From: Patescibacteria group bacterium
GTDB lineage: Bacteria > Patescibacteriota > Patescibacteriia > UBA2591 > UBA4787
DNA: 64,000 nucleotides
Direction: 5' to 3'
NCBI GenBank assembly: GCA_028715115.1
Contig: JAQUSN010000001.1
Span: 283,150 to 347,149 of the forward strand
In this document: positions 1 through 64,000 of the stretch, in pieces
Layout: the number at the start of each line of letters is the position of its first letter
Position numbering within the stretch: position 1 is the first letter of the stretch
Program-made: the position numbers and the translations under genes
The notes under the pieces: model-generated
Told to the model about the DNA's origin: nothing
What the model saw: only the letters and a program-made list of their open reading frames with translations
Databases searched by the model: none

Positions 1-1
1 G

Positions 2-685
2 CGCCTCAAAACAAACAAAAATAACGGCTATGAGCTATTTATAGGAGAAGACAAAAACAAAGATCAGTCATATTTTTTGTATCGCCTGCGCCAAGAGCAA
101 TTAAAATATCTTTTTTTTCCGCTCGGTGATTTAACCAAAAATCAAGTGCGTCAAATAGCCCAAAAAAATAAATTATTTACAGCAAAACGAGAAGAGTCAC
201 AGGAAATTTGTTTTGTTCCCGACGATAATTATCGCCAATTTTTATTAAATAACGGGCTAATTAATAAGCCAGGGAAAATTATTAATAAAAATAAAAAAAT
301 TATCGGTTATCATCATGGGCTATTTAATTATACGATTGGCCAAAGAAAGGGATTGGGTATTAGTAACCCCAGACCCCTCTATGTTGTTAAAATTGATATT
401 AAAAAAAATCAGTTAGTAACGGGTGAGGACAAAGAATTATTAAGTGATAAGTGTTTGGTTAAAAATGTCTCTTGGGTAAACGGTAAACCACCGAAAAAAA
501 ATTCTAAAATTACGGCTAAAATTCGTTATCACAGCTTAGCAACTAGGGTGAATATCAAAAAAGATGGCGTTAATTATATTTGTTATTTTGTAAAAAAACA
601 ACGCGCTATTACGCCTGGCCAGTCGATTGTTTTTTATCAGGGGCAGCGTCTTTTGGGCGGCGGAATTATCAATCGGAGCTATTGA
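2..685 (+). CDS. mnmA: tRNA-specific 2-thiouridylase MnmA, C-terminal part (5' end lies outside the window)
   Basis: The in-frame translation from nt 2 contains the KDQSYFLY motif and a C-terminal beta-barrel region typical of MnmA. No stop occurs before the ORF-track start at 77. Confidence 0.7.
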   Translation, partial: RLKTNKNNGYELFIGEDKNKDQSYFLYRLRQEQLKYLFFPLGDLTKNQVRQIAQKNKLFTAKREESQEICFVPDDNYRQFLLNNGLINKPGKIINKNKKIIGYHHGLFNYTIGQRKGLGISNPRPLYVVKIDIKKNQLVTGEDKELLSDKCLVKNVSWVNGKPPKKNSKITAKIRYHSLATRVNIKKDGVNYICYFVKKQRAITPGQSIVFYQGQRLLGGGIINRSY

Positions 686-732
686 TTAAAGCAAATAAAT
701 TTGATATTATATATCAAGTCTCTGAACAAGGC

Positions 733-805
733 TGCGGGATCGTCTAACGGTAGGACAGCAGCCTTTGGAGCTGCCTATCCTGGTTCGAATCCAGGTCCCG
801 CAGCC
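733..805 (+). tRNA. tRNA-Gln (anticodon UUG)
   Basis: The cloverleaf can be folded by hand: acceptor TGCGGGA/TCCCGCA with U1-A72 and a G73 discriminator (bacterial Gln identity elements), D stem GTCT/GGAC, anticodon stem GCAGC/GCTGC with loop CTTTGGA, and T arm CCTGG-TTCGAAT-CCAGG. CC is encoded at the 3' end. Confidence 0.8.
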
Positions 806-819
806 TTGTTCGGAAGTAA

Positions 820-922
820 GTCTAACGGCCCGCCCCGTAACGCCTGAGCGTAGCGATGGCGGGCGGGTAGGACAGCAGCCTTTGGAGCTGCCTATCCTGG
901 TTCGAATCCAGGTCCCGCAGGC
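820..922 (+). pseudogene. Truncated duplicate of tRNA-Gln (D arm to 3' end) with a 37-nt GC-rich hairpin insert in the D loop; no 5' acceptor strand
   Basis: Positions 866-920 are near-identical to tRNA-Gln 751-804, and 820-828 (gtctaacgg) repeats the D arm. The insert 829-865 (cccgcc...agcgtag...ggcgggcg) forms a hairpin. The upstream sequence cannot pair as an acceptor stem. Confidence 0.6.
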
Positions 923-1039
923 TTGGACGCAAGCGCGTAGAAGGTTAGGCGTTTTATCCTTTAATTCGAGGCTTTTTGAGCCTTGATTTTTTATAAAAAT
1001 TTTGCTATAGTGTAAATACAGCCATAAGGAGGCTTTATA

Positions 1040-1600
1040 ATGAATACAATCGTAACTTCCTCCCGAAAGATGTTATGGCAGATCCTGGCTCGATTGATTC
1101 CCAGGCCTAAACTCAGGGCGCTTGGTTATGAGTATGCCTTTAGGCCCGAAAGCCTCGAGGCATTCCAACTCGTGGCCGACATCGGTCCGGCGCCTAGGTA
1201 TTTTAGGCTTGAGTTTCATCCTTTCATGCATGCTGATGAGTGTCAGGCGGGCGAACCGTGGAGTGTGTCCGGCGACGAAGTGCGTCGTCGGGCCTTAGGA
1301 GAAGAGGGCGAGGCAGCTGGTCAGGCTATTGCTGAAGTGATCATGAGAAATCCCGATGAGCTAAGGGCTCTGATTGGATCTGGTCGAGCTACCGGGCTGA
1401 TCATGAGGGATGTTGATAGAGAGCAGACCATGCCTAGAACTATTCTTTTCCCGGCCACGGTTTGGCAACACAAGGACGGCACTCAGTTCGTTCTCGCCAT
1501 AATCTGTCCGGGAACCAGGCGCCAGAGACTGGTGTTTATTTCCTTGAATCAGCAATTCTGTGGGCCAGGATGTTGCACCGCGCATTTTCGGGCGAGATAG
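1040..1600 (+). CDS. Hypothetical protein (GC-rich ORF)
   Basis: 186-aa ORF at about 58% GC with an AAGGAGG ribosome-binding site 7 nt upstream. An extended -10 promoter (TTGATT-17-TGcTATAGT) lies at 982-1010. A hairpin terminator follows at 1675-1692. Confidence 0.45.
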   Translation: MNTIVTSSRKMLWQILARLIPRPKLRALGYEYAFRPESLEAFQLVADIGPAPRYFRLEFHPFMHADECQAGEPWSVSGDEVRRRALGEEGEAAGQAIAEVIMRNPDELRALIGSGRATGLIMRDVDREQTMPRTILFPATVWQHKDGTQFVLAIICPGTRRQRLVFISLNQQFCGPGCCTAHFRAR

Positions 1601-1674
1601 CTCATCCGTCTAGCTCCTGCCGTTTCATTGCGGCGGGAGTCTTTATATTTTTTTAATTTTAAAGAATAAAGAAA

Positions 1675-1692
1675 GAGGCCCGCAGGGGCCTC
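1675..1692. terminator. Bidirectional GC hairpin GAGGCCC-GCAG-GGGCCTC between convergent genes
   Basis: Perfect 7-bp stem, with an A-run upstream and a T-rich tract downstream. Confidence 0.5.
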
Positions 1693-1713
1693 TTCTGGTT
1701 TATATCTGCTCGA

Positions 1714-2469
1714 TCAACCTCCAATGATCGTGCCGATGAACTCCTGGCCTTCCAGGAGCTTCTTCAGATTGTTCAGGTCACCGGAGACGACCGCGACCTG
1801 GATGTTCCACTGCCGGGCCAGTCTGCTGGCTACTGGGTCGAAGGGGGTCGAAAGTCCGGGCGTCCATTCTTTGGGAATGAAGCTCAGATATTGCTCCCAG
1901 GTGAGATGGTCGAACGGCTTGGCGCTTGGGTGCTTCCGGGGGTCTTTATCGAAAACTCTGAGAACGTTGCTCACGTTGATGACCAGGTCGGCCATTGCCG
2001 TGCGGGCCCTCTCCACTGCGCACCAGTCTGTCGAACGGCCCGGCTTAAAACCGTGGCCGATGATTACTGGCTTGCGAGTCTTTACCGCAGCCGAGGGATC
2101 TCTGATCAGCAGACGATAGGCCTGATTTCCCAGGGCTACCTGCAAGAGTCGCGCGTTGAGCACCGTAGCTTCGATACCCACCTGGTCTCGCAGGGCGAGA
2201 ACTTGCCGGGCCTTAGCCAGGCCGTTGTACCGAGAGCTTCTTTGCGCAAGCATCTCGGCAACCCGGTTATAGGCTCTGGCGGTTGATCCACCACCGACCG
2301 TGACCAAATACTGATGGTCGCAGCTATGGTCGATCAAGAGCTCAGCGAACGTGTGGACGAACCAGGGGTCTAGGCTGATGCCCATACCCCGTTTAACGGT
2401 CACCTTCGGGTTAACCATCGAGCCTCCCAAAGAGACGGAGACCCGTCGGCCTACTTTCAGTATTGGCAC
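1714..2469 (-). CDS. pyrH: UMP kinase, archaeal type (amino acid kinase family)
   Basis: Contains VTVGGGSTARAY and GFKPGRSTD...VINVSNVLRVFDKDP, which match the archaeal PyrH signatures (VTGGGSTAR; GGxQPGQST...ATNVDGVYxKDP). GTG start with an AAGGAGG ribosome-binding site. The coding DNA is GC-rich. Confidence 0.55.
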   Translation of the reverse strand: MPILKVGRRVSVSLGGSMVNPKVTVKRGMGISLDPWFVHTFAELLIDHSCDHQYLVTVGGGSTARAYNRVAEMLAQRSSRYNGLAKARQVLALRDQVGIEATVLNARLLQVALGNQAYRLLIRDPSAAVKTRKPVIIGHGFKPGRSTDWCAVERARTAMADLVINVSNVLRVFDKDPRKHPSAKPFDHLTWEQYLSFIPKEWTPGLSTPFDPVASRLARQWNIQVAVVSGDLNNLKKLLEGQEFIGTIIGG

Positions 2470-2587
2470 TAATCCTCCTTTACGGATTTCTATGTTGATA
2501 TTGAAATAATAGCGTTTTTTGCTTGATTTGTCAAGGGATTTAATTAAAAAATTTTAATATTTTTTAATTAAATTTTTGATAACATAA

Positions 2588-2612
2588 AAACCGTGAGTTA
2601 ATCGCGGTTTTG
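2588..2612 (-). terminator. Intrinsic terminator (AAAACCGCG-loop-CACGGTTTT followed by TTTTT on the minus strand)
   Basis: Hairpin followed by a T-run on the minus strand, downstream of CDS 2664-3038. Confidence 0.4.
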
Positions 2613-2663
2613 TTTATAAGCGAACCCTCGGGCAGGACGCCCGAGGGGTTGAAATGAACTCTG

Positions 2664-3038
2664 CTAGACTGCCAGGATGGTTCCTTCAACCACCCCTTTA
2701 TTGAAGACGAGAGCAACGCGAGCGAGTCGCGCCAGTGTCTTGTTGCCAGGGTCGACGTCACGGACCTTTCGGCCATCATGGCACTCCAGTTGACCGAAGA
2801 GGGTCAGCACTCTCTCGTCACTGGCCGCCAGCGGAGAGAGACTTCGAATGCGGATGCCGATTCTTCCGTATTCGCTCTGGAATGTTACGATTGGCTCCTT
2901 CGCCGGCGAACAGACCAAGAGCGTCATTCTGGTTATGAAGGCCACTGCGTCAGGGGAGTAGGTCACGGCTACGCCGAGAGACAGCGCACCTTGCAGCACG
3001 TCTAACTTTTCCTTCGCTGGGCTATCTGTTGTTGGCAT
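2664..3038 (-). CDS. Hypothetical protein (GC-rich ORF)
   Basis: 124-aa ORF with an AAGGAGG ribosome-binding site 4 nt before the ATG. A divergent promoter TTGACA-16-TATAAT lies in 3060-3100 on the minus strand. Confidence 0.4.
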   Translation of the reverse strand: MPTTDSPAKEKLDVLQGALSLGVAVTYSPDAVAFITRMTLLVCSPAKEPIVTFQSEYGRIGIRIRSLSPLAASDERVLTLFGQLECHDGRKVRDVDPGNKTLARLARVALVFNKGVVEGTILAV

Positions 3039-3141
3039 AGATCCTCCTTTGTATGATTATATTATATCATTTCTTTGGCCTTTGTCAATAGACTGCTTGT
3101 CAGGTATATTTTTATCTGTTATAATCCTATTTATTGTTTTT

Positions 3142-3915
3142 ATGATTGAAGTTAAAAATTTAGTGAAAAAATTCGGTAATTTTGTCGCAGTTAATAATAT
3201 CTCCTTTTCAATAGACAAAGGAGAAATTTTTGCATTTTTGGGGCCAAACGGGGCCGGTAAAACTACAACTATAAAAATGTTGACCACCCTGCTTCATCCG
3301 ACTAGCGGCGAGATACTTTTAAACGGTTATAATCCGCTAACGCACCCCAGTCAAGCTCGCTGCTCTTTTGGTATAGTTTTTCAAGATCCGAGCCTAGACG
3401 ATGAATTAACGGTTTGGGAAAACCTAGACTTGCATGGCGTTTTATACAGCGTGGAGAAGAAAATTCGCCGTGAAAGAATGGAAAATTTACTAAAATTAGT
3501 AGAGCTTTGGGACAGAAAAGATAGTTTGGTTAAAACATTTTCTGGCGGTATGAAGCGGCGTCTAGAAATCGCCCGCGGGTTAATTCATCATCCGACGATT
3601 TTATTTTTAGACGAGCCAACGCTTGGCCTTGATCCGCAGACCCGCAATCATATTTGGAATTATATAAAAGATTTAAACGCTAAAGAGAAAATTACAGTTT
3701 TTTTAACCACGCATTATATGGACGAGGCGGATAAAATGGCTAATAAAATTGCCATTATTGATCAGGGTAAAATCAGTGCCCAGGGAAGTTCGGCGGACTT
3801 AAAAAAACAAACAGGCAAGGATTCTTTAGAAGAAGCATTTTTAACTTTAACCGGCCATAATATTCGCGAGGGGGGCGCGGATAAACTAGCCATGATGAGA
3901 ATGTTTCATAGATAG
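3142..3915 (+). CDS. ABC transporter ATP-binding protein
   Basis: Walker A GPNGAGKTT, ABC signature FSGGMKRRLEIA, Walker B ILFLDEPTLGLD. The ORF-track start at 3049 adds a hydrophobic 31-aa extension that overlaps a divergent promoter region, so the internal ATG at 3142 (MIEVKNL) is preferred. Confidence 0.8.
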   Translation: MIEVKNLVKKFGNFVAVNNISFSIDKGEIFAFLGPNGAGKTTTIKMLTTLLHPTSGEILLNGYNPLTHPSQARCSFGIVFQDPSLDDELTVWENLDLHGVLYSVEKKIRRERMENLLKLVELWDRKDSLVKTFSGGMKRRLEIARGLIHHPTILFLDEPTLGLDPQTRNHIWNYIKDLNAKEKITVFLTTHYMDEADKMANKIAIIDQGKISAQGSSADLKKQTGKDSLEEAFLTLTGHNIREGGADKLAMMRMFHR

Positions 3916-4002
3916 GAGTTTGGGTTACTCCGCCTTGGCGGAGTGCTCAAAATTATACCTGCCTGCCGGCAGGCAGGGAAAAAATTTATTCACTTCATTC
4001 TA

Positions 4003-4025
4003 AATTTTTTAATAATTTTGGCATG
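4003..4025 (+). promoter_or_regulatory. Repeated module tttttaataattttggcATG (a -10-like TAATAAT 7 nt before the start codon). A second copy lies at 61163-61185
   Basis: A 22-nt identical sequence precedes the ABC permease and tsaD. The larger roughly 90-nt context (hairpin, tgctcaaaattat, ggaaaaaattta) is also shared between 3930-4025 and 61090-61185. Confidence 0.4.
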
Positions 4026-4772
4026 CAAGTTATTTATATTCTTTGGTTAAGACAAATTAAAAGATATTTACGGTCAAAATCGAGAATTGTCGGCTCGCTT
4101 GGTCAGCCTTTATTATTTTTAATTGCTTTAGGTTTTGGGTTCGGACCGATTTATCAGCAAGCTGGCGGTGGTAATTATTTGCAATTTTTAACGCCGGGCA
4201 TTATTGCCATGAGTATTTTATTTACCGCGCTATTTTCCGGTATTGAAATAATTTGGGATCGGCAGTTCGGATTCTTAAAAGAAACCATGGTTGCTCCGGT
4301 TTCTCGCCTTAAAATTATGCTTGGCCGGACCTTGGGCGGCGCTACCGTGGCCACTTTACAGGGCTTGATAGTTTTTATTATTTCTATGCTAATAGGCTTT
4401 CACTCAGAGAGGCCAGCTTTGATTCTTTTAACTGTTTTTATAATGTTTTTTATCGCGCTTTTATTTGCTTCGTTGGGTACCGTCATTGCCGCTTTGCTGA
4501 AAGATATGCAAGGATTTCAATTGATTATGAATTTTTTGGTTATGCCAATCTTCTTCTTGTCCGGCGCGCTTTTCCCACTCAAAGGCTTGCCGCCCGCGAT
4601 TGGCACCATTACGAGGTTTGATCCGCTTTCTTATGGAGTAGACGCCCTAAGAGGGTCCTTGATTGTTGGTGGCAGTCATTTCGGTCTGTTAACCGATTCG
4701 ATAGTGCTGGTTTTAATCGTAGCTGCTTTGCTTTATTTGGGCAGTTATTTATTTTCCAAAATGCAGGCTTAA
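4023..4772 (+). CDS. ABC-2 type transporter permease
   Basis: Six predicted transmembrane segments with ABC-2 family topology, immediately downstream of the ATP-binding subunit. Confidence 0.6.
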   Translation: MQVIYILWLRQIKRYLRSKSRIVGSLGQPLLFLIALGFGFGPIYQQAGGGNYLQFLTPGIIAMSILFTALFSGIEIIWDRQFGFLKETMVAPVSRLKIMLGRTLGGATVATLQGLIVFIISMLIGFHSERPALILLTVFIMFFIALLFASLGTVIAALLKDMQGFQLIMNFLVMPIFFLSGALFPLKGLPPAIGTITRFDPLSYGVDALRGSLIVGGSHFGLLTDSIVLVLIVAALLYLGSYLFSKMQA

Positions 4773-4830
4773 AAATTTAGTAAAACTAAAATCGGTTTTT
4801 GTTAAACCGATTTTTAATATATATAATTTA

Positions 4831-7368
4831 TTAGAAAGCAACAGGAACAGGATTAACCAAATTAATATTAACCATTGCTTCGTTATTATTATCAATGTCG
4901 TCGTAGGCTACAATTTTTATTTGATGAGGGCCGGAAGAATATCCGCTTACATTTATAGGGCATGACCAAGGAGCACTATAAGAAATAGCAGCTTGATTAT
5001 TATCAAGGAAGCATTCGACGCGGTTAATTCCGCGCGGCGCGAAAGCGGCGATGTTTACATTAATTAATTGATCGCTAACATAGGCTGCTTCGCTTGGGGA
5101 GGTGATAGTGACTGATGGTTTATTGGCCAAGGTGTGTACGTCATCATATTCGGTTGGCGGCAAATCAGCTTTAATATTATTTTTTGTCATCCAATTACGC
5201 ACGGCTTCTTCCCAGCGGCTATATTGGGGGTCGCTAGACGGATTTATTGGGACTGGGCCGTTAGGATTGTTCTTGTCGACGTATTGCAAAATACTATGAT
5301 AATCATGATAAGATTTTTCTATAATATAACTAGCGGGCGTTAACTCGGTCGCCAGTTTGCCCGACGCTTTATCAATTTTGACCATAGTTTTTCCAGGAAC
5401 ATCGCCAATTAACACTGGATTGCCAGGGTTAACCGGATCTGGCGAGGTAAAATATTCAATAGGTGAATTTGCCAAAGCGCGAACCATGAAATTATGCCAA
5501 ATCGGCGCAGCTACTACAACGCCATCAGCCTGTTTTTTCATTTGAGCGTTGTCATTATTGCCAACCCAAACTCCGCAGGCTAAACTCGGCGTAAAACCCA
5601 TAGTCCAACCATCAACCCAATCATTGGTCGTGCCTGTTTTGGCCGCGACTGGTCGGTCGCCCAAATAAAGAGGCGAGTTGGCGCCGAATATAAATGTTCG
5701 GGCCTGGTTATCAGTTAAAATACTATTAGTTAATCGGGCCACTTGCGTCGGCAAAACTTCCTCAGGTTGATAGTCACTATTCTTCCACTCTTCCAAGACG
5801 TTTCCTTGGCTATCTTCAACTTTCAAAATTGCGCTGGTGGTAATTTTTTTGCCCTCACGCGCCAAGGTGGCAAAGGCTTGAGTATGCTCTAATAATTTTA
5901 CTTCTGCTCCGCCCAGAGCTAGCGATAAACCATAACGACTCGGATCGTTCAGGGTCGTGTAGTCCATTTTTTGCGCTAAGTTTAAAACATTATTTACGCC
6001 AGTTAGGTATAGAGTTTCTACGGCAGGAATATTAAGCGATCCGGCCAGGGCTTGGCGCATAGTGACGGGCCCGCGTTCTTTGCCGTCATAATCATGCGGG
6101 ATATAATTTTTTCCATTTGGCCCGGCTGGACCAAAATTAGTTTCAACGTCAAAGAGCGGCGTATCTGGTGTATAGCCCTTTTCAAAAGCGGCACTATAAA
6201 TGATTGGTTTGATTGATGAGCCGGGTTGTCGCGGGCTTAGGGTCACATTAACTTGTCCATCAATAGAGTCATCAAAGAAATCTTTAGAGCCGACCATAAC
6301 CAGAATTTGTCCAGTTTTAACATCAAGCGCCACCATGGCCGCGTTATTGGCGCCAAAGTTTTTTGCGTTTTTTTCTGCCTGTTTAGTCACTTCTTCTTCA
6401 GCAATTTTTTGTTTTTCAACGTCGAGCGTAGTTGTGATTTTCAGTCCGCCCTGTTCTACCAAGCGTGTGCCGTATTTTTCTGATAATAATTCTTTGATAT
6501 ACATGACAAAATGAGGCGCTAAGATGCTTTCATGTCTGGGCGCTATTTTTTTAAGCGTATCAATATTCTTTGCGGCTTCGGCGCGTTCGTTATTAATATA
6601 ACCATCTTTAACCATTAAATCTAAAATAAAATTTTTGCGGCCGACTAGCTCGTCGCGATGTTCTCCGTTAGGCGAATAATAGGTCGGTGCTTTGGGTATG
6701 GCCGCCAAAAGAGCCGATTCATCCAGGGTCAGGTCGCGGGCTGATTTAGCAAAATACATTTGGCTGGCCTCTTCAATGCCATAGGCATTGGAACCATAGG
6801 GAATCTCATTAAAATACATTTGTAAAATTTGATCTTTAGAGAATTTTTTTTCAATTTGATAGGCTAACAACAATTCTCTAATCTTTCTCGTATAACTTTT
6901 AGTATTGGTTAATAGGGCATTTTTAATGAATTGTTGGGTAATCGTTGAACCGCCTTGCGCTTTTCTTAAATTGATAATATCGGTAATAACGGCCCGAACG
7001 ATACCCCTTAAATCAAAGCCGGGGTGTTTATAAAAATCTTTGTCTTCAACTACGATAGTGGCGTAAACCACGTCGCGAGGAATATCTTGGAGGGGAATAA
7101 GTGTGCGGCGTTGATCGGTAAAAATTTCATAAAGTAATGTTTTGCCGGTGCGGTCATAGATTTTAGTGCTTTGAGCGATCGACCGATCCAATAATTTATT
7201 CGGATTAGGCAAGGTGATGCCTAGCCAGACAAAATTTAAAATTAAAAAAACTACGCCCAAAATAGCCAAAAGTAAAATAAAAAGAAATAATCTTTTCATT
7301 ATTCCGCCTTTGACCTTATGAACGCCTTTAATGGCTTGGCTTCTCCAGTTTGACAGTTTTTTCTTCAT
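4831..7368 (-). CDS. Class A penicillin-binding protein (PBP1A; transglycosylase plus transpeptidase) with a C-terminal extension
   Basis: Transglycosylase motifs (EDKDFYKHPG, GGSTITQQ) and transpeptidase motifs (SxxK-like SIKP, KTG). N-terminal transmembrane anchor. An alternative start at 7299 (MKRLFLF) sits behind a plausible ribosome-binding site. Confidence 0.75.
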   Translation of the reverse strand: MKKKLSNWRSQAIKGVHKVKGGIMKRLFLFILLLAILGVVFLILNFVWLGITLPNPNKLLDRSIAQSTKIYDRTGKTLLYEIFTDQRRTLIPLQDIPRDVVYATIVVEDKDFYKHPGFDLRGIVRAVITDIINLRKAQGGSTITQQFIKNALLTNTKSYTRKIRELLLAYQIEKKFSKDQILQMYFNEIPYGSNAYGIEEASQMYFAKSARDLTLDESALLAAIPKAPTYYSPNGEHRDELVGRKNFILDLMVKDGYINNERAEAAKNIDTLKKIAPRHESILAPHFVMYIKELLSEKYGTRLVEQGGLKITTTLDVEKQKIAEEEVTKQAEKNAKNFGANNAAMVALDVKTGQILVMVGSKDFFDDSIDGQVNVTLSPRQPGSSIKPIIYSAAFEKGYTPDTPLFDVETNFGPAGPNGKNYIPHDYDGKERGPVTMRQALAGSLNIPAVETLYLTGVNNVLNLAQKMDYTTLNDPSRYGLSLALGGAEVKLLEHTQAFATLAREGKKITTSAILKVEDSQGNVLEEWKNSDYQPEEVLPTQVARLTNSILTDNQARTFIFGANSPLYLGDRPVAAKTGTTNDWVDGWTMGFTPSLACGVWVGNNDNAQMKKQADGVVVAAPIWHNFMVRALANSPIEYFTSPDPVNPGNPVLIGDVPGKTMVKIDKASGKLATELTPASYIIEKSYHDYHSILQYVDKNNPNGPVPINPSSDPQYSRWEEAVRNWMTKNNIKADLPPTEYDDVHTLANKPSVTITSPSEAAYVSDQLINVNIAAFAPRGINRVECFLDNNQAAISYSAPWSCPINVSGYSSGPHQIKIVAYDDIDNNNEAMVNINLVNPVPVAF

Positions 7369-7467
7369 AATAAAGATTTAACGCGTTTAGTATAACAGAA
7401 CAAAAATTTAAGGCAAGCGAGCTTGCCAGTTGACCTTATTTCTTAAATCCGTTATATTTTAAATAAT

Positions 7468-8712
7468 ATGATAAATACAGATCAAGTTAAAATTGAGCAA
7501 TTACTTAGCCGTGGCGTTGAAAATGTTTATCCTAATCGCGAATTTTTGGCTAAACTTTTATCATTGGGCAAACGATTGACCTTATATACTGGTTATGACC
7601 CGACTGCGCCGACCCTGCACATTGGCCACGCTATTACTATGTTAAAATTGCGCGAATTTCAGGATTTGGGACATAAGGTTATTATGTTGATTGGAGATTT
7701 TACCGGTATGATTGGCGATCCGACCGACAAGAGCGCGACGAGAAAACAATTGACGCGGCAACAGGTTTTAAATAATTGCCAAGAATATAAAAAACAAGCT
7801 TCGACTATTTTAAATTTTAAAGGCAAAAATCCGGTTGAAGTAAAATATAATAGCAAGTGGCTGGCAAAATTAAACTTTGCTGATGTTTTGGAGTTAACTT
7901 CCCATTTTACGGTTCAGCAAATGTTAGTTAGAGACATGTTTCAAGAAAGAATGAAACAGTCGCGGTCAATTCATGTTCACGAATTTTTATATCCGGTGAT
8001 GCAGGCTTATGACTGCGTGGCTATGGATGTTGACGGAGAAGTGGGCGGCAATGATCAAACTTTTAATATGCTGGCTGGCCGCGATTTGATGAAACAATTG
8101 AAAAATAAAGAAAAATTTGTGCTTACTACCAAACTTTTAACCGATAGTAGTGGATTAAAAATGGGCAAGACAGAAGGCAATATGATTTCTTTGTCTGATT
8201 CGGCTAAAGATATGTACGGCAAAACAATGGCCTTGAGTGATGATTTAATTGTCAGAAGCTTTGAAATCGCCACGCGCATACCCGTGGAGCGAGTCAAAGA
8301 AATAGAACGGCTTTTAAAAAGCGGTGCTAATCCGCGCGATCTTAAGGCAGAGTTGGCCTATGAAATAGTTAAGATCTATTACGGCGAAACCGAGGCTAAG
8401 GTTGCGCGAGAAGAATTCGATAAAATCTATACTAAAAAAGATTACCCAATGACGCCCGTTGTCATAAAGGCACGCGTTAAACCAGATAATCTTTTGGGTA
8501 TATTATGGGAATTAAATTTATCTTTAGAATTAGGTCGTTTCCCAAGTAAAACCGAGGCTAAGCGTTTGATTGAGCAAGGGTCAATTAAGGTTAATGATCA
8601 AGTCGTGAAGGATTGGGCCAAGAAAATAGACGTGGAGAATGGTCAAAAAATAGATATTAAAATCGGAGGCAAGCATCCAGGAGAATATTCGATAACCTGG
8701 CTTGACAAATAA
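7468..8712 (+). CDS. tyrS: Tyrosine--tRNA ligase
   Basis: HIGH motif (TLHIGHAI), KMSKS-type motif (KMGKT), and a C-terminal S4-like domain. Confidence 0.75.
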   Translation: MINTDQVKIEQLLSRGVENVYPNREFLAKLLSLGKRLTLYTGYDPTAPTLHIGHAITMLKLREFQDLGHKVIMLIGDFTGMIGDPTDKSATRKQLTRQQVLNNCQEYKKQASTILNFKGKNPVEVKYNSKWLAKLNFADVLELTSHFTVQQMLVRDMFQERMKQSRSIHVHEFLYPVMQAYDCVAMDVDGEVGGNDQTFNMLAGRDLMKQLKNKEKFVLTTKLLTDSSGLKMGKTEGNMISLSDSAKDMYGKTMALSDDLIVRSFEIATRIPVERVKEIERLLKSGANPRDLKAELAYEIVKIYYGETEAKVAREEFDKIYTKKDYPMTPVVIKARVKPDNLLGILWELNLSLELGRFPSKTEAKRLIEQGSIKVNDQVVKDWAKKIDVENGQKIDIKIGGKHPGEYSITWLDK

Positions 8713-8800
8713 AACAAAGGTGATAGTATATTGAATATTAATGATATCTTCATGTAGGTATCTTTAATATTAATTAGTAAAAGCAGAGATTTTAAAAACT

Positions 8801-9133
8801 ATGTTAGCAATTAAATTAGCTAGACGCGGCAAAAAAAATCAGCCTCTGTTTCGGTTGCTGGTTCAAGAAAAGGCCAAAGATCCATTTGGAGATTTTTTGG
8901 AAGAGTTGGGACATTGGAATCCAAAAACTAAACAAGGAGATTTTAATAAAGAGAGAATTGTTCATTGGATCTCTCAAGGCGCTCAGCCCACGCCTTCGGT
9001 TAATAATCTTTTAATTAATCAGGGAATCATTGAAGGTAAAAAAATGAAGGCCAGCAAAAAACCTCAGACCAAAGAGCAGCCCAAAGTAGAAGAAGCGAAA
9101 AAAGAAGAAGCACCTGCCGCTGAAGCCAAATAA
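8801..9133 (+). CDS. rpsP: 30S ribosomal protein S16 with a Lys/Glu-rich C-terminal tail
   Basis: MLAIKLARRGKKNQPLFRLLV...GHWNP is the S16 signature. Confidence 0.8.
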   Translation: MLAIKLARRGKKNQPLFRLLVQEKAKDPFGDFLEELGHWNPKTKQGDFNKERIVHWISQGAQPTPSVNNLLINQGIIEGKKMKASKKPQTKEQPKVEEAKKEEAPAAEAK

Positions 9134-9299
9134 ATTTTATTTTATAAAAAATATTTTCCTAAGAGTACCAGTCTCGAATGCTTGAGTTCAACTTTTAAGC
9201 AATTCAAGTATTTTAGAAAAAGGTCGCCAGACTGGAGGCATGTTAACAGGTAGTTTTGCCATCTGCCTTAGGGCAGATTGAGCAATATGATAGAGCACT

Positions 9300-9626
9300 A
9301 TGGCTGAGAAACATCTCGATCAAGAATTTCTTGAGAATATTGTCAAAGTGCTGGTCAATAATCCGAGCGACGTGAAAATCACCCGAACGGTTGATGAAAT
9401 GGGAGTCCTTCTTTCTTTGAAGGTTAACCCGGCTGACATGGGTCAGATCATCGGCCGCGGTGGTGAGACTGCCCGCTGCATTCGATCTTTGGTCAGATTA
9501 GTCGGCTTGAAAAATAAAGCCAGAATCAACTTAAAGATCGAGGAACCGGAAGGCGGTCGAGCTCCAAGAGCTCCACGAGCCGCTCAACCGACCAGTGCTG
9601 TGACTGACGAAGAATTCAAGCTCTAA
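9300..9626 (+). CDS. KH-domain RNA-binding protein (KhpA/YlqC-like)
   Basis: KH fold GxxG (IGRGGETA). The location rpsP-KH-trmD is syntenic with the rpsP operon. Confidence 0.65.
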   Translation: MAEKHLDQEFLENIVKVLVNNPSDVKITRTVDEMGVLLSLKVNPADMGQIIGRGGETARCIRSLVRLVGLKNKARINLKIEEPEGGRAPRAPRAAQPTSAVTDEEFKL

Positions 9627-9646
9627 AGCGCGGTTCTTCAGAAGTG

Positions 9647-9681
9647 AGAATCACCCCAAAATTTGGGGTGATTCTTATTTA
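9647..9681 (+). terminator. Intrinsic terminator (AGAATCACCCCAAA-AT-TTTGGGGTGATTCT followed by TATTT)
   Basis: 14-bp perfect stem followed by a T-rich tract. Confidence 0.6.
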
Positions 9682-9983
9682 GCCGATTTTGTTTCCGCCT
9701 TAGCGGATTACAAAATCGAGCATCCCGTCACCGGCAGAGGCGGAGAGGGATTACCTTATAGTATATCGCTATGATGTATCGCTATTTGCAAAATAGCGGA
9801 GTTGCCAAATATATGATATAATTACATAATCTAAATAAAATTTATTTCACTATAACCCAATTCGACATAATCACTATATTTTGCCAATTTTCTTTCGCCA
9901 AAGGCGAATATAGAAAATTGAACATCCCGCCGAATCCGCCGGCTGGCGGAGAAGGCGGGACAGCCTAATTTAAAACATATTTT

Positions 9984-10637
9984 ATGATTCAGTTCGACGT
10001 AATCACCATTTTTCCTGACATCTTTGACAACTATTTTAACACCTCAATTATTAAGCGTGCCAAGGCCAAAGGTTTGATTAAAATAAAAATTCATAATTTG
10101 CGCGATTTTGCCCTTGGCCGGCACAAATCAGTCGATGATCGGCCATACGGAGGCGGACCGGGCATGATTTTGCGCGCTGATGTGCTTTTAAGGGCGTTGA
10201 AAAAAACTTCCAAGAATAAGCCGTCGGAGAAGATAATTTTGACCAGCGCGGCCGGTAAACAATTTGACCAAAAAACAGCTTATCGTTATGCGAAATTAAA
10301 ACGGATAATTTTTATTTGCGGCCGTTATGAAGGAGTTGATGCGCGAATAGAAAAATTTATTGACGAAAAAGTTTCCGTTGGGCCTTATGTTCTAACCGGC
10401 GGCGAATTGCCGGTTATGACTATGATTGATGCTGTTACTCGTCTTATTCCGGGCGTCATCAAAGAGGAGTCGTTGAAAGAAGAAACATTTACTTCTTCGG
10501 CGGCAGAATATGCCCAGTATACGCGGCCGGAAATTTTGACCTTTCGCCAAAAAAACGGTAAAATAAAAACATTAAAAGTGCCAAAAATATTATTAAGTGG
10601 TCATCATAAAAATATTAAGGACTGGCGAAATAAATAA
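9984..10637 (+). CDS. trmD: tRNA (guanine37-N1)-methyltransferase
   Basis: FDVITIFP, RPYGGGPGM and GRYEGVD are classic TrmD motifs. Confidence 0.85.
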   Translation: MIQFDVITIFPDIFDNYFNTSIIKRAKAKGLIKIKIHNLRDFALGRHKSVDDRPYGGGPGMILRADVLLRALKKTSKNKPSEKIILTSAAGKQFDQKTAYRYAKLKRIIFICGRYEGVDARIEKFIDEKVSVGPYVLTGGELPVMTMIDAVTRLIPGVIKEESLKEETFTSSAAEYAQYTRPEILTFRQKNGKIKTLKVPKILLSGHHKNIKDWRNK

Positions 10638-10653
10638 TCATTAAAAAATATTT

Positions 10654-10884
10654 ATGCCTGAAGTTTTAAATGCTGCAGAAAATATAACCGATAAAATAGA
10701 AGCTCTTCATACAAGACTAAGACAACTAGAAGATGAAAGATTAAAATTAGAAGAGGCAATGAGGGCCTCTAATGACGATAGTTTTGTCGGTGAACTTAAG
10801 GAAAGGACAAGTGAGGTCATAAAAGAAGCAGAAGGGGTAAGACTAGAATTAAAAAAACTCAATGATCCGGTCTATTCTGGTTAA
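10654..10884 (+). CDS. Hypothetical small coiled-coil protein
   Basis: 76-aa charged, heptad-like sequence. Confidence 0.3.
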   Translation: MPEVLNAAENITDKIEALHTRLRQLEDERLKLEEAMRASNDDSFVGELKERTSEVIKEAEGVRLELKKLNDPVYSG

Positions 10885-10917
10885 AAGCGTTTTTAAGACC
10901 TTTTCCACAGGGCTTGC

Positions 10918-10946
10918 TTGACAGAAGATCGAAATTGTCCTATAAT
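10918..10946 (+). promoter_or_regulatory. Sigma70-type rRNA promoter TTGACA-17-TATAAT
   Basis: Consensus -35 and -10 with a 17-nt spacer, about 290 nt upstream of the 16S 5' end. The leader contains a duplicated GAATATTCCAC and the palindrome CGCTTAAATttATTTAAGCG. Confidence 0.6.
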
Positions 10947-11238
10947 ATAAACATAAAATTTAACTATTACATTGTCACATATGTAACAGATCGGAATCAA
11001 CAAGACTAGCTAAAAACTTAATAGCGGATGTTGTTGACCTCCGCTGTTTATTTTGTCCAATTTACAAAATTTAGTAATTTAGACAATCAGTTGTTCATTA
11101 ACAATTTGAGTAATCGAATATTCCACCAAAGAATATTCCACTCATTTTACGACCACAACATTCATTCGTTTTTATGTTAATTTTTCCGGAGCGCTTAAAT
11201 TTATTTAAGCGAGTCGGAAAATCAAATCAAATTTTTTT

Positions 11239-12752
<1,514 letters not shown>

Positions 12753-13025
12753 TAGAGGAAAATTTCCCTCACTTTCTAGTTTTTTTGACATCAACAGGTT
12801 AGTCAAAGATGAATATATATGATGATTTATCTGACAACACAGAAGTGCTTTAAGAAAACTAGAAAGTGAGGGAAAGTCGATTGTTTTTATCTTGCTTCGG
12901 CAGGGTAGAAACAATTTGCCCTAGTTCCAATTTTATTGGAATTATGGTAAACAAGAATGTTGTGGTCGTAAAAGTAGTGGAAATAAAAAGCAAGCTTTTG
13001 ACAAGCTTGTTTTTTATTTAAAAAA

Positions 13026-13102
13026 TGGTGGGCGCACGAGGATTCGAACCTCGGACCTTTACAATGTCAATGTAACGCTCTAACCAACTGAGCTATGCGC
13101 CC
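13026..13102 (-). tRNA. tRNA-Val (anticodon GAC)
   Basis: Reverse complement GGGCGCATAGCTCAGTTGGTTAGAGCG-TTACA-TTGACAT-TGTAA...TTCGAATCC...TGCGCCCACCA. CCA is encoded. Confidence 0.85.
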
Positions 13103-13105
13103 CTC

Positions 13106-13182
13106 TGGTGGGTGTGGGAGGACTCGAACCTCCGACCTCTTCATTATCAGTGAAGTGCTCTAACCAGCTGAGCTACACACCC
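13106..13182 (-). tRNA. tRNA-Ile (anticodon GAU)
   Basis: Reverse complement GGGTGTGTAGCTCAGCTGGTTAGAGCA-CTTCA-CTGATAA-TGAAG...TTCGAGTCC...CACACCCACCA. The promoter TTGACA-16-TATAAT lies at 13196-13223 on the minus strand. Confidence 0.85.
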
Positions 13183-13304
13183 ATATAATTAAATCATTAT
13201 AAATTATTCAGCAGATTTGTCAATTTAATTTTGTTGATAATAATTATAGGAATTATGGCTAGTTTGTCAATTGTGGGGTTTTAAATTTTTGCTATAATTA
13301 ATAT

Positions 13305-14009
13305 ATGTTAAACAAAATCAAAAAAGATTTTTTAAAAGCGCAAGACAAGAAAAAGGCCAAGCTATTGGCTGGATTTTTTAAAACCGGTAAAGGGCAATAT
13401 GGCGAGGGTGACGTTTTCTTGGGCATTATCGTGCCAAAGCAGCGCGCCATTGCCAAAAAATATTCTGATTTATCGCTTATTAATTGCCAAAAATTACTAA
13501 AGAGTAAAATTCACGAATATCGCTTGACAGCGCTTTTAATTTTAGTCGGACAATATAAAAAATCCGATTGGCCGAAGCGAAAAAAGATTTTTGATTTTTA
13601 TTGTCGTAACTTTAAATACATTAATAATTGGGACCTGGTTGATCTCTCGGCGCCAAACATTACCGGCCATTATTTATATAACCAGAGCGGTGGACCCCTA
13701 ATAAAACGCTGGATTAAATCAGATCATCTTTGGACTAAAAGAATTGGACTTTTAAGCACAGCTTATTTTATAAAGAATAAACAATTTAACGAAATTTTAA
13801 GCGCAGCCAGGTTATTATTAAAAGATCGGCATGATTTAATTCATAAAGCCAGCGGTTGGATGTTAAGAGAAGCGGGCAAAAAAGATGGTCAAGTTTTGAC
13901 TAAATTTTTAGACCAAAATTTTAGACAAATGCCGCGAACTATGCTAAGATATGCCATTGAGAAGTTCCCAGAAAAAAAGAGACAACACTATTTAAAGACG
14001 TCAAAATGA
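13305..14009 (+). CDS. DNA alkylation repair protein (AlkD/AlkC-like HEAT-repeat family)
   Basis: N-terminal pattern (KKAKLLAGFFKTGKGQYGEGDVFLGIIVPKQRAIAKKY) typical of the DNA_alkylation family. Confidence 0.55.
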   Translation: MLNKIKKDFLKAQDKKKAKLLAGFFKTGKGQYGEGDVFLGIIVPKQRAIAKKYSDLSLINCQKLLKSKIHEYRLTALLILVGQYKKSDWPKRKKIFDFYCRNFKYINNWDLVDLSAPNITGHYLYNQSGGPLIKRWIKSDHLWTKRIGLLSTAYFIKNKQFNEILSAARLLLKDRHDLIHKASGWMLREAGKKDGQVLTKFLDQNFRQMPRTMLRYAIEKFPEKKRQHYLKTSK

Positions 14010-14392
14010 AAATTAAACATATAAATTTAAATTTTTCTAAAGCTAATACTGATAAAGCAGCTAAAATTAAACACATTTCTTTGGTTAAGAACAAAGAAAT
14101 TGGCTATTATGTTGCCCAGGTTGATAATTTTGTTCAGGCTCATTATCATAAAAAGGGCGATGAAATATATCATATTTTGAAAGGGCGAGGATTGATTTAT
14201 CTTGGCCGATTAACTAAAAATTTAGTTCGCTGGGAAAGACCAAAAAAAATTTATAAAGATGATGTTATTTTTGTGCCGGCCGGTTACGCTCATTGTTTAA
14301 TGAATTCCAGGAAAGAGCCATTAGTTCTTGCTTTTATTTGTCCGCCCTTACATTTATCGAAAGATAGAAAAGTTTTAAATAATCCCAAGTAA
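14006..14392 (+). CDS. Cupin-like small protein
   Basis: Beta-strand-rich 128-aa sequence with a His-containing motif (VPAGYAHCLMN). The start overlaps the upstream stop. Confidence 0.3.
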   Translation: MKIKHINLNFSKANTDKAAKIKHISLVKNKEIGYYVAQVDNFVQAHYHKKGDEIYHILKGRGLIYLGRLTKNLVRWERPKKIYKDDVIFVPAGYAHCLMNSRKEPLVLAFICPPLHLSKDRKVLNNPK

Positions 14393-14422
14393 TTTTTAAA
14401 AGTTAATCATTAAAATATTTTT

Positions 14423-14737
14423 ATGATGTTTGACGATAAAAATTTTTTACAAGAAGTTCTAAAAGATAAGGATTTGGTCTTGGTTGATTTTTTTGCTTCT
14501 TGGTGCGGACCATGCCAGGCTTTGATTCCTATTATTGAGGAATTGACTAAAGATTATGAAGGTAAAGTAAAAATTGGTAAATTAAACGTTGAAGAATCTC
14601 TGGAAACTGCGCAAAATTATGACGTGATGAATCTTCCGACTTTGATATTTTTTAGAGACGGCAAAGAGATCGAGCGCGTATTAGGCTTTCATTCAAAAGA
14701 AGAATTAAAAGCCAAAATCGACAATCTACTAAAATAA
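14423..14737 (+). CDS. trxA: Thioredoxin
   Basis: WCGPC active site. Confidence 0.85.
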   Translation: MMFDDKNFLQEVLKDKDLVLVDFFASWCGPCQALIPIIEELTKDYEGKVKIGKLNVEESLETAQNYDVMNLPTLIFFRDGKEIERVLGFHSKEELKAKIDNLLK

Positions 14738-14751
14738 TTTTATATAATTTT

Positions 14752-15675
14752 ATGCCGGAAAATAATTATGATTTGATTATTATTGGCACCGGTGCGGCTG
14801 GGTTAGCTGCCTCGATTTACGCTTCACGTTATAAGATTAACCATTTAGTCATCGGTCAGAAAACCGGTGGCCTGGCGGCTTGGTCGCATATGATTGAAAA
14901 TTATCCCGGGACCCTGACTATTACCGGACAAGATTTAATGAATAAGTTTATGGAACACGCCAAACATTACGGCGCGCCAGTGATTGAATCGCAAGTTTTG
15001 GAAGTTAAAAAAGAAAATGATTTATTTAAAGTTACTTTGCCGGACAATAAAATTTTTTGGGCTAAAGCTTTGGTTTTAGCCTTGGGAACTGAACGCAAAA
15101 AACTCGGCGTGCCAGGCGAGCAAGAGTTTTGGGGCAGGGGGGTGACTTATTGCGCGACTTGCGATGCGCCGCTTTATAAAAATCGCACCGTGGCTGTAGT
15201 GGGCGGTGGTGATTCAGCCTTGACCGCAGCCTTGCTTTTGGCTAGCTATGCGCAAAAAGTATATTTAATTCATCGTCGCGATCAATTTGCCGGTCAAGAA
15301 ATGTGGCAACATAAAGTGGCAGAAAATTCTAAAATTGTTAGCATTTTTTCGACCAATATCTTGGAAATAAAGGGTGATAAAGTAGTCAAAGAGTTAATTC
15401 TCGACCGTCCTTATGAAAACAGCACATCGCTGCCAGTTAACGGAGTTTTTATAGAGATTGGTTCTACGCCCAGTATTTATTTAACTAAACAGCTTAACAT
15501 CGACCTAGATGATCATCAATATATAAAAGTAGATAATAATAACCAAACCAATCTGGAAGGAGTTTTCGCCGCTGGCGACGTAACTAACCAAAACCATTTG
15601 AAGCAGATTTTAACGGCAGCCAGTCAGGGGGCAGTGGCCGCTTATAGCGCTTATAAATTTTTGTTTAAAAAATAA
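14752..15675 (+). CDS. trxB: Thioredoxin-disulfide reductase
   Basis: FAD motif GTGAAGLAAS, redox-active CATCD, and NAD(P)-binding GGGDSA. Confidence 0.8.
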   Translation: MPENNYDLIIIGTGAAGLAASIYASRYKINHLVIGQKTGGLAAWSHMIENYPGTLTITGQDLMNKFMEHAKHYGAPVIESQVLEVKKENDLFKVTLPDNKIFWAKALVLALGTERKKLGVPGEQEFWGRGVTYCATCDAPLYKNRTVAVVGGGDSALTAALLLASYAQKVYLIHRRDQFAGQEMWQHKVAENSKIVSIFSTNILEIKGDKVVKELILDRPYENSTSLPVNGVFIEIGSTPSIYLTKQLNIDLDDHQYIKVDNNNQTNLEGVFAAGDVTNQNHLKQILTAASQGAVAAYSAYKFLFKK

Positions 15676-15676
15676 T

Positions 15677-16237
15677 ATGTTGGTTTTGCCAGTCTCGCCG
15701 AAAAATATCAAGTTAGCCAGGCAAATTATCAAGAAGGGCGGGATTATCATCTATCCGACCGACACGATTTACGGCTTAGGCGCTGACATTTTTAATCAGC
15801 AAGCCGTTAAAAAAATCATAGACATTAAAGGCAGAAAGAAGACAAATCCGATTTCAGTGATGATTTCGGATTTTTTGCAAATAAAAAAAATAGCCTCAGT
15901 AAACGCGCGACAAGCTAAAATAATTAAAACATTATTGCCCGGGCCGTTTACAGTCATTCTAACCAAGAATAAATCAATTTCTGATCTATTAACCGCTAAG
16001 CGCAAAACAATTGGTGTTCGCTGGCCAAAATTAAAAATTTGTCAGGCTTTGGCAAAAAATTTGCCGATTACTACCACTAGCGCCAATTTATCAGGTCAGC
16101 CGAATACTTTAAGCGTAAATAAATTAAATAAAATTTTTAAAAACAAGGTAGATTTAATGCTAGTTGGCGGAAAAATGTCTGGTCGCGCTTCGACTATTAT
16201 AGATTTGACGGTTGGGCCATTTAAAATTTTGAGATAA
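15677..16237 (+). CDS. tsaC: L-threonylcarbamoyladenylate synthase (YrdC/Sua5 domain)
   Basis: IIYPTDTIYGLGAD motif of YrdC. Confidence 0.75.
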   Translation: MLVLPVSPKNIKLARQIIKKGGIIIYPTDTIYGLGADIFNQQAVKKIIDIKGRKKTNPISVMISDFLQIKKIASVNARQAKIIKTLLPGPFTVILTKNKSISDLLTAKRKTIGVRWPKLKICQALAKNLPITTTSANLSGQPNTLSVNKLNKIFKNKVDLMLVGGKMSGRASTIIDLTVGPFKILR

Positions 16238-16253
16238 ATTTTTTTAAAAGGCA

Positions 16254-16280
16254 AAAAGAGCCCTTGGGGGCTCTTTTTTG
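16254..16280 (+). terminator. Intrinsic terminator AAGAGCCC-TTGG-GGGCTCTT followed by TTTTG
   Basis: 8-bp stem plus a T-run. The same stem family recurs at 32268, 33461 and 34755. Confidence 0.6.
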
Positions 16281-16349
16281 TTTTCTTGACAAAAAATAAA
16301 ATTTTGCTAAGATTTAAACTTCTTTACAAGGACCTAACAAGGAGCTATC

Positions 16350-16769
16350 GTGGCGAAGCGACGTTACTTGTCTGACCATTTCAATCAGGATCTGAAAGGA
16401 TTCAGGATTCTGGAGGTTTGCTATCTAAGAGAGCCGCCTACATATAACTCTCCTCGGGTAGAGATGCTTTGTCGGAAAACGCGCAGGGGCGCCGGACCGG
16501 TGATCTTCTTTCCAGAGGGGTTGTTGCACGGCGGGCTTTCCGTTGGACGAGCATTCCGCGGCTGGCACTTGCACAAGGGCTATGCCCTGGTGCACCTAAA
16601 GACAGGCAGAGCCTTCTGGCTTAACGGGTTTCAGAGCACAGAGCGGTATCCGTCCAGACCGGCCGGGCTGTGGGTTACTAAGCGGCGCTTAGCCGCTTGG
16701 CGTCGGCAAGGGCGCCTGCCTCTTACTGCCGGCCTGAGGTCTGTCAGCGATATGAGTGGAGTCGATTAG
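16350..16769 (+). CDS. Hypothetical protein (GC-rich cassette ORF)
   Basis: 139-aa ORF at about 57% GC. The promoter is TTGACA-16-TGcTAAGAT at 16288-16318. A terminator lies at 16790-16823. Confidence 0.45.
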   Translation: MAKRRYLSDHFNQDLKGFRILEVCYLREPPTYNSPRVEMLCRKTRRGAGPVIFFPEGLLHGGLSVGRAFRGWHLHKGYALVHLKTGRAFWLNGFQSTERYPSRPAGLWVTKRRLAAWRRQGRLPLTAGLRSVSDMSGVD

Positions 16770-16789
16770 GGAGGTGGTATCATATTCAC

Positions 16790-16823
16790 GGGCGCTGGTT
16801 TGCACCAGCGCCCTTGGTTTTTT
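16790..16823 (+). terminator. Terminator GGGCGCTGG-TTTGCA-CCAGCGCCC followed by TTGGTTTTTT
   Basis: 9-bp GC stem plus a T-run. Near-identical to the terminator at 17717. Confidence 0.65.
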
Positions 16824-16969
16824 AAAAAAACAATTCTTGACAAAGCCATAAAATTTTGCTAAAATATCAATATTACTGGGTGAGCCCGGTATACCTAAGT
16901 CATGAGGGTAAAATCATGACAAGGTCCAAACTGCTTTCAGAGGTGCGCCTTTGAAGCAAAGGAGGATAC

Positions 16970-17701
16970 ATGTCTGATGGTGCCAATGTCGTTGAGTGCC
17001 TTGCTCGCACTACGCCGCTTTCCAGCGCAGAATGGGCTGCGTTGGTAGAGGCTCGCCGTCGTCTCTTTTCTCGGGTGGTTGCGAAATGGCGAACTCTGCC
17101 AAGTATCGGGGATCAGAAAGGTCTCTATGTCGAAGGCCATCCAAGTCCAATCAATGGCGGTTTGCTAAGGAGCAGGATCGTCTATGTATTTGGGGAATTA
17201 GGCAGCACGACCGTTTCGGAGACCGGGGAAGCGCAGGGCGTATTCGAGCATATCGGCCATGAGTTGCCAAAGCGCCGGGTCAATGAAGATCTTCCGTTGC
17301 CCTCGGATCTAGATCCCGATATAATAGGGACTCTTCGCTACTGGGCCTTAATGAGGAATGGTGCCTGGGCTCTAATAACCGTTTTTTACGTAACAGGTTA
17401 CGGTTATAAGAATCGGGGCAAGGACATCGCATTTAGGGTCGTAATTCAGCATTGCGCTTTCGACGAGCTACTCAAAGAGGCGAAGATTCATCCACGACAG
17501 ATCTGGTGGCGGTTAAGAATAGCTTTTGCCGAGGCCATCAACGCCACTCGACGCCGTGCTCAAGTCGCAGAAGAGCTGGCTCGTCGCATAATGGCTGAAG
17601 ACGAGCTGCTCAGGGTTTCGCCAGGAGAAAACGAAGCAGCTCCTACAGACGCCCTGCGGCACTTTGTCCGTGAGCTCGATAATCCCAGCAACGACGACTG
17701 A
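16970..17701 (+). CDS. Hypothetical protein (GC-rich cassette ORF)
   Basis: 243-aa ORF at about 57% GC. The promoter is TTGACA-17-TGcTAAAAT at 16839-16869, followed by a roughly 100-nt structured leader and an AAGGAGG ribosome-binding site. Confidence 0.45.
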   Translation: MSDGANVVECLARTTPLSSAEWAALVEARRRLFSRVVAKWRTLPSIGDQKGLYVEGHPSPINGGLLRSRIVYVFGELGSTTVSETGEAQGVFEHIGHELPKRRVNEDLPLPSDLDPDIIGTLRYWALMRNGAWALITVFYVTGYGYKNRGKDIAFRVVIQHCAFDELLKEAKIHPRQIWWRLRIAFAEAINATRRRAQVAEELARRIMAEDELLRVSPGENEAAPTDALRHFVRELDNPSNDD

Positions 17702-17716
17702 GGGAGTCGTAGAATC

Positions 17717-17749
17717 GGGCGCTGGTTTCGGCCAGCGCCCTCGGTTTTT
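17717..17749 (+). terminator. Terminator GGGCGCTGG-TTTCGG-CCAGCGCCC followed by TCGGTTTTT
   Basis: Same stem as the terminator at 16790. Confidence 0.65.
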
Positions 17750-17797
17750 AAAAAAACAAGGCTGTTAGGCCTTATTTTTTAAAAACAGATCTTATAT

Positions 17798-20050
17798 TTA
17801 GAGCTTCATAGACAAGAGCTTGGAAATTCCGTCTTTCATCATGGTCACGCCATACAAAGTATCGGCTGATTCCATGGTTTGGCGATTATGAGTAATGACG
17901 ATAAATTGAGTTTTGTGAGCCAATTCACGTAAAATATTAGAAAAGCGAGAAGAGTTTTGTTCGTCGAGCGCAGCGTCAACTTCGTCTAAGATAACGAACG
18001 GTGGTTTATTGATGGCAATGATGGCGCAAATTAAGGCGAGCGAGGTTAGCGCTTTTTCGCCGCCGGACAAAGCTTCGATATTTTTTAACTTTTTCCCTGG
18101 CGGATTAGCCATGATTTCGATATTAGTCACTTCTTCTTTTTCCTTAGACTCGGTTTCTTTTTCTTTTGCTTCTTCTGTTGGTTCGTCTTCTTTTTTTTCG
18201 GCTGGGTCACTTTCAACTTCTTCTATTACCGATTTTTGCAAAACTATCTTGGCCTTGCCGCCATTAAAGAACACGCCAAAATAATAATCAAACTTATCAT
18301 TAATTTGATGAAAAGTTTTATTAAACTGTTCGTCCATTTTTTCGTTCAATTGTTTAATGACTTTATTGAGGGATTGTAGTGCGCCGCGCAAATCTTGGAT
18401 TTGGTTGGTCAAAAATTCATAACGCTCTTTGGCTTCCGGATATTCTTTGGTGATTTCAGGATCAATGCCGCCAATAAGTTCAAGCTGCCTTTTTAATTCC
18501 TGAACTTGGCCGTAACAATTTTCATCATCACCGGTGTTTTCGGTTTGGCTGGATAAAATTTGTTCAGGATTTTCGACGTTCATCTCCCGTTTAATTTCTG
18601 CTATTAGATCTTCTTTGCGCGTATCGATTTTAGCTTGATCGACTTCGAAAACATTAAGTTCATGGTTAATGGCATTTAATTCATTTTGTTTATGTTGGGC
18701 TTTTTGCTGCAGCTCAAAGAAGGCCCGGCGTTTTTCCTGTTCGCTCTGGGCGAAGTTTTTGAGTTGCTGGTTAATGCCGTCGATTTGTTCGTTTAATTTT
18801 TTAATTTCTTGGTCTAGGCCTTGAATTTCCTGCTCGATTTTTTCTATTATACTGGATTTGTTTTGCTCTGGTGTCTGCTCCGGTTCACCCGATAAATAAG
18901 CCAGTAAGTTATTGATTTTTTGCTCTAAGCGGTTAACTTGGTCTTTTAGTTCTGACAAATTATCAAGGGAATTTAGTGTTGCCAAGGCGGTATTTAATTG
19001 GTTGTTTAATTGTTTAATACTTTCCAGGTCGGTGATGATTTTATTGGTATCCAGTTCTTCTTCTTGGCCTGATTCTGGTTGCTTGGCCCTTTGCTGTTCA
19101 ATAATTAATTTTCCTCGCCAGACGGTAATTTGTTCTAAATATTTATTTTTTAATTCAACTAATTTTTGTTGATCTTGCTGCAAGCGGCGATAATTATCAT
19201 CTATATTTTCTTTGGCGATTGATTCAAGTTGTTTTTGCAGGACTTCGAGTTCGGTCTCGAGTTTTTTTTGTTGGTTAGCGTTATCGACCGATTGTTGAGA
19301 AATATTTTTTGATTGTGCTTCGAGATTTTGCCAAAGGCCGCTATAATATTTTTTTTGTAGAGCCAAAAGCTCTTCTTCGAATTGTTGCCGGCGTTCGAGT
19401 TTTTTTATTTGACGAGTCAAAGATCTCATGCGCGGTTCAAGCTCTTGAAGCGCTACTTCGGCTTGCTGGAGATTATTCTCGGCTTTTTCTATTTTTCGCA
19501 GTGCTTCATCTTTTTTAATTTGATATTGGCGAATGCCGGTCGCTTCATCAAAAAAGTTTTTTCTTTCGGCCGGAGAGCTGTGTAAAATAGAGTCGATCAT
19601 GCCCTGGCTGACGATACTATAACTTTTTTGTCCAAAGTTGGCTTGGGCTAAAAGCATTAAAATATCTTGTAAGCGGACTCGAGCATTATTTAAAAGATAT
19701 TCTCCTTCGCTCTGGCGATTGACACGGCGGAGAATGGTAAACTGGCGATATTCAATGGCCGCCTCGTCTTGTTCGTTATTAAAATGCAAGGATACTTCAG
19801 CGGAATTGAGTCGGCCCTTTTTATCTGAACCGGAAAAAATAATATCTTCGGCGCGTTTGGTGCGCAAGCTTTTCATGCTTTGTTCGCCCAAGCCCCAACG
19901 GATAGCTTCAAGAACATTGCTTTTTCCCGAACCATTGGGACCCAAAATTGCGTTAATGCCATAAGAGCCGTCCTTGGGTCTAGGGAACTCCAAAACTGTT
20001 TTGTTGGCGAAAGATTTAAAGCCGTTAATTTCTAAACGCTCGAGATACAT
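17798..20050 (-). CDS. smc: SMC-family chromosome segregation ATPase (short, 750 aa)
   Basis: N-terminal MYLERLEINGFKSF...GPNGSGKSN...IRWGLGEQS, a long coiled coil, and a C-terminal LSGGEKALTSLAL...ILDEVDAALD. Confidence 0.65.
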   Translation of the reverse strand: MYLERLEINGFKSFANKTVLEFPRPKDGSYGINAILGPNGSGKSNVLEAIRWGLGEQSMKSLRTKRAEDIIFSGSDKKGRLNSAEVSLHFNNEQDEAAIEYRQFTILRRVNRQSEGEYLLNNARVRLQDILMLLAQANFGQKSYSIVSQGMIDSILHSSPAERKNFFDEATGIRQYQIKKDEALRKIEKAENNLQQAEVALQELEPRMRSLTRQIKKLERRQQFEEELLALQKKYYSGLWQNLEAQSKNISQQSVDNANQQKKLETELEVLQKQLESIAKENIDDNYRRLQQDQQKLVELKNKYLEQITVWRGKLIIEQQRAKQPESGQEEELDTNKIITDLESIKQLNNQLNTALATLNSLDNLSELKDQVNRLEQKINNLLAYLSGEPEQTPEQNKSSIIEKIEQEIQGLDQEIKKLNEQIDGINQQLKNFAQSEQEKRRAFFELQQKAQHKQNELNAINHELNVFEVDQAKIDTRKEDLIAEIKREMNVENPEQILSSQTENTGDDENCYGQVQELKRQLELIGGIDPEITKEYPEAKERYEFLTNQIQDLRGALQSLNKVIKQLNEKMDEQFNKTFHQINDKFDYYFGVFFNGGKAKIVLQKSVIEEVESDPAEKKEDEPTEEAKEKETESKEKEEVTNIEIMANPPGKKLKNIEALSGGEKALTSLALICAIIAINKPPFVILDEVDAALDEQNSSRFSNILRELAHKTQFIVITHNRQTMESADTLYGVTMMKDGISKLLSMKL

Positions 20051-20191
20051 GAAGGGGAAATATTAATTAAACTCACGAATAGAACATTTTAACATAAATA
20101 AAATTTTTGACAATCAAAAATTGGACAATATTGACAAAACGAGCATAAAAGATACAATAAAAACGTCACTATAGAGTGGCAAGGAGACAAA

Positions 20192-20599
20192 ATGAAGATA
20201 GTTACAATCCACCGAGCAGCGAAGCTTAGAGCTTTTCTGGCTCATCATGCCGGGAAAGATGATCTCGGCAACAGGACGTATCGACTCGCTACCAGGAGAG
20301 ACATTCGAGCACACGCTCCTTTGTTCTGGGTTCCGATATATCGGGGTCTTCGCTTCAGCGGGGAAGCCCGTTTCGATGATCTCTACGGCGGTATGTATGA
20401 GATTATACTAGGTGACGATGCTTTCGTCGGCGAATATGTTCAGTTTTCGGTCGTCGATAGCGTCATTGACGGCGATCCGGCCTTGAGGCGGTCAGGTCTG
20501 ATAGAGGTAGACTTTGACTATATGACCGAAGAGGCCCACCCAGCGTCTGCAAATTCGCCGCACCTGACTGACCTGTTCCTGGTCGAGGACAAGTCGTAG
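20192..20599 (+). CDS. Hypothetical protein (GC-rich cassette ORF)
   Basis: 135-aa ORF. The promoter is TTGACA-16-TACAAT at 20132-20158, with an AAGGAG ribosome-binding site. Two further small GC-rich ORFs follow at 20609-20746 (45 aa, Lys/Arg-rich) and 20753-20809 (18 aa), each with its own ribosome-binding site. Confidence 0.4.
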   Translation: MKIVTIHRAAKLRAFLAHHAGKDDLGNRTYRLATRRDIRAHAPLFWVPIYRGLRFSGEARFDDLYGGMYEIILGDDAFVGEYVQFSVVDSVIDGDPALRRSGLIEVDFDYMTEEAHPASANSPHLTDLFLVEDKS

Positions 20600-20853
20600 G
20601 AGACAAAGTGCCCAAGACAAAGAAAGCGAAGAGATACAAACCTCGTCGATCAAGACCTCGAGGTATGAGCGTTATGGAGCGAAACGAGGTCAGGTGGCGG
20701 GAGGAGCACGTTTATCCCTATACCTTCCCAGTTCGCTAGAACAAGGAGGCAAAATGCGCATACGCGCTGGTCCCGTCGACTTTGGTCGGCGGGACTTGCT
20801 TTTAAAATAAAAAACGAGCGTAAAGCTCATTTTTGTTTTAACTTGATTTTTAA

Positions 20854-21534
20854 TTAAATTTTGCTCAAGCCGTTTTTAGCAGCATCAACTTCGGCTTCGA
20901 ACTTACTGGTACCCTGGCCCTTGGAAATCAATTTATCGCCGAGGAATAAGCCAACTGTGAATTTTTTTTCATGGGCTAAGCCGGTTTCTTTCAGAACTTT
21001 GTAAGAAGGAGTGATTTTTTGTTTAGCTTGAGAGATCTCCTGAAATTCGCTTTTCGGATCTTTGTATAATTTATTTTTAATGATTTTCGGCAATTTGATC
21101 AAAAGATTTTTACTGATGAATTCTTTGGCCCTTTTCGCTCCTTGGTCCAAATAAATTGCGCCGATTAAGGCTTCAAAAGCATCCGCCAAAATTACGTTAC
21201 GCGCTTTGCCGGTTGACTTGGCTTCGCCGCGGCTTAAAAATAAAAATTCATTTAAACCGAGCTCTTTAGCTAGAGCCGATAAACTATCTGTATTAACCAA
21301 ACTGGCGCGCCAGGAGGTTAATTCGCCTTCGGGGTTATCGAATTTATGGTAAAGATATTCAGTGACGATTAATTCTAAAACCGCGTCGCCTAAAAATTCC
21401 AATCGTTCATTGTGTTCTATCTTTTCTCGAGAGTGTTCGTTAACATAAGAGCGGTGGGTCAGGGCCTGTTTTAAAAATTTAATGTTTTTAAACTTTAATT
21501 TCAGCTGATTTTCCAGTGTATTCAAATTTGTCAT
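20854..21534 (-). CDS. rnc: Ribonuclease III
   Basis: ERLEFLGDAVLELIVTEYLY signature and a C-terminal dsRBD. Confidence 0.85.
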   Translation of the reverse strand: MTNLNTLENQLKLKFKNIKFLKQALTHRSYVNEHSREKIEHNERLEFLGDAVLELIVTEYLYHKFDNPEGELTSWRASLVNTDSLSALAKELGLNEFLFLSRGEAKSTGKARNVILADAFEALIGAIYLDQGAKRAKEFISKNLLIKLPKIIKNKLYKDPKSEFQEISQAKQKITPSYKVLKETGLAHEKKFTVGLFLGDKLISKGQGTSKFEAEVDAAKNGLSKI

Positions 21535-21538
21535 AAAA

Positions 21539-21991
21539 CTAAGCTTCTTTTTTAATTAGGCCATCCTTTAACATATCTTCGTAGAGAGCGCCTAAGACGC
21601 CATTAACGAATTTGCCACTCGAATTTCCACCGAAAACTTTAGCTACTTCAATGGCTTCGTTAATCGCCACTTTAGGCGGAGTTTCTTTCAAGAATAACAT
21701 TTCATATAAACCGATGCGTAAGACATTGCGGTCGATTAAAGTAATTTGATCAAGCGGCCATTGCGAGGCGTATTTTTTTAAGTAGCCATCAATAGTCGAT
21801 AAATTTTTTATAATTTCATCCACCAATAAATAAGCGAAATCATTTTTTTCGTTGGCATTTAAACCGGCCCCCTGGATATTTTGTTCGATAATTTCTTTTT
21901 TTTCCTGCTCTTTTATTTTCTCAAATCCAAGGAAGTCCAGCTCATAAAGCGTTTGCAGAGCAATGGTGCGACAAAGATGCCGATTGCCCAT
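21539..21991 (-). CDS. nusB: Transcription antitermination factor NusB
   Basis: N-terminal R-rich [10 protein letters not shown] motif and NusB size. Confidence 0.6.
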
Positions 21992-22155
21992 AGGAATAGA
22001 AGTTATCCCGACGCTGCAGTCAAAAATTAAGAGAAGGTCGGGATCCCGACTTTACGTCGGGAGAAAATATCAGCCCAAGGCCTGCCTACTGGATAGGTGG
22101 GCCGACCTCAGCCCAAGACTGATGAGCCTCGGGCTCACGCTCTCGGGCGGGGAAA

Positions 22156-22422
22156 TTATTTATGTTTGTGTTCGTGTTTTTCTTTTTCTTCTTTTTTATG
22201 CTTATCATTGTGCTCGTGTTCGTGTTGGTGAGCTTTATGTTTTTTATCGCGCAAGGTAATGACCTGGCGATTGGCATAATAACCGCAGAATGAACAGGCG
22301 TGGTGCGATTGAACTGCCTTTCCGCACTTCGGGCATTTATTCAATCTCATTTTTTTTATGCGCAAGCGATATTGTTTTACTCTTTTGCGACTTTTAGCTC
22401 GTTTTTGATTTGGCAAAGCCAT
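22156..22422 (-). CDS. rpmF: 50S ribosomal protein L32 with a His/Lys-rich C-terminal tail
   Basis: MALPNQKRAKSRKR...CPKCG...C.FCGYY zinc-ribbon L32 core (about 57 aa), plus a 30-aa tail HKAHQHEHEHNDKHKKEEKEKHEHKHK. Confidence 0.75.
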   Translation of the reverse strand: MALPNQKRAKSRKRVKQYRLRIKKMRLNKCPKCGKAVQSHHACSFCGYYANRQVITLRDKKHKAHQHEHEHNDKHKKEEKEKHEHKHK

Positions 22423-22553
22423 AGGTGATTCGTTAACATTTTAAAATTAATGGTTTTAGTATAGCCCTTTTTTTAAAAAAGGCAAGTACGCCATCTAATA
22501 AAATAGGGCTTATTTATTTGACTTTTTAATTGCAATGCATTATAATATAGTAT

Positions 22554-24554
22554 ATGAATTTAAGCGAATTGGCTAGAAAACTGAAAATTACCACCAAGGA
22601 GCTCAAGGAAAAATTACCGGAGCTCGGTTTTCACATTGGGCTGCGAGCCATTCAAATTCCGGATGGCCAAGCGGAAAAGGTTATTGCCAAATGGTACGAG
22701 TTAAAAGCTCAAGAAGAAATAGCTCAAAAGGGCGAACTTTTAAAACAGCGCGGCGAGGCACAGGAAGAAGAAAAAAAACCGGAACGTTCGGTTAGTTTAC
22801 AGAATGTTGTCACTGTTAATCGTTTAGCAGAAAAGCTAGGATTGCCGGTGGTAAAAATTATCAGCGAACTTTTAAAACAAGGAGTCGTGGCAACGATTAA
22901 TGATAATTTAGATTATGAAATCGCGGCGATTATTGCCGAAAGTTTGGGCTGGCGCGCGGAAAAAAGTGAAGAGCAAGAAACACAAAAAATTCGTTTAAAA
23001 GAAAAGCTAAAAAATCTATTAGCCGAAGAAGATAAAAATAATTTAACTATTCGACCGCCGGTTGTAGTGGTGATGGGACATATTGATCATGGTAAAACTA
23101 GTTTATTAGATTATATTCGTCAGACCAATGTAGTGGCCAAAGAAACCGGCGCTATTACTCAACATATCGGCGCCTATCAAGCCGAGATTAATGATAAAGA
23201 ATTCGGTAAACGCTTAATCACTTTCATTGATACGCCTGGCCATGAGGCTTTTAATGAGATGCGTTCTCATGGCGGCCAAACAGCCGACATCGCCATATTG
23301 GTTGTAGCAGCTGATGACAAAGTTCAACCGCAAACCATCGAATCGTTAAAAGTCATTCAAGAATCAAATTTACCATTTGTGGTAGCTATTAATAAAATTG
23401 ATAAATCCGAAGCCGACCTTGATCGCATTAAAAAAGGTTTGTCAGAAATAAATTTAGCCTCAGAAGATTGGGGCGGTAAAACTATTTGTGTACCGATTTC
23501 AGCTAAAACCGGCGAAGGTATTGATAATTTATTGAAAATGGTTTTGTTATTAGCTGATATGGAAAAAGAAAAATTAATGGTTAATGCCGACCGCGACGCT
23601 TTGGGGGTAGTCATTGAGAGTCATCTTGATCGCGGTCAAGGCCCTGTGTCTACAGTCTTAATTTATGCCGGCACTTTACATACCCGTGACATGATTATTA
23701 TCGGTCAAACTTCAGGGCGCATTCGTTGTTTAAGAAATTTTCGTCAACAATTAGTTGACCAAGCTGTGCCAGGCATGCCAGTTCAGGTTTTGGGTTTAAA
23801 GGAACTGCCCAGAGTGGGTGATATTTTAGAAGTTGTCAGCGACCAAAAAGAATTTAAGCGTCGCAGTAAAAGTCTGGACTCGTCTTTCAGGGGCAACCAA
23901 AGCTTAACGACTATTAAAGAAAAAAATAAAGAGGCTGTTGATTTAAATGTTGTCTTAAAAGCCGACGTGCTTGGTTCTTTAGAGGCCATTGTGACTGCTT
24001 TGGATAAATTAAATAAAAATCCGGAAGTTAAAATAAAAATAATAAAAAAAGGGTTAGGAAATATTACTGACACTGATTTTACTATGGCTCGTTCGTCTTC
24101 GGCTTGGCTGATCGGTTTTAATGTCGACATTAATTCCGCGGCTAAAAGTTTAGCCGAAGAGACTTGTTATCCTTACGACACTTATAAAATAATTTATGAA
24201 TTAATCGAAGAAGCGCAACGCCGCATGAATGCGTTGTTTAAGCCAGAAATTGTCGAGCACGCGTTAGGCAAGGCTAAAGTTTTAGCTTTATTTAGAAAAA
24301 GCGGCAATCAAAATGTAGTTGGTGTCCGAGTCAATGAAGGCAAGGCGGTTAAGGGATCTAAGGTTAGGGTTTGGCGCCAGGATAAATTAGTGGGTGAGGG
24401 CATTTTAGCCCAATTACAGATCAATAAAGAAGAAGCCCAAGAAGCCAAGACCGGAGCAGAGTGCGGCCTAAGAGTTGATGGACACGTTAGCATAGAGATT
24501 GATGATATATTAGAATTTTATTCAGAAGAAAAGAAAGAGCGCAAAATCTTTTAA
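22554..24554 (+). CDS. infB: Translation initiation factor IF-2
   Basis: G domain VVVMGHIDHGKTSLLD, DTPGHEAF and NKID. Confidence 0.85.
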   Translation: MNLSELARKLKITTKELKEKLPELGFHIGLRAIQIPDGQAEKVIAKWYELKAQEEIAQKGELLKQRGEAQEEEKKPERSVSLQNVVTVNRLAEKLGLPVVKIISELLKQGVVATINDNLDYEIAAIIAESLGWRAEKSEEQETQKIRLKEKLKNLLAEEDKNNLTIRPPVVVVMGHIDHGKTSLLDYIRQTNVVAKETGAITQHIGAYQAEINDKEFGKRLITFIDTPGHEAFNEMRSHGGQTADIAILVVAADDKVQPQTIESLKVIQESNLPFVVAINKIDKSEADLDRIKKGLSEINLASEDWGGKTICVPISAKTGEGIDNLLKMVLLLADMEKEKLMVNADRDALGVVIESHLDRGQGPVSTVLIYAGTLHTRDMIIIGQTSGRIRCLRNFRQQLVDQAVPGMPVQVLGLKELPRVGDILEVVSDQKEFKRRSKSLDSSFRGNQSLTTIKEKNKEAVDLNVVLKADVLGSLEAIVTALDKLNKNPEVKIKIIKKGLGNITDTDFTMARSSSAWLIGFNVDINSAAKSLAEETCYPYDTYKIIYELIEEAQRRMNALFKPEIVEHALGKAKVLALFRKSGNQNVVGVRVNEGKAVKGSKVRVWRQDKLVGEGILAQLQINKEEAQEAKTGAECGLRVDGHVSIEIDDILEFYSEEKKERKIF

Positions 24555-24562
24555 GTTAATTT

Positions 24563-25432
24563 ATGAAAAATAAAAATAAAATATTGATTCCCGTGGGAAT
24601 CATTATCTTTGCCATTTGTTTAATTTCTGCTGCAGAAAATTTTTTTATTTTTCCAAAAAAAGAGCTAAACGATAACACGCCGAGTATTTTTAAGACTCTT
24701 CCGTCTAGCTTGCCGGTAGGCGAGCCAACCAAACAAGAAAATAACGAGTTCGTAAACTTACCAACTAATAACGTTGTCACTTCGCCCTCGGCCAATGTAA
24801 TGCCCAGTAAATCCAAAGACGTGATTACTAGTTATATAATAGAAGTGCCTTTTACTTCGCAAGCTCCCTTTAAGGTCTGGGATGCTGTTCATAATGACGC
24901 TTGCGAAGAAGCGTCTCTAGTAATGGCTAGGCATTGGAGCGATGGGCATTTATTAAACGCTGCAATTGCCGATAAAGAAATTCTAGATTCGATAAATTGG
25001 GAAGATCAAAATTGGGGTCAGCAGTATGAGTTAAACGCAGAAAAAATTGTCGAGCTTGGCCAGAGATTTTTTAATTTAAACAATTTGACTATTTCCCCAA
25101 ATCCCACCGTTGATGACATAAAAAATAAATTAAAAGAGGGTAATTTAATTTTGGTGCCGATAGCCGGAAGAGAATTAAACAATCCTTATTATCGTAGCCC
25201 AGGGCCTATTTATCATGTTTTGGTTATTAAAGGATATGATAGCGCAGGATTTATTACCAATGATCCGGGCACGCGTAATGGCGAAAGCTATCATTACAGT
25301 TATCAAACATTATTGAATGCCATTCATGATTGGCCGTATCCTAGTCCTGATTTCGGCATAAATGTGGATAAAAATGAGCAAGCAAGGGCAATATTATCTG
25401 GTTCGAAAGTAATAATCGTGGTTGGCAGGTAA
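24563..25432 (+). CDS. Secreted peptidase C39-like domain protein
   Basis: N-terminal signal/anchor. NDACEEASLVMARHW (Cys) and HYVLVIKGYD (His) resemble a C39-like papain-fold dyad. Confidence 0.35.
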   Translation: MKNKNKILIPVGIIIFAICLISAAENFFIFPKKELNDNTPSIFKTLPSSLPVGEPTKQENNEFVNLPTNNVVTSPSANVMPSKSKDVITSYIIEVPFTSQAPFKVWDAVHNDACEEASLVMARHWSDGHLLNAAIADKEILDSINWEDQNWGQQYELNAEKIVELGQRFFNLNNLTISPNPTVDDIKNKLKEGNLILVPIAGRELNNPYYRSPGPIYHVLVIKGYDSAGFITNDPGTRNGESYHYSYQTLLNAIHDWPYPSPDFGINVDKNEQARAILSGSKVIIVVGR

Positions 25433-25615
25433 AATGTATTGTTTTTTGTTTTTATTTTAGTATAATATATAGATAATAACTCATAAATTTTAACCATAGC
25501 CAAGGTTACTTCTTTCCGCTCCGCTGGCTGGCGGATAGTGGATTCGGAGGACTAAAATTTGTAACGAAATTTACTTCGTTACAAAATATAACTCGTAAAT
25601 TTCGACAAATTTGGT

Positions 25616-26230
25616 ATGTATATATATTGGTACGGACAGTCGTCTTTCAAAATCCAAGATAAAGAAGTAACGGTTTTGCTGGATCCGTATAGCTCTCGGC
25701 AGGCTGGCCTTCGTGGTCCTAATTTTAAGGCCGACATTACCATTTTGGACAGCGAAGAATTATCAAAACAAGCGCAAAAAGATATTAAAGAAGGTTTTTT
25801 AATTGATTCGCCCGGCGAATATGAAGTTAAGGGCGTTTTTGTTTTAGGAGTAAAAACAGGCAGCAATAAAATAATTTATCAAATAGAAGTTGATGGAGTC
25901 AAAATCGGTTATTTGGGGGAAATAAACAAAACCTTAAACGACACTGAACTCGACAAAGTCGACAATATCGATGTCTTAATTATTCCGGTTGGCGATAAAA
26001 AAAATACACTGGGTTCAAAAGAAGCGGCAGAAATTATCCGTGAAATAGAGCCGAAAATAGTTATTCCTTCCTGTTATCAAATCTCCGGACTAAAAAATGA
26101 ACTCGAATCGCTCGACAAATTTTTGAAAGAAATTGGCGTGAAGAAATATGATATTGACGACAAGGTCCGTATTGTCAAAAAAGAATTGCCAGAAAACGGT
26201 ATGCAGGTTATGGTTTTAAAAAATTCGTAA
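25616..26230 (+). CDS. Hypothetical protein with a metallo-beta-lactamase-like fold (no His motif)
   Basis: Resembles the N-terminus of UPF0173 (WYGQSSFKIQ...VLLDPY) but lacks HxHxDH. Confidence 0.25.
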   Translation: MYIYWYGQSSFKIQDKEVTVLLDPYSSRQAGLRGPNFKADITILDSEELSKQAQKDIKEGFLIDSPGEYEVKGVFVLGVKTGSNKIIYQIEVDGVKIGYLGEINKTLNDTELDKVDNIDVLIIPVGDKKNTLGSKEAAEIIREIEPKIVIPSCYQISGLKNELESLDKFLKEIGVKKYDIDDKVRIVKKELPENGMQVMVLKNS

Positions 26231-26233
26231 ATT

Positions 26234-26530
26234 ATGTCCAAGGGATTTTTAATTGTTTTAATAATCATCCTTTGTCTAGTGGTAATGTTTTTCTGGTTTA
26301 ATAGTTTTAATACTAATTTTAAGGCTGACAGCTTGAGTAAAATTATGCGCAAGGGCTGGCAAGACGCTTCGCAAATTTATCAAGGTTTTAAAATCCAAAC
26401 CAGTCCTGTCGGCAGGTTTATTAATTCTTCGGCGGCTAACGAAAGTACAACAGACCAGACGCTAACGCCGATTAATCAATCAATAGAAACAAATCAAACC
26501 AATGACACCCAAGAAAAAACCAATAATTAA
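26234..26530 (+). CDS. Small membrane-anchored hypothetical protein
   Basis: N-terminal transmembrane helix followed by a polar Thr/Asn/Gln-rich tail. Confidence 0.3.
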   Translation: MSKGFLIVLIIILCLVVMFFWFNSFNTNFKADSLSKIMRKGWQDASQIYQGFKIQTSPVGRFINSSAANESTTDQTLTPINQSIETNQTNDTQEKTNN

Positions 26531-29000
26531 AATTAACGAAGAACCGACAGTCGGTCGGGTCATTTCGCGTCCAATTGACGAAGAAGTTAAGAGTTCTTAT
26601 CTGGATTATGCTATGTCGGTTATTGTTTCGCGCGCTTTGCCTGACGTTCGCGACGGCCTGAAGCCAGTTCATCGCCGAATTTTATATACGATGTGGAAAA
26701 TGGGACTTAAATCAAACGTCAAATACAGAAAATCCGCGACGGTTATTGGTGAGGTTTTGGGTAAATATCATCCCCACGGCGACGTGGCGGTTTATGATGC
26801 CTTGGTGCGTATGGCCCAAGATTTTTCCTTACGCTATCCATTGGTAGATGGTCAAGGCAATTTCGGCAGTATTGATGGCGACGCGGCCGCGGCTTATCGT
26901 TATACTGAAGCCAAGCTAGCGGCTATTGCTGAAGAAATGCTGATTGATATTGAAAAAGAAGTGGTGCAATTCGTGCCTAATTATGATGGTACCTTGAGCG
27001 AGCCCTTAGTTTTACCTTCAAAGCTACCCAATCTTTTATTAAACGGCGCCCTGGGCATTGCCGTGGGTATGGCCACTAATATTCCGCCACATAATTTAAA
27101 AGATTTATCACAAGCGATTGTCCATTTAATTGATCATCCTGATTCAGACGTAGATGATCTAACCGAAATTTTAAAGGGACCGGATTTTCCAACTGGCGCC
27201 CTTATTTTTAATCCCAATCAAATTAAAGAAGCTTATACTTTGGGCAAGGGCCCAATAGTGATGCGAGCCAAAGCTGAAATCGTGGAAGCTTCGGCTGGTA
27301 ATTTCCAAATCGTCGTGACAGAAATTCCTTTCCAGGTGAACAAGTCAACTTTAATCGAGCGCATTGCCGATTTAGTTAAAGATAAAAAAATAGAAGATAT
27401 CCGCGACCTTAGAGATGAATCGGACAGAGAAGGCATCCGCATAGTTATCGAATTAAAAAGACATACTTATCCGCAAAAAGTTTTAAATCAGTTATTTAAA
27501 TTGACCGATTTGCAAACCACTTTTCATGTTAATATGGTGGCCCTGCTTGATGGTATTCAGCCGCGGCTATTGGATTTAAAATCAATTTTAGAAGAGTTTG
27601 TTAAGCATCGCCAAGTTGTTATCAAAAGACGCACTGAATATGATTTGGCCCGCACCAGAGAAAGAATTCACATTTTAAAAGGGCTAAAAATTGCCGTTGA
27701 CCACATTGAAGAAATAATTCGTTTAATTAAAAAAGCTAAAGATCGCGACGACGCCAATGCTAGTCTGAGAAAAAAATATAATTTATCCGAGATACAAGCT
27801 AACGCGATTTTGGACATGCGTTTGCATCAATTGGCCAATTTGGAGCGGATGAAAATAGAAAACGAATTAAAAGAAAAATTAAAAATAGAAAAAGAATTAA
27901 TGAGCATCTTAGAGCAACCAAAGAAAATTTTACAAATGATTAAAGCAGATTTGCAATCTTTGATTGATACTTACGGTGAACCCAGGCGAACGCAAATCGT
28001 TACTCAATCAATCGATGATTTCAAGCAGGAAGACTTAATTCCCAATGATCCGACTTTAATTTTAACCACCCAAGACGGCTATATTAAAAGATTGGCGCCT
28101 TCATCGTTTAAAACTCAAATTCGAGGCGGTAAAGGCGTGGTAGGCGTAGAAGCCAAAGAAGAGGATGCGGTCGAGCACTTGATCTCTGCCACGACCCATA
28201 CTGATTTATTATTTTTTACCACGACTGGTCGAGTATTTCAAATTAAAGCCTATGATGTGCCTGAATCAGCTAGAGCGGCCAAGGGTCGCGCACTGGTCAA
28301 TTTTTTAGAGCTGAGCGACCAAGAAAATGTTTCAGCTATTTTGCCGCTTGGTAAAGAGAGTGGCGCTAAGTTTTTAACCATGGTTACAGCCAATGGTATA
28401 ATCAAAAAGACTGAAATATCAGAATTTGAAAATGTTCGCCGTTCCGGATTAATCGCCATTAAATTAAAAGATAACGATGCTCTAAAATGGGTTAAATTAA
28501 CCTCTGGTCAAGATGAAATAATTTTGGTTACAGCTCACGGCCAAGCTATTAGATTTTCGGAAAAGAATCTGCGGTCCATGGGCAGGTCAGCGGCTGGTGT
28601 GCGCGGCCTAAGACTGTCGAAGGGTGACTTTGTGGTAGGCATGGATGTCTTAGAAGCGTCGAAGATAAAAACCGGCCAAGTAAAATTATTAGTTGTAATG
28701 GAAAACGGTTTTGGCAAAATGAGCGAAGTTAAAGATTATCGTTTACAACAGCGTGGTGGTGGCGGCATTAAGACTGCGAAAATAACCGACCGTACTGGCG
28801 GGTTGGTGGCCGCTTTAGTGATCGACGAAAAGGGTTTACCTGAACATGCCACCGGCGATTTATTGGTAGTTTCCAAGACAGGGCAAATTATTCGTTTGCC
28901 GTTAAAAACTATCAAAACTGCCAGCCGAGCCACGCAAGGAGTTAAATTAATGCGCTTTAAAGATGAAAAAGATAAAGTTGCTTCCGTTACTTTAATTTAA
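26502..29000 (+). CDS. gyrA: DNA gyrase subunit A
   Basis: DGLKPVHRRILY, the catalytic Tyr region AAAYRYTE, and a C-terminal beta-pinwheel. Confidence 0.9.
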   Translation: MTPKKKPIIKINEEPTVGRVISRPIDEEVKSSYLDYAMSVIVSRALPDVRDGLKPVHRRILYTMWKMGLKSNVKYRKSATVIGEVLGKYHPHGDVAVYDALVRMAQDFSLRYPLVDGQGNFGSIDGDAAAAYRYTEAKLAAIAEEMLIDIEKEVVQFVPNYDGTLSEPLVLPSKLPNLLLNGALGIAVGMATNIPPHNLKDLSQAIVHLIDHPDSDVDDLTEILKGPDFPTGALIFNPNQIKEAYTLGKGPIVMRAKAEIVEASAGNFQIVVTEIPFQVNKSTLIERIADLVKDKKIEDIRDLRDESDREGIRIVIELKRHTYPQKVLNQLFKLTDLQTTFHVNMVALLDGIQPRLLDLKSILEEFVKHRQVVIKRRTEYDLARTRERIHILKGLKIAVDHIEEIIRLIKKAKDRDDANASLRKKYNLSEIQANAILDMRLHQLANLERMKIENELKEKLKIEKELMSILEQPKKILQMIKADLQSLIDTYGEPRRTQIVTQSIDDFKQEDLIPNDPTLILTTQDGYIKRLAPSSFKTQIRGGKGVVGVEAKEEDAVEHLISATTHTDLLFFTTTGRVFQIKAYDVPESARAAKGRALVNFLELSDQENVSAILPLGKESGAKFLTMVTANGIIKKTEISEFENVRRSGLIAIKLKDNDALKWVKLTSGQDEIILVTAHGQAIRFSEKNLRSMGRSAAGVRGLRLSKGDFVVGMDVLEASKIKTGQVKLLVVMENGFGKMSEVKDYRLQQRGGGGIKTAKITDRTGGLVAALVIDEKGLPEHATGDLLVVSKTGQIIRLPLKTIKTASRATQGVKLMRFKDEKDKVASVTLI

Positions 29001-29088
29001 TTGCCACTACGAAATTATAAATTTTAATTAACTTTAGCCTAACAAGCTTAATTAGCTTAAAGGGCTTAATGAGCTTATTTTCTAATTT

Positions 29089-30456
29089 ATGATGAAACGC
29101 AATTTTTCTAAAATTATCATTTTGGTCTTGTTTTTGTCTTTCATCACTTTAACCGGTTTGCGTTGTACGATTTTTTCGCAAAAAGCTGCAGAACGCATTA
29201 AGCCAATTGTTTTAAATTGGTGGCGCGTGGCTGATTCAGCTGATACGACTACCGAATTAATCAGTGCCTTTAATGCGCAATATTCTCACGTTAAAATTAA
29301 TTATCAGCAATTCCGCCCTGAAGAATATGAGCAAGCATTGCTTGAGGCTTGGGCAGAGGATAGGGGACCGGATATTTTTTCCATTCCCAACACCTTACTC
29401 GGCAAATACGAAACAAAAATTTTACCCATGCCGCCTAAAATTACTATCGGTAAGCAGGTTTTAACCGGCACTATTAAGAAAGACTATAAGATAGTTGTAG
29501 AGACTAAACAAGCGCCGACCTTAAGAGATTTAAAAAATAATTTTGTCGGGACTGTAGTTGAGGACACTTACAAAGATGATAAAATTTGGGGTTTGCCCAT
29601 GGCACTTGATACTTTAGCCTTATATTATAATCGCGATTTATTAAACCAGGCGAGATTAGTTGAAGCGCCCAAGACCTGGGAAGATTTAGTTTCGGACATG
29701 AAGCTTCTGACTATTCTTGATTCAAAAGGGAAGATCGTGCAGTCAGGCGCCGCTTTGGGCACGGCCAATAATGTTGATCATGCGGTTGGGATTTTATCGG
29801 CCTTGATGTTACAGAACGGAACGATGATGACTCGAGATAATAAGGTTAGTTTTAATTTACCTTCTAACGATGATCCGACTTATTTTCCGGGCGAAGAGGC
29901 GATCAGGTTTTATACAGACTTTTCTAACCCCGGTAAAGAAGTTTATGCTTGGAACAAAGATATGCCGTCGTCTCTTGATGCCTTTTTGCAGGGCAAGGCA
30001 GCGTTTTATTTCGGCTACGCCTCTGATTTATTAAAAATTAGAAGCATGGCGCCGACGCTTAATTTTGACGTTAGTAAAATGCCGCAAATTGGTGGTTCGT
30101 TAAAAGAAGCGAATTACGCCAATTATTATATTGAAACGGTTTCCAAAAAAACTAAATATATGAATGAAGCTTGGGCGTTTGTGATGTTTGCCACTGACGC
30201 AAAAAATGTAAAAAGTTATTTAGACCGCGCCAAACGCTTAACCGCCCAACGGTCGCTTATCAAAGGACAGTTAGCAGATTTTGATCTCGGCGCTTTTGCT
30301 AATACAGTATTAACCGCGGAGTCGTGGTATCATGGAGAAAATTGGCCGGCTGCAGAAAAGGCGATAAAAGACATGATTAACGATGTAGCCAACAACAACC
30401 GTACTATCAAAGAAGCGATTGCTTATTATATGCAAATCATCAATCAAACCTACTAA
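29089..30456 (+). CDS. Extracellular solute-binding protein (ABC transporter family 1)
   Basis: Signal/anchor peptide. Size and composition match sugar-type solute-binding proteins. Confidence 0.45.
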   Translation: MMKRNFSKIIILVLFLSFITLTGLRCTIFSQKAAERIKPIVLNWWRVADSADTTTELISAFNAQYSHVKINYQQFRPEEYEQALLEAWAEDRGPDIFSIPNTLLGKYETKILPMPPKITIGKQVLTGTIKKDYKIVVETKQAPTLRDLKNNFVGTVVEDTYKDDKIWGLPMALDTLALYYNRDLLNQARLVEAPKTWEDLVSDMKLLTILDSKGKIVQSGAALGTANNVDHAVGILSALMLQNGTMMTRDNKVSFNLPSNDDPTYFPGEEAIRFYTDFSNPGKEVYAWNKDMPSSLDAFLQGKAAFYFGYASDLLKIRSMAPTLNFDVSKMPQIGGSLKEANYANYYIETVSKKTKYMNEAWAFVMFATDAKNVKSYLDRAKRLTAQRSLIKGQLADFDLGAFANTVLTAESWYHGENWPAAEKAIKDMINDVANNNRTIKEAIAYYMQIINQTY

Positions 30457-30541
30457 AAAGACATTGTTACGAAAATACAATTTTTTACCCTAGCCCGTCC
30501 CATTTACGAGATAAACGGGTCTAGGACGAATATACAAATTT

Positions 30542-31207
30542 ATGATTGCGAAATTATTGTCTGCGGTAAATGTCGGGCTTGAAGCGCGCTTAGTTGAAAT
30601 AGAAGTTGACGTCAGCCGCGCTTTCCCGTGTTTTAATATCGTTGGCTTACCGGATAAGGCCGTGGAAGAGGCGAAAGAGCGGGTGCGCGCGGCCATAGAA
30701 AATTCCGGCCTAAAGTTTCCTGGCCAGCGTCGCATTGTTGTTAACTTGGCTCCGGCTGACATAAAAAAAGAAGGCCCAGTTTACGATTTGGCCATCGCCT
30801 TAGGAGTTTTAATCGCTTCTGAACAATTACCGCAAGAAATCCTTAAGCAAGGGATTTTTTTCTTGGGAGAATTAGCGCTTAACGGAGAATTACGGCACAC
30901 GCGCGGCATTTTACCGATGATGATTTTTGCCCGAGAGAAAGCCATCAGTGAAATATATTTGCCCAAAGATAATTTAGCAGAAGCGCAGCTTATTCCCGGA
31001 CTCACTATTTATCCTTTAAATTCTTTAAGCGAATTAATCGGCCATTTAACCAAAGCCAAAACTATTGAGCCAATTATTAGTAGAGGAGTAAAAATAGAGG
31101 CGAGCGATGAATTTGAGGTTGACATGGCTTATATCAAGGGCCAAGAATTTATTAAACGCGCCCTAGAAATCACTGCGGCCGGTGGGCATAATATTTTGGT
31201 GGTATGA
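30542..31207 (+). pseudogene. comM: comM (Mg-chelatase-like YifB), N-terminal fragment truncated by an insertion
   Basis: Lon-like N domain that ends ...AAGGHNILVV-stop, exactly where the ComM Walker A (GPPGTGKT) should follow. The remainder of the gene resumes at 48758. Confidence 0.75.
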
Positions 31208-31392
31208 ACAACATCCCACCAATGGCCTTAGATTTGAGATAGAAGCAACGTTCTAACAATATTGACGAGGTGGTCGTGAATTATAATAAATTAAAAGTTG
31301 GTATCTCAAAATTGTTCTATCCCCCTGAAATCATTGTTTTATTCAAATTTAGTGATAATATAAATTTATAGTAAAATAACTTTATAAATCAT

Positions 31393-32250
31393 ATGAAACG
31401 AAGCTATAAAGATCGGTATAATGATGGTAATGATTTTGCAAACCTTGTTACGGGGATCATAGTTTTTTATCTTCTTTATTTAGTTCTTTTGTGGTTTACC
31501 AATAAAGCTAATTTCTGGCGGTGGTTGTTATACGGTTTTGGTGTTGTTGCTTTATCGTTTATCGGTGTTTTAGTTTGGCGTAGAATGAAAGAGAAAAGAC
31601 GTTTAGCAAAAAGAGATTGGACTGTTAACACTATCAGTCAAGCTGGACTTGAAGAATCTATTAATAATTTTATAGTCCGATTCGGTCTTGGCGAAAGAAG
31701 CAAAAACGCCTGGAGACGAAGAAACTATAACATAGATTGGTATCGTATTCATGATCTTCAGGAGGATCTGGCCAAACAAAATATCAAATTTACACTTACT
31801 GATATGAGCATTCTTTTGTCTCACTATATTAATAAAAGAGAGCATGATGTGACCACAAAAAGCATCAACGCATCTACCATCAACAGCTTTACAAAATTAA
31901 GCAGTTCTGACTTTGAACGACTTTTGGACAGACTCTACCGAGTTATGGGTTACTCTGTGCAATTAAACGGGAGAACCGGAGATCAGGGCGGAGATTTAAT
32001 TGCCACAAAAGGTCAGGAAAGGATACTTATTCAGGCTAAGTGTTATATCAATTCAACCGTAGGCAATAGTGCAGTGCAGCAAGTCGTCGCCGCAAGAAAT
32101 CATTATGATTGCAACAGAGCAGCGGTGGTCACTAGTGGTTATTTTACAAAAGAGGCGGTAGAGTTGGCTAAAACCAATAATGTAGAATTAATACCACGAG
32201 AAATACTTCAAAAAATGCTTTTAGATTATTTACACGAAAGCTGGAATTGA
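31393..32250 (+). CDS. Membrane-anchored Mrr-type restriction endonuclease domain protein
   Basis: Two N-terminal transmembrane helices. The C-terminus matches Mrr_cat (RVMGYSVQLNGRTGDQGGDLIA...ILIQAKCY...VQQV...AAVVTSGYFTKEAVELAKTNNVELI). Confidence 0.6.
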   Translation: MKRSYKDRYNDGNDFANLVTGIIVFYLLYLVLLWFTNKANFWRWLLYGFGVVALSFIGVLVWRRMKEKRRLAKRDWTVNTISQAGLEESINNFIVRFGLGERSKNAWRRRNYNIDWYRIHDLQEDLAKQNIKFTLTDMSILLSHYINKREHDVTTKSINASTINSFTKLSSSDFERLLDRLYRVMGYSVQLNGRTGDQGGDLIATKGQERILIQAKCYINSTVGNSAVQQVVAARNHYDCNRAAVVTSGYFTKEAVELAKTNNVELIPREILQKMLLDYLHESWN

Positions 32251-32318
32251 TTGTAAAGGGACTTCAGTAACAAAGAAGAGCCTTGACGGGGGCTCTTCTT
32301 ATGATATAATATAAATAT

Positions 32319-33128
32319 ATGAGAAAAACATTAATTCTATCGTTTGGATTTTTAGTGATTTTACTTTTTTTATCTGGTTGCACCATTTCCGAGAATAATC
32401 ATAATAGTCAATTAACAAACATTAGCAACGGAGAAGCTCAAGAAACAACAACGAAAACAGAAGAAACAAACAATCCCAGTGTCCAGACAAACAATTCGGT
32501 CCCAGAAATTCAGTTAACCAACAAACTATTTAAAGTAATTAAAGTTGTCGATGGAGACACAATTGATGTTGATTTAGACGGGAAGACAGAAAGACTAAGG
32601 CTTATTGGGATTGATACCCCCGAGACAGTTGATCCGAGGAAAGTCGTTCAGTGCTTTGGAAAAGAGGCATCAGATAAAGCAAAAGAGATTTTAAATGGGA
32701 AAATGGTATCTCTTGAATCCGACAAAACACAGGGAGAAAGAGATAAATATGACAGACTGTTAAGATATGTTTATTTAGAAGACGGAACTATGTTTAATAG
32801 GTATATGATTGCCGAAGGATATGCTCATGAATATACATATCAAAGCAATCCCTATAAATATCAAGCAGAATTTAAAGAGACAGAAAAGCAGGCCAGAGAA
32901 CAGAATAAGGGGCTTTGGGATATTAATACTTGTAATGGAGATACGGCTCAAGCTGCCGATAAAGATCTAAGCAAGATTAATGATGTAGACCAACCGCAAG
33001 TTAAAAAAAGCACCACTGGGATATGTCATGAGAAGGGATCGACATATTATTTAAGAACAACGCATTTTACGCCTTATAACTCTATTGAAGAATGTCTAAA
33101 TAGCGGAGGGAGATTACCCTTAAGATAA
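32319..33128 (+). CDS. Secreted lipoprotein thermonuclease (SNase-like)
   Basis: Lipobox LSGC. SNase motifs KVVDGDTIDV and RLIGIDTPE. The C-terminal 40-aa Cys/His module is shared with the next ORF. Confidence 0.65.
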   Translation: MRKTLILSFGFLVILLFLSGCTISENNHNSQLTNISNGEAQETTTKTEETNNPSVQTNNSVPEIQLTNKLFKVIKVVDGDTIDVDLDGKTERLRLIGIDTPETVDPRKVVQCFGKEASDKAKEILNGKMVSLESDKTQGERDKYDRLLRYVYLEDGTMFNRYMIAEGYAHEYTYQSNPYKYQAEFKETEKQAREQNKGLWDINTCNGDTAQAADKDLSKINDVDQPQVKKSTTGICHEKGSTYYLRTTHFTPYNSIEECLNSGGRLPLR

Positions 33129-33161
33129 TATTTATATAAATAACAGTTAACCATCAAAATT

Positions 33162-33422
33162 ATGAAAAAATGTTTATTAGTCGCCTCGCTATTAATTATT
33201 TTAGTATCCTTAATAGGATGTAGTGCTTCAAATAATAATTATAACCCTACCCCCAATCTTCCTGCCCTTCCTCAATATAATGGAGAACCACAGGTTAAGA
33301 AGAGCACAAGCAACATTTGTCACGAGAGAGGGTCAACCTATTATGATAGAACGAAAAATTTTATTCCTTATAATTCCATTCAAGAATGTTTAAATAGTGG
33401 AGGGAGACTGCCTTTAAAATAA
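33162..33422 (+). CDS. Small secreted lipoprotein carrying the same C-terminal CHExGSTYY...PYNSIxECLNSGGRLP module
   Basis: Lipobox LIGC. Its last 40 aa are about 75% identical to the C-terminus of the 32319-33128 protein. Confidence 0.45.
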   Translation: MKKCLLVASLLIILVSLIGCSASNNNYNPTPNLPALPQYNGEPQVKKSTSNICHERGSTYYDRTKNFIPYNSIQECLNSGGRLPLK

Positions 33423-33555
33423 ACAGGGTCGAATATCGTCCAGTCTCCCACCCCAGAATTTAAAAAAGAGCCTTGATAAAGGGCTCTTCTGGGCATCTTG
33501 ACTTTTAATGGGGAACATGATAGTATTATAAGATAATATATCAATTCAAAAAACT

Positions 33556-34707
33556 ATGAAAAAAATATTCATTGTCGCAATGGTTTTATTCTTTAGTCTT
33601 ATATTGCAAACTTCAAATGTCTATGCTGTACATGTAAATGGATACTATCGAGCTAATGGGACATACGTTAATTCTTATGAACGTACTGCACCAGATAGTA
33701 GCCCGTACAATAACTATGGTTATCCAGGGAACTATAACCCCAATACAGGGAAAATTACTGGGGGCAATGCAGGTACTTATTTAAATAATTATTATAAGAC
33801 TTCATCTGGAAATAGTTACGGTTATCCATCAACATCCTATACTGCTCCGTCTACACCATCTTGTCCATCGAATTCATACTATGATGGCATTGGTTCTTGT
33901 AAGTGTAGCTACGGGTACCTTGTTAGTGGCGGGAGTTGTGTGTCGGCAAATAGCGTGTGTTATGCCCAAACTGGTTATGGTTCAAGCTATGACTCTTTAA
34001 GTAAAAGCTGTAAATGCAACTCAGGGTATATCATAGGGCCTTCTGGTCAATGCATAAGTGCTAGTTTGTATTGTTCCACTCAGTTGGGGTTGATGTCTCA
34101 ATATAACAGCATATCAAAAAAATGTGAGTGCATGGCAGGCTACAAATTTAATGGTTCAAGTTGCGTATATCAATCGCCAAGTTATTCGGTAAAATCATAC
34201 GATTGTCCGCTCAATTCACACATCTCAACCGTTGATCCAACAAAATGTCAGTGCGATTCAGGATATCAGGTTAATTCAATAAAAACTGCGTGTGTGATTA
34301 TTGCAACTCAAAATTTGACCACTCCTATTTCTGGAACTGGTGACTCAGGCATTGGCACTAATTCTGCTTCCCAAGCTTGCTCTTGGGGTTATAAGAAAAA
34401 CCGTGTTAATGGTCAATGTGATAAAGTTGTGGTTCCTTCTAACGCTCATTTCGTTTATTCGGGGGATGACTGGGTTTGTGATAATGGTTATAAACAAATA
34501 GGGAACTATTGTCAATTAATTCAAGTTGGTCAAACTACACCAACATCTGATAATCAGGAGTGCAATTGGGGATATAAGAGGAGTGGTGTTGCTCCTTGTG
34601 AAGTAATAATTTTACCATCACATGCTCATTATACTTATGATGGTCACGACTGGGTTTGTGATAATGGTTATAAGCAAATTAAAGATGCGTGCTATTCTAC
34701 AAAATAA
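33556..34707 (+). CDS. Secreted cysteine-rich repeat protein
   Basis: Signal peptide. Repeated CxCxxGY...G.C modules and a duplicated HAH.Y.GDDWVCDNGYKQI unit. Confidence 0.45.
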   Translation: MKKIFIVAMVLFFSLILQTSNVYAVHVNGYYRANGTYVNSYERTAPDSSPYNNYGYPGNYNPNTGKITGGNAGTYLNNYYKTSSGNSYGYPSTSYTAPSTPSCPSNSYYDGIGSCKCSYGYLVSGGSCVSANSVCYAQTGYGSSYDSLSKSCKCNSGYIIGPSGQCISASLYCSTQLGLMSQYNSISKKCECMAGYKFNGSSCVYQSPSYSVKSYDCPLNSHISTVDPTKCQCDSGYQVNSIKTACVIIATQNLTTPISGTGDSGIGTNSASQACSWGYKKNRVNGQCDKVVVPSNAHFVYSGDDWVCDNGYKQIGNYCQLIQVGQTTPTSDNQECNWGYKRSGVAPCEVIILPSHAHYTYDGHDWVCDNGYKQIKDACYSTK

Positions 34708-34982
34708 AATTATATTTAATAACATAGAGATTATTATTGCTACTATTTGAGAAAAAGAGCCCTGATAAGGGGCTCTTTTTAGGTACGAAGGGTTAATAAT
34801 GGTTAATATTGATCTGACTCAATTTGGACAAAGAGGGCAAAACACTATTTTAAAAGAGAATATGGTGTTTTATTTTAGCTTGGACCACTCAACCAATGCC
34901 GAGAGTCACTCCAAAACCTGGTTGTGCTAACGCCACGACATACTTAGAGAATTCAGTTCGCTTTTTCACCCCTCAAGATCCA

Positions 34983-35618
34983 TTATGTAATCAGGTTAGA
35001 AGTTGTTTTGTTTAAAAGCAAAGAGCTTGATCTTTTAAATAGGACAATAATTATGATTAAAGGTATAACAAATAAAAATACAATAATGCCTATAGTAAAG
35101 ACGCTTTGTCCAAAATGGCTGAGGCCATTAACCCAGTTGGGAGAGAATAGGTTGGGAATAAAATTATATGCTCCGTGAAATAATATTGAAAACAAAAAGC
35201 CCAAGAAGGGCTTATTAAGCAGGATAAAGTATATTAGAATTATAGAGGCTGCAGGATGCACTAAACTTAAGAATCTTAATGGGGTAAATTGAGCACCACC
35301 AGCTAAACAATACATTAAGTGCTCTAAAATAGTAAAAACTATAGAAACTATTAAAATCTGTCCAACCCATTTAACTTTATTTGATTTGCCTGAAAAAAAT
35401 TTGAACCCAAAATATTTTAATAACTCTTCTGTTATAGGAGAATAAAGGAAGAGATAAATAAAAAGACTGAGAGGGGCGCCCCCGGCTATAAAATCAATAA
35501 AGGGTTTATAGATGATTCTAACAGTAAAATATAAGAATCCTGTTAGTAAGAAAGCTAAAATACCTCCCAAAACACCAAGAAATACATCTCGTTTATTTAG
35601 AATACGTAATAGATTCAT
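34983..35618 (-). CDS. CPBP-family intramembrane metalloprotease (CAAX protease/Abi family)
   Basis: EELLKY (motif 1), FxxxEHxxY and HGAYN (motif 3). Multi-transmembrane. Confidence 0.55.
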   Translation of the reverse strand: MNLLRILNKRDVFLGVLGGILAFLLTGFLYFTVRIIYKPFIDFIAGGAPLSLFIYLFLYSPITEELLKYFGFKFFSGKSNKVKWVGQILIVSIVFTILEHLMYCLAGGAQFTPLRFLSLVHPAASIILIYFILLNKPFLGFLFSILFHGAYNFIPNLFSPNWVNGLSHFGQSVFTIGIIVFLFVIPLIIIIVLFKRSSSLLLNKTTSNLIT

Positions 35619-36304
35619 ATAGTAAAGAATAGATCATTGTTTGCAATTCAACAAGCTTTTTGTTAATTTTTATCACTATTATTTAGAGGCAAAGACTCCC
35701 AAAAAACGGGAGTCTTTTTGTCGGAGTAGCAAGCTACTGAAAGAGAAACAAAATTTCGTCGTTTGTTCTACTCTTTGTTCGCTCCCGCAAACGCGGCTCT
35801 TGGTGTGCCCGTAAGCCACCGTTGCTTTTAACCGCACCTTTCACCCATCTCTGGGCAAATCCACCGCACAAAGGCGGATGGCGGACTTATTACAACACTG
35901 TTATCAGCGAAAAGCCGATAAACACCAACTCTCGCTACTCCAATTAGATTATAGCGCTCTTTTGTTTAATGTCATAAAATAAGGCTTGTGCGACCACCAT
36001 TCTCTATTCTACAACTAGCGTTTTGTGGATTTTTATAAATTCTTTCATAAATATTTATATAAAAAGTGGTTCATGGATAAAACTGGTCAAAACGACTACG
36101 AGAAACACTGAATAATGCTTGCTTCACAATGTTTTTCTGAACTTTTATGCAAAAAATGGTTATTAGAAAAACTATGTCAAAATAACCACGTCACTACACA
36201 GGGGCGGATTTACTTTATTTATTACCTACCCCGCCATGCTGCACGCCCTATATTTTTTAAAAAAATAGGGTCGTTCCTCATTGAGTAACGAAAAAAAGTG
36301 AGAA

Positions 36305-36643
36305 TCAATCCTTGACTAAAACCTCCCTGGGGACAGAGCCGTTGGCTGGACCGACGATACCCTCTGCCTCCAAGAGATCCAAAAGATGGGCTGCCCTAGC
36401 ATATCCAACGCGTAGTCGACGCTGGATAAGTGATGCCGAAGCCCTACCAGCTTTAATCACAGCCTCGCGTGCATCTGGCAACAATTCATCGTCAGTTAAA
36501 TCACTAAAATCTCCAGTTTTATCAAAAGAAAATATTTTTTTATTTAATAGCTCAATCCCCTTTCTTAATTTAGCAATCTCTAAAATAAGCCAAACGAAAA
36601 GCCCGAGGGATATTAAAGATACAAGAACAAGCAAGGTAATCAT
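36305..36643 (-). CDS. Small membrane protein: N-terminal transmembrane helix fused to an FtsK gamma (winged-helix) domain
   Basis: ELLPDAREAVIKAGRASASLIQRRLRVGYARAAHLLDLLEAEGIVGPANGSVPREVLV matches the FtsK gamma consensus. It is a shorter paralog of the 37577-38050 protein. Confidence 0.6.
   Translation of the reverse strand: MITLLVLVSLISLGLFVWLILEIAKLRKGIELLNKKIFSFDKTGDFSDLTDDELLPDAREAVIKAGRASASLIQRRLRVGYARAAHLLDLLEAEGIVGPANGSVPREVLVKD
36370..36480. repeat. Direct repeat of about 110 nt (about 88% identity) with 37650-37760, the gamma-domain coding segments
   Basis: ...ccaacgcgtagtcgRcgctggataagYga.gccgaagccctaccagctttaatcacagcctcgcgtgc is present in both. Confidence 0.6.
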
Positions 36644-36681
36644 AAAATATATTATTTAATTTTATTAAAAATATCTCAAAA

Positions 36682-37572
36682 TTATTGGGTCTGATGAGCA
36701 ATCTTATATATATCTTCATCGCTAACAAGGGCCACCCGAAACTTAATAGGTCCTTTTTCGCCAATATAAGGGTTGGTCAACAGGGCTTCGTATCCTAACT
36801 CCAGTTTTTCTGCTCCTCCATAATCAAAGATAAACTCTGTGTCTTCTTTACTAATAGTAGCAAAGCAAATTTTAGTTGTAAAATTTACCCGAAGAAGAAT
36901 AGGTAAAACCTCTTCTTTAAAATACCAGGCATTGATAATTAACCGAATATTAACGCACCTGCCCAGCTGAAGTATTCTAATTAAGTTTTTCTCTATTGCT
37001 TTTGCCGTTTTCGCATCCTCTAACATAAATTTTGCCATCTCATCTATAATTAAGAATAAGTGGGGCATTTCAAAAGATTTTTCATTATTATATTTATCAG
37101 CAGTACGCATTCTCGCTTCTCGCAAAATATCATATCTTCTATCTAATTCTTTTACTGTTTCATCGGTGGCCTTAAGTAATTCTTCGGCATTTCTCAAAAA
37201 CGGCCCCTTTAAGTATGAAGACTCTGAGAAAAAAGCATAATCAATATAAGACGAATCGGCAATCACAAACTGAAGTTCTTTGGGGGTGAATTTCTTTATC
37301 AAACTAACCATAATAGCGTTAGTATATTCGTTGGTGGGAGAATTAACGTTTCCGCCTATTATTAAATGTGGAAGGTCTTTGAGGTCTAAAAATAGATATT
37401 TCTTATTGGTTACCATCCACAATAGATTAGAAAGCGAGAATCTCTTGCCGACCCTTACTCCCAGCGGAACCACTAAGTTTTTCTTGTCTGCTCCAAATTC
37501 CTTATGTTTCCATAAGTCCTTTGCTAAGGCTGGCTTCCCCTTAAACCTTAATTCTTTGCGAGGATAAATCAT
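36682..37572 (-). CDS. FtsK/SpoIIIE motor-domain homolog with a degenerate P-loop (probable pseudo-ATPase)
   Basis: Aligns with the FtsK beta domain. Where FtsK has PHLLIAGTTGSGKS, this protein has PHLIIGGNVNSPTN, so the Walker A Lys/Ser is lost. Walker B is kept (LFLIIDEMAKFM), as is ELDRRYDIL. There is no transmembrane region and no gamma domain. Confidence 0.6.
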   Translation of the reverse strand: MIYPRKELRFKGKPALAKDLWKHKEFGADKKNLVVPLGVRVGKRFSLSNLLWMVTNKKYLFLDLKDLPHLIIGGNVNSPTNEYTNAIMVSLIKKFTPKELQFVIADSSYIDYAFFSESSYLKGPFLRNAEELLKATDETVKELDRRYDILREARMRTADKYNNEKSFEMPHLFLIIDEMAKFMLEDAKTAKAIEKNLIRILQLGRCVNIRLIINAWYFKEEVLPILLRVNFTTKICFATISKEDTEFIFDYGGAEKLELGYEALLTNPYIGEKGPIKFRVALVSDEDIYKIAHQTQ

Positions 37573-37576
37573 GGGG

Positions 37577-38050
37577 TTATAAAATTTTAATTACTTCTTT
37601 AGTTATAATCTCTCTTGGTTCGGCGCCATCGCCTGGGCCAATCGTACCCTCTGCCTCTAAAAAATCCAAAAGCGCGGCTGCTCTGGCATAACCAACGCGT
37701 AGTCGGCGCTGGATAAGCGAAGCCGAAGCCCTACCAGCTTTAATCACAGCCTCGCGTGCTTTTGGTAATAATTCTTTATCAGTCAAATCAACAAATCCTT
37801 CACCATCAGCTATTCTTCTTAATTGCCCAACTTCATTTCTTATTTGAAAAATTGAGGCCGAGACGTTGTTGCTGCTTATAAGATATTCTCTGACATCTTC
37901 ATAAATTTTATTAAGAATATCGGGGTTTTCTTGGGGAAATAATTTTTTATTTAACGAATCAAGTCCTTTTCTTAATTTAACAACCTCTAAGATAAACCAA
38001 ATGAAAAGACCGATGGACACTATGGATAATAAGACTAAAAATGTGATCAT
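37577..38050 (-). CDS. Membrane protein: N-terminal transmembrane helix, linker, then an FtsK gamma domain
   Basis: ELLPKAREAVIKAGRASASLIQRRLRVGYARAAALLDFLEAEGTIGPGDGAEPREII. The gamma-domain DNA is about 88% identical to 36370-36480. Confidence 0.6.
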   Translation of the reverse strand: MITFLVLLSIVSIGLFIWFILEVVKLRKGLDSLNKKLFPQENPDILNKIYEDVREYLISSNNVSASIFQIRNEVGQLRRIADGEGFVDLTDKELLPKAREAVIKAGRASASLIQRRLRVGYARAAALLDFLEAEGTIGPGDGAEPREIITKEVIKIL

Positions 38051-38103
38051 AAAAATTTATTCAATTTCTACTATTAGTTTATTTCCTACCATATTTTTAT
38101 ATT

Positions 38104-38619
38104 TTATTTTGAGATTTCACATTTTCCAAATGATACTAAAGTCATTGTACCTAGTGTTGCGACGTCAACAAATTCTCCCTTATTACCTAGAATGTCTCCA
38201 GTGGCAACCTTAAACAACATCGCTTGACCTTGCGATGGAACAAATTGTGTAAATTCTCCTGACAGATTTACCTTGACTGGATAAGGGTCACATCCTTTGG
38301 CATCACATCTAAAATATGTTCCGCTTTCGGTACCATAATCTACAAAATAATATGTTGCTGGAGCGTCGGGTTTACATCCATCCATATCACAGTTATATCT
38401 AATAGTTGGAAAACATGAGAGTTCAGCTATGTCTGCCATTGCAGAATGTTGCGCAGATTCATCAAAAGATGTTTTTAATTCTTGACTCGGTGAAATTATA
38501 TCGGAACTGGGGGAATTTGTTATTTCCTTTCCCGTCTTAACAAGCTCTTTATTGAAAAACAAAAAATAAAAAGAGACACCCAATGCAATAACGAGCATAA
38601 AAATAATAAAATTTTTCAT
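38104..38619 (-). CDS. Secreted/membrane-anchored hypothetical protein
   Basis: N-terminal transmembrane/signal segment and Cys pairs. First gene of a minus-strand operon of exported proteins. Confidence 0.35.
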   Translation of the reverse strand: MKNFIIFMLVIALGVSFYFLFFNKELVKTGKEITNSPSSDIISPSQELKTSFDESAQHSAMADIAELSCFPTIRYNCDMDGCKPDAPATYYFVDYGTESGTYFRCDAKGCDPYPVKVNLSGEFTQFVPSQGQAMLFKVATGDILGNKGEFVDVATLGTMTLVSFGKCEISK

Positions 38620-38623
38620 AAAA

Positions 38624-38917
38624 TTATCTTTCGTAAATTACCCTTCTTGCACGAAAACAATAATCAATGCATTCTTCTTTATTGGGAAAATATTTAATTC
38701 CCATCATAACGCCAGCATCAGTATATCCTAAAAAATAACCCCAGGATTTGTCTGTTGGTTCATATTCACAATAAAGATCAGTGCATAAGCGTTTACGAAA
38801 ATTATTAGCTTGAATTTTAGGCTCTATTTTTAATTCAAAAAAGACATAACTTCCAATTATTAGAGCAATAACAAAAATAATCCAACCAACAAAATTTTTA
38901 TTATTTTTGTTTTCCAT
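38624..38917 (-). CDS. Small membrane-anchored hypothetical protein
   Basis: N-terminal transmembrane helix; Cys-containing. Confidence 0.3.
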   Translation of the reverse strand: MENKNNKNFVGWIIFVIALIIGSYVFFELKIEPKIQANNFRKRLCTDLYCEYEPTDKSWGYFLGYTDAGVMMGIKYFPNKEECIDYCFRARRVIYER

Positions 38918-38926
38918 AAATTATCT

Positions 38927-39358
38927 CTATCTAATGACTATGTCAAAGTTATATTCTTCTGCCCATCCAAAATCAGAAAAATTTAATAAGGTTGAATGTA
39001 ACCCCTCTTCTACTATTTCTTTTATATCGTTAAGCCTTGATTGTGATAAATTGCTTTTTGGATAAACGTAGATTACAATGCTTTTTGCAATGACTGACCC
39101 ATAAGCATCAAAATCATCAAAAAAGAGTGAATCTTTTATTTTTCTTCTATAAAAATAGTCATCTATAAACCCCTCGAGTTGTAGCTCGTCTTTTCTGGTA
39201 ATTTCGTTTTCTTGTGGAATTTCTGATTGTTTTTGTTGTTCTTTTTCTGCTCTAGTTTGTTCCCTTTGTGGCAAAAAAATAACAAAATAATAAAAAATAG
39301 AGAGACTAATTAGCAAAATGCCAATCACCAACATAATTTTCCAGTAATTTTTTTTCAT
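38927..39358 (-). CDS. Membrane-anchored hypothetical protein
   Basis: N-terminal transmembrane helix followed by a charged linker. Confidence 0.3.
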   Translation of the reverse strand: MKKNYWKIMLVIGILLISLSIFYYFVIFLPQREQTRAEKEQQKQSEIPQENEITRKDELQLEGFIDDYFYRRKIKDSLFFDDFDAYGSVIAKSIVIYVYPKSNLSQSRLNDIKEIVEEGLHSTLLNFSDFGWAEEYNFDIVIR

Positions 39359-39363
39359 ATATT

Positions 39364-39585
39364 TTATTCTTTTAAACCAAACCTATGAAGGCAAGTTTTA
39401 TAATAAGCATCTATAAACCGTAGCGCTTCCATGTCATCAATTTTAAGAATTGCCGTTTGGTTAAATTCTGCTTCAGCTAAACATACTGACCTTATCTGTC
39501 TTGGTTTATATTCATACCAATAAAAAGCAAAACCTAAAATTAAAATTAAAGTTACAAAAATGAGAAAGTATTTTTTCATAAACAA
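39364..39585 (-). CDS. Small membrane-anchored hypothetical protein
   Basis: N-terminal transmembrane helix. Confidence 0.3.
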   Translation of the reverse strand: MFMKKYFLIFVTLILILGFAFYWYEYKPRQIRSVCLAEAEFNQTAILKIDDMEALRFIDAYYKTCLHRFGLKE

Positions 39586-39674
39586 TTATTTAAGAGGTAA
39601 TCTTCCACCACTATTTAAACCATCCTCAATAGGTTTTTGAGCAATGTTTTTAAACAAGTCCGTTAAACAAGCAT

Positions 39675-41744
39675 CTATTTAACTATTTTAGCATACTGAC
39701 TCATCACCCACCCTGCTTTATTGGCGACATAATATATCTTATACCAACCATTTTGCTGATCAATCACTGAATAGATTTTTTTATTTAAAATTGATGTGAT
39801 AATTTTACCGCTTAAACTCGGAAGACTTCTAACCCTCAAACCGGGAACAGTTGCTTTTATATTAAATGTCTGACTGTCTGGGGTTGTGTTTATTTGTTCT
39901 GATATTGTTAGATCTGGACCCGTAGGATAAGCACTTAATGTAGCCACATCAACGTCTACAACGTCTTTCCACTTATATCCTCTACCTAAGAACACCGTAG
40001 CGCTTTTAATGGGGCGTTTTTGATTGTTATAAATTAAATAAACACCGGCAGTGCCCTTTACTCTGGCCAGAGTTCCGTTAATTAAATCGCCGACATTTGA
40101 AGATGTTTTACTGCTATCTGCTATAAATAAACTTAAAGAGCCGAGCGTAGTTAAGTCAATATTGTCTAAAATTGAGGACACTCTCGAATAATTATTAGAA
40201 CCTCCGTTATCGTAAGCCATTGGAGAATTGTTAAGCCAACTATTAATTTTATTGATTGATAAAATTCCTCCCATATTGGTAAAATTTCCCAGAAAAACCT
40301 TTGAGGGTATGCCGACGAAAGTACCATTTTTAAGATAAGCGCCGCCCCCCGAATTACCAGAATCAAGAATGGCTTGTGTTTTTAAATAATTACCATCAAC
40401 ACCGCTGAAAGCACCGCTTGTATAGTTTATCTTTGTTCCGAACTTTGCGGGATAACCATAGGTTGTCAAGGTATCGCCTAAACGAAGACTATCACTGTTA
40501 CCCTGTATAATGCTTACAAATGTTAAACTCTTGTTGCCTTGATTTCTTAATTTTAAAAGTGCAACATCGATATCGCTTGAAACTTTATAAATATCAGCGA
40601 TCTGTCTGTCGCCACAATATGGCTCATTGTTGTAGTTATCTACAAAACAAACCAAGCAACCCAGCGTTCCGTCAATTACATGCTTATTGGTTAGTATCGT
40701 CCCCTTTGAATCAATTATCGTTCCCGAACCCTGGCTCGCCATTGTTTTATCAACGGGACAAATGAGTTTAACCGTGGATTTTATTATTAAATTTTGATTA
40801 ACTATTCCTAAGTTTTCTGTTGGTGACTGTAGTGCAGGCTGATTTGGCGCTACACAATATTGCGAGGTTGCAGGAGATGCCGTTTCAGCGGAAGAACAAT
40901 CAAATACTTTATTGCAACTTCTTGTTTGAATTCCTTGGGGTGAACAAGCGCCCCAATTACCGCAAGACCAAGTATCAGCATTGCATGTGGATTCTTGCCG
41001 TGGTGGCGTACAGCTTTGTGAGGTTGATGGTGAGGACGTATAGGCTGTCGGACAATCAAAAGTTTTACTGCAGGTTCTGGACTGCGAACCATAAGAGGCA
41101 CAGGTGCTCCAGTCGCCACAAGACCACGTGTCGGATGTGCACGGCGGAACATAATTACAAGATTGAGTGGTTTCGACTGCTGGGCCAGTGTTAACTGTCG
41201 GACAATCAAATGTTTGTGTGCAGGTTCTATTTTTTGTACCATTTTGTTCGCAGGGTCCAAAATCACTGCAAGTCCAAAGATCATAATAACATACTGGCAA
41301 AAGCCTAATGGATACATCTTTGTTTAAATAAACCCATCTATTTTCCTCGCCGTAATAATAAATAAGTTTAATGTTCTTGATTTCATAGCTCCCTGACGTC
41401 ATAAAAGAATTCGCCCCAAGTGCCCGATAGAGCAACTCATTGGGAACTTTTATCTGTGAATTAGACCACTCCTCAATATTGCCAGTGCCCTGGCCATCAA
41501 GTTCTAGGGCATGACTGCCGCAAGGGGGAAGAAGATTATTTCCATTGATTATTAAGTCTGGTGCCCCCGCCTTGTACCTATCTGGCACGCTATATCCAAG
41601 TCTTATTTCAGTAGGAGTTACGTCTGTGATTTGAGGTGGTAAGTTTTCGTTATAAGCACAATCTGCATAAACAAAACCATGTGGAATTGCAAATAAACTT
41701 AAAATGAATAGGGAAGTTAAAATGATTGTAAATTGTTTTTTCAT
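39675..41744 (-). CDS. Secreted trypsin-like (S1) serine protease with N-terminal Cys-rich repeats and a C-terminal SH3b-like domain
   Basis: Signal peptide. Four repeats of WSCG.W..C...G...R.C...FDCP. Catalytic triad contexts TNKHVIDG (His), DVALLKL (Asp) and DSGNSGGGAY (Ser). C-terminal GWYKIYY...GWV. Confidence 0.6.
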   Translation of the reverse strand: MKKQFTIILTSLFILSLFAIPHGFVYADCAYNENLPPQITDVTPTEIRLGYSVPDRYKAGAPDLIINGNNLLPPCGSHALELDGQGTGNIEEWSNSQIKVPNELLYRALGANSFMTSGSYEIKNIKLIYYYGEENRWVYLNKDVSIRLLPVCYYDLWTCSDFGPCEQNGTKNRTCTQTFDCPTVNTGPAVETTQSCNYVPPCTSDTWSCGDWSTCASYGSQSRTCSKTFDCPTAYTSSPSTSQSCTPPRQESTCNADTWSCGNWGACSPQGIQTRSCNKVFDCSSAETASPATSQYCVAPNQPALQSPTENLGIVNQNLIIKSTVKLICPVDKTMASQGSGTIIDSKGTILTNKHVIDGTLGCLVCFVDNYNNEPYCGDRQIADIYKVSSDIDVALLKLRNQGNKSLTFVSIIQGNSDSLRLGDTLTTYGYPAKFGTKINYTSGAFSGVDGNYLKTQAILDSGNSGGGAYLKNGTFVGIPSKVFLGNFTNMGGILSINKINSWLNNSPMAYDNGGSNNYSRVSSILDNIDLTTLGSLSLFIADSSKTSSNVGDLINGTLARVKGTAGVYLIYNNQKRPIKSATVFLGRGYKWKDVVDVDVATLSAYPTGPDLTISEQINTTPDSQTFNIKATVPGLRVRSLPSLSGKIITSILNKKIYSVIDQQNGWYKIYYVANKAGWVMSQYAKIVK

Positions 41745-42062
41745 AGATTTTGTTGCTTAATTTTTTTGTTAAATTTGCTGGCGAAAATACAAAACCCGCC
41801 GCCAAGCGAGACTTGCGCCTCCTATACCCTTTCGGATATAGACCACGTGTATGGAGCCTGAACGACGGGTTCAGTCAGTATACACGTGGCTTTATTGCCA
41901 TGCCCACAGAGATTCCATGGGTTTAGGCAACTTAATTGTTGATTTTATAATAACATAAAGAAATAAAAAGGGTAGCCCAGTGAATAAATTGTGTAAATTT
42001 TCGGCTTCGTTTAGCTTGACAAATGTAAAAAATGCTATAAAATATAATAAACAAGGTCCAAA

Positions 42063-43031
42063 TTGGACCCTAAAATTAAAATAACAATGAATATGGATGT
42101 CCACGATAGAAAATTTATAGAAAGTCACAATAGCTTATGCACTGATCCAACACGCAAAATTAATGAGAAAATTTTGCGTTGTTTTAAAAAAAATTTATCG
42201 ATTAAAAAACCGACGATTAAAAAGCATCGTGATAAATTAGTTAACTGGATAACCTCTACTACATACCAAAAAGACTTAAACCTAAAAATATTGAGGAATA
42301 ACTTTGAATATTTTAACTACAAAACAAACATCATCTTTTCAGACAAAAAAATAAATAAACCGGGAGTATTTTATTTAGGAAGAAGCTCAACTCAAAGAAT
42401 CTATTGGCAAGCAATTTATAGCAAGCATTATTTTACAAAAAGAATGTTATTAGATGATTTTTTAAAACTTGATTTAGAATATAACAAAAACGATCAAAAA
42501 GAAGGAAGGAATTTAAATAAAATTAAAAATTTTATAGAACAATATAGTGTTTGCTTTATTAACTACCAAAACTTATTTAACTATCAAGATGGACTAGAGA
42601 CTTATTTCGATGTTTTAATTAAAAATTATTTATTTTTTAAAAATTTTTACAAATTATTATTAGAAGATAAAAAATTTCCTTACAAAATAAAAGAGCCAGC
42701 CTTAAAAAGTAAGCATTATTGGCATTGGTATAATAAATATGCAAGATTATTATTCGCCCTTAATGAAGAAAAAATTTTTATCAAGAATGATTGTTTCCTT
42801 CCCCTTAAATGTATAATTAAAGAACCCAAAACCAACATTCCCTTGATAACCGATGAATTCCCATATCTTATAAACCTACTTTATGGTTTCATAATACAAG
42901 AACGAGCTGGACTGGAGAGATGTGGGTATTGTAAGGTATTGTTTGTGAAACGAAGAAAAGACCAAAAAGGATGTTGCCCAAATCATTCAAAATCATTAAG
43001 AGATGAGAAATATAGAGAGAAAATGGCTTAA
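42063..43031 (+). CDS. Hypothetical Lys/Asn-rich protein with a C-terminal Cys cluster (CGYCK...CCPNH)
   Basis: Very AT-rich gene. The likely start is the ATG at 42087/42093. The promoter is TTGACA-16-TAAAAT at 42016-42043. The palindrome GGTCCAAATTGGACC overlaps the start region. Confidence 0.35.
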   Translation: MDPKIKITMNMDVHDRKFIESHNSLCTDPTRKINEKILRCFKKNLSIKKPTIKKHRDKLVNWITSTTYQKDLNLKILRNNFEYFNYKTNIIFSDKKINKPGVFYLGRSSTQRIYWQAIYSKHYFTKRMLLDDFLKLDLEYNKNDQKEGRNLNKIKNFIEQYSVCFINYQNLFNYQDGLETYFDVLIKNYLFFKNFYKLLLEDKKFPYKIKEPALKSKHYWHWYNKYARLLFALNEEKIFIKNDCFLPLKCIIKEPKTNIPLITDEFPYLINLLYGFIIQERAGLERCGYCKVLFVKRRKDQKGCCPNHSKSLRDEKYREKMA

Positions 43032-43155
43032 ATAAAGCAAAAGATTCGATATTAAAACGTCGCTTTGAGCGGCGTTTTTATGTTAATTATTAATTACTTT
43101 ATAATTATAATAATGTTGTATTTTGAAAAATTAAAAGTTATAAAAATTAGAATTT

Positions 43156-43422
43156 ATGAAGCGAGAAATATCAAAACAAAATGATTTTTTTGAAAGTTCA
43201 GATTTAACAATTTGCACCACTCTCTGTTATTTTGGTTATCAAATAGAAACCATTAGCAGACAAATATCGTCTAAGGTTATCTTTTCGATTAAAAAAGATG
43301 AAAAATTAGACGAATTGATTCAAAAATATTGGGCCCATCAACTCTTAGTAGAGCCGATGGCCTTTTTTAATTGTTTAAAAGAAATTAAATCGAGAATTTA
43401 TAGTAGTTTACCGAATAATTAA
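43156..43422 (+). CDS. Hypothetical small protein
   Basis: 88-aa ORF with no recognisable motif. Confidence 0.25.
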   Translation: MKREISKQNDFFESSDLTICTTLCYFGYQIETISRQISSKVIFSIKKDEKLDELIQKYWAHQLLVEPMAFFNCLKEIKSRIYSSLPNN

Positions 43423-43602
43423 TTTTTCACCCCGATGAATCTAAAACAGTCAAACAACAAAAAGAACGACATCGAAATTGAGATAATTTATAATTCTCCG
43501 AAAGAGGGAGCGGATTGTTTATTATCTAAGGCCATAGAGATGATCTTGCCAGAAGAGACTATAAAACAATATTTAAATAATAAAGAATAACATATAAAAA
43601 TT

Positions 43603-44235
43603 ATGAATATGAAATATGCGGAAACCTTGAACAATTTATATCTTTCTAATTTAGAGAAAGAATGGCAGAAATCGTCAATAAGGTATTCAGAAAGACAATG
43701 GGTGGGGGTGTTTCCAGAAGCAAAAGAAATTATTAGAGAAATCATCAAAGGCTTTGAAAAAGAAGAGCAGGAGATTTTAAGCACGATCCAAGAAAACTTA
43801 ACTTTAATTAGAAGTCAAATATCTGGTATATCTCTGTATTTTTGGAGAGAGTGGGTTAAATGTAGCCAGGTTTCGCGGTTAATAGAGATTGAAAAAAAAA
43901 TAGCTGGGCTAAGGGCGGCCATTTCGGAGGGCAAAGCTTTTAAGGGCGAGAAGAACCATAGAATCAATGACGAAGATATTTATCAGGCCCTGCAAACATC
44001 AATAATTGACGTAGCTATTCCTTCTTTAAATCAAGCCAGACAACTCGGAGAAAACTATCTTTCTCTTTGCCCGTTTCACAAGGAAAATCACCCCTCCTTT
44101 TATTTATATGCTTTAACTAATTCTTTTTATTGTTTCGGCTGCGGAGTCGGTGGAAATGTTATTAATTTGGTAATGAAATTGCACAATCTCCCATTTAAGG
44201 AGGCGGTGCGGTTTCTATTAAGAGGACAATTATGA
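43603..44235 (+). CDS. Protein with a C-terminal CHC2 (DnaG-type) primase zinc finger
   Basis: LCPFHKENHPSFYLY...FYCFGCGVGGNVINLVM matches zf-CHC2. No TOPRIM domain is present. Confidence 0.5.
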   Translation: MNMKYAETLNNLYLSNLEKEWQKSSIRYSERQWVGVFPEAKEIIREIIKGFEKEEQEILSTIQENLTLIRSQISGISLYFWREWVKCSQVSRLIEIEKKIAGLRAAISEGKAFKGEKNHRINDEDIYQALQTSIIDVAIPSLNQARQLGENYLSLCPFHKENHPSFYLYALTNSFYCFGCGVGGNVINLVMKLHNLPFKEAVRFLLRGQL

Positions 44236-45599
44236 ATATTAAAATGCCAAGCGAACAAGCGCTTGAACAAAAAATTCAGGAAGTTGAGAAAACGGTTCAG
44301 GAGGTTGAGAGGGATGTCGTTGAGAGGGTTTTGCCAATAGAATTTAAAGGTCAATCGGTAGGAATTGACGAATGGCGAAAAACTATACAAGCCAACTTTC
44401 CTGAGTTGTTTTTCCCCGCAGAAGTGGGTCTAAGCGTTATTGCTCAATTATTAATCAAAGACATAAGCAATCCCTTCGGGATGGTTTATGTCGATGTACC
44501 AAGCTCGGGGAAAACCATAACTTTAAACTTTTTTACTGAGGTTGAAGAATTGGTTTATGCAACAGATAATTTTACTCCCGCTTCTTTTGTCTCCCATGCT
44601 AGCAATGTTAAAAGGGAAGACTTAAAGAAAATTGATCTTCTGCCCAAAATACGTTATAAACTTCTAATTGTTCGTGATTTGGCTCCAATTTTTGGTGCAG
44701 GAGAAGAAGACTTACAAAAGAATTTAAGTACCCTAACCAGAGTATTTGACGGCGAGGGGTTGCAAACTGACAGCGGTATCCACGGTCAGAGAGGATATTG
44801 CGGAGATTATGTGTTTATGTTTTTAGCCGCCTCTACTCCAATTTCTCCTAAAGTGTGGAAGGCAATGAGCAGCTTCGGTTCTCGGCTTTTCTTTTTAAAT
44901 ATGGAAACGAAAGAAAAGGACGACGATACTCTGGCCCAGCAGCTAACTCACAACTCTTGTAAAGAAAAAGAAACAGTCTGCCGAGAAAAAACGGGACATT
45001 TTATTAGAACTCTTTGGCATAAATATTCTGACGGGGTTGATTGGAATAAGGGCAATGACTCTCAAGAATTAAAAAAGATGATTGGCAAAATAGCAAAATT
45101 ATTAGCTAAATTAAGAGGGACGATTAAAGTTTGGGAGAAAAGCAATTTAAGAGATGATGAAAATTTTGACCATCAAATTCCAATAATTGAAAAACCAGAC
45201 CGGATTAACCAGTGTCTTTATAACTTGGCTCGCGGACACGCCTTGGTTTGCGGTAGAGAACAAATTGACGAAAGAGATGTTGCGGTAGCCCTGGAAGTGG
45301 CACTTGATTCTGCCATATCATCAAGGGTCCAGTTGTTTAATGCCCTGTTGGACAATAACGGACAACTAACGACCGATGAAGCTATGGATAGAATTAACTG
45401 CTCTAGGGTTACGGCCCTTAAAGAAATGGAGGCGTTTAAAATACTGGGGTTGGTTGATTTGAAGAATGAAGTTATGGGTATTGGCCGCCCGGAATATGTC
45501 ATAACACTAAAAGAGAAATTTAAGTGGTTTTTAAGTGGAGAATGTAAGAACATAAGAGAGCCAAAGGTCGCAGACACAGGGGTAGATTTACTAAATTAA
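44232..45599 (+). CDS. P-loop NTPase, possible primase-associated or replicative helicase-like protein
   Basis: Walker A-like VDVPSSGKT and Walker B-like KLLIVRD. Translationally coupled to the zf-CHC2 protein (4-nt overlap). Confidence 0.35.
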   Translation: MNIKMPSEQALEQKIQEVEKTVQEVERDVVERVLPIEFKGQSVGIDEWRKTIQANFPELFFPAEVGLSVIAQLLIKDISNPFGMVYVDVPSSGKTITLNFFTEVEELVYATDNFTPASFVSHASNVKREDLKKIDLLPKIRYKLLIVRDLAPIFGAGEEDLQKNLSTLTRVFDGEGLQTDSGIHGQRGYCGDYVFMFLAASTPISPKVWKAMSSFGSRLFFLNMETKEKDDDTLAQQLTHNSCKEKETVCREKTGHFIRTLWHKYSDGVDWNKGNDSQELKKMIGKIAKLLAKLRGTIKVWEKSNLRDDENFDHQIPIIEKPDRINQCLYNLARGHALVCGREQIDERDVAVALEVALDSAISSRVQLFNALLDNNGQLTTDEAMDRINCSRVTALKEMEAFKILGLVDLKNEVMGIGRPEYVITLKEKFKWFLSGECKNIREPKVADTGVDLLN

Positions 45600-45625
45600 T
45601 TAATAAATAAAGTAAATTTACCCCT

Positions 45626-45937
45626 ATGTATACAGAACAACAAATCATTGAAAATCTTAAAAAGTGTCCTTATTTCAATAGATGCTCTCAGAATCTATGT
45701 CCCTTGGACCTGGAACTTCACCTGAGAACAGGCAATAAACAGGATAAATGTCGCTGGATGAGAGAACCCAAGCAAGCAAGGGTCGAAGGTAAAGAGTTCA
45801 TCTCTGGAGGAGGGGTTATGCCGAATGTCCTTTTGAATTTCGTGCCTGAAGCGAATTTAGAGTGGCTCAACCAATCGTCTCAAGAAGCTTGTCGACGGCT
45901 TATTGACCCTGATTCTCACCTGGTATCAGGTAAATAA
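45626..45937 (+). CDS. Hypothetical small Cys-containing protein
   Basis: 103 aa, with CPYFNRCSQNLCP. Confidence 0.25.
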   Translation: MYTEQQIIENLKKCPYFNRCSQNLCPLDLELHLRTGNKQDKCRWMREPKQARVEGKEFISGGGVMPNVLLNFVPEANLEWLNQSSQEACRRLIDPDSHLVSGK

Positions 45938-45957
45938 CAGGTAATAATAATTAAAAT

Positions 45958-46626
45958 ATGACGAATCAACAAGATAACGAATTAAGTAAAATCGAAGAAG
46001 GCACCAAGCCTGTAGTTAAAAAAGAGCTTACGCCAACAGAAATTGATAATTTGAAAAAGTTTTTTTCAGACCCACATACCAGTGAGGAACAACGACTGAA
46101 GGAATACGATGGATTACGAAAAACGAGGCAAAGATCAAAGGAACAAGAAGATAGGAAAGAAAAATTGAGCATGGAGCTTGCAATAATTCACGGATTTGAT
46201 AACGGAATTCTACTTCAGAGTATTGTCGGTGATAAAAGGTGTGGACCAGGACTTATAAAAATGAGACGGGGTTTAATAGAAGAACATCGATGCAAGGCCG
46301 CCTCGGAGTTTATGTTGGTAGATAAAATCGTTACAGCCTACTGGAAAAGTATGCGATACGAGACATTCCTTAATAGGATTATTGAACCAGAGCTAGACAA
46401 ATTTATATTCAAAGAATCCCAAATAAAAATAATTAAAGAAATCCAGAAAGGTATAGAACTAGCTAATCGACAATTTGAAACAAGTCTAACCCTACTTAAA
46501 AGTCTGAAGCAGCCCAAACTAAACGTGAAGGTAAGCGCCGATAATGCCTACATCGCCCAGAACCAGCAAGTTATTAATACAGACGAGATTAATCCTTCTC
46601 CCAAAGAAATCATTAAGGCCAATTGA
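45958..46626 (+). CDS. Hypothetical charged protein
   Basis: 222-aa Lys/Glu-rich sequence. Confidence 0.25.
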   Translation: MTNQQDNELSKIEEGTKPVVKKELTPTEIDNLKKFFSDPHTSEEQRLKEYDGLRKTRQRSKEQEDRKEKLSMELAIIHGFDNGILLQSIVGDKRCGPGLIKMRRGLIEEHRCKAASEFMLVDKIVTAYWKSMRYETFLNRIIEPELDKFIFKESQIKIIKEIQKGIELANRQFETSLTLLKSLKQPKLNVKVSADNAYIAQNQQVINTDEINPSPKEIIKAN

Positions 46627-46641
46627 TTTGGGAACATTTTT

Positions 46642-46932
46642 ATGAAAACTTTAATTGAGCATTGTCAAAAATTAAACATTAACGAACTGGTAAGAAGCAT
46701 TAAGTCAGAGTTAAAAAAGGTTAAACTGCAAGCAAAAATTGATGCCCTGGGGCAGAGAATTGATATAACGACTACGCCCTGCCATTTTGGAAATGAAAGG
46801 ATTTGGTTTGTATGCCCATCCTGTAAAAAGCGAGTGGCCACGCTATATAAACCACCAATGAAAAACGCCCTATTATGCCGAAAATGCCATGATTTGACCT
46901 ATCTAAAGGCACGCTATCACCGAATGGTATAA
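46642..46932 (+). CDS. Hypothetical zinc-ribbon protein
   Basis: CPSCKK...CRKCH, a four-Cys ribbon. Confidence 0.3.
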   Translation: MKTLIEHCQKLNINELVRSIKSELKKVKLQAKIDALGQRIDITTTPCHFGNERIWFVCPSCKKRVATLYKPPMKNALLCRKCHDLTYLKARYHRMV

Positions 46933-47111
46933 ACTTGACTGGATATACCAGGGTGTTATAATAATAACGTTGACCCATGTCCCAAAACATCCCTAAGATT
47001 TTTATTGCCCTGTTGCCCTCAAGGGGGCGGCTATGCCAATGAGGCAATCCTTAGGGAAAGCGGATTTGGGTCAACCATGGCCGCCCCTTTAATTTGTTTA
47101 TAAAAAATTAT

Positions 47112-48758
47112 ATGAAAGTAGCTATTTATGCTCGGGTTTCTACAGAGCACCAACAAGAGCAAAAAACAATTGAATCCCAGGTAGACGAGTTAAGAAGAAT
47201 TTGTAATAAACAAGGAGTCTATATTGTTAGAGAGTATGTAGACAACGGTTGGAGTGGCGAGACCCTGGATCGACCAGAATTGGATAGGCTAAGAACCGAG
47301 GCCTCCCAAGGAATTTTTGAACGAGTTTATTTTTATTGCAACGATAGATTATCCAGGAATCTCTCTAATCAAGGGATTATAGTTCAAGAGTTGGAAAGAA
47401 AGGGTATTGAGGTCTATTTCTATGACAAACCAATAGCCGACACTCCCGAAGGCAGATTTTTATTTCAAATATTGGGAGCTGCGTCAGAGTTTGAGAAGGC
47501 GAAGATTTTAGAACGGACAAGAAGGGGGAAGCTTTATAAAGCAAGAAGAGGGGTGGTGGTTGGGAGCTTGTCGCCATTGGGATTTGAATATATCAAAAAA
47601 ACGAAGGAGAAAGACGGATATTATATAATAAATAAGTCAGAGGCTGAGATTATTAATCTAGTTTTTGATTTATATCTACAATTTGGCAGCGTCAGAGAAG
47701 TGGCCAAAGCATTAACAAATAGAAATGTTAAGCCCAAGAAAGGGAGACATTGGCGTACTAGCACTTTACATAGAATTTTAAGAAACGAGACTTATATTGG
47801 CACCACTTATTTTAATAAATCTTATGCCATTGAAACAAGCACGGTAAAACAAAAATATAGAAAGATAGTTAAAACTGGTAGAAAAATGAGAGATAAAAAA
47901 GACTGGATTCCGATTGCCGTTTCTCCGATAATTGAAAAATCAAAATTTAATGCAGTACAGGTGTTATTGGCAAAAAATCATAGGGCCTTTGTATCTGGAG
48001 GCAATCATTATTTATTGGGTGGATTATTGAAATGCGCTATCTGTGATTCGCCCGTGGGAGGAGAATTAAGCCATGGCCATAGATTTTATCGGTGTAATAA
48101 TAGGCACCGGACATTTCCATTACCAAAGAAATGTAATGCTAAAATGATTGGTGTCGATAAATTAGACCCCGCCGTTTGGGAGTCTGTTACTAGGGCGATA
48201 ATGGATCCTCGCATATTGGTTAAATATATATTAGATAAGACAGAAAAGATTAAAAAGAACGCGGGGTCTTTAAATACAGAGATAGAATCATTACGTCAAG
48301 AAAAGAACAAGGTCAAGGCCAAAAAAGATAATCTATTTGACTTATATGCCGACAGTGGCATTAACAAAGAATCAATTTTAGAGAAAATAAGAAATTATGA
48401 GAAGCAAGAAGAGAACCTAGATAAAAGAATAGCAGATCTAAGTCTTCAGCTAACTCAGAGGGTTGATAGGCCATTACTTATTCAAGATGTTGAATATTTC
48501 TGCGAAGTGGCCCAAGGGAAAATAAAAGACTTCTCTCTTGAAGAGAGGCGCAGGTTCTTAACGTATCTTATAAACAAAATAACCGTTGACTCTATTAAAA
48601 AGAAGGTTATAATAACAGGATATATTCCTTTAACTCAGGCTCAAGAGGGGCCAACGAATTTGACAGAAGTTCTTTCAAATCAATATAATAGGTTGGGCGG
48701 TTATGTTTGTGGTTCTCCGTCTCAACCTTATGGTGGTGTGTTGTCCCCACAGTGTTGA
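47112..48758 (+). CDS. Large serine recombinase (serine integrase)
   Basis: N-terminal resolvase domain MKVAIYARVSTEHQ (catalytic Ser), then a recombinase domain and a zinc-ribbon/coiled-coil region, about 550 aa. It sits at the junction of the element with comM. The ORF-track start at 47094 is also possible. Confidence 0.8.
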   Translation: MKVAIYARVSTEHQQEQKTIESQVDELRRICNKQGVYIVREYVDNGWSGETLDRPELDRLRTEASQGIFERVYFYCNDRLSRNLSNQGIIVQELERKGIEVYFYDKPIADTPEGRFLFQILGAASEFEKAKILERTRRGKLYKARRGVVVGSLSPLGFEYIKKTKEKDGYYIINKSEAEIINLVFDLYLQFGSVREVAKALTNRNVKPKKGRHWRTSTLHRILRNETYIGTTYFNKSYAIETSTVKQKYRKIVKTGRKMRDKKDWIPIAVSPIIEKSKFNAVQVLLAKNHRAFVSGGNHYLLGGLLKCAICDSPVGGELSHGHRFYRCNNRHRTFPLPKKCNAKMIGVDKLDPAVWESVTRAIMDPRILVKYILDKTEKIKKNAGSLNTEIESLRQEKNKVKAKKDNLFDLYADSGINKESILEKIRNYEKQEENLDKRIADLSLQLTQRVDRPLLIQDVEYFCEVAQGKIKDFSLEERRRFLTYLINKITVDSIKKKVIITGYIPLTQAQEGPTNLTEVLSNQYNRLGGYVCGSPSQPYGGVLSPQC

Positions 48759-49458
48759 TGAGCGGGCCGCCTGGTTCGGGAAAAACTTTTTTAGCTCGCG
48801 CCTTACCGTCAATTTTGCCGATTATGACGGAGCAAGAAGTCTTGGAAGTGACGAAAATTTATAGCATCGGTGGATTATTAAAAGAAAATCAACCCTATAT
48901 TAGCGAACGACCTTTTCGCGCGCCAAAGGCCACATTACTTATCCGGCTAAATTTACCCTGGTTGCCTCGCAGAATCCTTGCCCGTGCGGTTATTTTGGCG
49001 ATCCCGAAAAAGACTGCACATGTAGTCCAATTCAAATAATGCGCTATCGCAAGAAAATTTCCGGCCCGCTTTTAGATAGAATCGATTTGCACGTTGAAGT
49101 GCCAAGAATAAAATTCGAAAAATTATCGAGTGAAGAAGCGGCTGAGCCGTCTAAAAATATCAGGACTCGAGTGCAGGTGGCGAGGGAAAGGCAGTTAAAA
49201 AGATTTGAAGGACTTAAGATTTTAACTAACGCCGAAATGTCAGCCCAGCAATTAAAAACATTTTGTCCAGTTGATGCGACTGGCCAGGATTTATTACGTC
49301 GGGCCGTTGACGAATATCACTTGTCTGCCCGTACTTATCATCGTATTTTAAAAGTGGCGCGCACCATTGCAGATTTGGCCGGCGAAGAAAAAATTTTACC
49401 ACAATACTTAGCCGAAGCCATTCAATATCGGATCAAGGAAGAAGAAAAAATATTCTAA
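48758..49458 (+). pseudogene. comM: comM, middle and C-terminal fragments, with an internal deletion of about 70 codons and a frameshift
   Basis: Frame A (48758-48930) reads MSGPPGSGKTFLARALP...RPFRAP. Frame B (48904-49458) reads HITYPAKFTLVASQNPCPCGYFGDP...ISGPLLDRIDLHVEV...YHRILKVARTIADL. The segment between RPFR.P and ITYPA (Walker B and sensor) is missing. Confidence 0.7.
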
Positions 49459-49487
49459 AAAAAGACCGCCGCGGGGCGGTCTACGAT

Positions 49488-49679
49488 CTACCGGCGGCGG
49501 ACATGACCAGCCAAACCCGTACACTGTTCGAGGCCCTTTTTAAGGGCATCGGGATGGGGTTGGATCGCCACTCGCGCTCCATTGGGGCGGTCATCGAAAT
49601 AGTCTCCGTTTACGTGTGCACCACAAGTAGCGCACACCACTTCGACATCGCCCGTTTTTGGGGACTCGGATTGAGTCAA
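49488..49679 (-). CDS. Small GC-rich hypothetical protein with a CxxC motif
   Basis: 63 aa. TTG start 5 nt after AGGAGG. A minus-strand promoter TTGACA...TATAAT lies at 49700-49735. The terminator GACCGCC-CCGC-GGCGGTC plus a T-run (minus strand) lies at 49455-49481. Confidence 0.35.
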   Translation of the reverse strand: MTQSESPKTGDVEVVCATCGAHVNGDYFDDRPNGARVAIQPHPDALKKGLEQCTGLAGHVRRR

Positions 49680-49741
49680 GTAATCCTCCTCTAGTTGAAT
49701 ATTAATTATAGTACTATTTTTTACGAATTTGTCAAGATTTA

Positions 49742-51313
49742 ATGCTCAAAAAAATTAAGATTTTATTATTTAGTTCCGTAGCTGGTGGCGCGATAATCAT
49801 CGCGACCTTTTCTGTTTTAAGCCGTTTAATCGGACTACTTCGTGATCGCTTATTGACCGGAACCTTTGGCGCCGGCCAAATTCTCGACGCTTATTACGCC
49901 GCTTTTCGTTTGCCAGATTTAGTCTTTAATACGTTGGTTTTGGGCGCCTTGTCTTCAGCCTTTATCCCAGTTTTTCTTTCGATTTGGCATAAAGACAAAG
50001 AAGAGGCCTGGAAAGTAGCCAATTCAATTTTAAATATATTATTAGTTTTAATTTTCGTTTTCGTCATTATACTCTTTGTTGCCGCGCCGACTTTGGTTAA
50101 TCTTTTCGTCCATGGATTTTCGCCGGAAACCAGGGCGCTAACGACTAACCTGACGCGCATTATGCTGTTTAGTATTTTATTTTTTACTATTAGCAACGTC
50201 GCCGGCAGCATCTTGAACTCATTTCGTCGATTTCTGGCCTTTAGTTTATCGGCGATTATGTATAACCTAGGAATTATTTTTGGCATTGTTATTTTTACTC
50301 CGCGCTTAGGTCCGATTGGTTTAGCCTGGGGCGTGCTTTTGGGCGCGGTGTTACATTTTTTAATTCAAGTACCGGCCTTATTAAAAGTTGGCTATCGTTG
50401 GCGACCAGGCTTCAATTATCGAGAACCAAATGTCAAAAAAATAGGCTTATTAATGCTGCCGCGGAGTTTTGGTTTAGCTATCAGCCAATTAAACGAAACT
50501 GTCACAACCTTTATCGCTTCGGGATTGGTGGTTGGCACGGTTTCAATTTATAATTTAGCTTTTAATTTAATAAGTTTTCCGATTAATATTTTCGGTACTT
50601 CACTGGCCACTTCGGTTTTTCCTGTTTTCTCCCAGGCCATCATTAACAACGATCACGAATTATTTGTTTATCATTTTTCAAAAACCGTCCGTCGGGTATT
50701 ATATTTTATAATTCCGACCACTATTATTTTTATTTTGCTCCGAGTGCAAATTGTGCGTTTAATCTTTGGCACTGGCCGGTTTAATTGGGAAAATACGATT
50801 TTAACCGCGCAAACGCTCGGATTCTTTTCTTTGTCTTTGTTCGCTCAGAGCTTGATTCCGGTTTTTGCCCGTTCATTTTACGCCAGGCACGATACGCGGA
50901 CACCGGTAAAAACGGCGGTTATCGGATTTATTTTAAATATAATTTTGTGTTTTATCTTAGGCCCAATAATGGGTCCGGCCGGTTTAGCTCTGGCATTGTC
51001 GATTTCTTCGACAATTAATTTGATTATGCTTTTTATAATTTTAAAAGAAAGAATGGGCGGACTCGATCAAAAGAATATTTTCAGATCATTTCTTAAAATC
51101 ATCATTATGTCGCTGGCCATGGCCGTTTTCATCCAATTATTTAAAAACATCATGGGCGGACTGGTAAATATGCAAACCTTTTTGGGCGTCTTTTTACAAT
51201 CTTTAATTGCGGGCCTGGTAGGAGTTGCTATTTATTTTATTTTAAGCTTATTATTCAAATGTCAGGAAGTCGAAACAGTTAAAAGGATTTTTGCTAGAGT
51301 TTTTAATAAATAA
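49742..51313 (+). CDS. murJ: Lipid II flippase MurJ (MviN family)
   Basis: 14-transmembrane protein. N-terminal ...SRLIGLLRDRLLTGTFGAG...LDAYYAAFRLPD is MurJ-typical. Confidence 0.75.
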   Translation: MLKKIKILLFSSVAGGAIIIATFSVLSRLIGLLRDRLLTGTFGAGQILDAYYAAFRLPDLVFNTLVLGALSSAFIPVFLSIWHKDKEEAWKVANSILNILLVLIFVFVIILFVAAPTLVNLFVHGFSPETRALTTNLTRIMLFSILFFTISNVAGSILNSFRRFLAFSLSAIMYNLGIIFGIVIFTPRLGPIGLAWGVLLGAVLHFLIQVPALLKVGYRWRPGFNYREPNVKKIGLLMLPRSFGLAISQLNETVTTFIASGLVVGTVSIYNLAFNLISFPINIFGTSLATSVFPVFSQAIINNDHELFVYHFSKTVRRVLYFIIPTTIIFILLRVQIVRLIFGTGRFNWENTILTAQTLGFFSLSLFAQSLIPVFARSFYARHDTRTPVKTAVIGFILNIILCFILGPIMGPAGLALALSISSTINLIMLFIILKERMGGLDQKNIFRSFLKIIIMSLAMAVFIQLFKNIMGGLVNMQTFLGVFLQSLIAGLVGVAIYFILSLLFKCQEVETVKRIFARVFNK

Positions 51314-51335
51314 GTTTATTAAAGAGATAAATATA

Positions 51336-51362
51336 AAAAGCGGGCTCGGGGCTCGCTTTTTA
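51336..51362 (+). terminator. Intrinsic terminator AAAGCGGGCTC-GG-GGCTCGCTTTTT
   Basis: Hairpin plus a T-run after murJ. Confidence 0.5.
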
Positions 51363-51375
51363 TATTCTATTTTCA

Positions 51376-51466
51376 TACCCCCAAGAGGAATTGAACCTCT
51401 ATATCCAGTTCCCGCCTGCAATGTCAAGCGTAGTTTTGGCGGGCAGGTAGAAGGCTGGTGTTCTAT
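51376..51466 (-). pseudogene. Truncated duplicate of tRNA-Arg (3' half plus anticodon-arm region) with a 38-nt GC hairpin insert at the anticodon loop
   Basis: 51376-51408 and 51449-51466 match tRNA-Arg 51541-51573 and 51578-51595. The insert is tcccgcctgcaatgtcaagcgtagttttggcgggcagg. The 5' portion has diverged and no acceptor stem is possible. Confidence 0.55.
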
Positions 51467-51540
51467 TTATTGTCCGCTTTTGGCGGATCAGCCTTGGGCT
51501 GAAACTATAAGGTAAGTTGATTGGCTTATCTGCTCGCCAA

Positions 51541-51612
51541 TACCCCCAAGAGGAATCGAACCTCTATATCCAGCTTAGAAGGCTGGTGTTCTATCCATTG
51601 AACTATGGGGGC
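51541..51612 (-). tRNA. tRNA-Arg (anticodon UCU)
   Basis: Reverse complement GCCCCCATAGTTCAATGGATAGAACA-CCAGC-CTTCTAA-GCTGG-ATAT-AGAGGTTCGATTCCTCT-TGGGGGT-A. The CCA end is not encoded. Confidence 0.8.
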
Positions 51613-51699
51613 AGTGGCGAGTAGATAACAAATTATTATAAAATTTTAGCAAAAATTCAGAAAAAGTCAATTATTATTTAATGGCTGAATAAAATATTT

Positions 51700-53466
51700 T
51701 TAGAAATTCCAACCGCTATTACTTCCGCCATTCGCGTTGCCATCAGAGATAAGCGCATTCCAGGTGGCTCCGCCAGCCGCAGCGCTTCGGGTGATAGAGG
51801 TGTAATAAAGAGTATTAGTGCCAGCACTATCAGATAGATTAAACGTACTCGCCCCAGTGTCAGTGTCCATGGTAATTAAATGGCCACTGGAGCCAGTCAA
51901 AGACAAAGAGGTAACCGTAGTAGTAGATTCTGCTTTAAACTTAATGGTCTTGTCGGGAGTGGTTGAGGTAAGATTGTTAAAAGTAGTATTTGATGTATCG
52001 CCAATAGTTGAGATTTTGGTGGCGTCGTTAAAATTAACCGTGGAGGTGCCGGCAGTAAAAGTATCGTCGTTAGTGAAATTTCCACCGATATTAATAGTGT
52101 ATGAACCGGCGTCAAAAGAACGTATTTTACCCGCCACATACTGAATAGCAAAATCATTGAGTATGGTTAAATTAGATTGTAAAACAATCGAAATATTATA
52201 ATCTGACCCACTACCAGTCCCAACTGTATAATTATACAATGATTGTGTCGAAGAAAGTGAACGAGTTGTTGTACTATATTTTTGGTATATTGTTGACAAC
52301 CCAGCATCAAAATTTGAACTGGTAATATCTAAATTTCCCCACAAAATAATATTAGCCGTATTGGTAGCGGTGAAGGTTCCTGTGCCCGAAACAGTAAGGT
52401 TTATAATGTCTATCATTCCAGTAGAAATGGTTATAGTCGCTCCTGTTGGAACAGTAAGACTAGCGGCATTAGCACAAATAAATCGTCCAGCTCCTACATT
52501 AAGCGTAAAACCACTACCTAAAGTAATAGGATTACCATAGCTTCCATTAATATATGATTTCCCATTAAAAATAAGTGTTCCTGAGGTAAAGGCGATGACC
52601 CTATTTTGCAGAAAATGATCCTGCAACGTCCATTCTCCGCCGTTGCCATTCCAGGTAACACTAGAAAATGTTTTTCCCCCGGTAGTAATAGTTTTTCCTG
52701 TGGTAGTGGCAGCAAAAGTAACGGTTTGGGTGTTGGGGGTAAAGGTCATACCGGCTACAAATTTAAGATTACCATAAACAGTAAGACCAGCATCTAAGGC
52801 TAAGGTGTGCGTGTAGCCAGTGGCATCAATGTCAGTAGTAACAGAGGCTGTGTCTACGGTAATGTTGCCAGAATTAACGTCCAGAATTGCCGTATCTCCT
52901 TGAACGGGATGCGTGGTTATGGTAGATCCTCCTGATTCAGTGACCCAAGCTCCGTCATCGCTCGACCAATTACCTCCAACAGCAGAAGCATATTTATTTC
53001 GTGATAAAGAAATAAGGCCCGGGCTGCTTGAAGATTCAAAATATTGAGCATAATTACCGCCGTCATTTTGGGCTAGAGCTTGATTAGAAGAGGACTCTAG
53101 AGTAGTAGCTATTCTGAAATTAGTGCCATCTGAATTATATAGATAGCATTGTTGGGTGGGCAAAGGGTCATTAGGAATATTGGACATTTGAGTTAAAAGA
53201 GTGGAACACCAACTGGGAGGAGAAACGTCCATACACACCGAAAGACAGACCGTACCCAAAGAATTGGGGTAGGAATCATTAAAAGAAAAAGATAGCTCTA
53301 GGGCTTTGGTGATTTGACTGATGTCAGCTATGCGTCTGACGTCTCTGGCTTTAACCCTGGCGTTATTGAAGGCTGCCACAGCGATACCCGCCAAAAGACC
53401 GATAATGGCAACCACAACAATAAGTTCAACAAGAGTGAAAGAGGCTTTTTTATTTTTGAATATCAT
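51700..53466 (-). CDS. Large type IV pilin-like protein (prepilin N-terminal methylation domain plus a long Thr/Ser/Gly/Asn-rich C-terminal region)
   Basis: N-terminal MIFKNKKASFTLVELIVVVAIIGLLAGIAVA is a class III signal/pilin N-domain. The start is chosen at Met-11 of the track ORF because the track start overlaps the xer gene. Confidence 0.6.
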   Translation of the reverse strand: MIFKNKKASFTLVELIVVVAIIGLLAGIAVAAFNNARVKARDVRRIADISQITKALELSFSFNDSYPNSLGTVCLSVCMDVSPPSWCSTLLTQMSNIPNDPLPTQQCYLYNSDGTNFRIATTLESSSNQALAQNDGGNYAQYFESSSSPGLISLSRNKYASAVGGNWSSDDGAWVTESGGSTITTHPVQGDTAILDVNSGNITVDTASVTTDIDATGYTHTLALDAGLTVYGNLKFVAGMTFTPNTQTVTFAATTTGKTITTGGKTFSSVTWNGNGGEWTLQDHFLQNRVIAFTSGTLIFNGKSYINGSYGNPITLGSGFTLNVGAGRFICANAASLTVPTGATITISTGMIDIINLTVSGTGTFTATNTANIILWGNLDITSSNFDAGLSTIYQKYSTTTRSLSSTQSLYNYTVGTGSGSDYNISIVLQSNLTILNDFAIQYVAGKIRSFDAGSYTINIGGNFTNDDTFTAGTSTVNFNDATKISTIGDTSNTTFNNLTSTTPDKTIKFKAESTTTVTSLSLTGSSGHLITMDTDTGASTFNLSDSAGTNTLYYTSITRSAAAGGATWNALISDGNANGGSNSGWNF

Positions 53467-53470
53467 AATT

Positions 53471-54409
53471 TTATTTCTCGTTTCTTTTTTTATCATGAAA
53501 GGCCTGGTAAACTTCTTTTAATCTTTTGTTGGTGACATGGGTGTAAACTTGGGTGGTGGTAATATTTTTGTGTCCCAATAATTCTTGCACGGCGCGTAAA
53601 TCAGCCCCGCCGGTTAAGAGATCGGTAGCAAAGCTATGGCGCAAGGTATGAGTGGTTATTTTTTTGGTAATGCCGACTATTTTGGCATATTTTTTTACCA
53701 AACGCTGAACGCTACGCGGAGTTAATCGATTTTCTGGTTGGGATTTTTCCGCCTCATGCTGGCCGCGGTCGTGGCGGACAAAAAGGGAGGGATCTAGATC
53801 GGTTCTGGCCTCCAAATATTTTTTTAGCCAATATTTAGCTTGGTTAGAGAGAAAAACCACTCGCCATTTATTTCCTTTACCGCGGATAGAAAATTCTTCT
53901 TTTCTTAAATTAATATCGTCTTTTTTAAGCGAGGTTAATTCCGAGACCCGCAAACCGGCTGAAAATAATAGCTCTAAAATGGCCTTATCGCGCAGTTTAA
54001 TAACGTCGTCTTGTTTAATTTCAAAGGGAGCTTTAATTAATTTTTCCAAATCTTCACCTTCTAAAAAGGCGATTTGTCGTTCGGGAATTTTAGCCAATTC
54101 TATTTTCTCCGGTGCCATGGTGGTAATGTCGCGCTTGGCTAAATATTTTAGGAAAGTTCGGATAGCTATTAAATAATAATTTTGCGTAGAAGAAACAAGT
54201 GTGCCGCCGCGCGGATTTTGCTTACGAGCCAAAAATAGGCGATACTGTCTGATCAGGGCCGGCGTAATTTGAGCGGGTTGGCTAATTTTTGTCCACGCCA
54301 AAAAATCTTTTAAATAAAAGCCATAGTTGCGAATCGTTAATTGACTGCGCCCTTTTTCAATTTCTAGATGTTCTAAAAATTCATTAATAAGTTGTTGTAA
54401 AGTATTCAT
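53471..54409 (-). CDS. Tyrosine recombinase, XerC/XerD-like
   Basis: N-terminal SAM-like domain and C-terminal catalytic motifs R...HTLRHSFAT...LLGH...T.VYTHV (catalytic Tyr). Confidence 0.75.
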   Translation of the reverse strand: MNTLQQLINEFLEHLEIEKGRSQLTIRNYGFYLKDFLAWTKISQPAQITPALIRQYRLFLARKQNPRGGTLVSSTQNYYLIAIRTFLKYLAKRDITTMAPEKIELAKIPERQIAFLEGEDLEKLIKAPFEIKQDDVIKLRDKAILELLFSAGLRVSELTSLKKDDINLRKEEFSIRGKGNKWRVVFLSNQAKYWLKKYLEARTDLDPSLFVRHDRGQHEAEKSQPENRLTPRSVQRLVKKYAKIVGITKKITTHTLRHSFATDLLTGGADLRAVQELLGHKNITTTQVYTHVTNKRLKEVYQAFHDKKRNEK

Positions 54410-54537
54410 ATTTATATTGTAAATTATAGAAACTACCTGTCAAGATTTTGCGACACTAAAATTTACTTTAAAATTTGACATTTTGGAGAAAATATTATAA
54501 ATTAATAATAACGAAAACCTATTAAGGAGGATTGTTA

Positions 54538-54777
54538 ATGGCGCAAAAGCACGTTAAGGCCGCGAATGGCCAAGGCATAGTCAACGGAACGCGAGTCAAG
54601 AAGGTCGTCGACAGCAGTCGGCGCCACAGTAGACATCCCGTCGGTTCGACAGGAAGGGCCATACATATCAACGAAAAAATTGGCACCTTCGACGTTGCCT
54701 ATGACCGTGGCGGCCGAGCGAACGATTGTCGACCTGATCACTTCGAGGTCGTTTCCGGAGGCGCTCCGACTAGTTAG
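54538..54777 (+). CDS. Small GC-rich hypothetical protein (cassette ORF)
   Basis: 79 aa. AAGGAGG ribosome-binding site. Promoter TTGACA-17-TATAAAT at 54476-54505. Strong terminator at 54870-54909. Confidence 0.4.
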   Translation: MAQKHVKAANGQGIVNGTRVKKVVDSSRRHSRHPVGSTGRAIHINEKIGTFDVAYDRGGRANDCRPDHFEVVSGGAPTS

Positions 54778-54869
54778 GCTTGATGGGCGAAGAAAGCGAG
54801 ATCAAACTGCCCGTGAAGGCGCCAACTCCCCGTGATCGCCTCGTGGCTGCACAGCCTAGTCGATTTCAA

Positions 54870-54909
54870 GCGGGGCCAGGTATATCCTGGCCCCGCTTCT
54901 CCATTTTTT
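54870..54909 (+). terminator. Terminator GCGGGGCCAGG-TATAT-CCTGGCCCCGC followed by a T-run
   Basis: 11-bp perfect GC stem, then TTCTCCATTTTTT. Confidence 0.65.
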
Positions 54910-55010
54910 AGGGCCTTTCACATGATTTTCACCTTGGCACTTGACGTTTTATTTTTACCTGCTACAATGAGATATACTTAATAAGTCGTTATCTACACAA
55001 TTTTTAAACT

Positions 55011-55277
55011 ATGAATAAGAAAAAAGAAATTAAAAAGGCCGTGATTAAAAATTTTCAGAAGAAAGACCAGGATACTGGTTCGGTAGAGGTTCAGATAGGT
55101 CTTTTGACAAAAGAAATTAGTCAATTAACCGATCATCTCAAAAAAAATAAACAAGATTTTTCTTCTCGCCGAGGTTTATTGCGCAAGGTTGCTCACCGAC
55201 GTAAGCTTTTAAAATATCTACAGCACAACGACCCGAAGAGTTACGAAAAAATTGTCAAAAAGATTAAAACGGCTTAA
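55011..55277 (+). CDS. rpsO: 30S ribosomal protein S15
   Basis: GSVEVQIGLLTKEI..LT.HLK.NK.D..SRRGLL..V..RRKLL.YL is the S15 signature. Confidence 0.85.
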   Translation: MNKKKEIKKAVIKNFQKKDQDTGSVEVQIGLLTKEISQLTDHLKKNKQDFSSRRGLLRKVAHRRKLLKYLQHNDPKSYEKIVKKIKTA

Positions 55278-55301
55278 GCACTTCCGCAATTTTAAAATTA
55301 T

Positions 55302-55808
55302 ATGAAATATCCTCATCAACGTGTTGGCGTTTTTATTGACGTGGCTAACATGTATCATTCGGCTAAAAATTTATTTCGGGCGAATGTTAACTTTGCTAAA
55401 ATCTTAGAAACAGCCCTAGCCGAAAGGCAATTAATCCGCGCTATCGCTTACGTTATCCGCTCTAAAAGCCAAGAAGAACAGACCTTTTTCGGAGCCCTGG
55501 ATCGCCAGGGATTTGAAGTAAAAATGAAGGATTTGCAAATCTTTGCTGGAGGTATGAAGAAAGCCGATTGGGACGTGGGTATTGCCATTGACGCAATAAA
55601 GTTAGCCGATAAATTAGACGTGATAGTTTTGGTTAGCGGCGACGGTGATTATGTGCCGCTTTTAAATTACTTGCAAGAAAACAAGGGCTGTCGAGTGGAA
55701 GTCATCGCTTTTAGCGAGACGACTTCATCCAGACTAATTGAGGCAGCTGATGAATTCTTGGATTTGAGTAAAAATAAAAGAAAATTTTTATTCAAATCAA
55801 CCAGATAA
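55302..55808 (+). CDS. NYN/LabA-like (PIN-related) domain protein
   Basis: RVGVFIDVANMYH...VLVSGDGDYVPLL, the NYN pattern. Confidence 0.55.
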   Translation: MKYPHQRVGVFIDVANMYHSAKNLFRANVNFAKILETALAERQLIRAIAYVIRSKSQEEQTFFGALDRQGFEVKMKDLQIFAGGMKKADWDVGIAIDAIKLADKLDVIVLVSGDGDYVPLLNYLQENKGCRVEVIAFSETTSSRLIEAADEFLDLSKNKRKFLFKSTR

Positions 55809-55846
55809 AAAACAAGAGAAATAAATTAATTATTAATTGTAAACTT

Positions 55847-58063
55847 ATGAAGTTTGAAACAGAGTTTGCCGGACGAAAATTAATTGTCACTACCGGCGAA
55901 TTAGCTGGACAAGCCAATGGTGCTTGCACGGTCCAGTATGGTGAAACAGTGGTCCTCGCGACTGCAACAATGGGAACAGAAGACAGAGATACCGATTTCT
56001 TCCCCTTAACCGTGGAGTATGAAGAAAAATTTTATGCCGCAGGTAAAATAAAAGGTTCTCGTTTTATTAAACGCGAAACTAAACCGACCGATGAAGCTAT
56101 TTTAACCGGTCGCTTAATTGACCGCAGCTTGCGGCCTCTTTTTAATCAAGAAATGCGCCGCGATGTGCAGTTAATCAATACAGTTTTGGCTTTTGACCAA
56201 GAAAATAGCCCGGACATGGTCGCTTTGTGCGCTTCGATTTTGGCCTTGTCGATTTCCGACATTCCTTGGCAAGGTCCGATTGCTGGCATGAGAATAGGAT
56301 TGGGCCAACCAGAATGTGGTGAGCAGTTTGCCATTAATCCAATCAATGCGAATATAAAAAATAATAATTTGGACTTGATCGTTTCCGGTTCGCCGGACAA
56401 AATCGTGATGATTGAAGCTGGTGCGCAGGAAGTTGACGAAGAAACAATGTTTAAAGCGATGAAATTTGCCAACGATCATTTTCAGGTATTGCTTAACTTT
56501 TTTAATGAGATTATTAAGAAAGTTGGCAAACAGAAAAACGTTGCCTTACTCGAAGCACTTAACAAAGTCAAAGATGAATATAAAACTTTGGCCGATGATT
56601 TCATTCGCGATAATGCGCAAAAATATTTATTTAAGCAAACTTTAAAAACCAAAGCTGATCGTAGCGCCGCCAAAGATGAGTTAGAAAAATCTTTGGATGA
56701 ATTTTTAGCGCAAAGAGGCATCGACGAAGAGACTCGTTCCAAGGCCGCTAGTTATATCCACGGCCTGGTTTATCGCGAAGTCAGTCGAGCCATTTTAGAG
56801 CAAGAAAAGAGAATTGATGGTCGTAAAATAGATGAAATTAGGCCATTGTCGGCCACAGCCGGATTTTTACCGCGCGTGCACGGTTCAGCCTTGTTTCAGC
56901 GCGGCGAGACCCAAGTTCTATCAATTGTAACTTTGGGATCGCCAGGCATGGAACAAACCCTAGATACCATGGAAGAAAGCGGTACTAAGCGTTTTATGCA
57001 TCATTATAATTTTCCTCCATTTTCGGTTGGTGAAACTGGTTCAATGCGCGCAACCGGTCGGCGAGAGACTGGACATGGTGCTTTAGCCGAACGCGGGCTT
57101 TACCCCATGATTCCCAAAGAAGACACTTTTGCTTATACGATTCGCGTGGTTTCGGAAGTAATGTCTTCCAATGGTTCTTCGTCTATGGCTTCAAGTTGCG
57201 CTTCGTGTTTAGCTTTAATGGATGCGGGCGTGCCAATGAAAAAGCCAGTGGTTGGCGTGGCAATTGGTTTAGCTTGCGAAGTTAAAAATAATGAAATCGT
57301 TAAATATAAAACTTTTACCGATTTACAAGACCTCGAAGATGGTCCGGGCGGTATGGACTTCAAAGTGATTGGTACTCGTGACGGAATTACTGCTGTTCAG
57401 ATGGACACCAAAACCCCGGGACTTAATTTCGATATTATTAAAGAATCCCTTGATCGCGCTAAAAAGGGCAGAAATCAAATTTTAGATTTAATAGTTTCTA
57501 TTTTACCCGCGCCGCGAGCAGAGGTTTCTCTTTACGCGCCTAAGATTATTTCTTTCAAGATTAATCCTGATAAAATTCGTGAAGTGGTTGGTCCGGGCGG
57601 CCGAGTTATTAATGACATTATCGCTAAGACGGGCGCGACTATTGATATTGAACAAGACGGTTTGGTGGCCATTACTTCAGAGAATAACGAAGGATTAAAA
57701 AAGGCGGAAGAAATGGTCAAAAACATTGTGCGTGAAATTCAGGTTGGAGAGACGTTTGAGGGTAAGGTGACGAGAATTATGGATTTCGGCGCTTTTGTTG
57801 AACTCGTGCCTGGCCATGAAGGCATGGTCCATGTTTCAGAAATGGCGCCGCACCACGTTGAGCACCCTTCCGACTTTTTGAAAGAAGGAGACGTTGTGCC
57901 AGTTAAAGTTATTGAAGTTGATTCAATGGGCAGAGTTAATCTATCAATTCGTGCTGCTAAAGAACCTGATTATGTTCCTCGGCCAAAGCCAGCCAGAAAG
58001 CCAATGGGCCGCGGCGGAAGAGGCGGACATAGTCATTCAGATCGACCTCGCCGAAGATTCTAA
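55847..58063 (+). CDS. pnp: Polyribonucleotide nucleotidyltransferase (PNPase)
   Basis: Two RNase PH domains, then a KH domain (VGPGGRVIN) and an S1 domain, with a Gly/Arg-rich tail. Confidence 0.9.
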   Translation: MKFETEFAGRKLIVTTGELAGQANGACTVQYGETVVLATATMGTEDRDTDFFPLTVEYEEKFYAAGKIKGSRFIKRETKPTDEAILTGRLIDRSLRPLFNQEMRRDVQLINTVLAFDQENSPDMVALCASILALSISDIPWQGPIAGMRIGLGQPECGEQFAINPINANIKNNNLDLIVSGSPDKIVMIEAGAQEVDEETMFKAMKFANDHFQVLLNFFNEIIKKVGKQKNVALLEALNKVKDEYKTLADDFIRDNAQKYLFKQTLKTKADRSAAKDELEKSLDEFLAQRGIDEETRSKAASYIHGLVYREVSRAILEQEKRIDGRKIDEIRPLSATAGFLPRVHGSALFQRGETQVLSIVTLGSPGMEQTLDTMEESGTKRFMHHYNFPPFSVGETGSMRATGRRETGHGALAERGLYPMIPKEDTFAYTIRVVSEVMSSNGSSSMASSCASCLALMDAGVPMKKPVVGVAIGLACEVKNNEIVKYKTFTDLQDLEDGPGGMDFKVIGTRDGITAVQMDTKTPGLNFDIIKESLDRAKKGRNQILDLIVSILPAPRAEVSLYAPKIISFKINPDKIREVVGPGGRVINDIIAKTGATIDIEQDGLVAITSENNEGLKKAEEMVKNIVREIQVGETFEGKVTRIMDFGAFVELVPGHEGMVHVSEMAPHHVEHPSDFLKEGDVVPVKVIEVDSMGRVNLSIRAAKEPDYVPRPKPARKPMGRGGRGGHSHSDRPRRRF

Positions 58064-58110
58064 AATTAATTCATTAGTACTTAGAGTTAATTAGTAATTT
58101 GCAGGCTTAA

Positions 58111-59121
58111 ATGCTTTTCGTCAAAAAAATCGGCATTGACCTAGGGACGGCGACGACCTTGGTATTTTTACCGGGCCGGGGGATTGTGTTAAATGAACCG
58201 TCAGTTGTGGCGATTTCGGCTCTTGATAAAACGGTCTTAGCAGTGGGCAATGAAGCTAAAGAAATGATTGGCCGCACGCCAGATACGATTATTGCTAGAA
58301 AACCGATGCGTGATGGCGTGATTGCCGATTACCGTACCACAGAATCAATGTTGCGTTATTATATTAATAAAGCTATTGGTAATTTTCATTTTTTCAGGCC
58401 CGAAGTTATGGTGGCTGTGCCGGGCGGCATTAGTTCAACCGAAAAAAGAGCGGTCATTGATGCAACCCTAGCTGCCGGCGCTAAAGCTGCTTATATTATT
58501 AAAGAACCGATTGCTGCGGCTATTGGCGCCAATATTCCGATTGGTTCGGCTTCTGGGCACATGATTATTGATATGGGCGGTGGCACCTCAGAGATCGCGG
58601 TTATTTCTTTGGGCGGAGTCGTGGCCTGCACTTCAGTACGCGTGGCTGGTAATAAATTTGACGCAGCCATCACCGAATATATTAGAAAAAAATACAACTT
58701 AGCCGTGGGAGAGCGAACAGCCGAGGAAATAAAAACCAAGGTTGGCGCGGCCATGTATCCGGATAAAAAATTAACCATTGATATTCGCGGTCGTGACATG
58801 ATTAGCGGTTTACCGCGCATCGTTACGGTTTCTTCCAACGACGTAGTTGAGGCCATTCAAGATGAATTGAATATGATAATTTCTGCGGTTAAGTCAGTTT
58901 TATTTGAAACGCCTCCGGAATTGGCCGCTGACGTCATGGATAAGGGTATGGTTTTGGCTGGCGGCAGTTCGCTGTTGCGTTGCATTGATAAATTATTAAC
59001 CCAGGCAACAGGCGTGCCGGCTTATGTTGCTGACGAGCCGAATTTATGCGTAGCCAAAGGCACCGGTATCGCCTTGGAAAATTTGGAATCATATAAAAAA
59101 TCCATTTTGGCCGTGCGATAA
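58111..59121 (+). CDS. mreB: Rod shape-determining protein MreB
   Basis: IGIDLGTATT...NEPSVVA actin-fold phosphate-1 motif, and DIGGGTSE-like DMGGGTSEIAVIS. Confidence 0.85.
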   Translation: MLFVKKIGIDLGTATTLVFLPGRGIVLNEPSVVAISALDKTVLAVGNEAKEMIGRTPDTIIARKPMRDGVIADYRTTESMLRYYINKAIGNFHFFRPEVMVAVPGGISSTEKRAVIDATLAAGAKAAYIIKEPIAAAIGANIPIGSASGHMIIDMGGGTSEIAVISLGGVVACTSVRVAGNKFDAAITEYIRKKYNLAVGERTAEEIKTKVGAAMYPDKKLTIDIRGRDMISGLPRIVTVSSNDVVEAIQDELNMIISAVKSVLFETPPELAADVMDKGMVLAGGSSLLRCIDKLLTQATGVPAYVADEPNLCVAKGTGIALENLESYKKSILAVR

Positions 59122-59193
59122 TTACTACAAAACAATTTATTTTTCAAAAAAAACACCCTTGCCTCAAGGCGTTTTTTTTGTTAGTATAAGTTA

Positions 59194-60372
59194 ATGATTG
59201 AAAACAATAAAATGAAATCCAAGAAAACGCGTTTCATCTTAAAGCGATATTTTATTATTATTTTTATTTTATTGCCGATTCTTTTGTGCGGTCTATGGAT
59301 TTTTACCGTTTTTGTTCAGCACAAATATTTACTTACAAACAATGAAACGCCGAAAAAATTCTATCGCGAACAACCATTTTATGTGCGCGGTATTTATTTG
59401 TCGTCTTGGACTGCCGCCACGCCCAAATTATTAGATAAAACCCTAGAGCTAGCTAGAAATAATCAAATAAATTCTCTAGTTATTGATCTAAAAGATTCTT
59501 CAGGGAATGTGGCCTATGACAGTCGTGTACCGCTGGTTAACCACCTTAATACCAAGCAAGTGCGCATTAGTGTTCTTAGAGAATTAACCGATAAATTACA
59601 CGGACAAGGATTTTATTTAATCGCTCGTTTGTCGATGTTTCAGGATACGGTTCTAGCGGAAAGCAAACCAGAGTGGGCGTTAAAAAACGTTAACACTGGG
59701 AAGATTTGGCGCGATCGGAGAAATTTAGCTTGGGTTGATCCGGCCTCGCCTGACGTTTGGCAATATAATTTAGATATTGCCAGAGAAGCTTATGATAACG
59801 GATTTGATGAAATAAACTTTGATTATATTCGTTTTCCCTCGGACGGCGATATTAGTTTAATTAAGTATCCGGTTTGGGATAAACAGAACACTAAAGCTGA
59901 AGTTATTAAACAATTTTTTGCCAAACAATACGACGAATTAAAAAAATATGGTCCGCGTTCGATTGATCTATTCGGATTAACCCTGTGGCACTTAGAAGAT
60001 GGAAGTGATATGAATATTGGCCAATCGTTAGCCAATGCTATGCCTTATTTTGATTATATTTGTCCAATGGTTTATCCATCGCATTATCCCAGCGGTTTTG
60101 AAAATTTTTCTAATCCGGCCGATCATCCTTATGACGTGGTTTATCGCAGTTTAAATAAATCTAGAATTACTTTTGAAACAATGCGCGCTGACCCCAAGGC
60201 CAATCATCCATATGTGCGCCCTTGGTTACAGGCCTTTGACTTGGGGGCGACTTATAATTTGGCTATGATTAAGGAGCAGATTAGGGCGACTGATGAAGGC
60301 GGTGGCCTAGGGTGGATCCTATGGAATGCGCGTAATGATTATTCTTCTTTTAATGGTTATAGTTTAAAATAA
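59194..60372 (+). CDS. Membrane-anchored putative glycoside-hydrolase-like TIM-barrel protein (DUF4015/GHL-like)
   Basis: N-terminal transmembrane helix. The motif VRGIYLSSW...INSLVIDLKD...NFDYIRFP resembles uncharacterised GH-like families. Confidence 0.3.
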   Translation: MIENNKMKSKKTRFILKRYFIIIFILLPILLCGLWIFTVFVQHKYLLTNNETPKKFYREQPFYVRGIYLSSWTAATPKLLDKTLELARNNQINSLVIDLKDSSGNVAYDSRVPLVNHLNTKQVRISVLRELTDKLHGQGFYLIARLSMFQDTVLAESKPEWALKNVNTGKIWRDRRNLAWVDPASPDVWQYNLDIAREAYDNGFDEINFDYIRFPSDGDISLIKYPVWDKQNTKAEVIKQFFAKQYDELKKYGPRSIDLFGLTLWHLEDGSDMNIGQSLANAMPYFDYICPMVYPSHYPSGFENFSNPADHPYDVVYRSLNKSRITFETMRADPKANHPYVRPWLQAFDLGATYNLAMIKEQIRATDEGGGLGWILWNARNDYSSFNGYSLK

Positions 60373-60374
60373 AT

Positions 60375-60671
60375 ATGCCCAATAACAAAACTTCACCAGT
60401 GTTCTTCTATACTTACGTGCTCTATAGTCCCAAAGACGACCATAACTATATAGGTTATACCAACAATTTAAAAAAACGACTTCAAGAACACTGGAAAGGA
60501 GAAAGTTTTGCTACCAAGGGCAGATTGCCATTAAAATTAATCTACTTTGAGGCATCACTTCACCAAGAAGATGCCAAACAAAGAGAAAAATATCTAAAAA
60601 CCACGGATGGTCGAAGGTTTTTAGCTAAACGATTAAAACACTATCGTACCAATAATGTTTGGCATCTTTAG
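60375..60671 (+). CDS. GIY-YIG nuclease family small protein (UPF0213-like)
   Basis: FFYTYVLYS...YIGYTNNLKKRLQEH, the GIY-YIG motif. Confidence 0.55.
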   Translation: MPNNKTSPVFFYTYVLYSPKDDHNYIGYTNNLKKRLQEHWKGESFATKGRLPLKLIYFEASLHQEDAKQREKYLKTTDGRRFLAKRLKHYRTNNVWHL

Positions 60672-60691
60672 TGAAGTTGTTGTTACTGGGT

Positions 60692-61039
60692 ATGTCTAAA
60701 TTTCGCACAGAAAGAGTCGGTTCTTTAATTCAACAAGAGTTGGGTCAGTCTTTTTGCAAAGAATTAGAATTTCCAGTTGGGTCGCTGGTTACGATTAGCG
60801 CCGTGGAAATTAATAATAAAATAGATGAAGCTAATGTTTGGATTAGCGTTTTTCCTTTTAAAAAATCTGGTCAAGTTTTAAGTTTATTAAAAAAGCGTGC
60901 GCCATATTTTCAAAAAATGTTAAACAAAAAATTAACAATGCATTTTGTTCCGCAGATTAAATTTTGTTTAGACACAACCGAAGATAGGGCGGCGGATGTT
61001 GAAGAATTAATTAATAAAATATCGAGACATACCAAGTAA
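60692..61039 (+). CDS. rbfA: Ribosome-binding factor A
   Basis: MSKFRTERVGSLIQQEL...VTISAVEI, the RbfA signature. Starts at the internal Met, avoiding overlap with the GIY-YIG gene. Confidence 0.7.
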   Translation: MSKFRTERVGSLIQQELGQSFCKELEFPVGSLVTISAVEINNKIDEANVWISVFPFKKSGQVLSLLKKRAPYFQKMLNKKLTMHFVPQIKFCLDTTEDRAADVEELINKISRHTK

Positions 61040-61182
61040 TTGCGTTTATTGGAATAAGTCATGAATCTAGATACCATAATTAAGGCTATCCCGTAAAAGC
61101 CGACCGAGGTCGGCTCACGGGATGCTCAAAATTATGGAAAAAATTTACGAACTTTCGTTCTTAATTTTTTAATAATTTTGGC

Positions 61183-62268
61183 ATGAAGATTCTAGCCGTT
61201 GAAACGTCATGTGACGAAACCGCCGCATCTATCGTTGAGCTGCGCGGGCAAAAAGAAAAAACGAGATTAAAAATTTTGATTAATCTCGTTTCTTCGCAAA
61301 TAAAAATTCATCAACAATTTGGCGGAGTGGTACCGGAGGTGGCAGCGCGCGCCCACATTGAACAGATGCCGCTTGTTTTGTCTCAGGCCATATCTCGGGC
61401 CAAATTAAGATTTTCTAATATTGATTTAATCAGCGTGACCAATGGTCCAGGACTGGTTACTTCTCTTTTGGTTGGAGTAGAAACGGCCAAAAGCCTGTCT
61501 TACTTATTGGCTAAACCGTTGATCGGTGTCAATCATTTGCGAGGCCATATTTATGCGGCTTTGGTCAATTATTTTCTTGGGAAAGAAAAATTAGTTAATA
61601 AAAAAATATTTCCAGCCGTAGCGCTTATCGTTTCCGGCGGTCATACAGAACTATTTTTAATGAAAGATTGGTATAGCTTTAAAAAATTAGGACAAACCCT
61701 TGATGATGCCGCTGGTGAATATTTTGACAAAACAGCGAAACTTTTAAATCTCGGTTATCCGGGCGGTCCGGTTATTTCTCGGCGAGCTGTGCGGGCTGAT
61801 AAAAATAACGTTCTAACCGGGTTATTACCTCGCCCAATGTTACAGAGTCAAAATTTTGATTTTAGTTTTTCTGGGCTAAAAACGGCCGTCTTATATTTTT
61901 TAAATAATAAAAAAAATAAGCCGTTTATTAAAAATAAGTCTTTTGTCAATAATTTTTGCCAAGAAATTCAGCAAGCGGCGATTGACGTTTTGGTGGCAAA
62001 AGCCATTCGCGCAACGCAAGTTTTCGGCGCTCATTCAGTTATTTTAGCCGGTGGCGTGGCGGCCAATAAAGAATTAAGACAACAACTAGCCGCAGGTATC
62101 AACGATTTGGCAGCTAGGATTAATTTTTTTGTGCCGCCAATTGAATTTTGTACCGATAATGCCCTAATGATTGCCTTGGCGGGGTATTTTAAGTGGCAAA
62201 AGATTCCACAAAAACAAAAGTTGCCCGATTGGCAACGTTTAGAAATTGACCCTAATCAAGAAGCTTAA
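61183..62268 (+). CDS. tsaD: tRNA N6-adenosine threonylcarbamoyltransferase TsaD
   Basis: MKILAVETSCDETAASIV, the Kae1/TsaD N-terminus, and the HLRGHIYA metal-binding region. Confidence 0.8.
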   Translation: MKILAVETSCDETAASIVELRGQKEKTRLKILINLVSSQIKIHQQFGGVVPEVAARAHIEQMPLVLSQAISRAKLRFSNIDLISVTNGPGLVTSLLVGVETAKSLSYLLAKPLIGVNHLRGHIYAALVNYFLGKEKLVNKKIFPAVALIVSGGHTELFLMKDWYSFKKLGQTLDDAAGEYFDKTAKLLNLGYPGGPVISRRAVRADKNNVLTGLLPRPMLQSQNFDFSFSGLKTAVLYFLNNKKNKPFIKNKSFVNNFCQEIQQAAIDVLVAKAIRATQVFGAHSVILAGGVAANKELRQQLAAGINDLAARINFFVPPIEFCTDNALMIALAGYFKWQKIPQKQKLPDWQRLEIDPNQEA

Positions 62269-62287
62269 ATTTTTTTGAAAGAAGAAG

Positions 62288-63892
62288 TTAGTAGATTTCT
62301 TCTTTTTTATGTTTTATAAATCCGCGCAGGTTTTCCAAAAAGGTTATAAACATCTGAAAGGGAGTTTCAATAGCTAGATCCAAGACTAAAACCAATACAT
62401 TGATTTTTGTTAAACCGTAGGCCGCCCATCGACCAACGGTGACTAACGGCATAGAAAAAATATCAATAAGGAATGAAGAAAAGCTAGCCCCTTCTTGTTC
62501 TAAGCTTAATTCACGAGCGCGATTGTGGATTTTTACGCCCGTTACAGCGACCAATGAAGTAAAGAATAAAAAGATAACAGAGCTGGCCACGCTAAATTTT
62601 AAAGACAAAAGAGCCAAGGTTAATAGCCCAAAAGAAATAAAGAAACTAATAAGATAAAAAATTTGGACCGACGTTTCGCCGAACCATGATTTGGGCGGTG
62701 GAACCCTTAAAAGATATTTTTTTGCCTTATTCTGATAAACGACTGACTGCGATTCTTCAATGACTAGCTTAAGATTTTTTTCTGAAGGCATTCGTGCCGC
62801 GGCCACTATTAACATCATTAAAAACGGCGGGAAAAGGATGCTGACAATGGTATTAGGCACGGAAAAAGTATGGATTAAATATTTATCTAGCGGAACTTCG
62901 ATTAGGAGGGCGATGATTATTTTTGATAAGAAAAAAGAGACGATACTTAAAAAAGCTAATCGCCCCAATTTACTTCTAGCTTTTTCAAATCTTTTGCGAT
63001 ATGCGCCCTTGATGGCCTTGTCGAGCAGCTCGGGATTATCGAAAATAGCGCCTGGGTCGGTAATATTTTTATCTTTAGTAAAAACAATATCGCCGATTAA
63101 ATAAAAAATAGTGTTGTATTGGTTGCAAATAACAGAAAAATATTTTCCTAACGGATTTTTAAGATATTTTTTAATCTTTTGGTGTAAGGTTGGGATAATG
63201 TCGGCCGCCATGAGCATATTTTCACTACTTAAGTCGCTCCAGCTCGGGTATAAGAATTTTAAAAGGCGATAATTAAGCTGGGTTTCATCGGCTCGTAGGA
63301 GAGACTTTTGTATATTAATGAAGATTTCGATATTTTTATCTTCTTCAGAAAGTTGCGCGCCCTGAATAACTAGGCGACTTTTTATGATTTGATACATTAA
63401 ATTAGCGGAAAGGTTGTCTTTTAGCGGCGGATCTATTTTTTCTTCGATTTCGCAAGAGCAATTCTTAAGCAGCCATTGTTTAAGGTTTTGGCGATTAGCT
63501 ACGTGGTTAAGCGTTAGTCGTTGCATTAAAAAAACATATTTGTCGATGATTTTTTGTAAATCTTTAATACGCGCTTCGGGAATAGCGTTGTTGGGCAAAT
63601 GGCCGGAGCGGATGATCTCTTTTAAAAATGGTTCGGCAATGTTTTGCCCTCTTTGAACTAGCGTTAAATAGCGCTTTAAAGTGCGCTCAATAATGCCCTT
63701 GCGCAACAGGTGCTCTTCGCGATATTCGATAATATTTCTGACATTATTATAAAAGCCAGCAATTCGGCTGGCTATTTCGTCAACATGAATCTTGGCTATA
63801 AGCTCGGAAGATGGCTTAGGGCTGGTTATTTCAGCGTAGTGTTCCAGGTATTCTTTTATAATGGGCGATAAATTGGGGTTAGTAAATGACAT
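62288..63892 (-). CDS. Hypothetical membrane protein (soluble N-terminal domain plus C-terminal multi-transmembrane region)
   Basis: 534 aa. Four to five C-terminal transmembrane helices. No confident motif. Confidence 0.3.
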   Translation of the reverse strand: MSFTNPNLSPIIKEYLEHYAEITSPKPSSELIAKIHVDEIASRIAGFYNNVRNIIEYREEHLLRKGIIERTLKRYLTLVQRGQNIAEPFLKEIIRSGHLPNNAIPEARIKDLQKIIDKYVFLMQRLTLNHVANRQNLKQWLLKNCSCEIEEKIDPPLKDNLSANLMYQIIKSRLVIQGAQLSEEDKNIEIFINIQKSLLRADETQLNYRLLKFLYPSWSDLSSENMLMAADIIPTLHQKIKKYLKNPLGKYFSVICNQYNTIFYLIGDIVFTKDKNITDPGAIFDNPELLDKAIKGAYRKRFEKARSKLGRLAFLSIVSFFLSKIIIALLIEVPLDKYLIHTFSVPNTIVSILFPPFLMMLIVAAARMPSEKNLKLVIEESQSVVYQNKAKKYLLRVPPPKSWFGETSVQIFYLISFFISFGLLTLALLSLKFSVASSVIFLFFTSLVAVTGVKIHNRARELSLEQEGASFSSFLIDIFSMPLVTVGRWAAYGLTKINVLVLVLDLAIETPFQMFITFLENLRGFIKHKKEEIY

Positions 63893-64000
63893 ATAGATTA
63901 TATATTAGCAGAAAATAAGAAAAAGTCAACCCCGCCTTTCTAGAAAAGTGAGGGTCAGTGGCCTTGAAAAACGATTAAAATTAGGCTATAATACTTTAAT

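Follow-up and report, generated by a model that had tools for sequence, protein, structure and literature searches.

A GC-rich palindrome of 37 or 39 nt within second copies of tRNA genes in a Patescibacteria genome is probably a miniature insertion element

Short GC-rich palindromes in or beside tRNA, rRNA and protein genes are a familiar component of the compact, AT-rich mitochondrial genomes of fungi, where they are called GC clusters or double-hairpin elements. In Nostoc, the SDR families comprise mobile-looking repeats of less than 50 nt that have hairpin potential and are nested in other repeats, and these very small dispersed repeats were reportedly treated by Elhai et al. in 2008. REPs move probably as single-stranded hairpins without target duplication (PMC3733652, PMC3116915) and carry an unpaired terminal GTAG or CGTC tag (PMC3733652). 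Rickettsia palindromic elements (RPEs) interrupt many housekeeping genes of unrelated function in frame, and translation adds them to the proteins as further segments (PMC10969869). Group I introns are inserted in the anticodon loops of Patescibacteria tRNA genes, and the paper that describes them makes no mention of short hairpins or tRNA fragments (PMC13011429).

The window analysed here is a stretch of 64,000 nt from a contig of a Patescibacteria group bacterium (JAQUSN010000001.1). A preliminary description had noticed that its tRNA-Gln and tRNA-Arg genes are each accompanied by a second copy carrying a related insert, the two inserts being opposite in orientation relative to the tRNA. Direct repeats and a family covariance model confirm this arrangement (Table 1), with one insert sense and the other antisense to its tRNA; the model finds exactly two full copies in the window (64 kb), both in tRNA copies, and the motif CCCGCC-N-GGCGGG has an expected count of 0.01 per window. 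The insert length of 37–38 nt given earlier holds for Arg (37 nt), whereas the Gln insert measures 39 nt by the family boundaries. We propose, with a probability of roughly 0.7, that the inserts are miniature (37–41 nt), GC-rich, palindromic and non-autonomous insertion elements of the DNA level, which are tolerated in tRNA DNA only where there is a spare copy.

At the first locus, tRNA-Gln(UUG) was called at 733–805/803 (ARAGORN, Rfam) and is framed by an inverted repeat of 19 nt (721–739/796–814, 95% complementary) with the leader and trailer arms TCTGAACAAGGC/GCCTTGTTCGGA. The tandem duplication unit is about 79 nt long, and the direct repeat (749–816 vs 866–933) extends over 68 nt at 94% identity. 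The second copy has no 5' acceptor strand, as previously stated, and begins with the D stem and the D loop as far as the two conserved Gs. Comparison with the intact gene places the element as a precise insertion between these Gs and the next T, after which the copy resumes (TAGGAC...) and continues through the 3' end and about 13 nt of trailer; a partial Rfam tRNA match covers 863–919 (29.2 bits). The trailers distinguish the two sequences, with G at 921 after the second copy and C at 804 after the intact gene. The element itself scores 55.7 bits with the family model (E = 6.6e-12) and, when folded as the preliminary description had advised, does form a hairpin (-25.9 kcal/mol, z = -2.7). A GC-rich island of 2 kb (53% GC) follows on the 3' side of the module. 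No orthologues of this locus were obtained, the closest MnmA relatives being at most 58% identical and lying on contigs that stop at the tRNA or arrange their genes differently, and no exact record of the MnmA product encoded here was found.

The second tRNA-Arg copy arises from a tandem duplication unit of about 128 nt and is matched to the intact gene by direct repeats of 34 nt (51375–51408/51540–51573, 97%) and 25 nt (51448–51472/51576–51600, 92%). Its 3' half consists of the 3' strand of the anticodon stem, the T arm and the 3' acceptor strand; its middle piece comprises the D loop, the 3' strand of the D stem, the 5' strand of the anticodon stem and the loop up to position 37. The element (44.9 bits, E = 3.8e-9) lies directly after anticodon-loop position 37, and an orthologous insert occupies the identical site in loci L121 and L034. 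The 5' end of this copy had been thought to be missing, like that of the Gln copy; comparison with L121 makes it visible as a degenerate strand behind a 28-nt insertion, TACCTTATAGTTTC in the window aligning with CACCCCATAGTTTC in L121 and with GCCCCCATAGTTC in the intact tRNA-Arg gene. At the site of the 28-nt insertion L121 also has two hairpins, of different sequence, and the leader/trailer helix of the intact gene covaries between the window and L121. Both second copies lie between the intact gene and a terminator and are therefore probably co-transcribed with it, as judged from the predicted signals.

That the copies might be assembly artefacts, as was once considered, is rejected at the Arg locus. 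Its 387 nt are identical in three full-length assemblies (the window, L210 and L211), and a fourth independent assembly (L209) agrees over the 282 nt that it covers before its contig ends. Short-read contigs are broken inside both the Gln and the Arg duplication, as would be expected of a real repeat. The relative L204 has an 'empty' locus with one tRNA-Arg, no second copy and no element. A gene for a Xer-type tyrosine recombinase lies 1.9 kb from tRNA-Arg; it is a conserved chromosomal gene and is also present in L204, where the duplication is absent.

Table 1. Features of the two tRNA modules and a related palindrome (positions in the window)
Feature	Position	Strand	Basis
Promoter-like site 5' of the tRNA-Gln module	682–710	+	TTGATT-17-TATTAT, 9/12, consensus match only
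Leader arm; pairs with the trailer and lengthens the tRNA-Gln acceptor stem	721–732	+	Inverted repeat
Intact tRNA-Gln(UUG), without encoded CCA	733–803	+	ARAGORN; Rfam tRNA model, 60.9 bits
Trailer arm, complement of the tRNA-Gln leader	804–814	+	Same inverted repeat as leader
Second tRNA-Gln copy, 5' piece GTCTAACGG	820–828	+	Sequence, alignment
Element copy 1, 39 nt, CCCGCCCCGTAACGCCTGAGCGTAGCGATGGCGGGCGGG, sense to tRNA-Gln	829–867	+	Family covariance model
Second tRNA-Gln copy, 3' piece (D loop to 3' end) with trailer similarity	868–933	+	Direct repeat
Terminator-like hairpin and T run, end of the tRNA-Gln/copy transcription unit	966–986	+	Terminator scan
Related 20-nt perfect GC palindrome CCTGCCTGCCGGCAGGCAGG, element-like arms without interior	3958–3977		Model R1, 15.7 bits
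Bidirectional terminator-like hairpin, common to murJ and the tRNA-Arg/copy unit	51330–51366		Terminator scan, inverted repeat
Second tRNA-Arg copy, 3' half	51375–51410	-	Direct repeat
Element copy 2, 37 nt, CCCGCCTGCAATGTCAAGCGTAGTTTTGGCGGGCAGG, antisense to tRNA-Arg	51411–51447	+	Family model
Second tRNA-Arg copy, middle piece	51448–51472	-	Direct repeat
28-nt insertion in the D loop of the second Arg copy, two small hairpins AGCCCAAGGCT, TCCGCCAAAAGCGGA	51473–51500	-	Alignment with L121
Degenerate 5' acceptor strand and 5' strand of D stem, second Arg copy, TACCTTATAGTTTC	51501–51514	-	Alignment
Trailer arm TGGCGAG of intact tRNA-Arg	51533–51539	-	Leader/trailer duplex, -18.5 kcal/mol
Intact tRNA-Arg(UCU)	51541–51612	-	ARAGORN; Rfam, 73.6 bits
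Leader arm CTCGCCA of intact tRNA-Arg	51615–51621	-	Sequence, duplex folding
Promoter-like site of the tRNA-Arg module	51643–51670	-	TTGACT-16-TAAAAT, 10/12 matches

A scan of 185,579 genomes for the element returned at least 120 loci. Among the matches listed, about 85 are nearly identical family members, about 30 belong to a Nostoc variant and the rest are chance matches in GC-rich DNA; the source records, with labels taken as recorded, name many classes of Patescibacteria, Desulfobacterales, Gammaproteobacteria and Verrucomicrobia in addition to the Nostoc variant. The suggestion of a small GC-rich mobile hairpin made in the preliminary description thus gains support, the family being discrete, precisely bounded, multi-copy and spread over many phyla. 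Its consensus is CCCGCCYGCTAACGCCTGAGCGTAGCGATGGCGGGCRGG and its members are 37–41 nt long, the Patescibacteria form being a free-standing 39-mer; a 41-nt variant that shares AGCGTAGCTTTGGCGGG is abundant in Nostoc, Scytonema and Tolypothrix, where it sits inside a larger repeat. Boundaries are sharp, with no flank consensus over 96 sites: the element begins CCCG and ends CRGG, this C-R-G-G 3' end being conserved, and an invariant GTAG lies internally at consensus positions 22–25 of 39. A hairpin of 13 pairs leaves 96.5% of cells paired, as compared with 82.7% in an alternative register, in which pair 7:38 covaries. Position 7 (T or C) changes together with a 3' A or G (22 UA vs 23 CG), and CTT variants always carry AAGC...GCUU in place of the tandem G.A of the main form. 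Head-to-tail tandem copies occur in L041 and L081, and the palindrome CCTGCCTGCCGGCAGGCAGG of the window recurs identically in five other loci. A metagenome scan for the element end followed by TAGRA yielded true copies in about 15 of 72 loci, most others being chance matches in GC-rich coding sequence, and 2.9 million viral contigs gave no element, with 3 chance-like matches only. Within 700–1040 Rfam contains no match to the element at the gathering threshold or E = 10, and no published description was found by nucleotide sequence, peptide (TPERSDGG) or topic.

Protein genes are another residence of the family. At least 17 of 85 copies lie in frame in recognisable housekeeping genes (verified with Pfam) and add about 13 residues, since an element of 39 nt that lands in an open frame contributes 13 codons. 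The hosts are BipA, LepA, CarB (twice), ArgRS, enolase, MurB, a methyltransferase, CobU, a pseudouridine synthase, a thioredoxin-reductase-like protein, GatC, YraN, IspE, Xer and YbeY; alignment of the enolase with PDB 4yws leaves a gap of 16 residues exactly where the element lies. Within coding sequence only the open frames of the element are used, in both orientations, and the insertions fall mostly in linkers between domains. Together these two properties mark an element that is translated along with its host gene and not removed.

About a quarter of the copies (25%) are found at the tip of a pre-existing hairpin, their flanks pairing at -8 kcal/mol or better, vs 8.6% of control sites. Relative to genes, 20 copies are placed in sense, 15 in antisense and 8 between convergent or divergent genes. 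The consensus strand is the locally G-rich strand in 52/82 copies (p = 0.02), a bias confounded with gene orientation. The first 3' flanking base shows a preference against A (96 sites). At tRNA sites the 3' flank is often TAGRA, in a sample of which part was selected by that pattern; such a flank would account for the element facing one way in the D loop and the other way in the Arg anticodon loop.

In the unbiased genome scan, 5/83 copies (about 6%) lie at most 100 nt from a tRNA, a 4.3-fold enrichment (p = 0.0065). Taken with the copies in protein genes, this speaks against a hairpin that specifically targets tRNA-like DNA, and the motif is not always found beside tRNA fragments in other genomes, a point that the preliminary description had asked to have recorded. 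Wherever flanking sequence is available, an intact tRNA with the same anticodon adjoins every interrupted copy inspected, within 200 nt; the interrupted copy of L038 lies at a contig end. Fragmentary tRNA duplicates are themselves common in these genomes even without the element: about 18 of 77 tRNAs have self-fragments at a distance of up to 400 nt, half of these tRNAs being without an element in the vicinity. Three candidates for insertion in a tRNA T loop (L030, L062 and L106) were rejected, since each is a palindromic repeat of Desulfobacteraceae, GTAGGGGTTCGA..TCGAACCCCTAC, whose loop contains the element. The ends of the element resemble the 5' acceptor strands of the host tRNAs (GCGGG for Gln; GCCCGCCA vs GCCCCCA for Arg), probably a coincidence of low complexity.

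Under the reading that we favour, the element would enter a site as a precise insertion without target-site duplication. Flanking direct repeats of this kind had been proposed as a mark to look for. In the window Gln and Arg copies, L034 and L121 no bases are duplicated when the interrupted copy is compared with its intact neighbour, and short flank repeats seen at a few other sites were rejected as target-site duplications, being explained by local tandem repeats. The element may move as DNA, perhaps by entering the loops of hairpin-forming DNA in the form of a single-stranded hairpin. Tolerant sites would then retain it. These are intergenic DNA, where it often occupies the tip of an existing hairpin; protein genes in which one of its open reading frames is in register; and, for tRNA-like DNA, only places where an intact tRNA of the same kind is present, so that each window copy would reside in a decaying second tRNA copy produced by tandem duplication. 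We infer that duplication came before insertion. The element contains no gene and no protein gene recurs beside its copies; the mover must therefore act in trans. When the 1,579 ORFs of the non-Nostoc loci were clustered all against all, only housekeeping families emerged, and neither a transposase nor another trans-acting enzyme was found beside the element in the non-Nostoc loci (8 kb) examined. As no enzyme was found, and as occupied and empty sites were not seen to coexist within one species (four assemblies identical), mobility is deduced from the distribution of copies and was not observed.

A succession of duplication and later insertion does not explain the nested modules of L075, L034 and L193, in which arms of this hairpin family enclose an intact tRNA within the D or anticodon loop of an older copy. 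In L075 tRNA-Pro runs from positions 1–34 into CCTGCCCGCCATTGCC.., an intact tRNA, ..GGCTATGGCAGGCGGG and positions 34–71, and the inner and outer sequences are 100% identical; in L034 and L193, tRNA-Arg(UCU) and tRNA-Arg(CCU) respectively are intact between CCCGCCA.../...TGGCGGG arms in the D loop of an outer tRNA whose anticodon loop holds the 39-nt element as well. Hairpin and tRNA duplication may thus be mechanistically coupled, the old gene being disrupted and rebuilt in one process, either by arm-tRNA-arm cassettes that carry a whole tRNA as cargo into or beside a resident gene of the same type, or by a break at the tip of a hairpin in a tRNA gene, repaired by copying in the intact allele; the window modules would be older, partly decayed products. 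The tRNA-Arg arms of the window (CTCGCCA/TGGCGAG) look like degenerate arms of a nested module, and the intact tRNA is strongly unlike the interrupted one in L121 and L193, as if a cassette had come from elsewhere. Self-fragments accompany tRNAs with strong leader/trailer inverted repeats in 11/17 cases vs 8/57 (Fisher p = 1e-4), in a sample that includes some redundant loci. However, the Gln arms of the window are not GC-hairpin-like, both window modules are tandem rather than nested, tRNA fragments occur with no element nearby, and leader/trailer helices, of which the Arg one covaries, could be RNA-processing stems. We know of no enzymology for either route and regard coupling as possible, with the odds clearly against it. 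Doubtful to a somewhat greater degree is the wider proposal that hairpins of this family drive the turnover of tRNA genes, as mobile arm-tRNA-arm cassettes or as products of break repair, the disrupted predecessor being kept under constraint.

The rate at which the interrupted Arg copy changes may point to constraint of some kind or to a single recent transfer, and it counts against insertion in a decaying copy. Between the window and L121 this copy, with its element, retains about 90% identity, as against a divergence of about 24% for the intact tRNA-Arg genes and saturation at the four-fold degenerate sites of murJ next to it (33.5% identity). The interrupted copy evolves far more slowly than neutral sites, and at this distance a neutral pseudogene should be unrecognisable. 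Such conservation would suit an RNA-level insert, be it a mini-intron or a processed hairpin, whose excision from transcripts would leave its hosts with normal products and the interrupted copies retained as functional tRNA genes, as would the location of each window copy within a tRNA transcription unit, the canonical intron position 37/38 of the Arg insert, the covariation in the hairpin and the unusual richness of Patescibacteria in tRNA introns, of group I (PMC13011429). We nevertheless hold removal from RNA to be highly improbable: 39 nt is far below the size of a group I or group II ribozyme, with no Rfam match to E = 10; inspection of the junctions reveals no bulge-helix-bulge (no 3-4-3 form); both orientations to the host RNA occur, in tRNA copies and in coding sequences; protein genes show only open frames and insertions in inter-domain linkers; and intact twins adjoin wherever flank is available. 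The interrupted copies bear private substitutions at G18G19, at U54 and in anticodon-stem pairs and have degenerate 5' acceptor strands, and would not function as tRNAs. A module useful to the host that had been recruited time and again and retained by selection, whether a hairpin for the stabilisation or processing of transcripts, a site bound by protein or a site that acts in DNA, could account for near-identical sequence in very distant lineages, for pairing preserved by covariation, for the modest strand bias and for the frequent placement at stem tips; it is likewise highly improbable in view of the one fifth of copies that interrupt housekeeping coding sequences, the head-to-tail tandems, the inconsistent placement relative to genes and the lack of the element at the same locus of the close relative L204. 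Neither was the earlier idea of a terminator or processing site as its primary nature borne out, for no U tract follows the element, each module has a separate terminator and the two copies have opposite senses. Remnants of site-specific integration had been suggested as well; the partial tRNA copies would then be attL/attR scars of integrative elements that used the tRNA genes for attachment, and the hairpin would belong to the site of attachment. Integration classically leaves partial repeats of the tRNA 3' end, and the 2-kb island and the recombinase gene near tRNA-Arg would fit; yet no integrase was found in the island, the Gln repeats both lie on one side of it with no tRNA repeat closing its far end, the copies are not confined to the 3' end but reach as far as the D arm or the acceptor strand on the 5' side, the recombinase is the chromosomal Xer already mentioned, and more than 80 sites unconnected with tRNAs or islands carry this hairpin too. 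This explanation is largely refuted already, and we give it almost no credence.

If the favoured reading of an insertion element is correct, a selfish hairpin of 39 nt has remained nearly unchanged over many classes of Patescibacteria and the records of other phyla, in some of the smallest bacterial genomes, where it invades both essential protein genes, with 13 residues, and tRNA DNA. It would explain the breaks in short-read assemblies at these tRNA loci, the partial tRNA matches beside real tRNAs and the odd ..RLLTPERSDGGQ.. segment in some housekeeping proteins of these organisms. The nested modules of tRNA in hairpin in tRNA, together with the slowly evolving disrupted copy, point to an unstudied replacement of tRNA genes; turnover driven by the hairpin, if true, would be a previously undescribed way to replace essential RNA genes in ultra-small genomes.

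Several known systems can be compared with the element. Group I introns span hundreds of nucleotides, splice themselves out as ribozymes and occupy the sole functional copy of a gene; this 39-nt hairpin, in contrast, has neither a ribozyme core nor a bulge-helix-bulge, is found in either orientation and has an intact twin adjoining wherever flank is available, and the gene that it interrupts would not be functional. Classical MITEs have target-site duplications at their terminal inverted repeats, which are absent from the window Gln and Arg sites, L034 and L121. The lack of duplication fits IS200/IS605-type (PATE-like) elements, which insert beside a fixed target of 4–5 nt in one orientation to it; over 96 sites the flanks of the present element show no consensus beyond the preference against A, and the TAGRA flanks at tRNA sites and the bias towards the G-rich strand bear on the same comparison. 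An attachment scar has a tRNA 3' repeat at both island borders and an integrase, and neither was found; intrinsic terminators were located by the scan at 966–986 and 51330–51366, not at the elements. The fungal GC clusters are organellar and lineage-specific, and the likeness is by analogy only. The element is comparable by description with the SDRs of Nostoc, where its 41-nt variant containing AGCGTAGCTTTGGCGGG is embedded in a larger repeat; the Patescibacteria form stands free as a 39-mer. REPs and REPINs, which RAYT (Y1) transposases mobilise, are likewise short (20–40 bp) imperfect palindromes, multi-copy, at times in genes and possibly forming RNA hairpins, and the element falls within this size and form. 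Its GTAG, however, lies within the element near the apex of the hairpin and is not a terminal tag; no RAYT-like gene was found beside its copies in the non-Nostoc 8-kb loci, and REP families are specific to a species or genus whereas this element crosses phyla. RPEs are palindromic repeats without transposase coding capacity that are inserted in frame in genes, as this element is in 17 genes (Pfam). To our knowledge, duplicated tRNA genes or tRNAs nested between arms are not a described feature of RPEs, which measure about 100–150 bp and are confined to Rickettsia, whereas the present element, likened to them by description, has 37–41 nt and is nearly unchanged across the records of several phyla. 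The element would best be read as a non-autonomous palindromic insertion element, RPE- or REP-like.

Two tRNA genes of the window, tRNA-Gln(UUG) and tRNA-Arg(UCU), both called by ARAGORN and Rfam, are each followed downstream by a second, interrupted copy of the same tRNA. The Gln duplicate is a 68-nt repeat with 94% identity to the intact gene, with 39 nt inserted at a D-loop junction (GG|TA), whereas the Arg copy is interrupted by 37 nt after position 37 (CUUCUA|A). Excision of both inserts in silico restores the tRNA sequence exactly, one substitution aside, and target-site duplications are therefore absent. These calls, the repeats and the clean removal bear out the preliminary description of truncated duplicates that share an insert, and also its opposite orientations: since both inserts lie on one chromosome strand, they are mutually antisense relative to the tRNAs. 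The expected number of insert motifs per window is 0.01, and a covariance model finds no full copies of this GC-rich hairpin (hereafter the element) in the 64 kb other than these two. In both modules a promoter-like site is followed by the intact tRNA, the interrupted copy and a terminator-like hairpin; because of this placement the copies are probably co-transcribed with the intact genes. CCA is not encoded in tRNA-Gln and tRNA-Arg, which have leader/trailer arms; tRNA-Ile and tRNA-Val of the window encode CCA and have no such arms.

Positions of features in the window and in loci from other genomes (L numbers)
Locus	Feature	Position (strand)	Detail
Window	tRNA-Gln(UUG)	733-803/805	
Window	Gln leader/trailer repeat	721-739 / 796-814	
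Window	Gln second copy, 5' piece	820-828	GTCTAACGG; matches intact gene
Window	Element in Gln copy	829-867	
Window	Gln second copy, 3' piece	868-933	TAGGAC...CCCGCAG plus ~13 nt of trailer; matches intact gene
Window	GC-rich island	1000-3040	
Window	Island ORF	1040-1600 (+)	
Window	Island ORF	1714-2469 (-)	Amino-acid kinase family
Window	Island ORF	2664-3038 (-)	
Window	Short palindrome	3958-3977	CCTGCCTGCCGGCAGGCAGG
Window	16S rRNA gene (+), then tRNA-Ile and tRNA-Val	11234-13182	tRNAs at 13026-13182, opposite strand
Window	LOOT RNA (RF03000)	41808-41929 (-)	81 bits
Window	Arg second copy, piece	51375-51408	97% identity to intact gene
Window	Element in Arg copy	51411-51447	
Window	Arg second copy, piece	51448-51472	92% identity to intact gene
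Window	Arg two-hairpin insertion	51473-51500	28 nt; alignment to L121
Window	Arg 5' acceptor/D stem strand	51501-51514	TACCTTATAGTTTC; alignment to L121
Window	tRNA-Arg(UCU)	51541-51612 (-)	
Window	Arg leader/trailer repeat	51615-51621 / 51533-51539	
L041	Tandem elements	4218-4291	Labelled Terrimicrobiaceae
L081	Tandem elements	6196-6274	Labelled Zambryskiibacteriota
L021	tRNA-Ile and tRNA-Phe with copies	6260-6760	Komeilibacteria
L075	Nested module	663-848	Pro
L034	Nested module	4330-4700	Arg-UCU
L193	Nested module	5790-6000	Arg-CCU

The duplicate-plus-insert arrangement is real. The Arg region is identical in three full-length assemblies (the window, L210 and L211) and a fourth, L209, agrees over the 282 nt covered, which excludes the assembly artefact that the preliminary description had allowed for. 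Short-read contigs break off within both duplications: those of the same organism end near window position 51595 (L209, L212) or begin near 891 (L213-L215). Because these ends and starts fall inside the tRNA duplications, the modules fragment assemblies.

The element is a discrete, sharply bounded insertion without target duplication, found at many unrelated sites. When 185,579 genomes, one for each species, were scanned for CCCGCC-N8-18-AGCGTAG-N3-TGGCGGG, at least 120 loci matched, not always beside a tRNA. Among the matches listed, about 85 are clear relatives with the consensus CCCGCCYGC(T)AACGCCTGAGCGTAGCGATGGCGGGCRGG and a few are chance matches in GC-rich genomes; about 30 more represent a 41-nt variant within a larger repeat of Nostoc, Scytonema and Tolypothrix. 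This variant (L001, L004, L005 and ~30 other loci) has AGCGTAGCTTTGGCGGG in common with the element, and its host repeat exceeds 100 nt and occurs many times per Nostoc genome. By record title, carriers include many classes of Patescibacteria (Saccharibacteria, Paceibacterota, Komeili-, Kerfeld-, Davies-, Levy-, Gottesman-, Woese-, Falkow-, Taylor- and Zambryskiibacteria), Desulfobacterales, Thermodesulfobacteriota, uncultured Gammaproteobacteria and Verrucomicrobia. The edges are sharp, with no consensus in the flanks, and two loci hold head-to-tail pairs with no spacer. Covariation links position 7 (T or C) to the 3' A or G (22 UA, 23 CG). At the site of the main form's tandem G.A, CTT variants always regain AAGC-GUA-GCUU, and two overlapping hairpin registers are possible. 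No family in Rfam corresponds to the element, and a literature search by its sequence gave no match. Shorter relatives exist: CCTGCCCGCCATCTGGCAGGCGGG in L062 has the element's arms, and a perfect 20-nt palindrome with element-like arms follows an ABC ATPase gene in the window. The latter, identical in five other loci (L021, L069, L084, L091, twice, and L174), is a second GC palindrome common to several genomes.

Copies reside in frame within genes, are enriched at hairpin tips and near tRNAs, and have no linked gene: no protein family recurs beside the element in the neighbourhoods examined, and it was not found in viral contigs. In-gene residence is the decisive result on placement. Among the matches listed, 25 of 85 copies lie inside long ORFs, 17 of which are recognisable genes (BipA, LepA, CarB in two genomes, ArgRS, enolase, MurB, methyltransferase, CobU, pseudouridine synthase, a thioredoxin-reductase-like protein, GatC, YraN, IspE, Xer, YbeY); a Ddl-like ORF gave a weak match only. 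There the element is read through one of its open frames, in sense as ..RLLTPERSDGGQ.. or ..QRLSVAMAG.. and in antisense as ..PARHRYAQALAGG.. or ..PPSLRSGV.., usually in an inter-domain linker; in enolase the extra residues align with a 16-residue gap in 4yws, a solved structure, precisely where the domain linker lies. The encoded 13-residue segment occurs in housekeeping proteins of uncultured bacteria (L061, L018, L071, L084, L091, L075, L119, L032, L040, L049 and others), for example as ARLLTPERSDGGQ in LepA, BipA and CobU and as PAGQRLSVAMAGG in enolase. The same in-gene behaviour has been described for Rickettsia palindromic elements (RPEs; PMC10969869) and, more rarely, for intragenic repetitive extragenic palindromes (REPs; PMC3733652). 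Other copies occupy the tip of an existing stem, such as the loop of a Desulfobacteraceae palindromic repeat, and flanks that pair at -8 kcal/mol or lower were found at 25% of the 80 element sites, compared with 8.6% of 1,600 controls.

The preliminary suggestion of a mobile GC hairpin targeting tRNA-like DNA holds as to the kind of element but not as to specificity. Of 83 copies among the matches listed from the unbiased scan, 5 have an intact tRNA within 100 nt, a zone that takes in 1.4% of bases (p = 0.0065); both window copies do too. Every inspected element-bearing tRNA-like sequence with flank available (L038 lies at a contig end) has an intact same-anticodon tRNA beside it: the window Gln and Arg modules, L034 and L121 (Arg-UCU), L193 (Arg-CCU), L153 (Arg-GCG), L025 (Gln-CUG), L142 and L082 (Gly-CCC), L171 (Val-UAC) and L110 (Met). 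About 18 of the 77 tRNAs in these loci adjoin fragments of themselves, half of those without an element nearby. On the simplest reading, tRNA duplicates often arise and decay in these genomes, and the element occurs in tRNA DNA only if there is a redundant copy, because a tRNA, unlike a protein linker, cannot absorb 39 nt. Duplicates are best seen as the only tRNA-DNA sites where such an insertion survives. Spare copies are colonised by more than the 39-nt family, since in L021 the fragmentary copies of tRNA-Ile and tRNA-Phe hold other GC palindromes (CCCCGCA..TGCGGGG; CCTGCCTGCCGGCAGGCAGG). The 3' flank in tRNA sites is often TAGRA, part of the sample having been selected with this pattern; the D loop contains TAGRA in sense (GG-UAGRA) and Arg anticodon loops contain it in antisense (U-YCU-A), which would account for the opposite orientations at the Gln and Arg copies. 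No such flank consensus was found across all element sites.

An orthologous Arg module is present in a relative with 75% MurJ identity (L121-L123). There the copy is a full-length tRNA: a 5' acceptor and D stem strand (CACCCCATAGTTTC), a D-loop insertion of ~50 nt with two small hairpins, the D loop, an anticodon arm that holds the element where the window copy does, and the T arm with the 3' acceptor strand. Alignment to L121 shows that the window Arg copy, too, is a complete second gene with three hairpin insertions rather than a mere 3' half, so that the 5' acceptor strand reported as lacking from both copies is absent only from Gln, which starts at the D stem. In L204 (MurJ 67% identical) a single tRNA-Arg stands with neither copy nor element. 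The interrupted copies have degenerate 5' acceptor strands and private changes: in the window, AA replaces G18G19 and pair 31:39 is disrupted, and in L121, C replaces U54 and pair 30:40 is disrupted; to our knowledge, no working tRNA tolerates changes at the substituted positions. Between window and L121, murJ has reached saturation at its four-fold degenerate sites (33.5% identity), and the two intact tRNA-Arg genes are ~24% different, while the interrupted copy including the element is ~90% identical (element 33/39 positions). Survival in spare copies leaves this slow change unexplained. Gene conversion from the intact neighbour could account for the window but not for L121, because its intact neighbour differs in sequence; either the L121 intact gene was recently replaced or some constraint acts on the interrupted copy.

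Also left unexplained is the nesting of an intact tRNA in an older copy of the same tRNA, within its D or anticodon loop and between GC hairpin arms (CCYGCCCGCCA.. / ..TGGCRGGCGGG). L075 reads tRNA-Pro positions 1-34, CCTGCCCGCCATTGCC.., intact tRNA-Pro, ..GGCTATGGCAGGCGGG and positions 34-71, with 100% identity throughout. In both L034 and L193, CCCGCCA.../...TGGCGGG arms enclose an intact tRNA-Arg in the D loop of an outer tRNA-Arg that has a 39-nt element in its anticodon loop too. The leader/trailer pair of the window tRNA-Arg, CTCGCCA/TGGCGAG, looks like a decayed form of these arms, and the helix it forms shows covariation against L121 (TTCATCC/GGGTGAG). Inverted repeats of 7-19 bp, which lengthen the acceptor stem, flank tRNAs with self-fragments nearby (the window, L025, L075, L142, L171, L193), and strong leader/trailer complementarity goes with such fragments (11/17 against 8/57, p = 1e-4; 74 tRNAs, some loci redundant). 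It is a real possibility, and the main rival reading, that hairpin and tRNA duplication are mechanistically linked; either hairpins would carry tRNAs as cargo, or a break at a hairpin tip would be mended by copying in an intact allele.

Elsewhere in the window, a 2-kb island (53% GC against ~38% background) directly after the tRNA-Gln module looks horizontally acquired; it has no tRNA repeat at its far end and no integrase. The 16S gene is followed by tRNAs on the opposite strand, the usual arrangement being co-oriented spacer tRNAs and a 23S gene. The LOOT match is a structured RNA of unknown function.

As to what the element is, a classical MITE is rejected for want of a target-site duplication, and a tRNA intron given no ribozyme, the intact twin beside every case with flank available and both orientations; the integration remnant and terminator offered in the preliminary description were also rejected as its identity. 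We infer that the element spreads at the DNA level by means of an enzyme acting in trans. Movement as a single-stranded hairpin into the loops of DNA that itself folds into hairpins would fit the absent duplication, the stem-tip preference and the weak strand bias (52/82 copies on the G-rich strand, confounded with gene direction). For RPEs we know of no mobilising enzyme. The element acts like RPEs and REPs, yet departs from the definition of both: it lacks a REP's terminal GTAG or CGTC tag, has a quarter of the length of an RPE and, unlike either, is not confined to one lineage.

Follow-up and report, generated by a model that had tools for sequence, protein, structure and literature searches.

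Three GC-rich genes lie directly beside a tRNA-Gln gene in the AT-rich chromosome of a member of the Patescibacteria, and the question they raise is whether they were acquired at this site or have long been resident there. We addressed it in a stretch of 64,000 nucleotides (the window), in which the genes (ORF1 to ORF3, together the block) have mnmA, tRNA-Gln, an ABC transporter and PBP1A as neighbours (Table 1). As a feature the block is ordinary in kind (an islet of moron-like units) and unusual in some of its details. We lean towards the view that it is a small, horizontally acquired accessory islet of foreign composition, lying in a recombination-prone stretch downstream of tRNA-Gln.

Table 1. 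Features of the block and of the other GC-rich units in the window (promoters, ribosome-binding sites and terminators are sequence predictions)
Feature	Position	Strand	Details
tRNA-Gln(UUG)	733-805	+	ARAGORN; Rfam 60.9 bits
Degenerate second tRNA-Gln-like copy (scar)	820-933	+	Rfam tRNA 29.2 bits
ORF1 promoter	983-1011	+	TTGATT-17-TGcTATAGT; consensus scan, sequence reading
ORF1 AAGGAGG site	1026-1032	+	
ORF1	1040-1600	+	186 aa, GC 0.535, ORFan
ORF1 terminator-like hairpin	1613-1640	+	
Two-way GC hairpin terminator	1672-1695	both	between convergent ORF1 and ORF2
ORF2	1714-2469	-	251 aa, GTG start; archaeal-type UMP-kinase-like, amino-acid-kinase fold
ORF2 AAGGAGG site	2474-2480	-	
ORF2 promoter	2534-2506	-	TTGACA-17-TATTAT
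Two hairpins past ORF3 stop	2586-2650	-	sequence reading
ORF3	2664-3038	-	124 aa, GC 0.568, ORFan
ORF3 AAGGAGG site	3043-3049	-	
ORF3 promoter	3088-3061	-	TTGACA-16-TGnTATAAT, perfect
Unit B, ORF 1	16350-16769	+	139 aa, GC 0.574, ORFan
Unit B, ORF 2	16970-17701	+	243 aa, GC 0.534, ORFan
Unit C	20192-20810	+	ORFan 20192-20599, 135 aa, GC 0.525; plus short Shine-Dalgarno-led ORFs
Unit E	49479-49679	-	GC-rich 66-aa ORF; TTGACA promoter, GAGGAGG site, terminator
Unit D	54538-54777	+	GC-rich 79-aa ORF; promoter, AAGGAGG site, terminator ~54871-54910

Composition and predicted expression signals

The host baseline, i.e., the 50 ORFs of host composition in the window, had a mean GC content of 0.384 (sd 0.041, maximum 0.486) and a mean GC3 of 0.356 (sd 0.057). 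Against it the block ORFs stood out at z = +3.6 to +4.8 for GC and +3.3 to +6.0 for GC3, with GC and GC3 values of 0.535 and 0.545 (ORF1), 0.581 and 0.694 (ORF2), and 0.568 and 0.632 (ORF3). The GC-rich three-gene block that a preliminary description had proposed in a host of about 38% GC is thus real. Its figure of about 58% GC holds for ORF2 and ORF3 but not for ORF1, nor for positions 1001-3000 as a whole, which reach only ~53% because the spacers between the genes are AT-rich (GC 0.27-0.44). These spacers start and stop almost exactly at the edges of the ORFs, which would not be expected had a piece of a GC-rich genome simply been transferred. Codon use was foreign, including the choice of Leu and Arg codons, and so was amino-acid usage, with an R/(R+K) ratio of 0.72 in the block genes versus 0.35 in host genes.

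The switch in composition is sharp and the contigs are metagenomic, as would be expected of an assembly chimera or of contamination from a GC-rich organism. However, the block sequence was identical, junctions included, in three Logan assemblies (separate runs) and one NCBI MAG contig; the junctions fall in AT-rich promoters and terminators that would serve the GC-rich ORFs; and the same architecture recurs in five separate units. The ORF2 protein, locus tag PHV78_01495, is recorded under four NCBI accessions (MDD2646513.1, MDD5121172.1, MDD5222018.1 and MDD5395909.1), in assembly GCA_028713815.1 and on a 479-kb contig. The window and contig L001 show 16 differences, every one in PBP1A and none in the block. 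An artefact of this sort is extremely improbable, and we rejected it because contigs of independent assemblies run across the AT/GC junctions and agree there.

In each of the three block ORFs an AAGGAGG site lies 4-7 nt upstream of the start. Positions 600-3300 contained 10 promoter-like sites, compared with 2.0 (sd 1.6) in shuffled sequences, and the predicted ORF3 promoter is divergent from that of the ABC transporter at 3097-3125. The second hairpin 3' of ORF3, followed by a T run, is likely to be a terminator. Promoters, AAGGAGG sites and a two-way hairpin terminator had all been pointed out in the preliminary description, and they are indeed predicted at the three genes; its view that these signals were host-like failed for AAGGAGG. 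All six start-linked copies of this motif in the 64 kb precede GC-rich ORFs. The host genes are without Shine-Dalgarno sites, matching AGGAGG at 2-5 of 6 positions at best even if the most favourable candidate start is taken, and the host 16S anti-Shine-Dalgarno sequence reads CCUCU. The strong sites in the block may have been imported with the ORFs, or GC-rich mRNAs may require them, if such mRNAs cannot be initiated in the AT-rich, Shine-Dalgarno-independent manner of the host.

The block is one of at least five GC-rich units in the window. None of the further units (at least four, B to E) lies next to a tRNA gene or a scar. In unit B, both ORFs have a TTGACA...TGCTAAnAT promoter and a ribosome-binding site, with hairpin terminators nearly identical to each other; no paralogy was detected among the GC-rich ORFs. 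The presence of four further units led by Shine-Dalgarno sites implies that this genome takes up such units repeatedly. Together, GC content and AAGGAGG mark foreign genes cleanly here and could serve as a simple tool for a census. The block itself would be three self-contained units of moron type rather than one operon, each consisting of a predicted sigma-70-type promoter, an AAGGAGG site, a GC-rich ORF and a predicted hairpin terminator.

ORF1 and ORF3, in which the preliminary description had recognised no motifs, proved to be strict ORFans. ORF1 returned only self matches, both in a word-indexed search and in an exhaustive HMMER search of 1.84 billion representatives, and ORF3 only one self match in the protein search. 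Neither belonged to a Pfam, NCBIfam, PHROG or PADLOC family (two weak PHROG/PADLOC matches, with E near 0.03, were not credible), and searches of phages with tblastn found no match. Viral contigs held no relatives of ORF1, ORF3 or unit B2, PDB sequence searches gave only noise, and single-sequence AlphaFold2 models were poor (pLDDT 34.0 for ORF1 and 38.5 for ORF3). This lack of homologues and of good models would also suit the idea that ORF1 and/or ORF3 are non-coding and their GC-rich transcripts structured RNAs, which often explain GC-rich stretches in AT-rich genomes; ORF1 RNA does fold better than shuffled sequences (z = -3.5). However, the corresponding value for ORF3 was only -1.0, there was no Rfam match even at E <= 1, and both ORFs have a perfect AAGGAGG ahead of an ATG and entirely span the interval from promoter to terminator. 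The estimated chance of so long an ORF at such a GC content is ~4e-4 for ORF1 and ~1e-2 for ORF3. We regard the RNA explanation as very unlikely, and ORF1 and ORF3 would encode species-restricted proteins.

The tRNA-Gln scar and the site in relatives

The block starts at ~935, directly past the scar. The tRNA-Gln gene has its acceptor stem extended by an inverted repeat (721-739/796-814). The scar, which lacks the 5' acceptor strand, consists of a piece of the D-loop (GTCTAACGG, 820-828), a GC-rich palindromic insert (829-865) and a 68-nt copy of the 3' part of the tRNA (866-933), 94% identical to 749-816. The block had been described as lying next to a tRNA gene with an att-like duplicate; the adjacency stands, but both copies are upstream of the block, on its tRNA side, so that it is not bracketed. 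No third tRNA-Gln copy was found in the 64-kb window, even with three mismatches allowed. The block contains ORF1 to ORF3 and no integrase or recombinase, and no recombinase remnant or second att site was found within 930-3140.

Comparison of syntenic genomes favoured the earlier proposal that genes had been gained here. In L011 and L012, distant relatives whose MnmA is 56-58% identical, the order IscS-NifU-MnmA-tRNA-Gln is kept and unrelated genes follow the tRNA; the block, atypical in composition, is absent from the same site. In L013 the upstream synteny is also kept, and the contig stops shortly past the tRNA. The tRNA-Gln gene is identical in L011, L012 and a further relative, L014, while the downstream accessory genes differ, marking the site as variable.

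L014 carries the same scar with the same GC palindromic insert, ~100 nt from the gene for a large serine recombinase of 455 aa, in an element that is AT-rich rather than GC-rich. The window has a serine recombinase of its own (47094-48758), which is only 25% identical to the L014 enzyme and belongs to another element, inserted in comM. The scar insert had no exact match in viral contigs that would identify it as a phage attP.

A UMP-kinase-like protein and its only close homologue

By its sequence, ORF2, annotated at NCBI as hypothetical, is a divergent archaeal-type UMP-kinase-like protein. It matched PF00696 (E 9.7e-18, residues 12-229) and Pyrococcus furiosus UMP kinase structures in PDB (E about 7e-20 to 1e-19), has an amino-acid-kinase fold with the conserved glycine loops and nucleotide-binding residues, and is 33-44% identical to canonical archaeal-type UMP kinases. 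In a 10-sequence alignment that included the P. furiosus enzyme, it retained all 28 invariant columns (among them GGS, GGG..R, PG..D, N..V...DP and DP.A). The motifs VTVGGGSTARAY, GFKPGRSTD and FDKDP, which the first reading had taken as clear archaeal PyrH signatures, are present, but the score on the equivalog model TIGR02076 (pyrH_arch) was 136.6 bits, under the cutoff of 158.05; canonical Patescibacteria, spirochaete and archaeal members scored 168.6-188.5 bits. ORF2 has two insertions, i.e., a loop after GGS and 11 residues after the GGG helix. Because all the invariant residues of the family are kept, its most likely reaction is phosphoryl transfer from ATP to UMP or to a nucleoside monophosphate closely related to UMP. 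The term archaeal-type does not imply that the donor was an archaeon, since the canonical UMP kinases of Patescibacteria are themselves of that type.

The only close homologue of ORF2 was P0002 (47-48% identity; 137.8 bits on TIGR02076), encoded on a contig of 967 bp (L005; k141_563147 of ERZ27247823). It has the same loop after GGS, and the two proteins form a separate branch outside the other homologues, with no donor lineage visible in 5.8 billion proteins. The P0002 gene is GC-rich (0.562; GC3 0.64) between AT-rich flanks (0.345), and has the same AAGGAGG site, a similar promoter, the same orientation and the same tRNA-Gln neighbour as ORF2; on this short contig no gene lies between tRNA-Gln and the kinase gene. 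The promoter-like spacers of the two genes gave a local score of 31, compared with 19.6 (sd 3.2) for shuffled sequences, 17 of 2000 of which reached 31. Because P0002 shows the same mosaic and tRNA-Gln neighbour, the kinase unit next to tRNA-Gln is probably old and not a fresh arrival. Synonymous sites between the two genes were saturated (same codon at 37.6%, versus 36.4% expected), and with P0002 also GC-rich, the high GC seems to have lasted long in AT-rich surroundings, which a plain recent transfer that has not yet ameliorated fails to explain. A gene that stays GC-rich between AT-rich flanks in two lineages whose synonymous sites have reached saturation would be a concrete, testable exception to the usual picture of amelioration.

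Patescibacteria have tiny genomes and depend on salvaged nucleotides. No second archaeal-type UMP kinase was found in the 64-kb window, no other match listed the 479-kb contig, and the three NCBI and Logan matches that were looked up came from other samples than this MAG. A scan with ORF2 of a genome collection, from which the window's own genome is absent, gave only a 30%-identical Thermoplasmatota gene. As no second kinase was seen, ORF2 might not be accessory but the sole pyrH of the organism.

Origin of the block and comparison with known systems

Acquisition as an islet, which the preliminary description had suggested, is favoured by the foreign composition, the ORFans and the variable site, whereas the absence of bracketing repeats and of an integrase counts against it as regards the mode of entry. 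The likeliest route, suggested by L014, would be site-specific recombination at the tRNA-Gln scar. Arrival was probably stepwise: ORF1 may have come after the kinase unit, since it lies between the scar and the kinase gene, a position that is empty in the short contig carrying P0002. Collections of phages and plasmids gave no DNA match, and an origin from either is unsupported.

The persistence of high GC is the point at which another reading gains ground, namely that these are resident genes of the lineage whose GC-rich coding sequence is actively maintained. ORF2 would then be the UMP kinase of the clade itself, probably its only one, passed on vertically beside tRNA-Gln. Its high GC and strong Shine-Dalgarno site would reflect a selected expression regime, reserved for a particular class of genes in a genome with no other Shine-Dalgarno sites. 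The features shared with the P0002 locus despite saturation, the separate branch of the two proteins, the lack of another kinase in the window or of another match on the 479-kb contig, and the coincidence of GC-rich edges with ORF edges are all consistent with this. However, the shared features come from a single 967-bp contig, the gene is absent from the site in L011 and L012, and ORF1, ORF3 and the other GC-rich ORFs are without homologues, unlike conserved resident genes. The shifted amino-acid composition points to long evolution under GC pressure and not to codon selection alone, and we know of no mechanism by which individual genes in an AT-rich bacterium would be kept at a GC3 near 0.65-0.7. 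We consider residence unlikely.

The scar invites a different account, in which a serine-recombinase integrative element once targeted tRNA-Gln, lost its recombinase and far att site, and survives as the scar and a decayed cargo end, the three genes of the block. The identical scar architecture beside the L014 recombinase argues for it, as does the second serine-recombinase element in the same genome. In addition, GG stands on either side of the palindromic insert, as read from the sequence, and serine recombinases typically make a 2-bp crossover. Against it stand the AT-rich nature of the L014 element, the missing remnants within 930-3140, the low identity of the two recombinases, and the other four GC-rich units, which have no tRNA or scar nearby; it is quite improbable. 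We are equally doubtful that the units represent a distinct class of genes, i.e., GC-rich, Shine-Dalgarno-led and self-contained, with their high GC long maintained in an AT-rich, Shine-Dalgarno-poor chromosome. If they did, the class would consist mostly of ORFans, with one UMP-kinase-like gene, and would imply either a translation or expression regime dedicated to these genes or an unseen GC-rich mobile pool. Such a pool, which might be connected with the host of the episymbiont, would supply units ready for expression again and again to fixed positions, tRNA-Gln being one.

If the block is the ordinary islet that we favour, the known cases of gene exchange in Patescibacteria gain a documented hot spot, at the tRNA-Gln that follows IscS-NifU-MnmA, together with a divergent subfamily of UMP-kinase-like proteins. 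Of more use than the block are the side results, i.e., the joint GC and AAGGAGG marker and the persisting GC-rich gene. That Patescibacteria carry genomic islands is established in general terms (PMC12455944), and a literature search found no paper mentioning the block's accessions.

Morons are defined by their own promoter and terminator and a GC content unlike that of their neighbours (PMC3594210). As in phage morons such as the HK97 gene 15 element (PMC3594210), each block unit consists of one gene under a predicted promoter and terminator of its own, and differs in GC from unrelated neighbours. However, the units lie in the chromosomal backbone and not in a prophage, with no adjacent phage genes, no PHROG matches and no phage DNA or protein match. 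Integron gene cassettes were rejected: no unit is without a promoter, the hairpins beyond the genes are terminators of 22-28 nt followed by T runs, and the units are scattered over both strands (intI was considered among the annotated ORFs). With archaeal-type PyrH (TIGR02076; P. furiosus 2BRI, 2BMU and 2JI5) ORF2 shares the amino-acid-kinase fold, and differs in its sub-cutoff score, its two insertions, its GC-rich coding sequence and its hot-spot location.

Like tRNA-linked islands, the block adjoins a tRNA gene with a partial 3' duplicate, has foreign composition and many ORFans, and occupies a site whose content differs among relatives, one of which (L014) has a recombinase at the same scar. 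It differs from them in its small size (2.1 kb), in lacking an integrase and a bracketing duplicate, in that each gene is its own transcription unit, and in that similar GC-rich units lie away from tRNAs. ORF1 and ORF3 also resemble species-specific orphan genes in being short, atypical in GC and without a homologue among 1.84-5.8 billion proteins. They are richer in GC than the host, whereas foreign genes more often exceed their host in AT, and a further departure from such orphans is that canonical Shine-Dalgarno sites are confined, within the window, to the GC-rich units.

Composition and expression signals of the block

The preliminary description had placed a GC-rich block of three genes in an AT-rich genome, and this was borne out when ORF1, ORF2 and ORF3 were compared with fifty ORFs of ordinary AT-rich composition in the window (host-type ORFs: GC 0.384, sd 0.041, maximum 0.486; GC3 0.356, sd 0.057). 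In GC the block genes lay 3.6 to 4.8 sd above this reference; in GC3 the excess reached 6.0 sd. Leucine was encoded mostly by CTG or CTC in the block and by TTA in host genes, and R/(R+K) was 0.72 compared with 0.35. The block is foreign in amino-acid and codon use too. The spacers between its genes were AT-rich (0.27-0.44), so that GC-rich DNA begins and ends almost exactly at the ORF boundaries. The window as a whole has a mean GC of 39.5%; besides housekeeping genes it contains four tRNA genes and a 16S rRNA gene of bacterial type. What follows the 16S gene is not a 23S gene but, on the other strand, tRNA-Val and tRNA-Ile, so the rRNA genes appear to be unlinked.

Consensus prediction recovered every signal claimed for the block, namely its promoters, its AAGGAGG sites and the two-way terminator; consensus promoters were also frequent at host genes (18 sites with at least 11 of 12 matches). 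The claim that the ribosome-binding sites are host-like did not survive. Of the eight AAGGAGG copies in 64 kb, six were placed 4-7 nt ahead of a GC-rich ORF's start, and none preceded a host-type gene. GC-rich ORFs matched AGGAGG at 5-6 of six positions, whereas host ORFs matched at 2-5, none reaching six even when the best-scoring candidate start was chosen. Host-type genes in the window lack Shine-Dalgarno sites. The 3' end of the 16S gene reads GGATCACCTCTTTT, and the anti-Shine-Dalgarno sequence is therefore CCUCU instead of CCUCC; AAGGAGG should still be able to pair with it via one G-U pair. Directly upstream of the ORF2 promoter is a 36-nt AT-only palindrome (ATTTAATTAAAAAATTTT/AATATTTTTTAATTAAAT, 94% complementary).

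The block is not unique, since the window contains at least four more GC-rich units of one or two genes (GC 0.52-0.57). All four share the architecture of the block: promoters that fit the consensus, a strong Shine-Dalgarno site before the gene and a terminator hairpin after it. All occupy intergenic gaps between housekeeping genes, with a tRNA near none of them. The three ORFs large enough for searching (both members of the two-gene unit, and that at 20192-20599) had no family match. The terminators of the two-gene unit are near-identical (GGGCGCTGGTTT..CCAGCGCCC, then TTTTTAAAAAAACAA).

Features of the window and of related loci (window coordinates unless a locus is named)
Feature	Position	Strand	GC	GC3	Remarks
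tRNA-Gln	733-805
68-nt tRNA-Gln copy	866-933				94% identical
ORF1	1040-1600	+	0.535	0.545
ORF2	1714-2469	-	0.581	0.694
AT-only palindrome	2538-2573
ORF3	2664-3038	-	0.568	0.632
PBP1A variable patch	5099-5662				C-terminal part
16S, tRNA-Val, tRNA-Ile	11234-13182	+ (16S)
16S 3' end	~12740-12755
Two-gene unit	16350-16769, 16970-17701				GC-rich ORFs
Unit	20192-20599				GC-rich; plus short ORFs, to 20810
comM/yifB-like gene, ChlI N-terminal part	30542-31207
LOOT RNA motif	41808-41929	-			Rfam RF03000
Large serine recombinase	47094-48758				right end of comM insert
comM/yifB-like gene, rest	48707-49039, 49039-49458
Unit	49479-49679	-			GC-rich
Unit	54538-54777				GC-rich
L011					downstream of tRNA-Gln: Mrr-like nuclease
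L012	L012 5077-7606				downstream of tRNA-Gln: vWA-like protein (340 aa), adenylosuccinate-synthetase-like (PurA-like) protein (476 aa)
L014					downstream of tRNA-Gln: large serine recombinase (455 aa)

Products of the block and the homologue of ORF2

ORF2 has an amino-acid-kinase fold (PF00696, E 1e-17), matches UMP kinases in the PDB at E 1e-19, and keeps 28 of 28 invariant columns in an alignment including the P. furiosus UMP kinase. The archaeal PyrH signatures reported in it stood, but its score on the best family, the archaeal-type UMP kinase TIGR02076, was 136.6 bits, under the cutoff of 158.05; canonical Patescibacteria, spirochaete and archaeal homologues scored 169-188 bits, and its sister P0002 137.8. 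ORF2 carries two insertions, one of them common to P0002, and in a rough neighbour-joining tree these two grouped together outside the other 83 sequences. Annotated by NCBI as hypothetical, ORF2 is best called, on these matches, a divergent UMP-kinase-like enzyme, whose substrate would be UMP or a related nucleoside monophosphate. Because canonical Patescibacteria UMP kinases are also of archaeal type, that label does not tell us whether the donor was archaeal.

ORF1 and ORF3, described as having no recognisable motifs, gave only self matches among 5.8 billion proteins, as did ORF1 in an exhaustive HMMER pass across 1.84 billion representatives. Neither had a family in Pfam, NCBIfam, PHROG or PADLOC, or a match in phage, plasmid or PDB collections. 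Judged by these searches, which agree with the description, both are strict ORFans. Their single-sequence structure models were unusable. The ORF1 product has exactly the sequence of 'MAG: hypothetical protein PHV78_01490 [Patescibacteria group bacterium]', recorded on a 479-kb contig.

P0002, the sole close homologue of ORF2 (47-48% identity), comes from an unrelated metagenome, in which its contig measures 967 bp. The gene is GC-rich (GC 0.562, GC3 0.638) with AT-rich flanks (0.345), and has the same AAGGAGG site, a hairpin terminator, and a TTGACA promoter with a spacer like that of ORF2 (local score 31 versus 19.6, sd 3.2, for shuffled sequences; 17 of 2000 shuffles reached 31). About 110 nt away, and convergent with it, lies the 3' end of a tRNA-Gln or tRNA-Gln-like gene; the locus has the window's arrangement minus ORF1. 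Two other homologues, P0003 and P0004, have low, host-like GC (0.33-0.37). At identical residues, ORF2 and P0002 share 37.6% of codons, where the codon usage of each gene would predict 36.4%, so that synonymous sites are saturated. Either there were two recent, independent arrivals at the same site from unsampled GC-rich sources, or an ancestral mosaic has kept its high GC within AT-rich genomes; because the basis is one short contig, we count this as a puzzle, not as a finding.

The tRNA-Gln site in relatives

When the last 55 nt of tRNA-Gln (its 3' part) served as the query against metagenome contigs, the scan yielded four loci (L011 to L014) with a tRNA-Gln 100% identical to that of the window. 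The order IscS-NifU-MnmA-tRNA-Gln is kept in L011, L012 and L013 (MnmA 56-58% identical). The two L012 genes both carry AAAGGAGG sites, and may be an accessory or defence pair. The second tRNA-like copy in L014 is the same as the degenerate copy, or scar, between tRNA-Gln and ORF1 in the window: in both, a D-loop piece (GTCTAACGG) is followed by a GC-rich palindromic insert (CCCGCCC...GGCGGGCGG) and then by the 3' part of the tRNA, whereas nothing is left of the 5' acceptor strand. Downstream of its tRNA-Gln, L013 has a degenerate tRNA-Gln-like 5' piece, unlike the window's scar (L013 1-141). After that piece, a GC-rich palindromic unit of 22 nt is repeated perfectly in tandem, 4.1 times, up to the contig end, reminiscent of the GC palindrome within the scar. 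Because the genes after the tRNA differ among relatives and L014 has a recombinase at the same scar, the stretch after tRNA-Gln is a hot spot of recombination with plastic content, in support of the islet reading.

The proposal of a tRNA-adjacent islet with an att-like duplicate was therefore upheld as regards the variable site. The duplicate, however, is on the same side of the block as the tRNA and does not bracket it; the window has no third copy of the repeat, and the block no recombinase. The repeat is a scar left at the hot spot and does not mark the two borders of an island.

An extra inverted repeat around tRNA-Gln (721-739/796-814) lengthens its acceptor stem by 7-12 bp, as in L014 (~750-835) and L013 (~130-215); it is absent from L011 and L012. 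The repeats, one per genome (GAACAAGGC/GCCTTGTTC; CCAGACC/GGTCTGG; CTCTCCAAAGC/GCTTTGGAGAG), differ in sequence, so pairing is kept through two-sided changes.

A comM/yifB-like Mg-chelatase gene is split by an AT-rich insert of ~17.5 kb that looks like an integrated mobile element, with genes for an Mrr-type nuclease, SNase, FtsK-like proteins, a trypsin/SH3 protein, a DnaG zinc-ribbon protein and, at its right end, a large serine recombinase; a LOOT RNA motif within it scored 81 bits (gathering score 46.4). Compared with L001, a near-identical contig (99.7%), all 16 differences fell within 560 nt of PBP1A, eight altering an amino acid, and the remaining 5.1 kb, including the block, was identical. 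This patch is locally hypervariable or recombined.

Origin of the block and comparison with known systems

The compositional observation holds and its interpretation as an islet is supported in part. We lean, with some reserve, towards a small accessory islet that was gained by horizontal transfer and comprises three autonomous moron-like units at the tRNA-Gln hot spot; it was probably built stepwise, with the kinase unit earlier and ORF1 afterwards; its route of entry and its expression we infer. It is unlikely that these are resident genes with maintained GC, ORF2 being perhaps the only pyrH; the GC-rich P0002 is what such a history might leave. That the block is what remains of one end of a decayed serine-recombinase element, a view compatible with the islet reading, seems a little more doubtful again: L014 has such an enzyme at the same scar, and the block itself has none.

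That ORF1 or ORF3 is a non-coding RNA we regard as very improbable. ORF1 has a fold z-score of -3.5 (ORF3, -1.0), yet in each case the reading frame is long and its ribosome-binding site perfect. Three Logan assemblies, each from a run of its own, were 100% identical over the parts that they cover, and an NCBI MAG contig had the whole block identical, its differences from the window being confined to PBP1A. Because these independent, identical contigs together cross the junctions, an assembly chimera was ruled out, and we give it almost no weight.

A phage moron has its own promoter and terminator and a GC content differing from its neighbours (PMC3594210). The architecture of the block fits this definition although, by contrast, it lies outside any prophage. 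It also resembles tRNA-linked islands, but has neither the bracketing repeats nor the integrase that are among the features defining them. Genomic islands and frequent exchange in Patescibacteria are already known (PMC12455944); the main value of the block is how cleanly its GC content goes together with Shine-Dalgarno sites, along with an apparently long-lived GC-rich kinase unit.

Follow-up and report, generated by a model that had tools for sequence, protein, structure and literature searches.

Tandem single-gene units of foreign composition between tsaC and smc in a Patescibacteria genome, one from an undescribed protein family with a conserved leader hairpin

The closest described counterparts of the locus reported here are the phage morons of Hendrix and Juhala, which are defined by an own promoter, an own terminator and a deviant GC content (PMC3594210). 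We analysed a 64,000-nt stretch of Patescibacteria DNA (the window), in which two small genes, ORF1 and ORF2, lie between tsaC and smc. Like a moron, each is served by a sigma-70 promoter and a factor-independent terminator of its own, as predicted here from the sequence, has a GC content unlike that of its neighbours, stands between two otherwise adjacent genes, and looks like the small accessory cargo that often has no assigned function. The locus differs from a moron in that the flanks are tsaC and smc instead of phage genes, which places it outside the prophage setting, in that neither ORF nor the ORF2 family has a match in IMG/VR viral contigs, GenBank phages, plasmids or BFVD folds, and in that the ORF2 unit also has a 5′ RNA hairpin conserved in its family. 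Integron cassettes, to which a preliminary description of the locus had likened the layout, are likewise small, compositionally foreign single-ORF modules, placed head to tail, each with a 3′ hairpin and with varying content. That likeness does not hold on closer comparison: integron cassettes as a rule lack promoters and depend on a common Pc for expression, whereas the units here each have their own promoter; attC is an imperfect hairpin with R''/L''-L'/R' cores and extrahelical bases, whereas the hairpins here are perfect GC stems with a U-tract, as in plain intrinsic terminators, and attC cores (GTTRRRY/RYYYAAC) are nowhere visible in the block sequence; and cassettes sit beside intI, attI and Pc, whereas the neighbours here are tsaC and smc, with no adjoining integrase and no recombinase-like gene within positions 13000–22000.

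Horizontal gene transfer in Patescibacteria is mainly within the phylum, and tRNA-linked islands and individually transferred genes have been described there (PMC12455944). They resemble the present case in the intra-phylum transfer of small gene sets among streamlined genomes, and other copies of the ORF2 family, as well as the other GC-rich island of the window, adjoin tRNA genes. An island integrated at a tRNA gene adjoins that gene, carries a duplicated 3′ segment of it and includes an integrase. In contrast to such islands, the unit here is a ~0.8-kb one without an integrase, the block lies 3.8 kb from the nearest tRNA with no flanking repeat, and the promoter–hairpin–ORF–terminator architecture of the ORF2 family is not described in that study. 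In type III toxin–antitoxin systems (ToxIN-like), a ToxN/AbiQ-family endoribonuclease is preceded by a tandem array of ~34–36-nt RNA repeats and by a terminator; unlike these, the ORF2 family has one or two hairpins and no regular tandem array, and neither ORF2 nor 28 of its relatives has a ToxN/AbiQ-type match in Pfam or PADLOC.

The block (16283–17757) consists of two abutting units, 16283–16832 and 16834–17757, with one base between them, in an AT-rich genome and between the convergent housekeeping genes tsaC (Sua5/YciO/YrdC; stop at 16237) and smc (SMC; stop at 17798). Its left border is the host terminator of tsaC (16253–16278, + strand), an 11-bp stem followed by a T-run directly 3′ of the tsaC stop, and its right border is the hairpin AAGGCCTAACAGCCTT (17758–17773, − strand), whose reverse complement is followed by the T-run GTTTTTTT and which is probably the terminator of smc. 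All features between these borders are on the + strand. Unit 1 starts with promoter P1 (16286–16313; TTGACA, 16-nt spacer, TAAGAT, TG-extended −10; a paralogue of P2, direct repeat D2), followed by the Shine–Dalgarno sequence AAGGAG (16339–16344), which lies 5 nt ahead of the GTG start of ORF1 (16350–16769; 139 aa, pI 11.2, 57.4% GC), and by terminator module T1 (16789–16832; arms GGGCGCTGG/CCAGCGCCC, loop TTTGCA, tail TTGGTTTTTTAAAAAAACAA), in which the hairpin at 16790–16813 leads into a T-run. Unit 2 starts with promoter P2 (16837–16865; TTGACA, 17-nt spacer, TAAAAT, TG-extended −10), which is typical of ORF2-family promoters, and a 104-nt leader separates P2 from ORF2. The leader contains a 5′-terminal hairpin, UACUGGG-UGAG-CCCGGUA (16874–16891), which is part of its predicted fold and begins 8 nt past the −10 box; a middle hairpin (16894–16924) with a core UCAUGAG...CUCAUGA-type stem at 16899–16920, which appears in both the MFE and the centroid structure and is particular to this locus; and the family-conserved hairpin UUUCAGAGG-UGCG-CCUUUGAAG (16935–16956), 1 nt ahead of the Shine–Dalgarno sequence and 13 nt ahead of the ATG. 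The Shine–Dalgarno sequence AAAGGAGG (16958–16965), equally strong throughout the family, precedes ORF2 (16970–17701; 243 aa, 53.4% GC), and the unit closes with terminator module T2 (17716–17757; stem arms as in T1, loop TTTCGG, tail TCGGTTTTTAAAAAAACAA), where the hairpin at 17717–17740 again leads into a T-run. An assembly chimera is ruled out by five independent assemblies from different sequencing runs that are 100% identical across all junctions. At the block borders, we found no mobility machinery, no target-site duplication and, apart from A/T runs of low complexity, no terminal inverted repeats.

The composition of ORF1 and ORF2 is offset from that of the host. Their GC contents of 0.57 and 0.53 compare with 0.365–0.42 for seven neighbouring host genes, and their GC3 values of 0.62 and 0.52 with a host median of 0.37 (49 long ORFs). 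The gene order nusB-rnc-smc is kept in six relatives, with SMC proteins 46–50% identical, 50% being the value for the closest relative available for comparison. The rnc-smc gap measures 45–220 bp in the five of these with an intact smc match and ~800 bp here, where it is occupied by a third GC-rich unit, and in the four relatives examined past smc a different convergent gene follows 70–200 bp after it. The preliminary description had taken the tsaC-smc interval to be an otherwise tight one; such an interval is not conserved, neither ORF1 nor ORF2 occurs in any of the six relatives, and the locus is lineage-specific. The central claims of that description stood up better, as both tandem cassettes were recovered with their promoters and terminators in place, and the ORFs are indeed GC-rich and unrelated to each other: BLASTP, blastn with word size 7 and tblastx returned nothing significant between them, which also rules out that they are diverged or frameshifted duplicates.

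The same description had called the promoters and terminators near-duplicates, and this similarity goes beyond chance: the regulatory parts of the two units are paralogous. T1 and T2 are 88% identical over 41 nt with identical 9-nt stem arms, which are GC-rich and perfectly complementary (a terminator scan counts 10 pairs and a 4-nt loop), and 100 shuffles of the window give an expectation of 0 matches to the terminator pattern. Among the window's 15 TTGACA-type promoters the spacer ATAAAATTTTGC is limited to P1 and P2, ruling out that the promoter is merely the organism's consensus, and exact matches to ATAAAATTTTGCTAARAT occur in the window at P1 and P2 only. The extended −10 sequence TGCTAnAAT is general and is not special to these two promoters. 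The consensus matches suggest that the promoters and terminators of both units would be active. Because P2 resembles other promoters of the ORF2 family and ORF1 is without relatives, the shell of regulatory signals was presumably copied in the direction from unit 2 to unit 1. Locus L014 offers a parallel, with one upstream element of 60 nt standing ahead of each of three consecutive small units.

ORF1 could be a chance frame in GC-rich DNA, its unit then giving a non-coding transcript or being the decayed remnant of a duplicated or captured cassette between copied signals, a reading that we consider unlikely and that draws on the orphan character of the frame. No homologue was found among 5.8 billion proteins, or in phages, plasmids or any locus retrieved, and ~300 kb of ORF2-family loci held no relative of ORF1 or ORF3; the protein is missing from NCBI's annotation, with Logan as its sole source, and its AlphaFold model has a pLDDT of 37.7. 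Stops are rare in GC-rich DNA, so that shuffles of the region contain on average 86 and at most 158 open codons, and the very basic predicted product has an Arg-, Gly- and Leu-rich composition. Against a chance frame, the 143 codons that are open here correspond to p = 0.01 (2000 dinucleotide shuffles), GC2 falls below both GC1 and GC3, which is the pattern of genuine genes, AAGGAG, 5 nt and GTG follow directly after the promoter, and the frame ends 20 nt ahead of its terminator. A non-coding transcript also finds no support in the RNA, as shuffled sequences fold about as well as the body of ORF1 (z = −1.4) and Rfam contains no family that matches it. Structured RNA is thereby ruled out as the nature of the GC-rich bodies. 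ORF1 is therefore probably coding.

ORF2 is a member of an unannotated Patescibacteria protein family that is previously undescribed. Its closest homologue, P0002, is 54% identical, and a profile built from these two sequences retrieves 104 cluster representatives (50%-identity clusters, 1.84 billion representatives searched), with members of ~210 aa, all named ones being ‘Patescibacteria group bacterium’. The family HMM matches ORF2 alone among the window's six-frame ORFs (E = 5e-55), ORF2 keeps the invariant family residues W22, R29, G90, W133 and G145 (ORF2 numbering), and its open frame has p = 0.0005. The failure of the preliminary description to recognise a family for either protein agrees with Pfam, PHROGs, PADLOC and NCBIfam, none of which gives a consistent match for ORF1, ORF2 or 28 family members, and falls short only in that ORF2 has these 104 uncharacterised cluster-level relatives. 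A metagenome scan with the alignment of ORF2 and P0002 gave no match; the scan succeeded with a seven-member family alignment. Structure prediction on both proteins, as the preliminary description had proposed, gave models of low confidence, that of ORF1 being uninformative and the ORF2 model having a pLDDT of 57.6 and being made from two sequences only, ahead of the discovery of the family. A weak profile match (E = 0.012) to chain 6n4v, annotated ‘Coat protein’ and which we take to be the phage PP7 coat protein, was dropped when a second family alignment did not reproduce it.

The preliminary description had also raised toxin/immunity, anti-phage and host-interaction functions. Stated more specifically, one or both proteins would be stand-alone defence, abortive-infection or toxin/immunity proteins, with the leader hairpins restraining a harmful product. 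Single-gene units that are sporadic, horizontally moving, GC-deviant and driven from a promoter of their own are typical defence or moron cargo, and one family locus adjoins an MmeI-type restriction-modification gene and an HTH_17 excisionase-like gene. The best fold match is to an NTF2-like sheet, of a kind often seen in immunity proteins; this match is weak and was obtained on a low-confidence model. The searches in PADLOC, PHROGs, Pfam and NCBIfam do not support any of these functions, nor do PDB and fold searches; no conserved partner gene accompanies it, with no shared neighbour across 27 loci, and most neighbourhoods are housekeeping. We regard a role in conflict as unlikely.

Stem–loops at the 5′ end can stabilise a transcript, as in ompA mRNA, and hairpins can serve as translational operators, as in the MS2 replicase operator. 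The leaders of the ORF2 family show both arrangements: a stable hairpin with a GG-UNCG-CC apex precedes nearly every member and marks the 5′ end of the mRNA, within a few nt of the predicted transcript start (6–11 nt past the −10 box in most loci). In many members the hairpin recurs, and this second copy presents the AUG in its loop while its stem pairs with the 3′ part of the Shine–Dalgarno sequence. The family motif is absent from Rfam. In the hairpin alignment 86% of cells are paired, as against 41–54% in shifted registers, a figure inflated by the gathering of the alignment through a search for hairpins, with the register set by the conserved GGUNCGCC core. Double-sided changes number 30, compared with 9.2 ± 2.5 in shuffles, and none of 500 shuffles reaches 30. 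The covariation is accompanied by specificity to the family, as the matches of a covariance model are almost exclusively on the sense strand, where they precede or overlap family start codons (346 kb searched), and has no match in relatives without the gene. At gathering score, Rfam finds nothing in 16200–17800, its E-value mode returning sub-threshold noise, and only tRNA, rRNA and an intron in 12 family loci. In the window, the hairpin at 16935–16956 matches the model with E = 0.0026, whereas the one at 16874–16891 matches weakly (E = 0.083) and has the −10 spacing seen in other members. The whole leader folds with z = −3.12, which none of 200 shuffles equals. The window's copy differs from the others in a leader that is ~60 nt longer and in the absence of the start-codon hairpin. 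The preliminary description had thus been right that hairpins are present in the leader, and had missed that they belong to a family-wide conserved RNA element. Because the pairs include G·U and the loop is orientation-specific, the element points to a role at the RNA level, most likely in the sense RNA as an mRNA 5′-end stabiliser, a translational operator, or both.

The genomic contexts of the family indicate how it may travel. Members are non-syntenic and usually GC outliers, with family-gene minus host GC3 ranging from −0.13 to +0.30 and lying above the host in 16 of 20 loci. Homology between copies is limited to the unit: five loci (L022, L025, L026, L027 and L028) are 82–87% identical over ~790–930 bp only, a stretch that opens ahead of the promoter and closes shortly past the terminator. 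Outside it the sequences differ, as do the tRNA genes found there, and one copy is inverted. The promoters consist of TTGACA, a 16–17-nt spacer and a TGn-extended −10, and most members have, judged by eye, a terminator-like GC hairpin and T-run within ~90 nt past the stop. A tRNA gene lies within 800 nt at 9 of 24 family loci, tRNA proximity being enriched at the family level. These contexts, with the composition of ORF2, suggest that the copy in this window was acquired by horizontal transfer.

The explanation that we favour, with a probability of about 0.55, is one of horizontally moving single-gene transcription units, in which the ORF2 family spreads as a whole ~0.8-kb promoter-to-terminator unit and the shell of ORF2 was copied onto ORF1. 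Two autonomous monocistronic units of foreign composition would then have been inserted between tsaC and smc, and would be ‘morons’ in Hendrix's sense, in a chromosome instead of a prophage. Each unit would be transcribed from a sigma-70 promoter that is close to consensus and has an extended −10, translated from a strong Shine–Dalgarno sequence, and insulated by its own intrinsic terminator, all of these elements being predicted. Unit 2 represents an architecture kept across genomes, in the order promoter, 5′ GG-UNCG-CC hairpin, strong Shine–Dalgarno sequence, ~210-aa ORF and terminator, and the start-codon hairpin of many members would fit repression by a hairpin-binding factor, perhaps the encoded protein itself. 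Unit 1, having taken copies of the promoter and terminator of unit 2, would be expressed in parallel with it.

The duplicated ends could also be portable arms, TTCTTGACAAA...ATAAAATTTTGCTAARAT on one side and CGGGCGCTGG...CCAGCGCCCTYGGTTTTTAAAAAAACAA on the other, between which homologous or site-specific recombination exchanges or stacks different ORFs. The block would then belong to a population-level cassette pool, comparable to an integron array but with little reliance on a recombinase. The stretch that separates ORF1 from ORF2 consists exactly of the 3′ module, one base and the 5′ module, as for stacked units; unrelated ORFs stand between identical ends; and at least six GC-rich single-gene units are spread over three intergenic sites of the window. 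Elsewhere, a 60-nt upstream element is repeated ahead of three consecutive small units at L014, and two small units at L016 have a common 58-nt upstream element. Weighing against a pool, each end has only two copies in the 64-kb window, the arms are short (~30 and ~45 nt) with no recombinase adjacent, and other ORF2-family loci have different terminators and promoters only generically like P2. The exact terminator motif has a single match in IMG/VR, L013, which is an unrelated hairpin without a T-tail in a GC-rich phage and is attributed to chance. We regard such a pool as distinctly unlikely.

Equally improbable in our estimate is vertical inheritance, in which both ORFs would be old lineage-specific genes, the shell would stem from local tandem duplication or gene conversion, and the GC content would reflect amino-acid composition or selection. 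The 6-nt loops of T1 and T2 differ at three positions, which argues that the duplication is not recent, and the promoters and terminators are AT-rich and host-like. P0002 apparently lies in a similar local arrangement, on a 1.35-kb contig, 145 nt downstream of the end of the preceding gene and 106 nt ahead of a convergent one, a likeness that could reflect vertical inheritance within a small clade; infB also lies within 5 kb of several family loci, as it does in this window. Long residence should, however, drive composition towards that of the host, and ORF2 stands 0.15 above the host median in GC3 and ORF1 still further. The family is sporadic, given its 104 clusters among 1.84 billion representatives, and non-syntenic, its GC3 departs from that of the host both ways, near-identical cassettes occur in different contexts and orientations, and relatives lack such genes beside smc. 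We give little credence to the boldest joint reading, which would make the ORF2 family a new class of recombinase-less ~0.8-kb mobile unit in Patescibacteria, often beside tRNAs, whose protein would exert autogenous translational control by binding the GG-UNCG-CC hairpins at the 5′ end and the start codon of its own mRNA, and whose shell could be copied onto adjacent DNA so that orphan, possibly de novo ORFs such as ORF1 come to be expressed, and would see in the tandem layout a snapshot of that copying.

Patescibacteria have tiny, streamlined genomes in which most accessory genes are unannotated. If horizontally moving single-gene units are the correct explanation, foreign genes would enter these genomes as ready-to-run units, following the logic of the phage moron without the phage, and the shell around an orphan ORF would be a natural example of a frame gaining expression signals. 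It would also add a new protein family of more than 100 sequence clusters that is open to testing and a candidate new cis-regulatory RNA motif backed by covariation. For annotation, the value lies in the new family, the new RNA motif and a flag for GC-deviant single-gene islands, and the units would be candidates for experimental work, whether in heterologous hosts or in those few Patescibacteria that can be cultured.

Two small units abut each other between tsaC (15677-16237, forward strand) and smc (17798-20050, reverse strand), bounded on the left by the host terminator of tsaC (16253-16278, forward) and on the right by the probable host terminator of smc (17758-17773, reverse). Unit 1, on the forward strand like unit 2, consists of promoter P1 (16286-16313; TTGACA, 16-nt spacer, TAAGAT, TG extension), the SD AAGGAG, the 139-aa ORF1 with a GTG start (16350-16769), and terminator T1 (16790-16813), a hairpin followed by a T-run. 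Unit 2 consists of promoter P2 (16837-16865; TTGACA, 17-nt spacer, TAAAAT, TG extension), a 104-nt leader, the SD AAAGGAGG, the 243-aa ORF2 (16970-17701; labelled PHV78_01585 of a 'Patescibacteria group bacterium' in one source), and terminator T2 (17717-17740), again with a T-run after the hairpin. The segment between the ORFs is exactly one 3′ module and then one 5′ module. As the preliminary description had claimed, these are tandem units with near-identical promoters and terminators around unrelated GC-rich ORFs: over 41 nt the two 3′ modules reach 88% identity, with the same 9-nt stem arms in T1 and T2 and a loop that differs at three of six positions; P1 and P2 have TTCTTGACAAA and ATAAAATTTTGCTAA[G/A]AT in common; and BLASTP, blastn and tblastx show no similarity between the coding parts. 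The likeness exceeds chance, with 0 expected occurrences of the terminator pattern in shuffled windows and the P1/P2 spacer absent from all 13 further TTGACA-type promoters in the window, rRNA and tRNA promoters included. An assembly artefact was ruled out, since the sequence is the same across all junctions in five assemblies, each made from a different sequencing run.

In base composition both ORFs stand far apart from the host, synonymous sites included: GC3 is 0.62 in ORF1 and 0.52 in ORF2 against a host median of 0.37, in an AT-rich genome (∼38% GC across the window). That ORF2 is a gene is certain: its open frame has p = 0.0005 against shuffles, and a close homologue matches it at equal length with 54% identity. 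ORF1 probably is one as well: 143 codons stay open in its frame (p = 0.01 against shuffles), its SD is correctly spaced directly after the promoter, its stop codon falls 20 nt ahead of the terminator, GC2 is the lowest of its codon positions, and unusual RNA structure is absent (z = −1.4). The alternative that ORF1 is non-coding gains something from an uninformative structure model (pLDDT 37.7) and from the lack of homologues. ORF1 had zero homologues in any search, including IMG/VR, GenBank phages, plasmids and the ORF2-family loci, so that the earlier statement that the proteins match no family holds for ORF1; it does not hold for ORF2. Curated family libraries return nothing for ORF2, but searching exhaustively with a profile of ORF2 and its homologue yielded 104 cluster representatives, 22 of them at E ≤ 1e-10 and mostly 200–220 aa long. 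The family has the motifs LIEARR, FTLPxLG, SLKTQGIF, IWGLTRxGxW and GYKDRGYERA and a long C-terminal helix, and its named members are all Patescibacteria. For 28–29 members no relationship was found in Pfam, PADLOC, PHROG, NCBIfam or PDB. A PDB 'Coat protein' match failed to reproduce.

We examined the surroundings of ∼40 loci of this family and found no conserved neighbour, the gene lying among housekeeping genes and other small ORFs without a Pfam match; IMG/VR, GenBank phages and plasmids held no member. The family promoter, which P2 resembles, is of sigma-70 type with an extended −10, and most copies, judged by eye, have a terminator-like GC hairpin and T-run directly past the stop codon. 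Family-gene GC3 minus host GC3 ranges from −0.13 to +0.30 and is above the host in 16 of 20 loci. In a subgroup of five loci (L022 and L025-L028), 82–87% nucleotide identity is limited to ∼790–930 bp, a stretch that begins with an insulating hairpin and the promoter upstream and ends shortly past the terminator. The flanks are not the same: some loci have the cassette beside tRNA-Leu(UAA), another has it with tRNA-Ala on one side and tRNA-Phe on the other, and its orientation relative to shared flank patches is inverted between L022 and L027. These comparisons argue that the family moves as a self-contained unit, complete with its expression signals. In 9 of 24 non-redundant loci a tRNA gene lies no more than 800 nt from the family gene, where ∼15% would be expected from local tRNA density (binomial p ∼0.007), though several share one tRNA-Leu flank and the independent count is lower; the tRNA-proximal loci (L023-L026, L027, L030, L031, L036, L041, L042 and L047) involve tRNAs Leu, Ala, Ser, Arg and Ile. 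At L027, a group I intron (4464-4693; RF00028, 59.9 bits) lies ∼300 nt upstream of the family gene, where related loci (L022, L024, L025 and L041) have an uninterrupted tRNA-Leu(UAA); presumably a tRNA-Leu(UAA) of this Patescibacterium carries the intron. L034 has 336-nt tandem repeats (3074-3940) that contain copies of tRNA-Trp together with partial tRNA 3′ ends, ∼1 kb upstream of its family gene. Around the family, small units that lie next to each other repeatedly have regulatory sequence in common: L014 (4503-5914) has three copies of a 60-nt element (GTGTCCCATTTGTCCCA...TGGGACAC), preceding three consecutive small units of which the family gene is the last, and a 58-nt upstream element is present twice in L016 (4843-5873).

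Almost all members carry a leader hairpin with a GG-U[A/G/C/U]CG-CC apex, starting 6–11 nt past the −10 box, that is, at the mRNA 5′ end, and 13–25 nt upstream of a strong SD. Its stems covary (CUGAAAGG/CCUUUCAG, GAGAGG/CCUCUC, GGCAGG/CCUGUC, CAGCUGG/CCGGCUG). Pairing reaches 86% of cells across 25 distinct hairpins, a value somewhat inflated because the alignment was gathered by seeking hairpins around the conserved core; shifted registers give only 41–54%, and double-sided changes number 30 against 9.2 ± 2.5 in shuffles (0/500). A covariance model run over 346 kb on both strands finds the motif almost exclusively on the sense strand ahead of family genes, and not in relatives without one; Rfam returned no matching family. 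In several members the model also detects a second copy, GAGGG-UAUG-CCCUC, over the start codon; its loop contains the AUG, and its stem takes in the 3′ end of the SD. This hairpin, present in many members (for example L022 1239-1254, L034 4990-5013 and L032 4990-5013), may explain the conserved N-terminus Met-Pro-Ser/Thr, and is missing from window ORF2 and its homologue P0002 (N-terminus MSD...). The window leader is ∼60 nt longer than in other members (z = −3.1) and holds three hairpins on the forward strand: one at the 5′ terminus (16874-16891, loop UGAG), one specific to this locus (16894-16924) and the family's canonical one (16935-16956, loop UGCG). The G·U pairs, and a loop that is specific to one orientation, favour a role at the RNA level over one as a DNA operator. 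Most likely the hairpin would stabilise the mRNA 5′ end and/or serve as a translational operator, and autoregulation by the encoded protein acting through it is an attractive candidate.

Around smc, we compared the window with six species-representative genomes, the closest available (SMC 46–50% identical), all of which keep the nusB-rnc-smc order. Only 45–220 bp separate rnc from smc in the five whose smc match is intact, versus ∼800 bp in the window, so the GC-rich ORF3 unit found there (20131-20796, forward; TTGACA, 16-nt spacer, TACAAT) is an insertion. It encodes the 135-aa ORF3, without homologues in family libraries, and two mini-cistrons of 43 and 18 codons, all three starts being preceded by AGGAG[A/G]CAAA[A/G]TG, and ends in a terminator (20769-20796). 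In one relative (L011, 4747-7365) smc is seemingly interrupted, with residues 1–44 at 4747-4878 and residues 15–320 only from 6460, which suggests a ∼1.5-kb insertion, or duplication, at its 5′ end. Beyond smc, the four relatives examined (L007-L010) have a single terminator and then one same convergent gene, not tsaC, which places the two-unit block at a lineage-specific synteny breakpoint. The ORF3 unit is one of four more GC-rich single-gene units of like style in the window; the other three (960-3040) adjoin tRNA-Gln(ttg) (733-805), whose 3′ 68 nt are copied downstream (749-816 versus 866-933, 94% identity). All three are equipped with a separate TTGACA promoter, SD and terminator, and they comprise ORFs at 1040-1600 (forward) and 2664-3038 (reverse) and an archaeal-type UMP-kinase-like gene (1714-2469, reverse; TIGR02076, E = 9e-40, below cutoff). 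The L014 island with its family gene also starts directly after a tRNA-Gln(ttg). Elsewhere in the window lies a LOOT RNA (41808-41929, reverse; RF03000, 81 bits versus a gathering score of 46.4).

The likening to integron cassettes falls away on all three points tested (promoterless cassettes, attC sites, an adjacent integrase), as the units have their own promoters, plain terminators and no integrase beside them. The proposed foreign-gene hotspot is supported in part; for mobility of the window copy itself the evidence is indirect. The most economical account would be that unit 2 is a copy of the family cassette, acquired horizontally, and that the orphan ORF1 carries copies of its promoter and terminator. 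Because the terminator loops have diverged, copying onto unit 1 would not be recent, and the same positions confirm that ORF1 and ORF2 are not merely diverged duplicates. Alternatively, both units could have come from a pool of portable-ended cassettes at the population level, or the units could have been inherited vertically inside a small clade. For horizontal acquisition of unit 2, the reported dominant transfer mode in Patescibacteria is intra-phylum (PMC12455944). Phage morons are defined operationally by an independent promoter and terminator and by deviant GC (PMC3594210); the window units show this layout, with predicted promoters and terminators, although they are chromosomal and without a phage connection. 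What is new here is an unannotated Patescibacteria accessory family that appears to move as a self-contained unit, together with its covarying leader hairpin; we class the block as moron-like though not phage-borne, both the family and the RNA motif being new.
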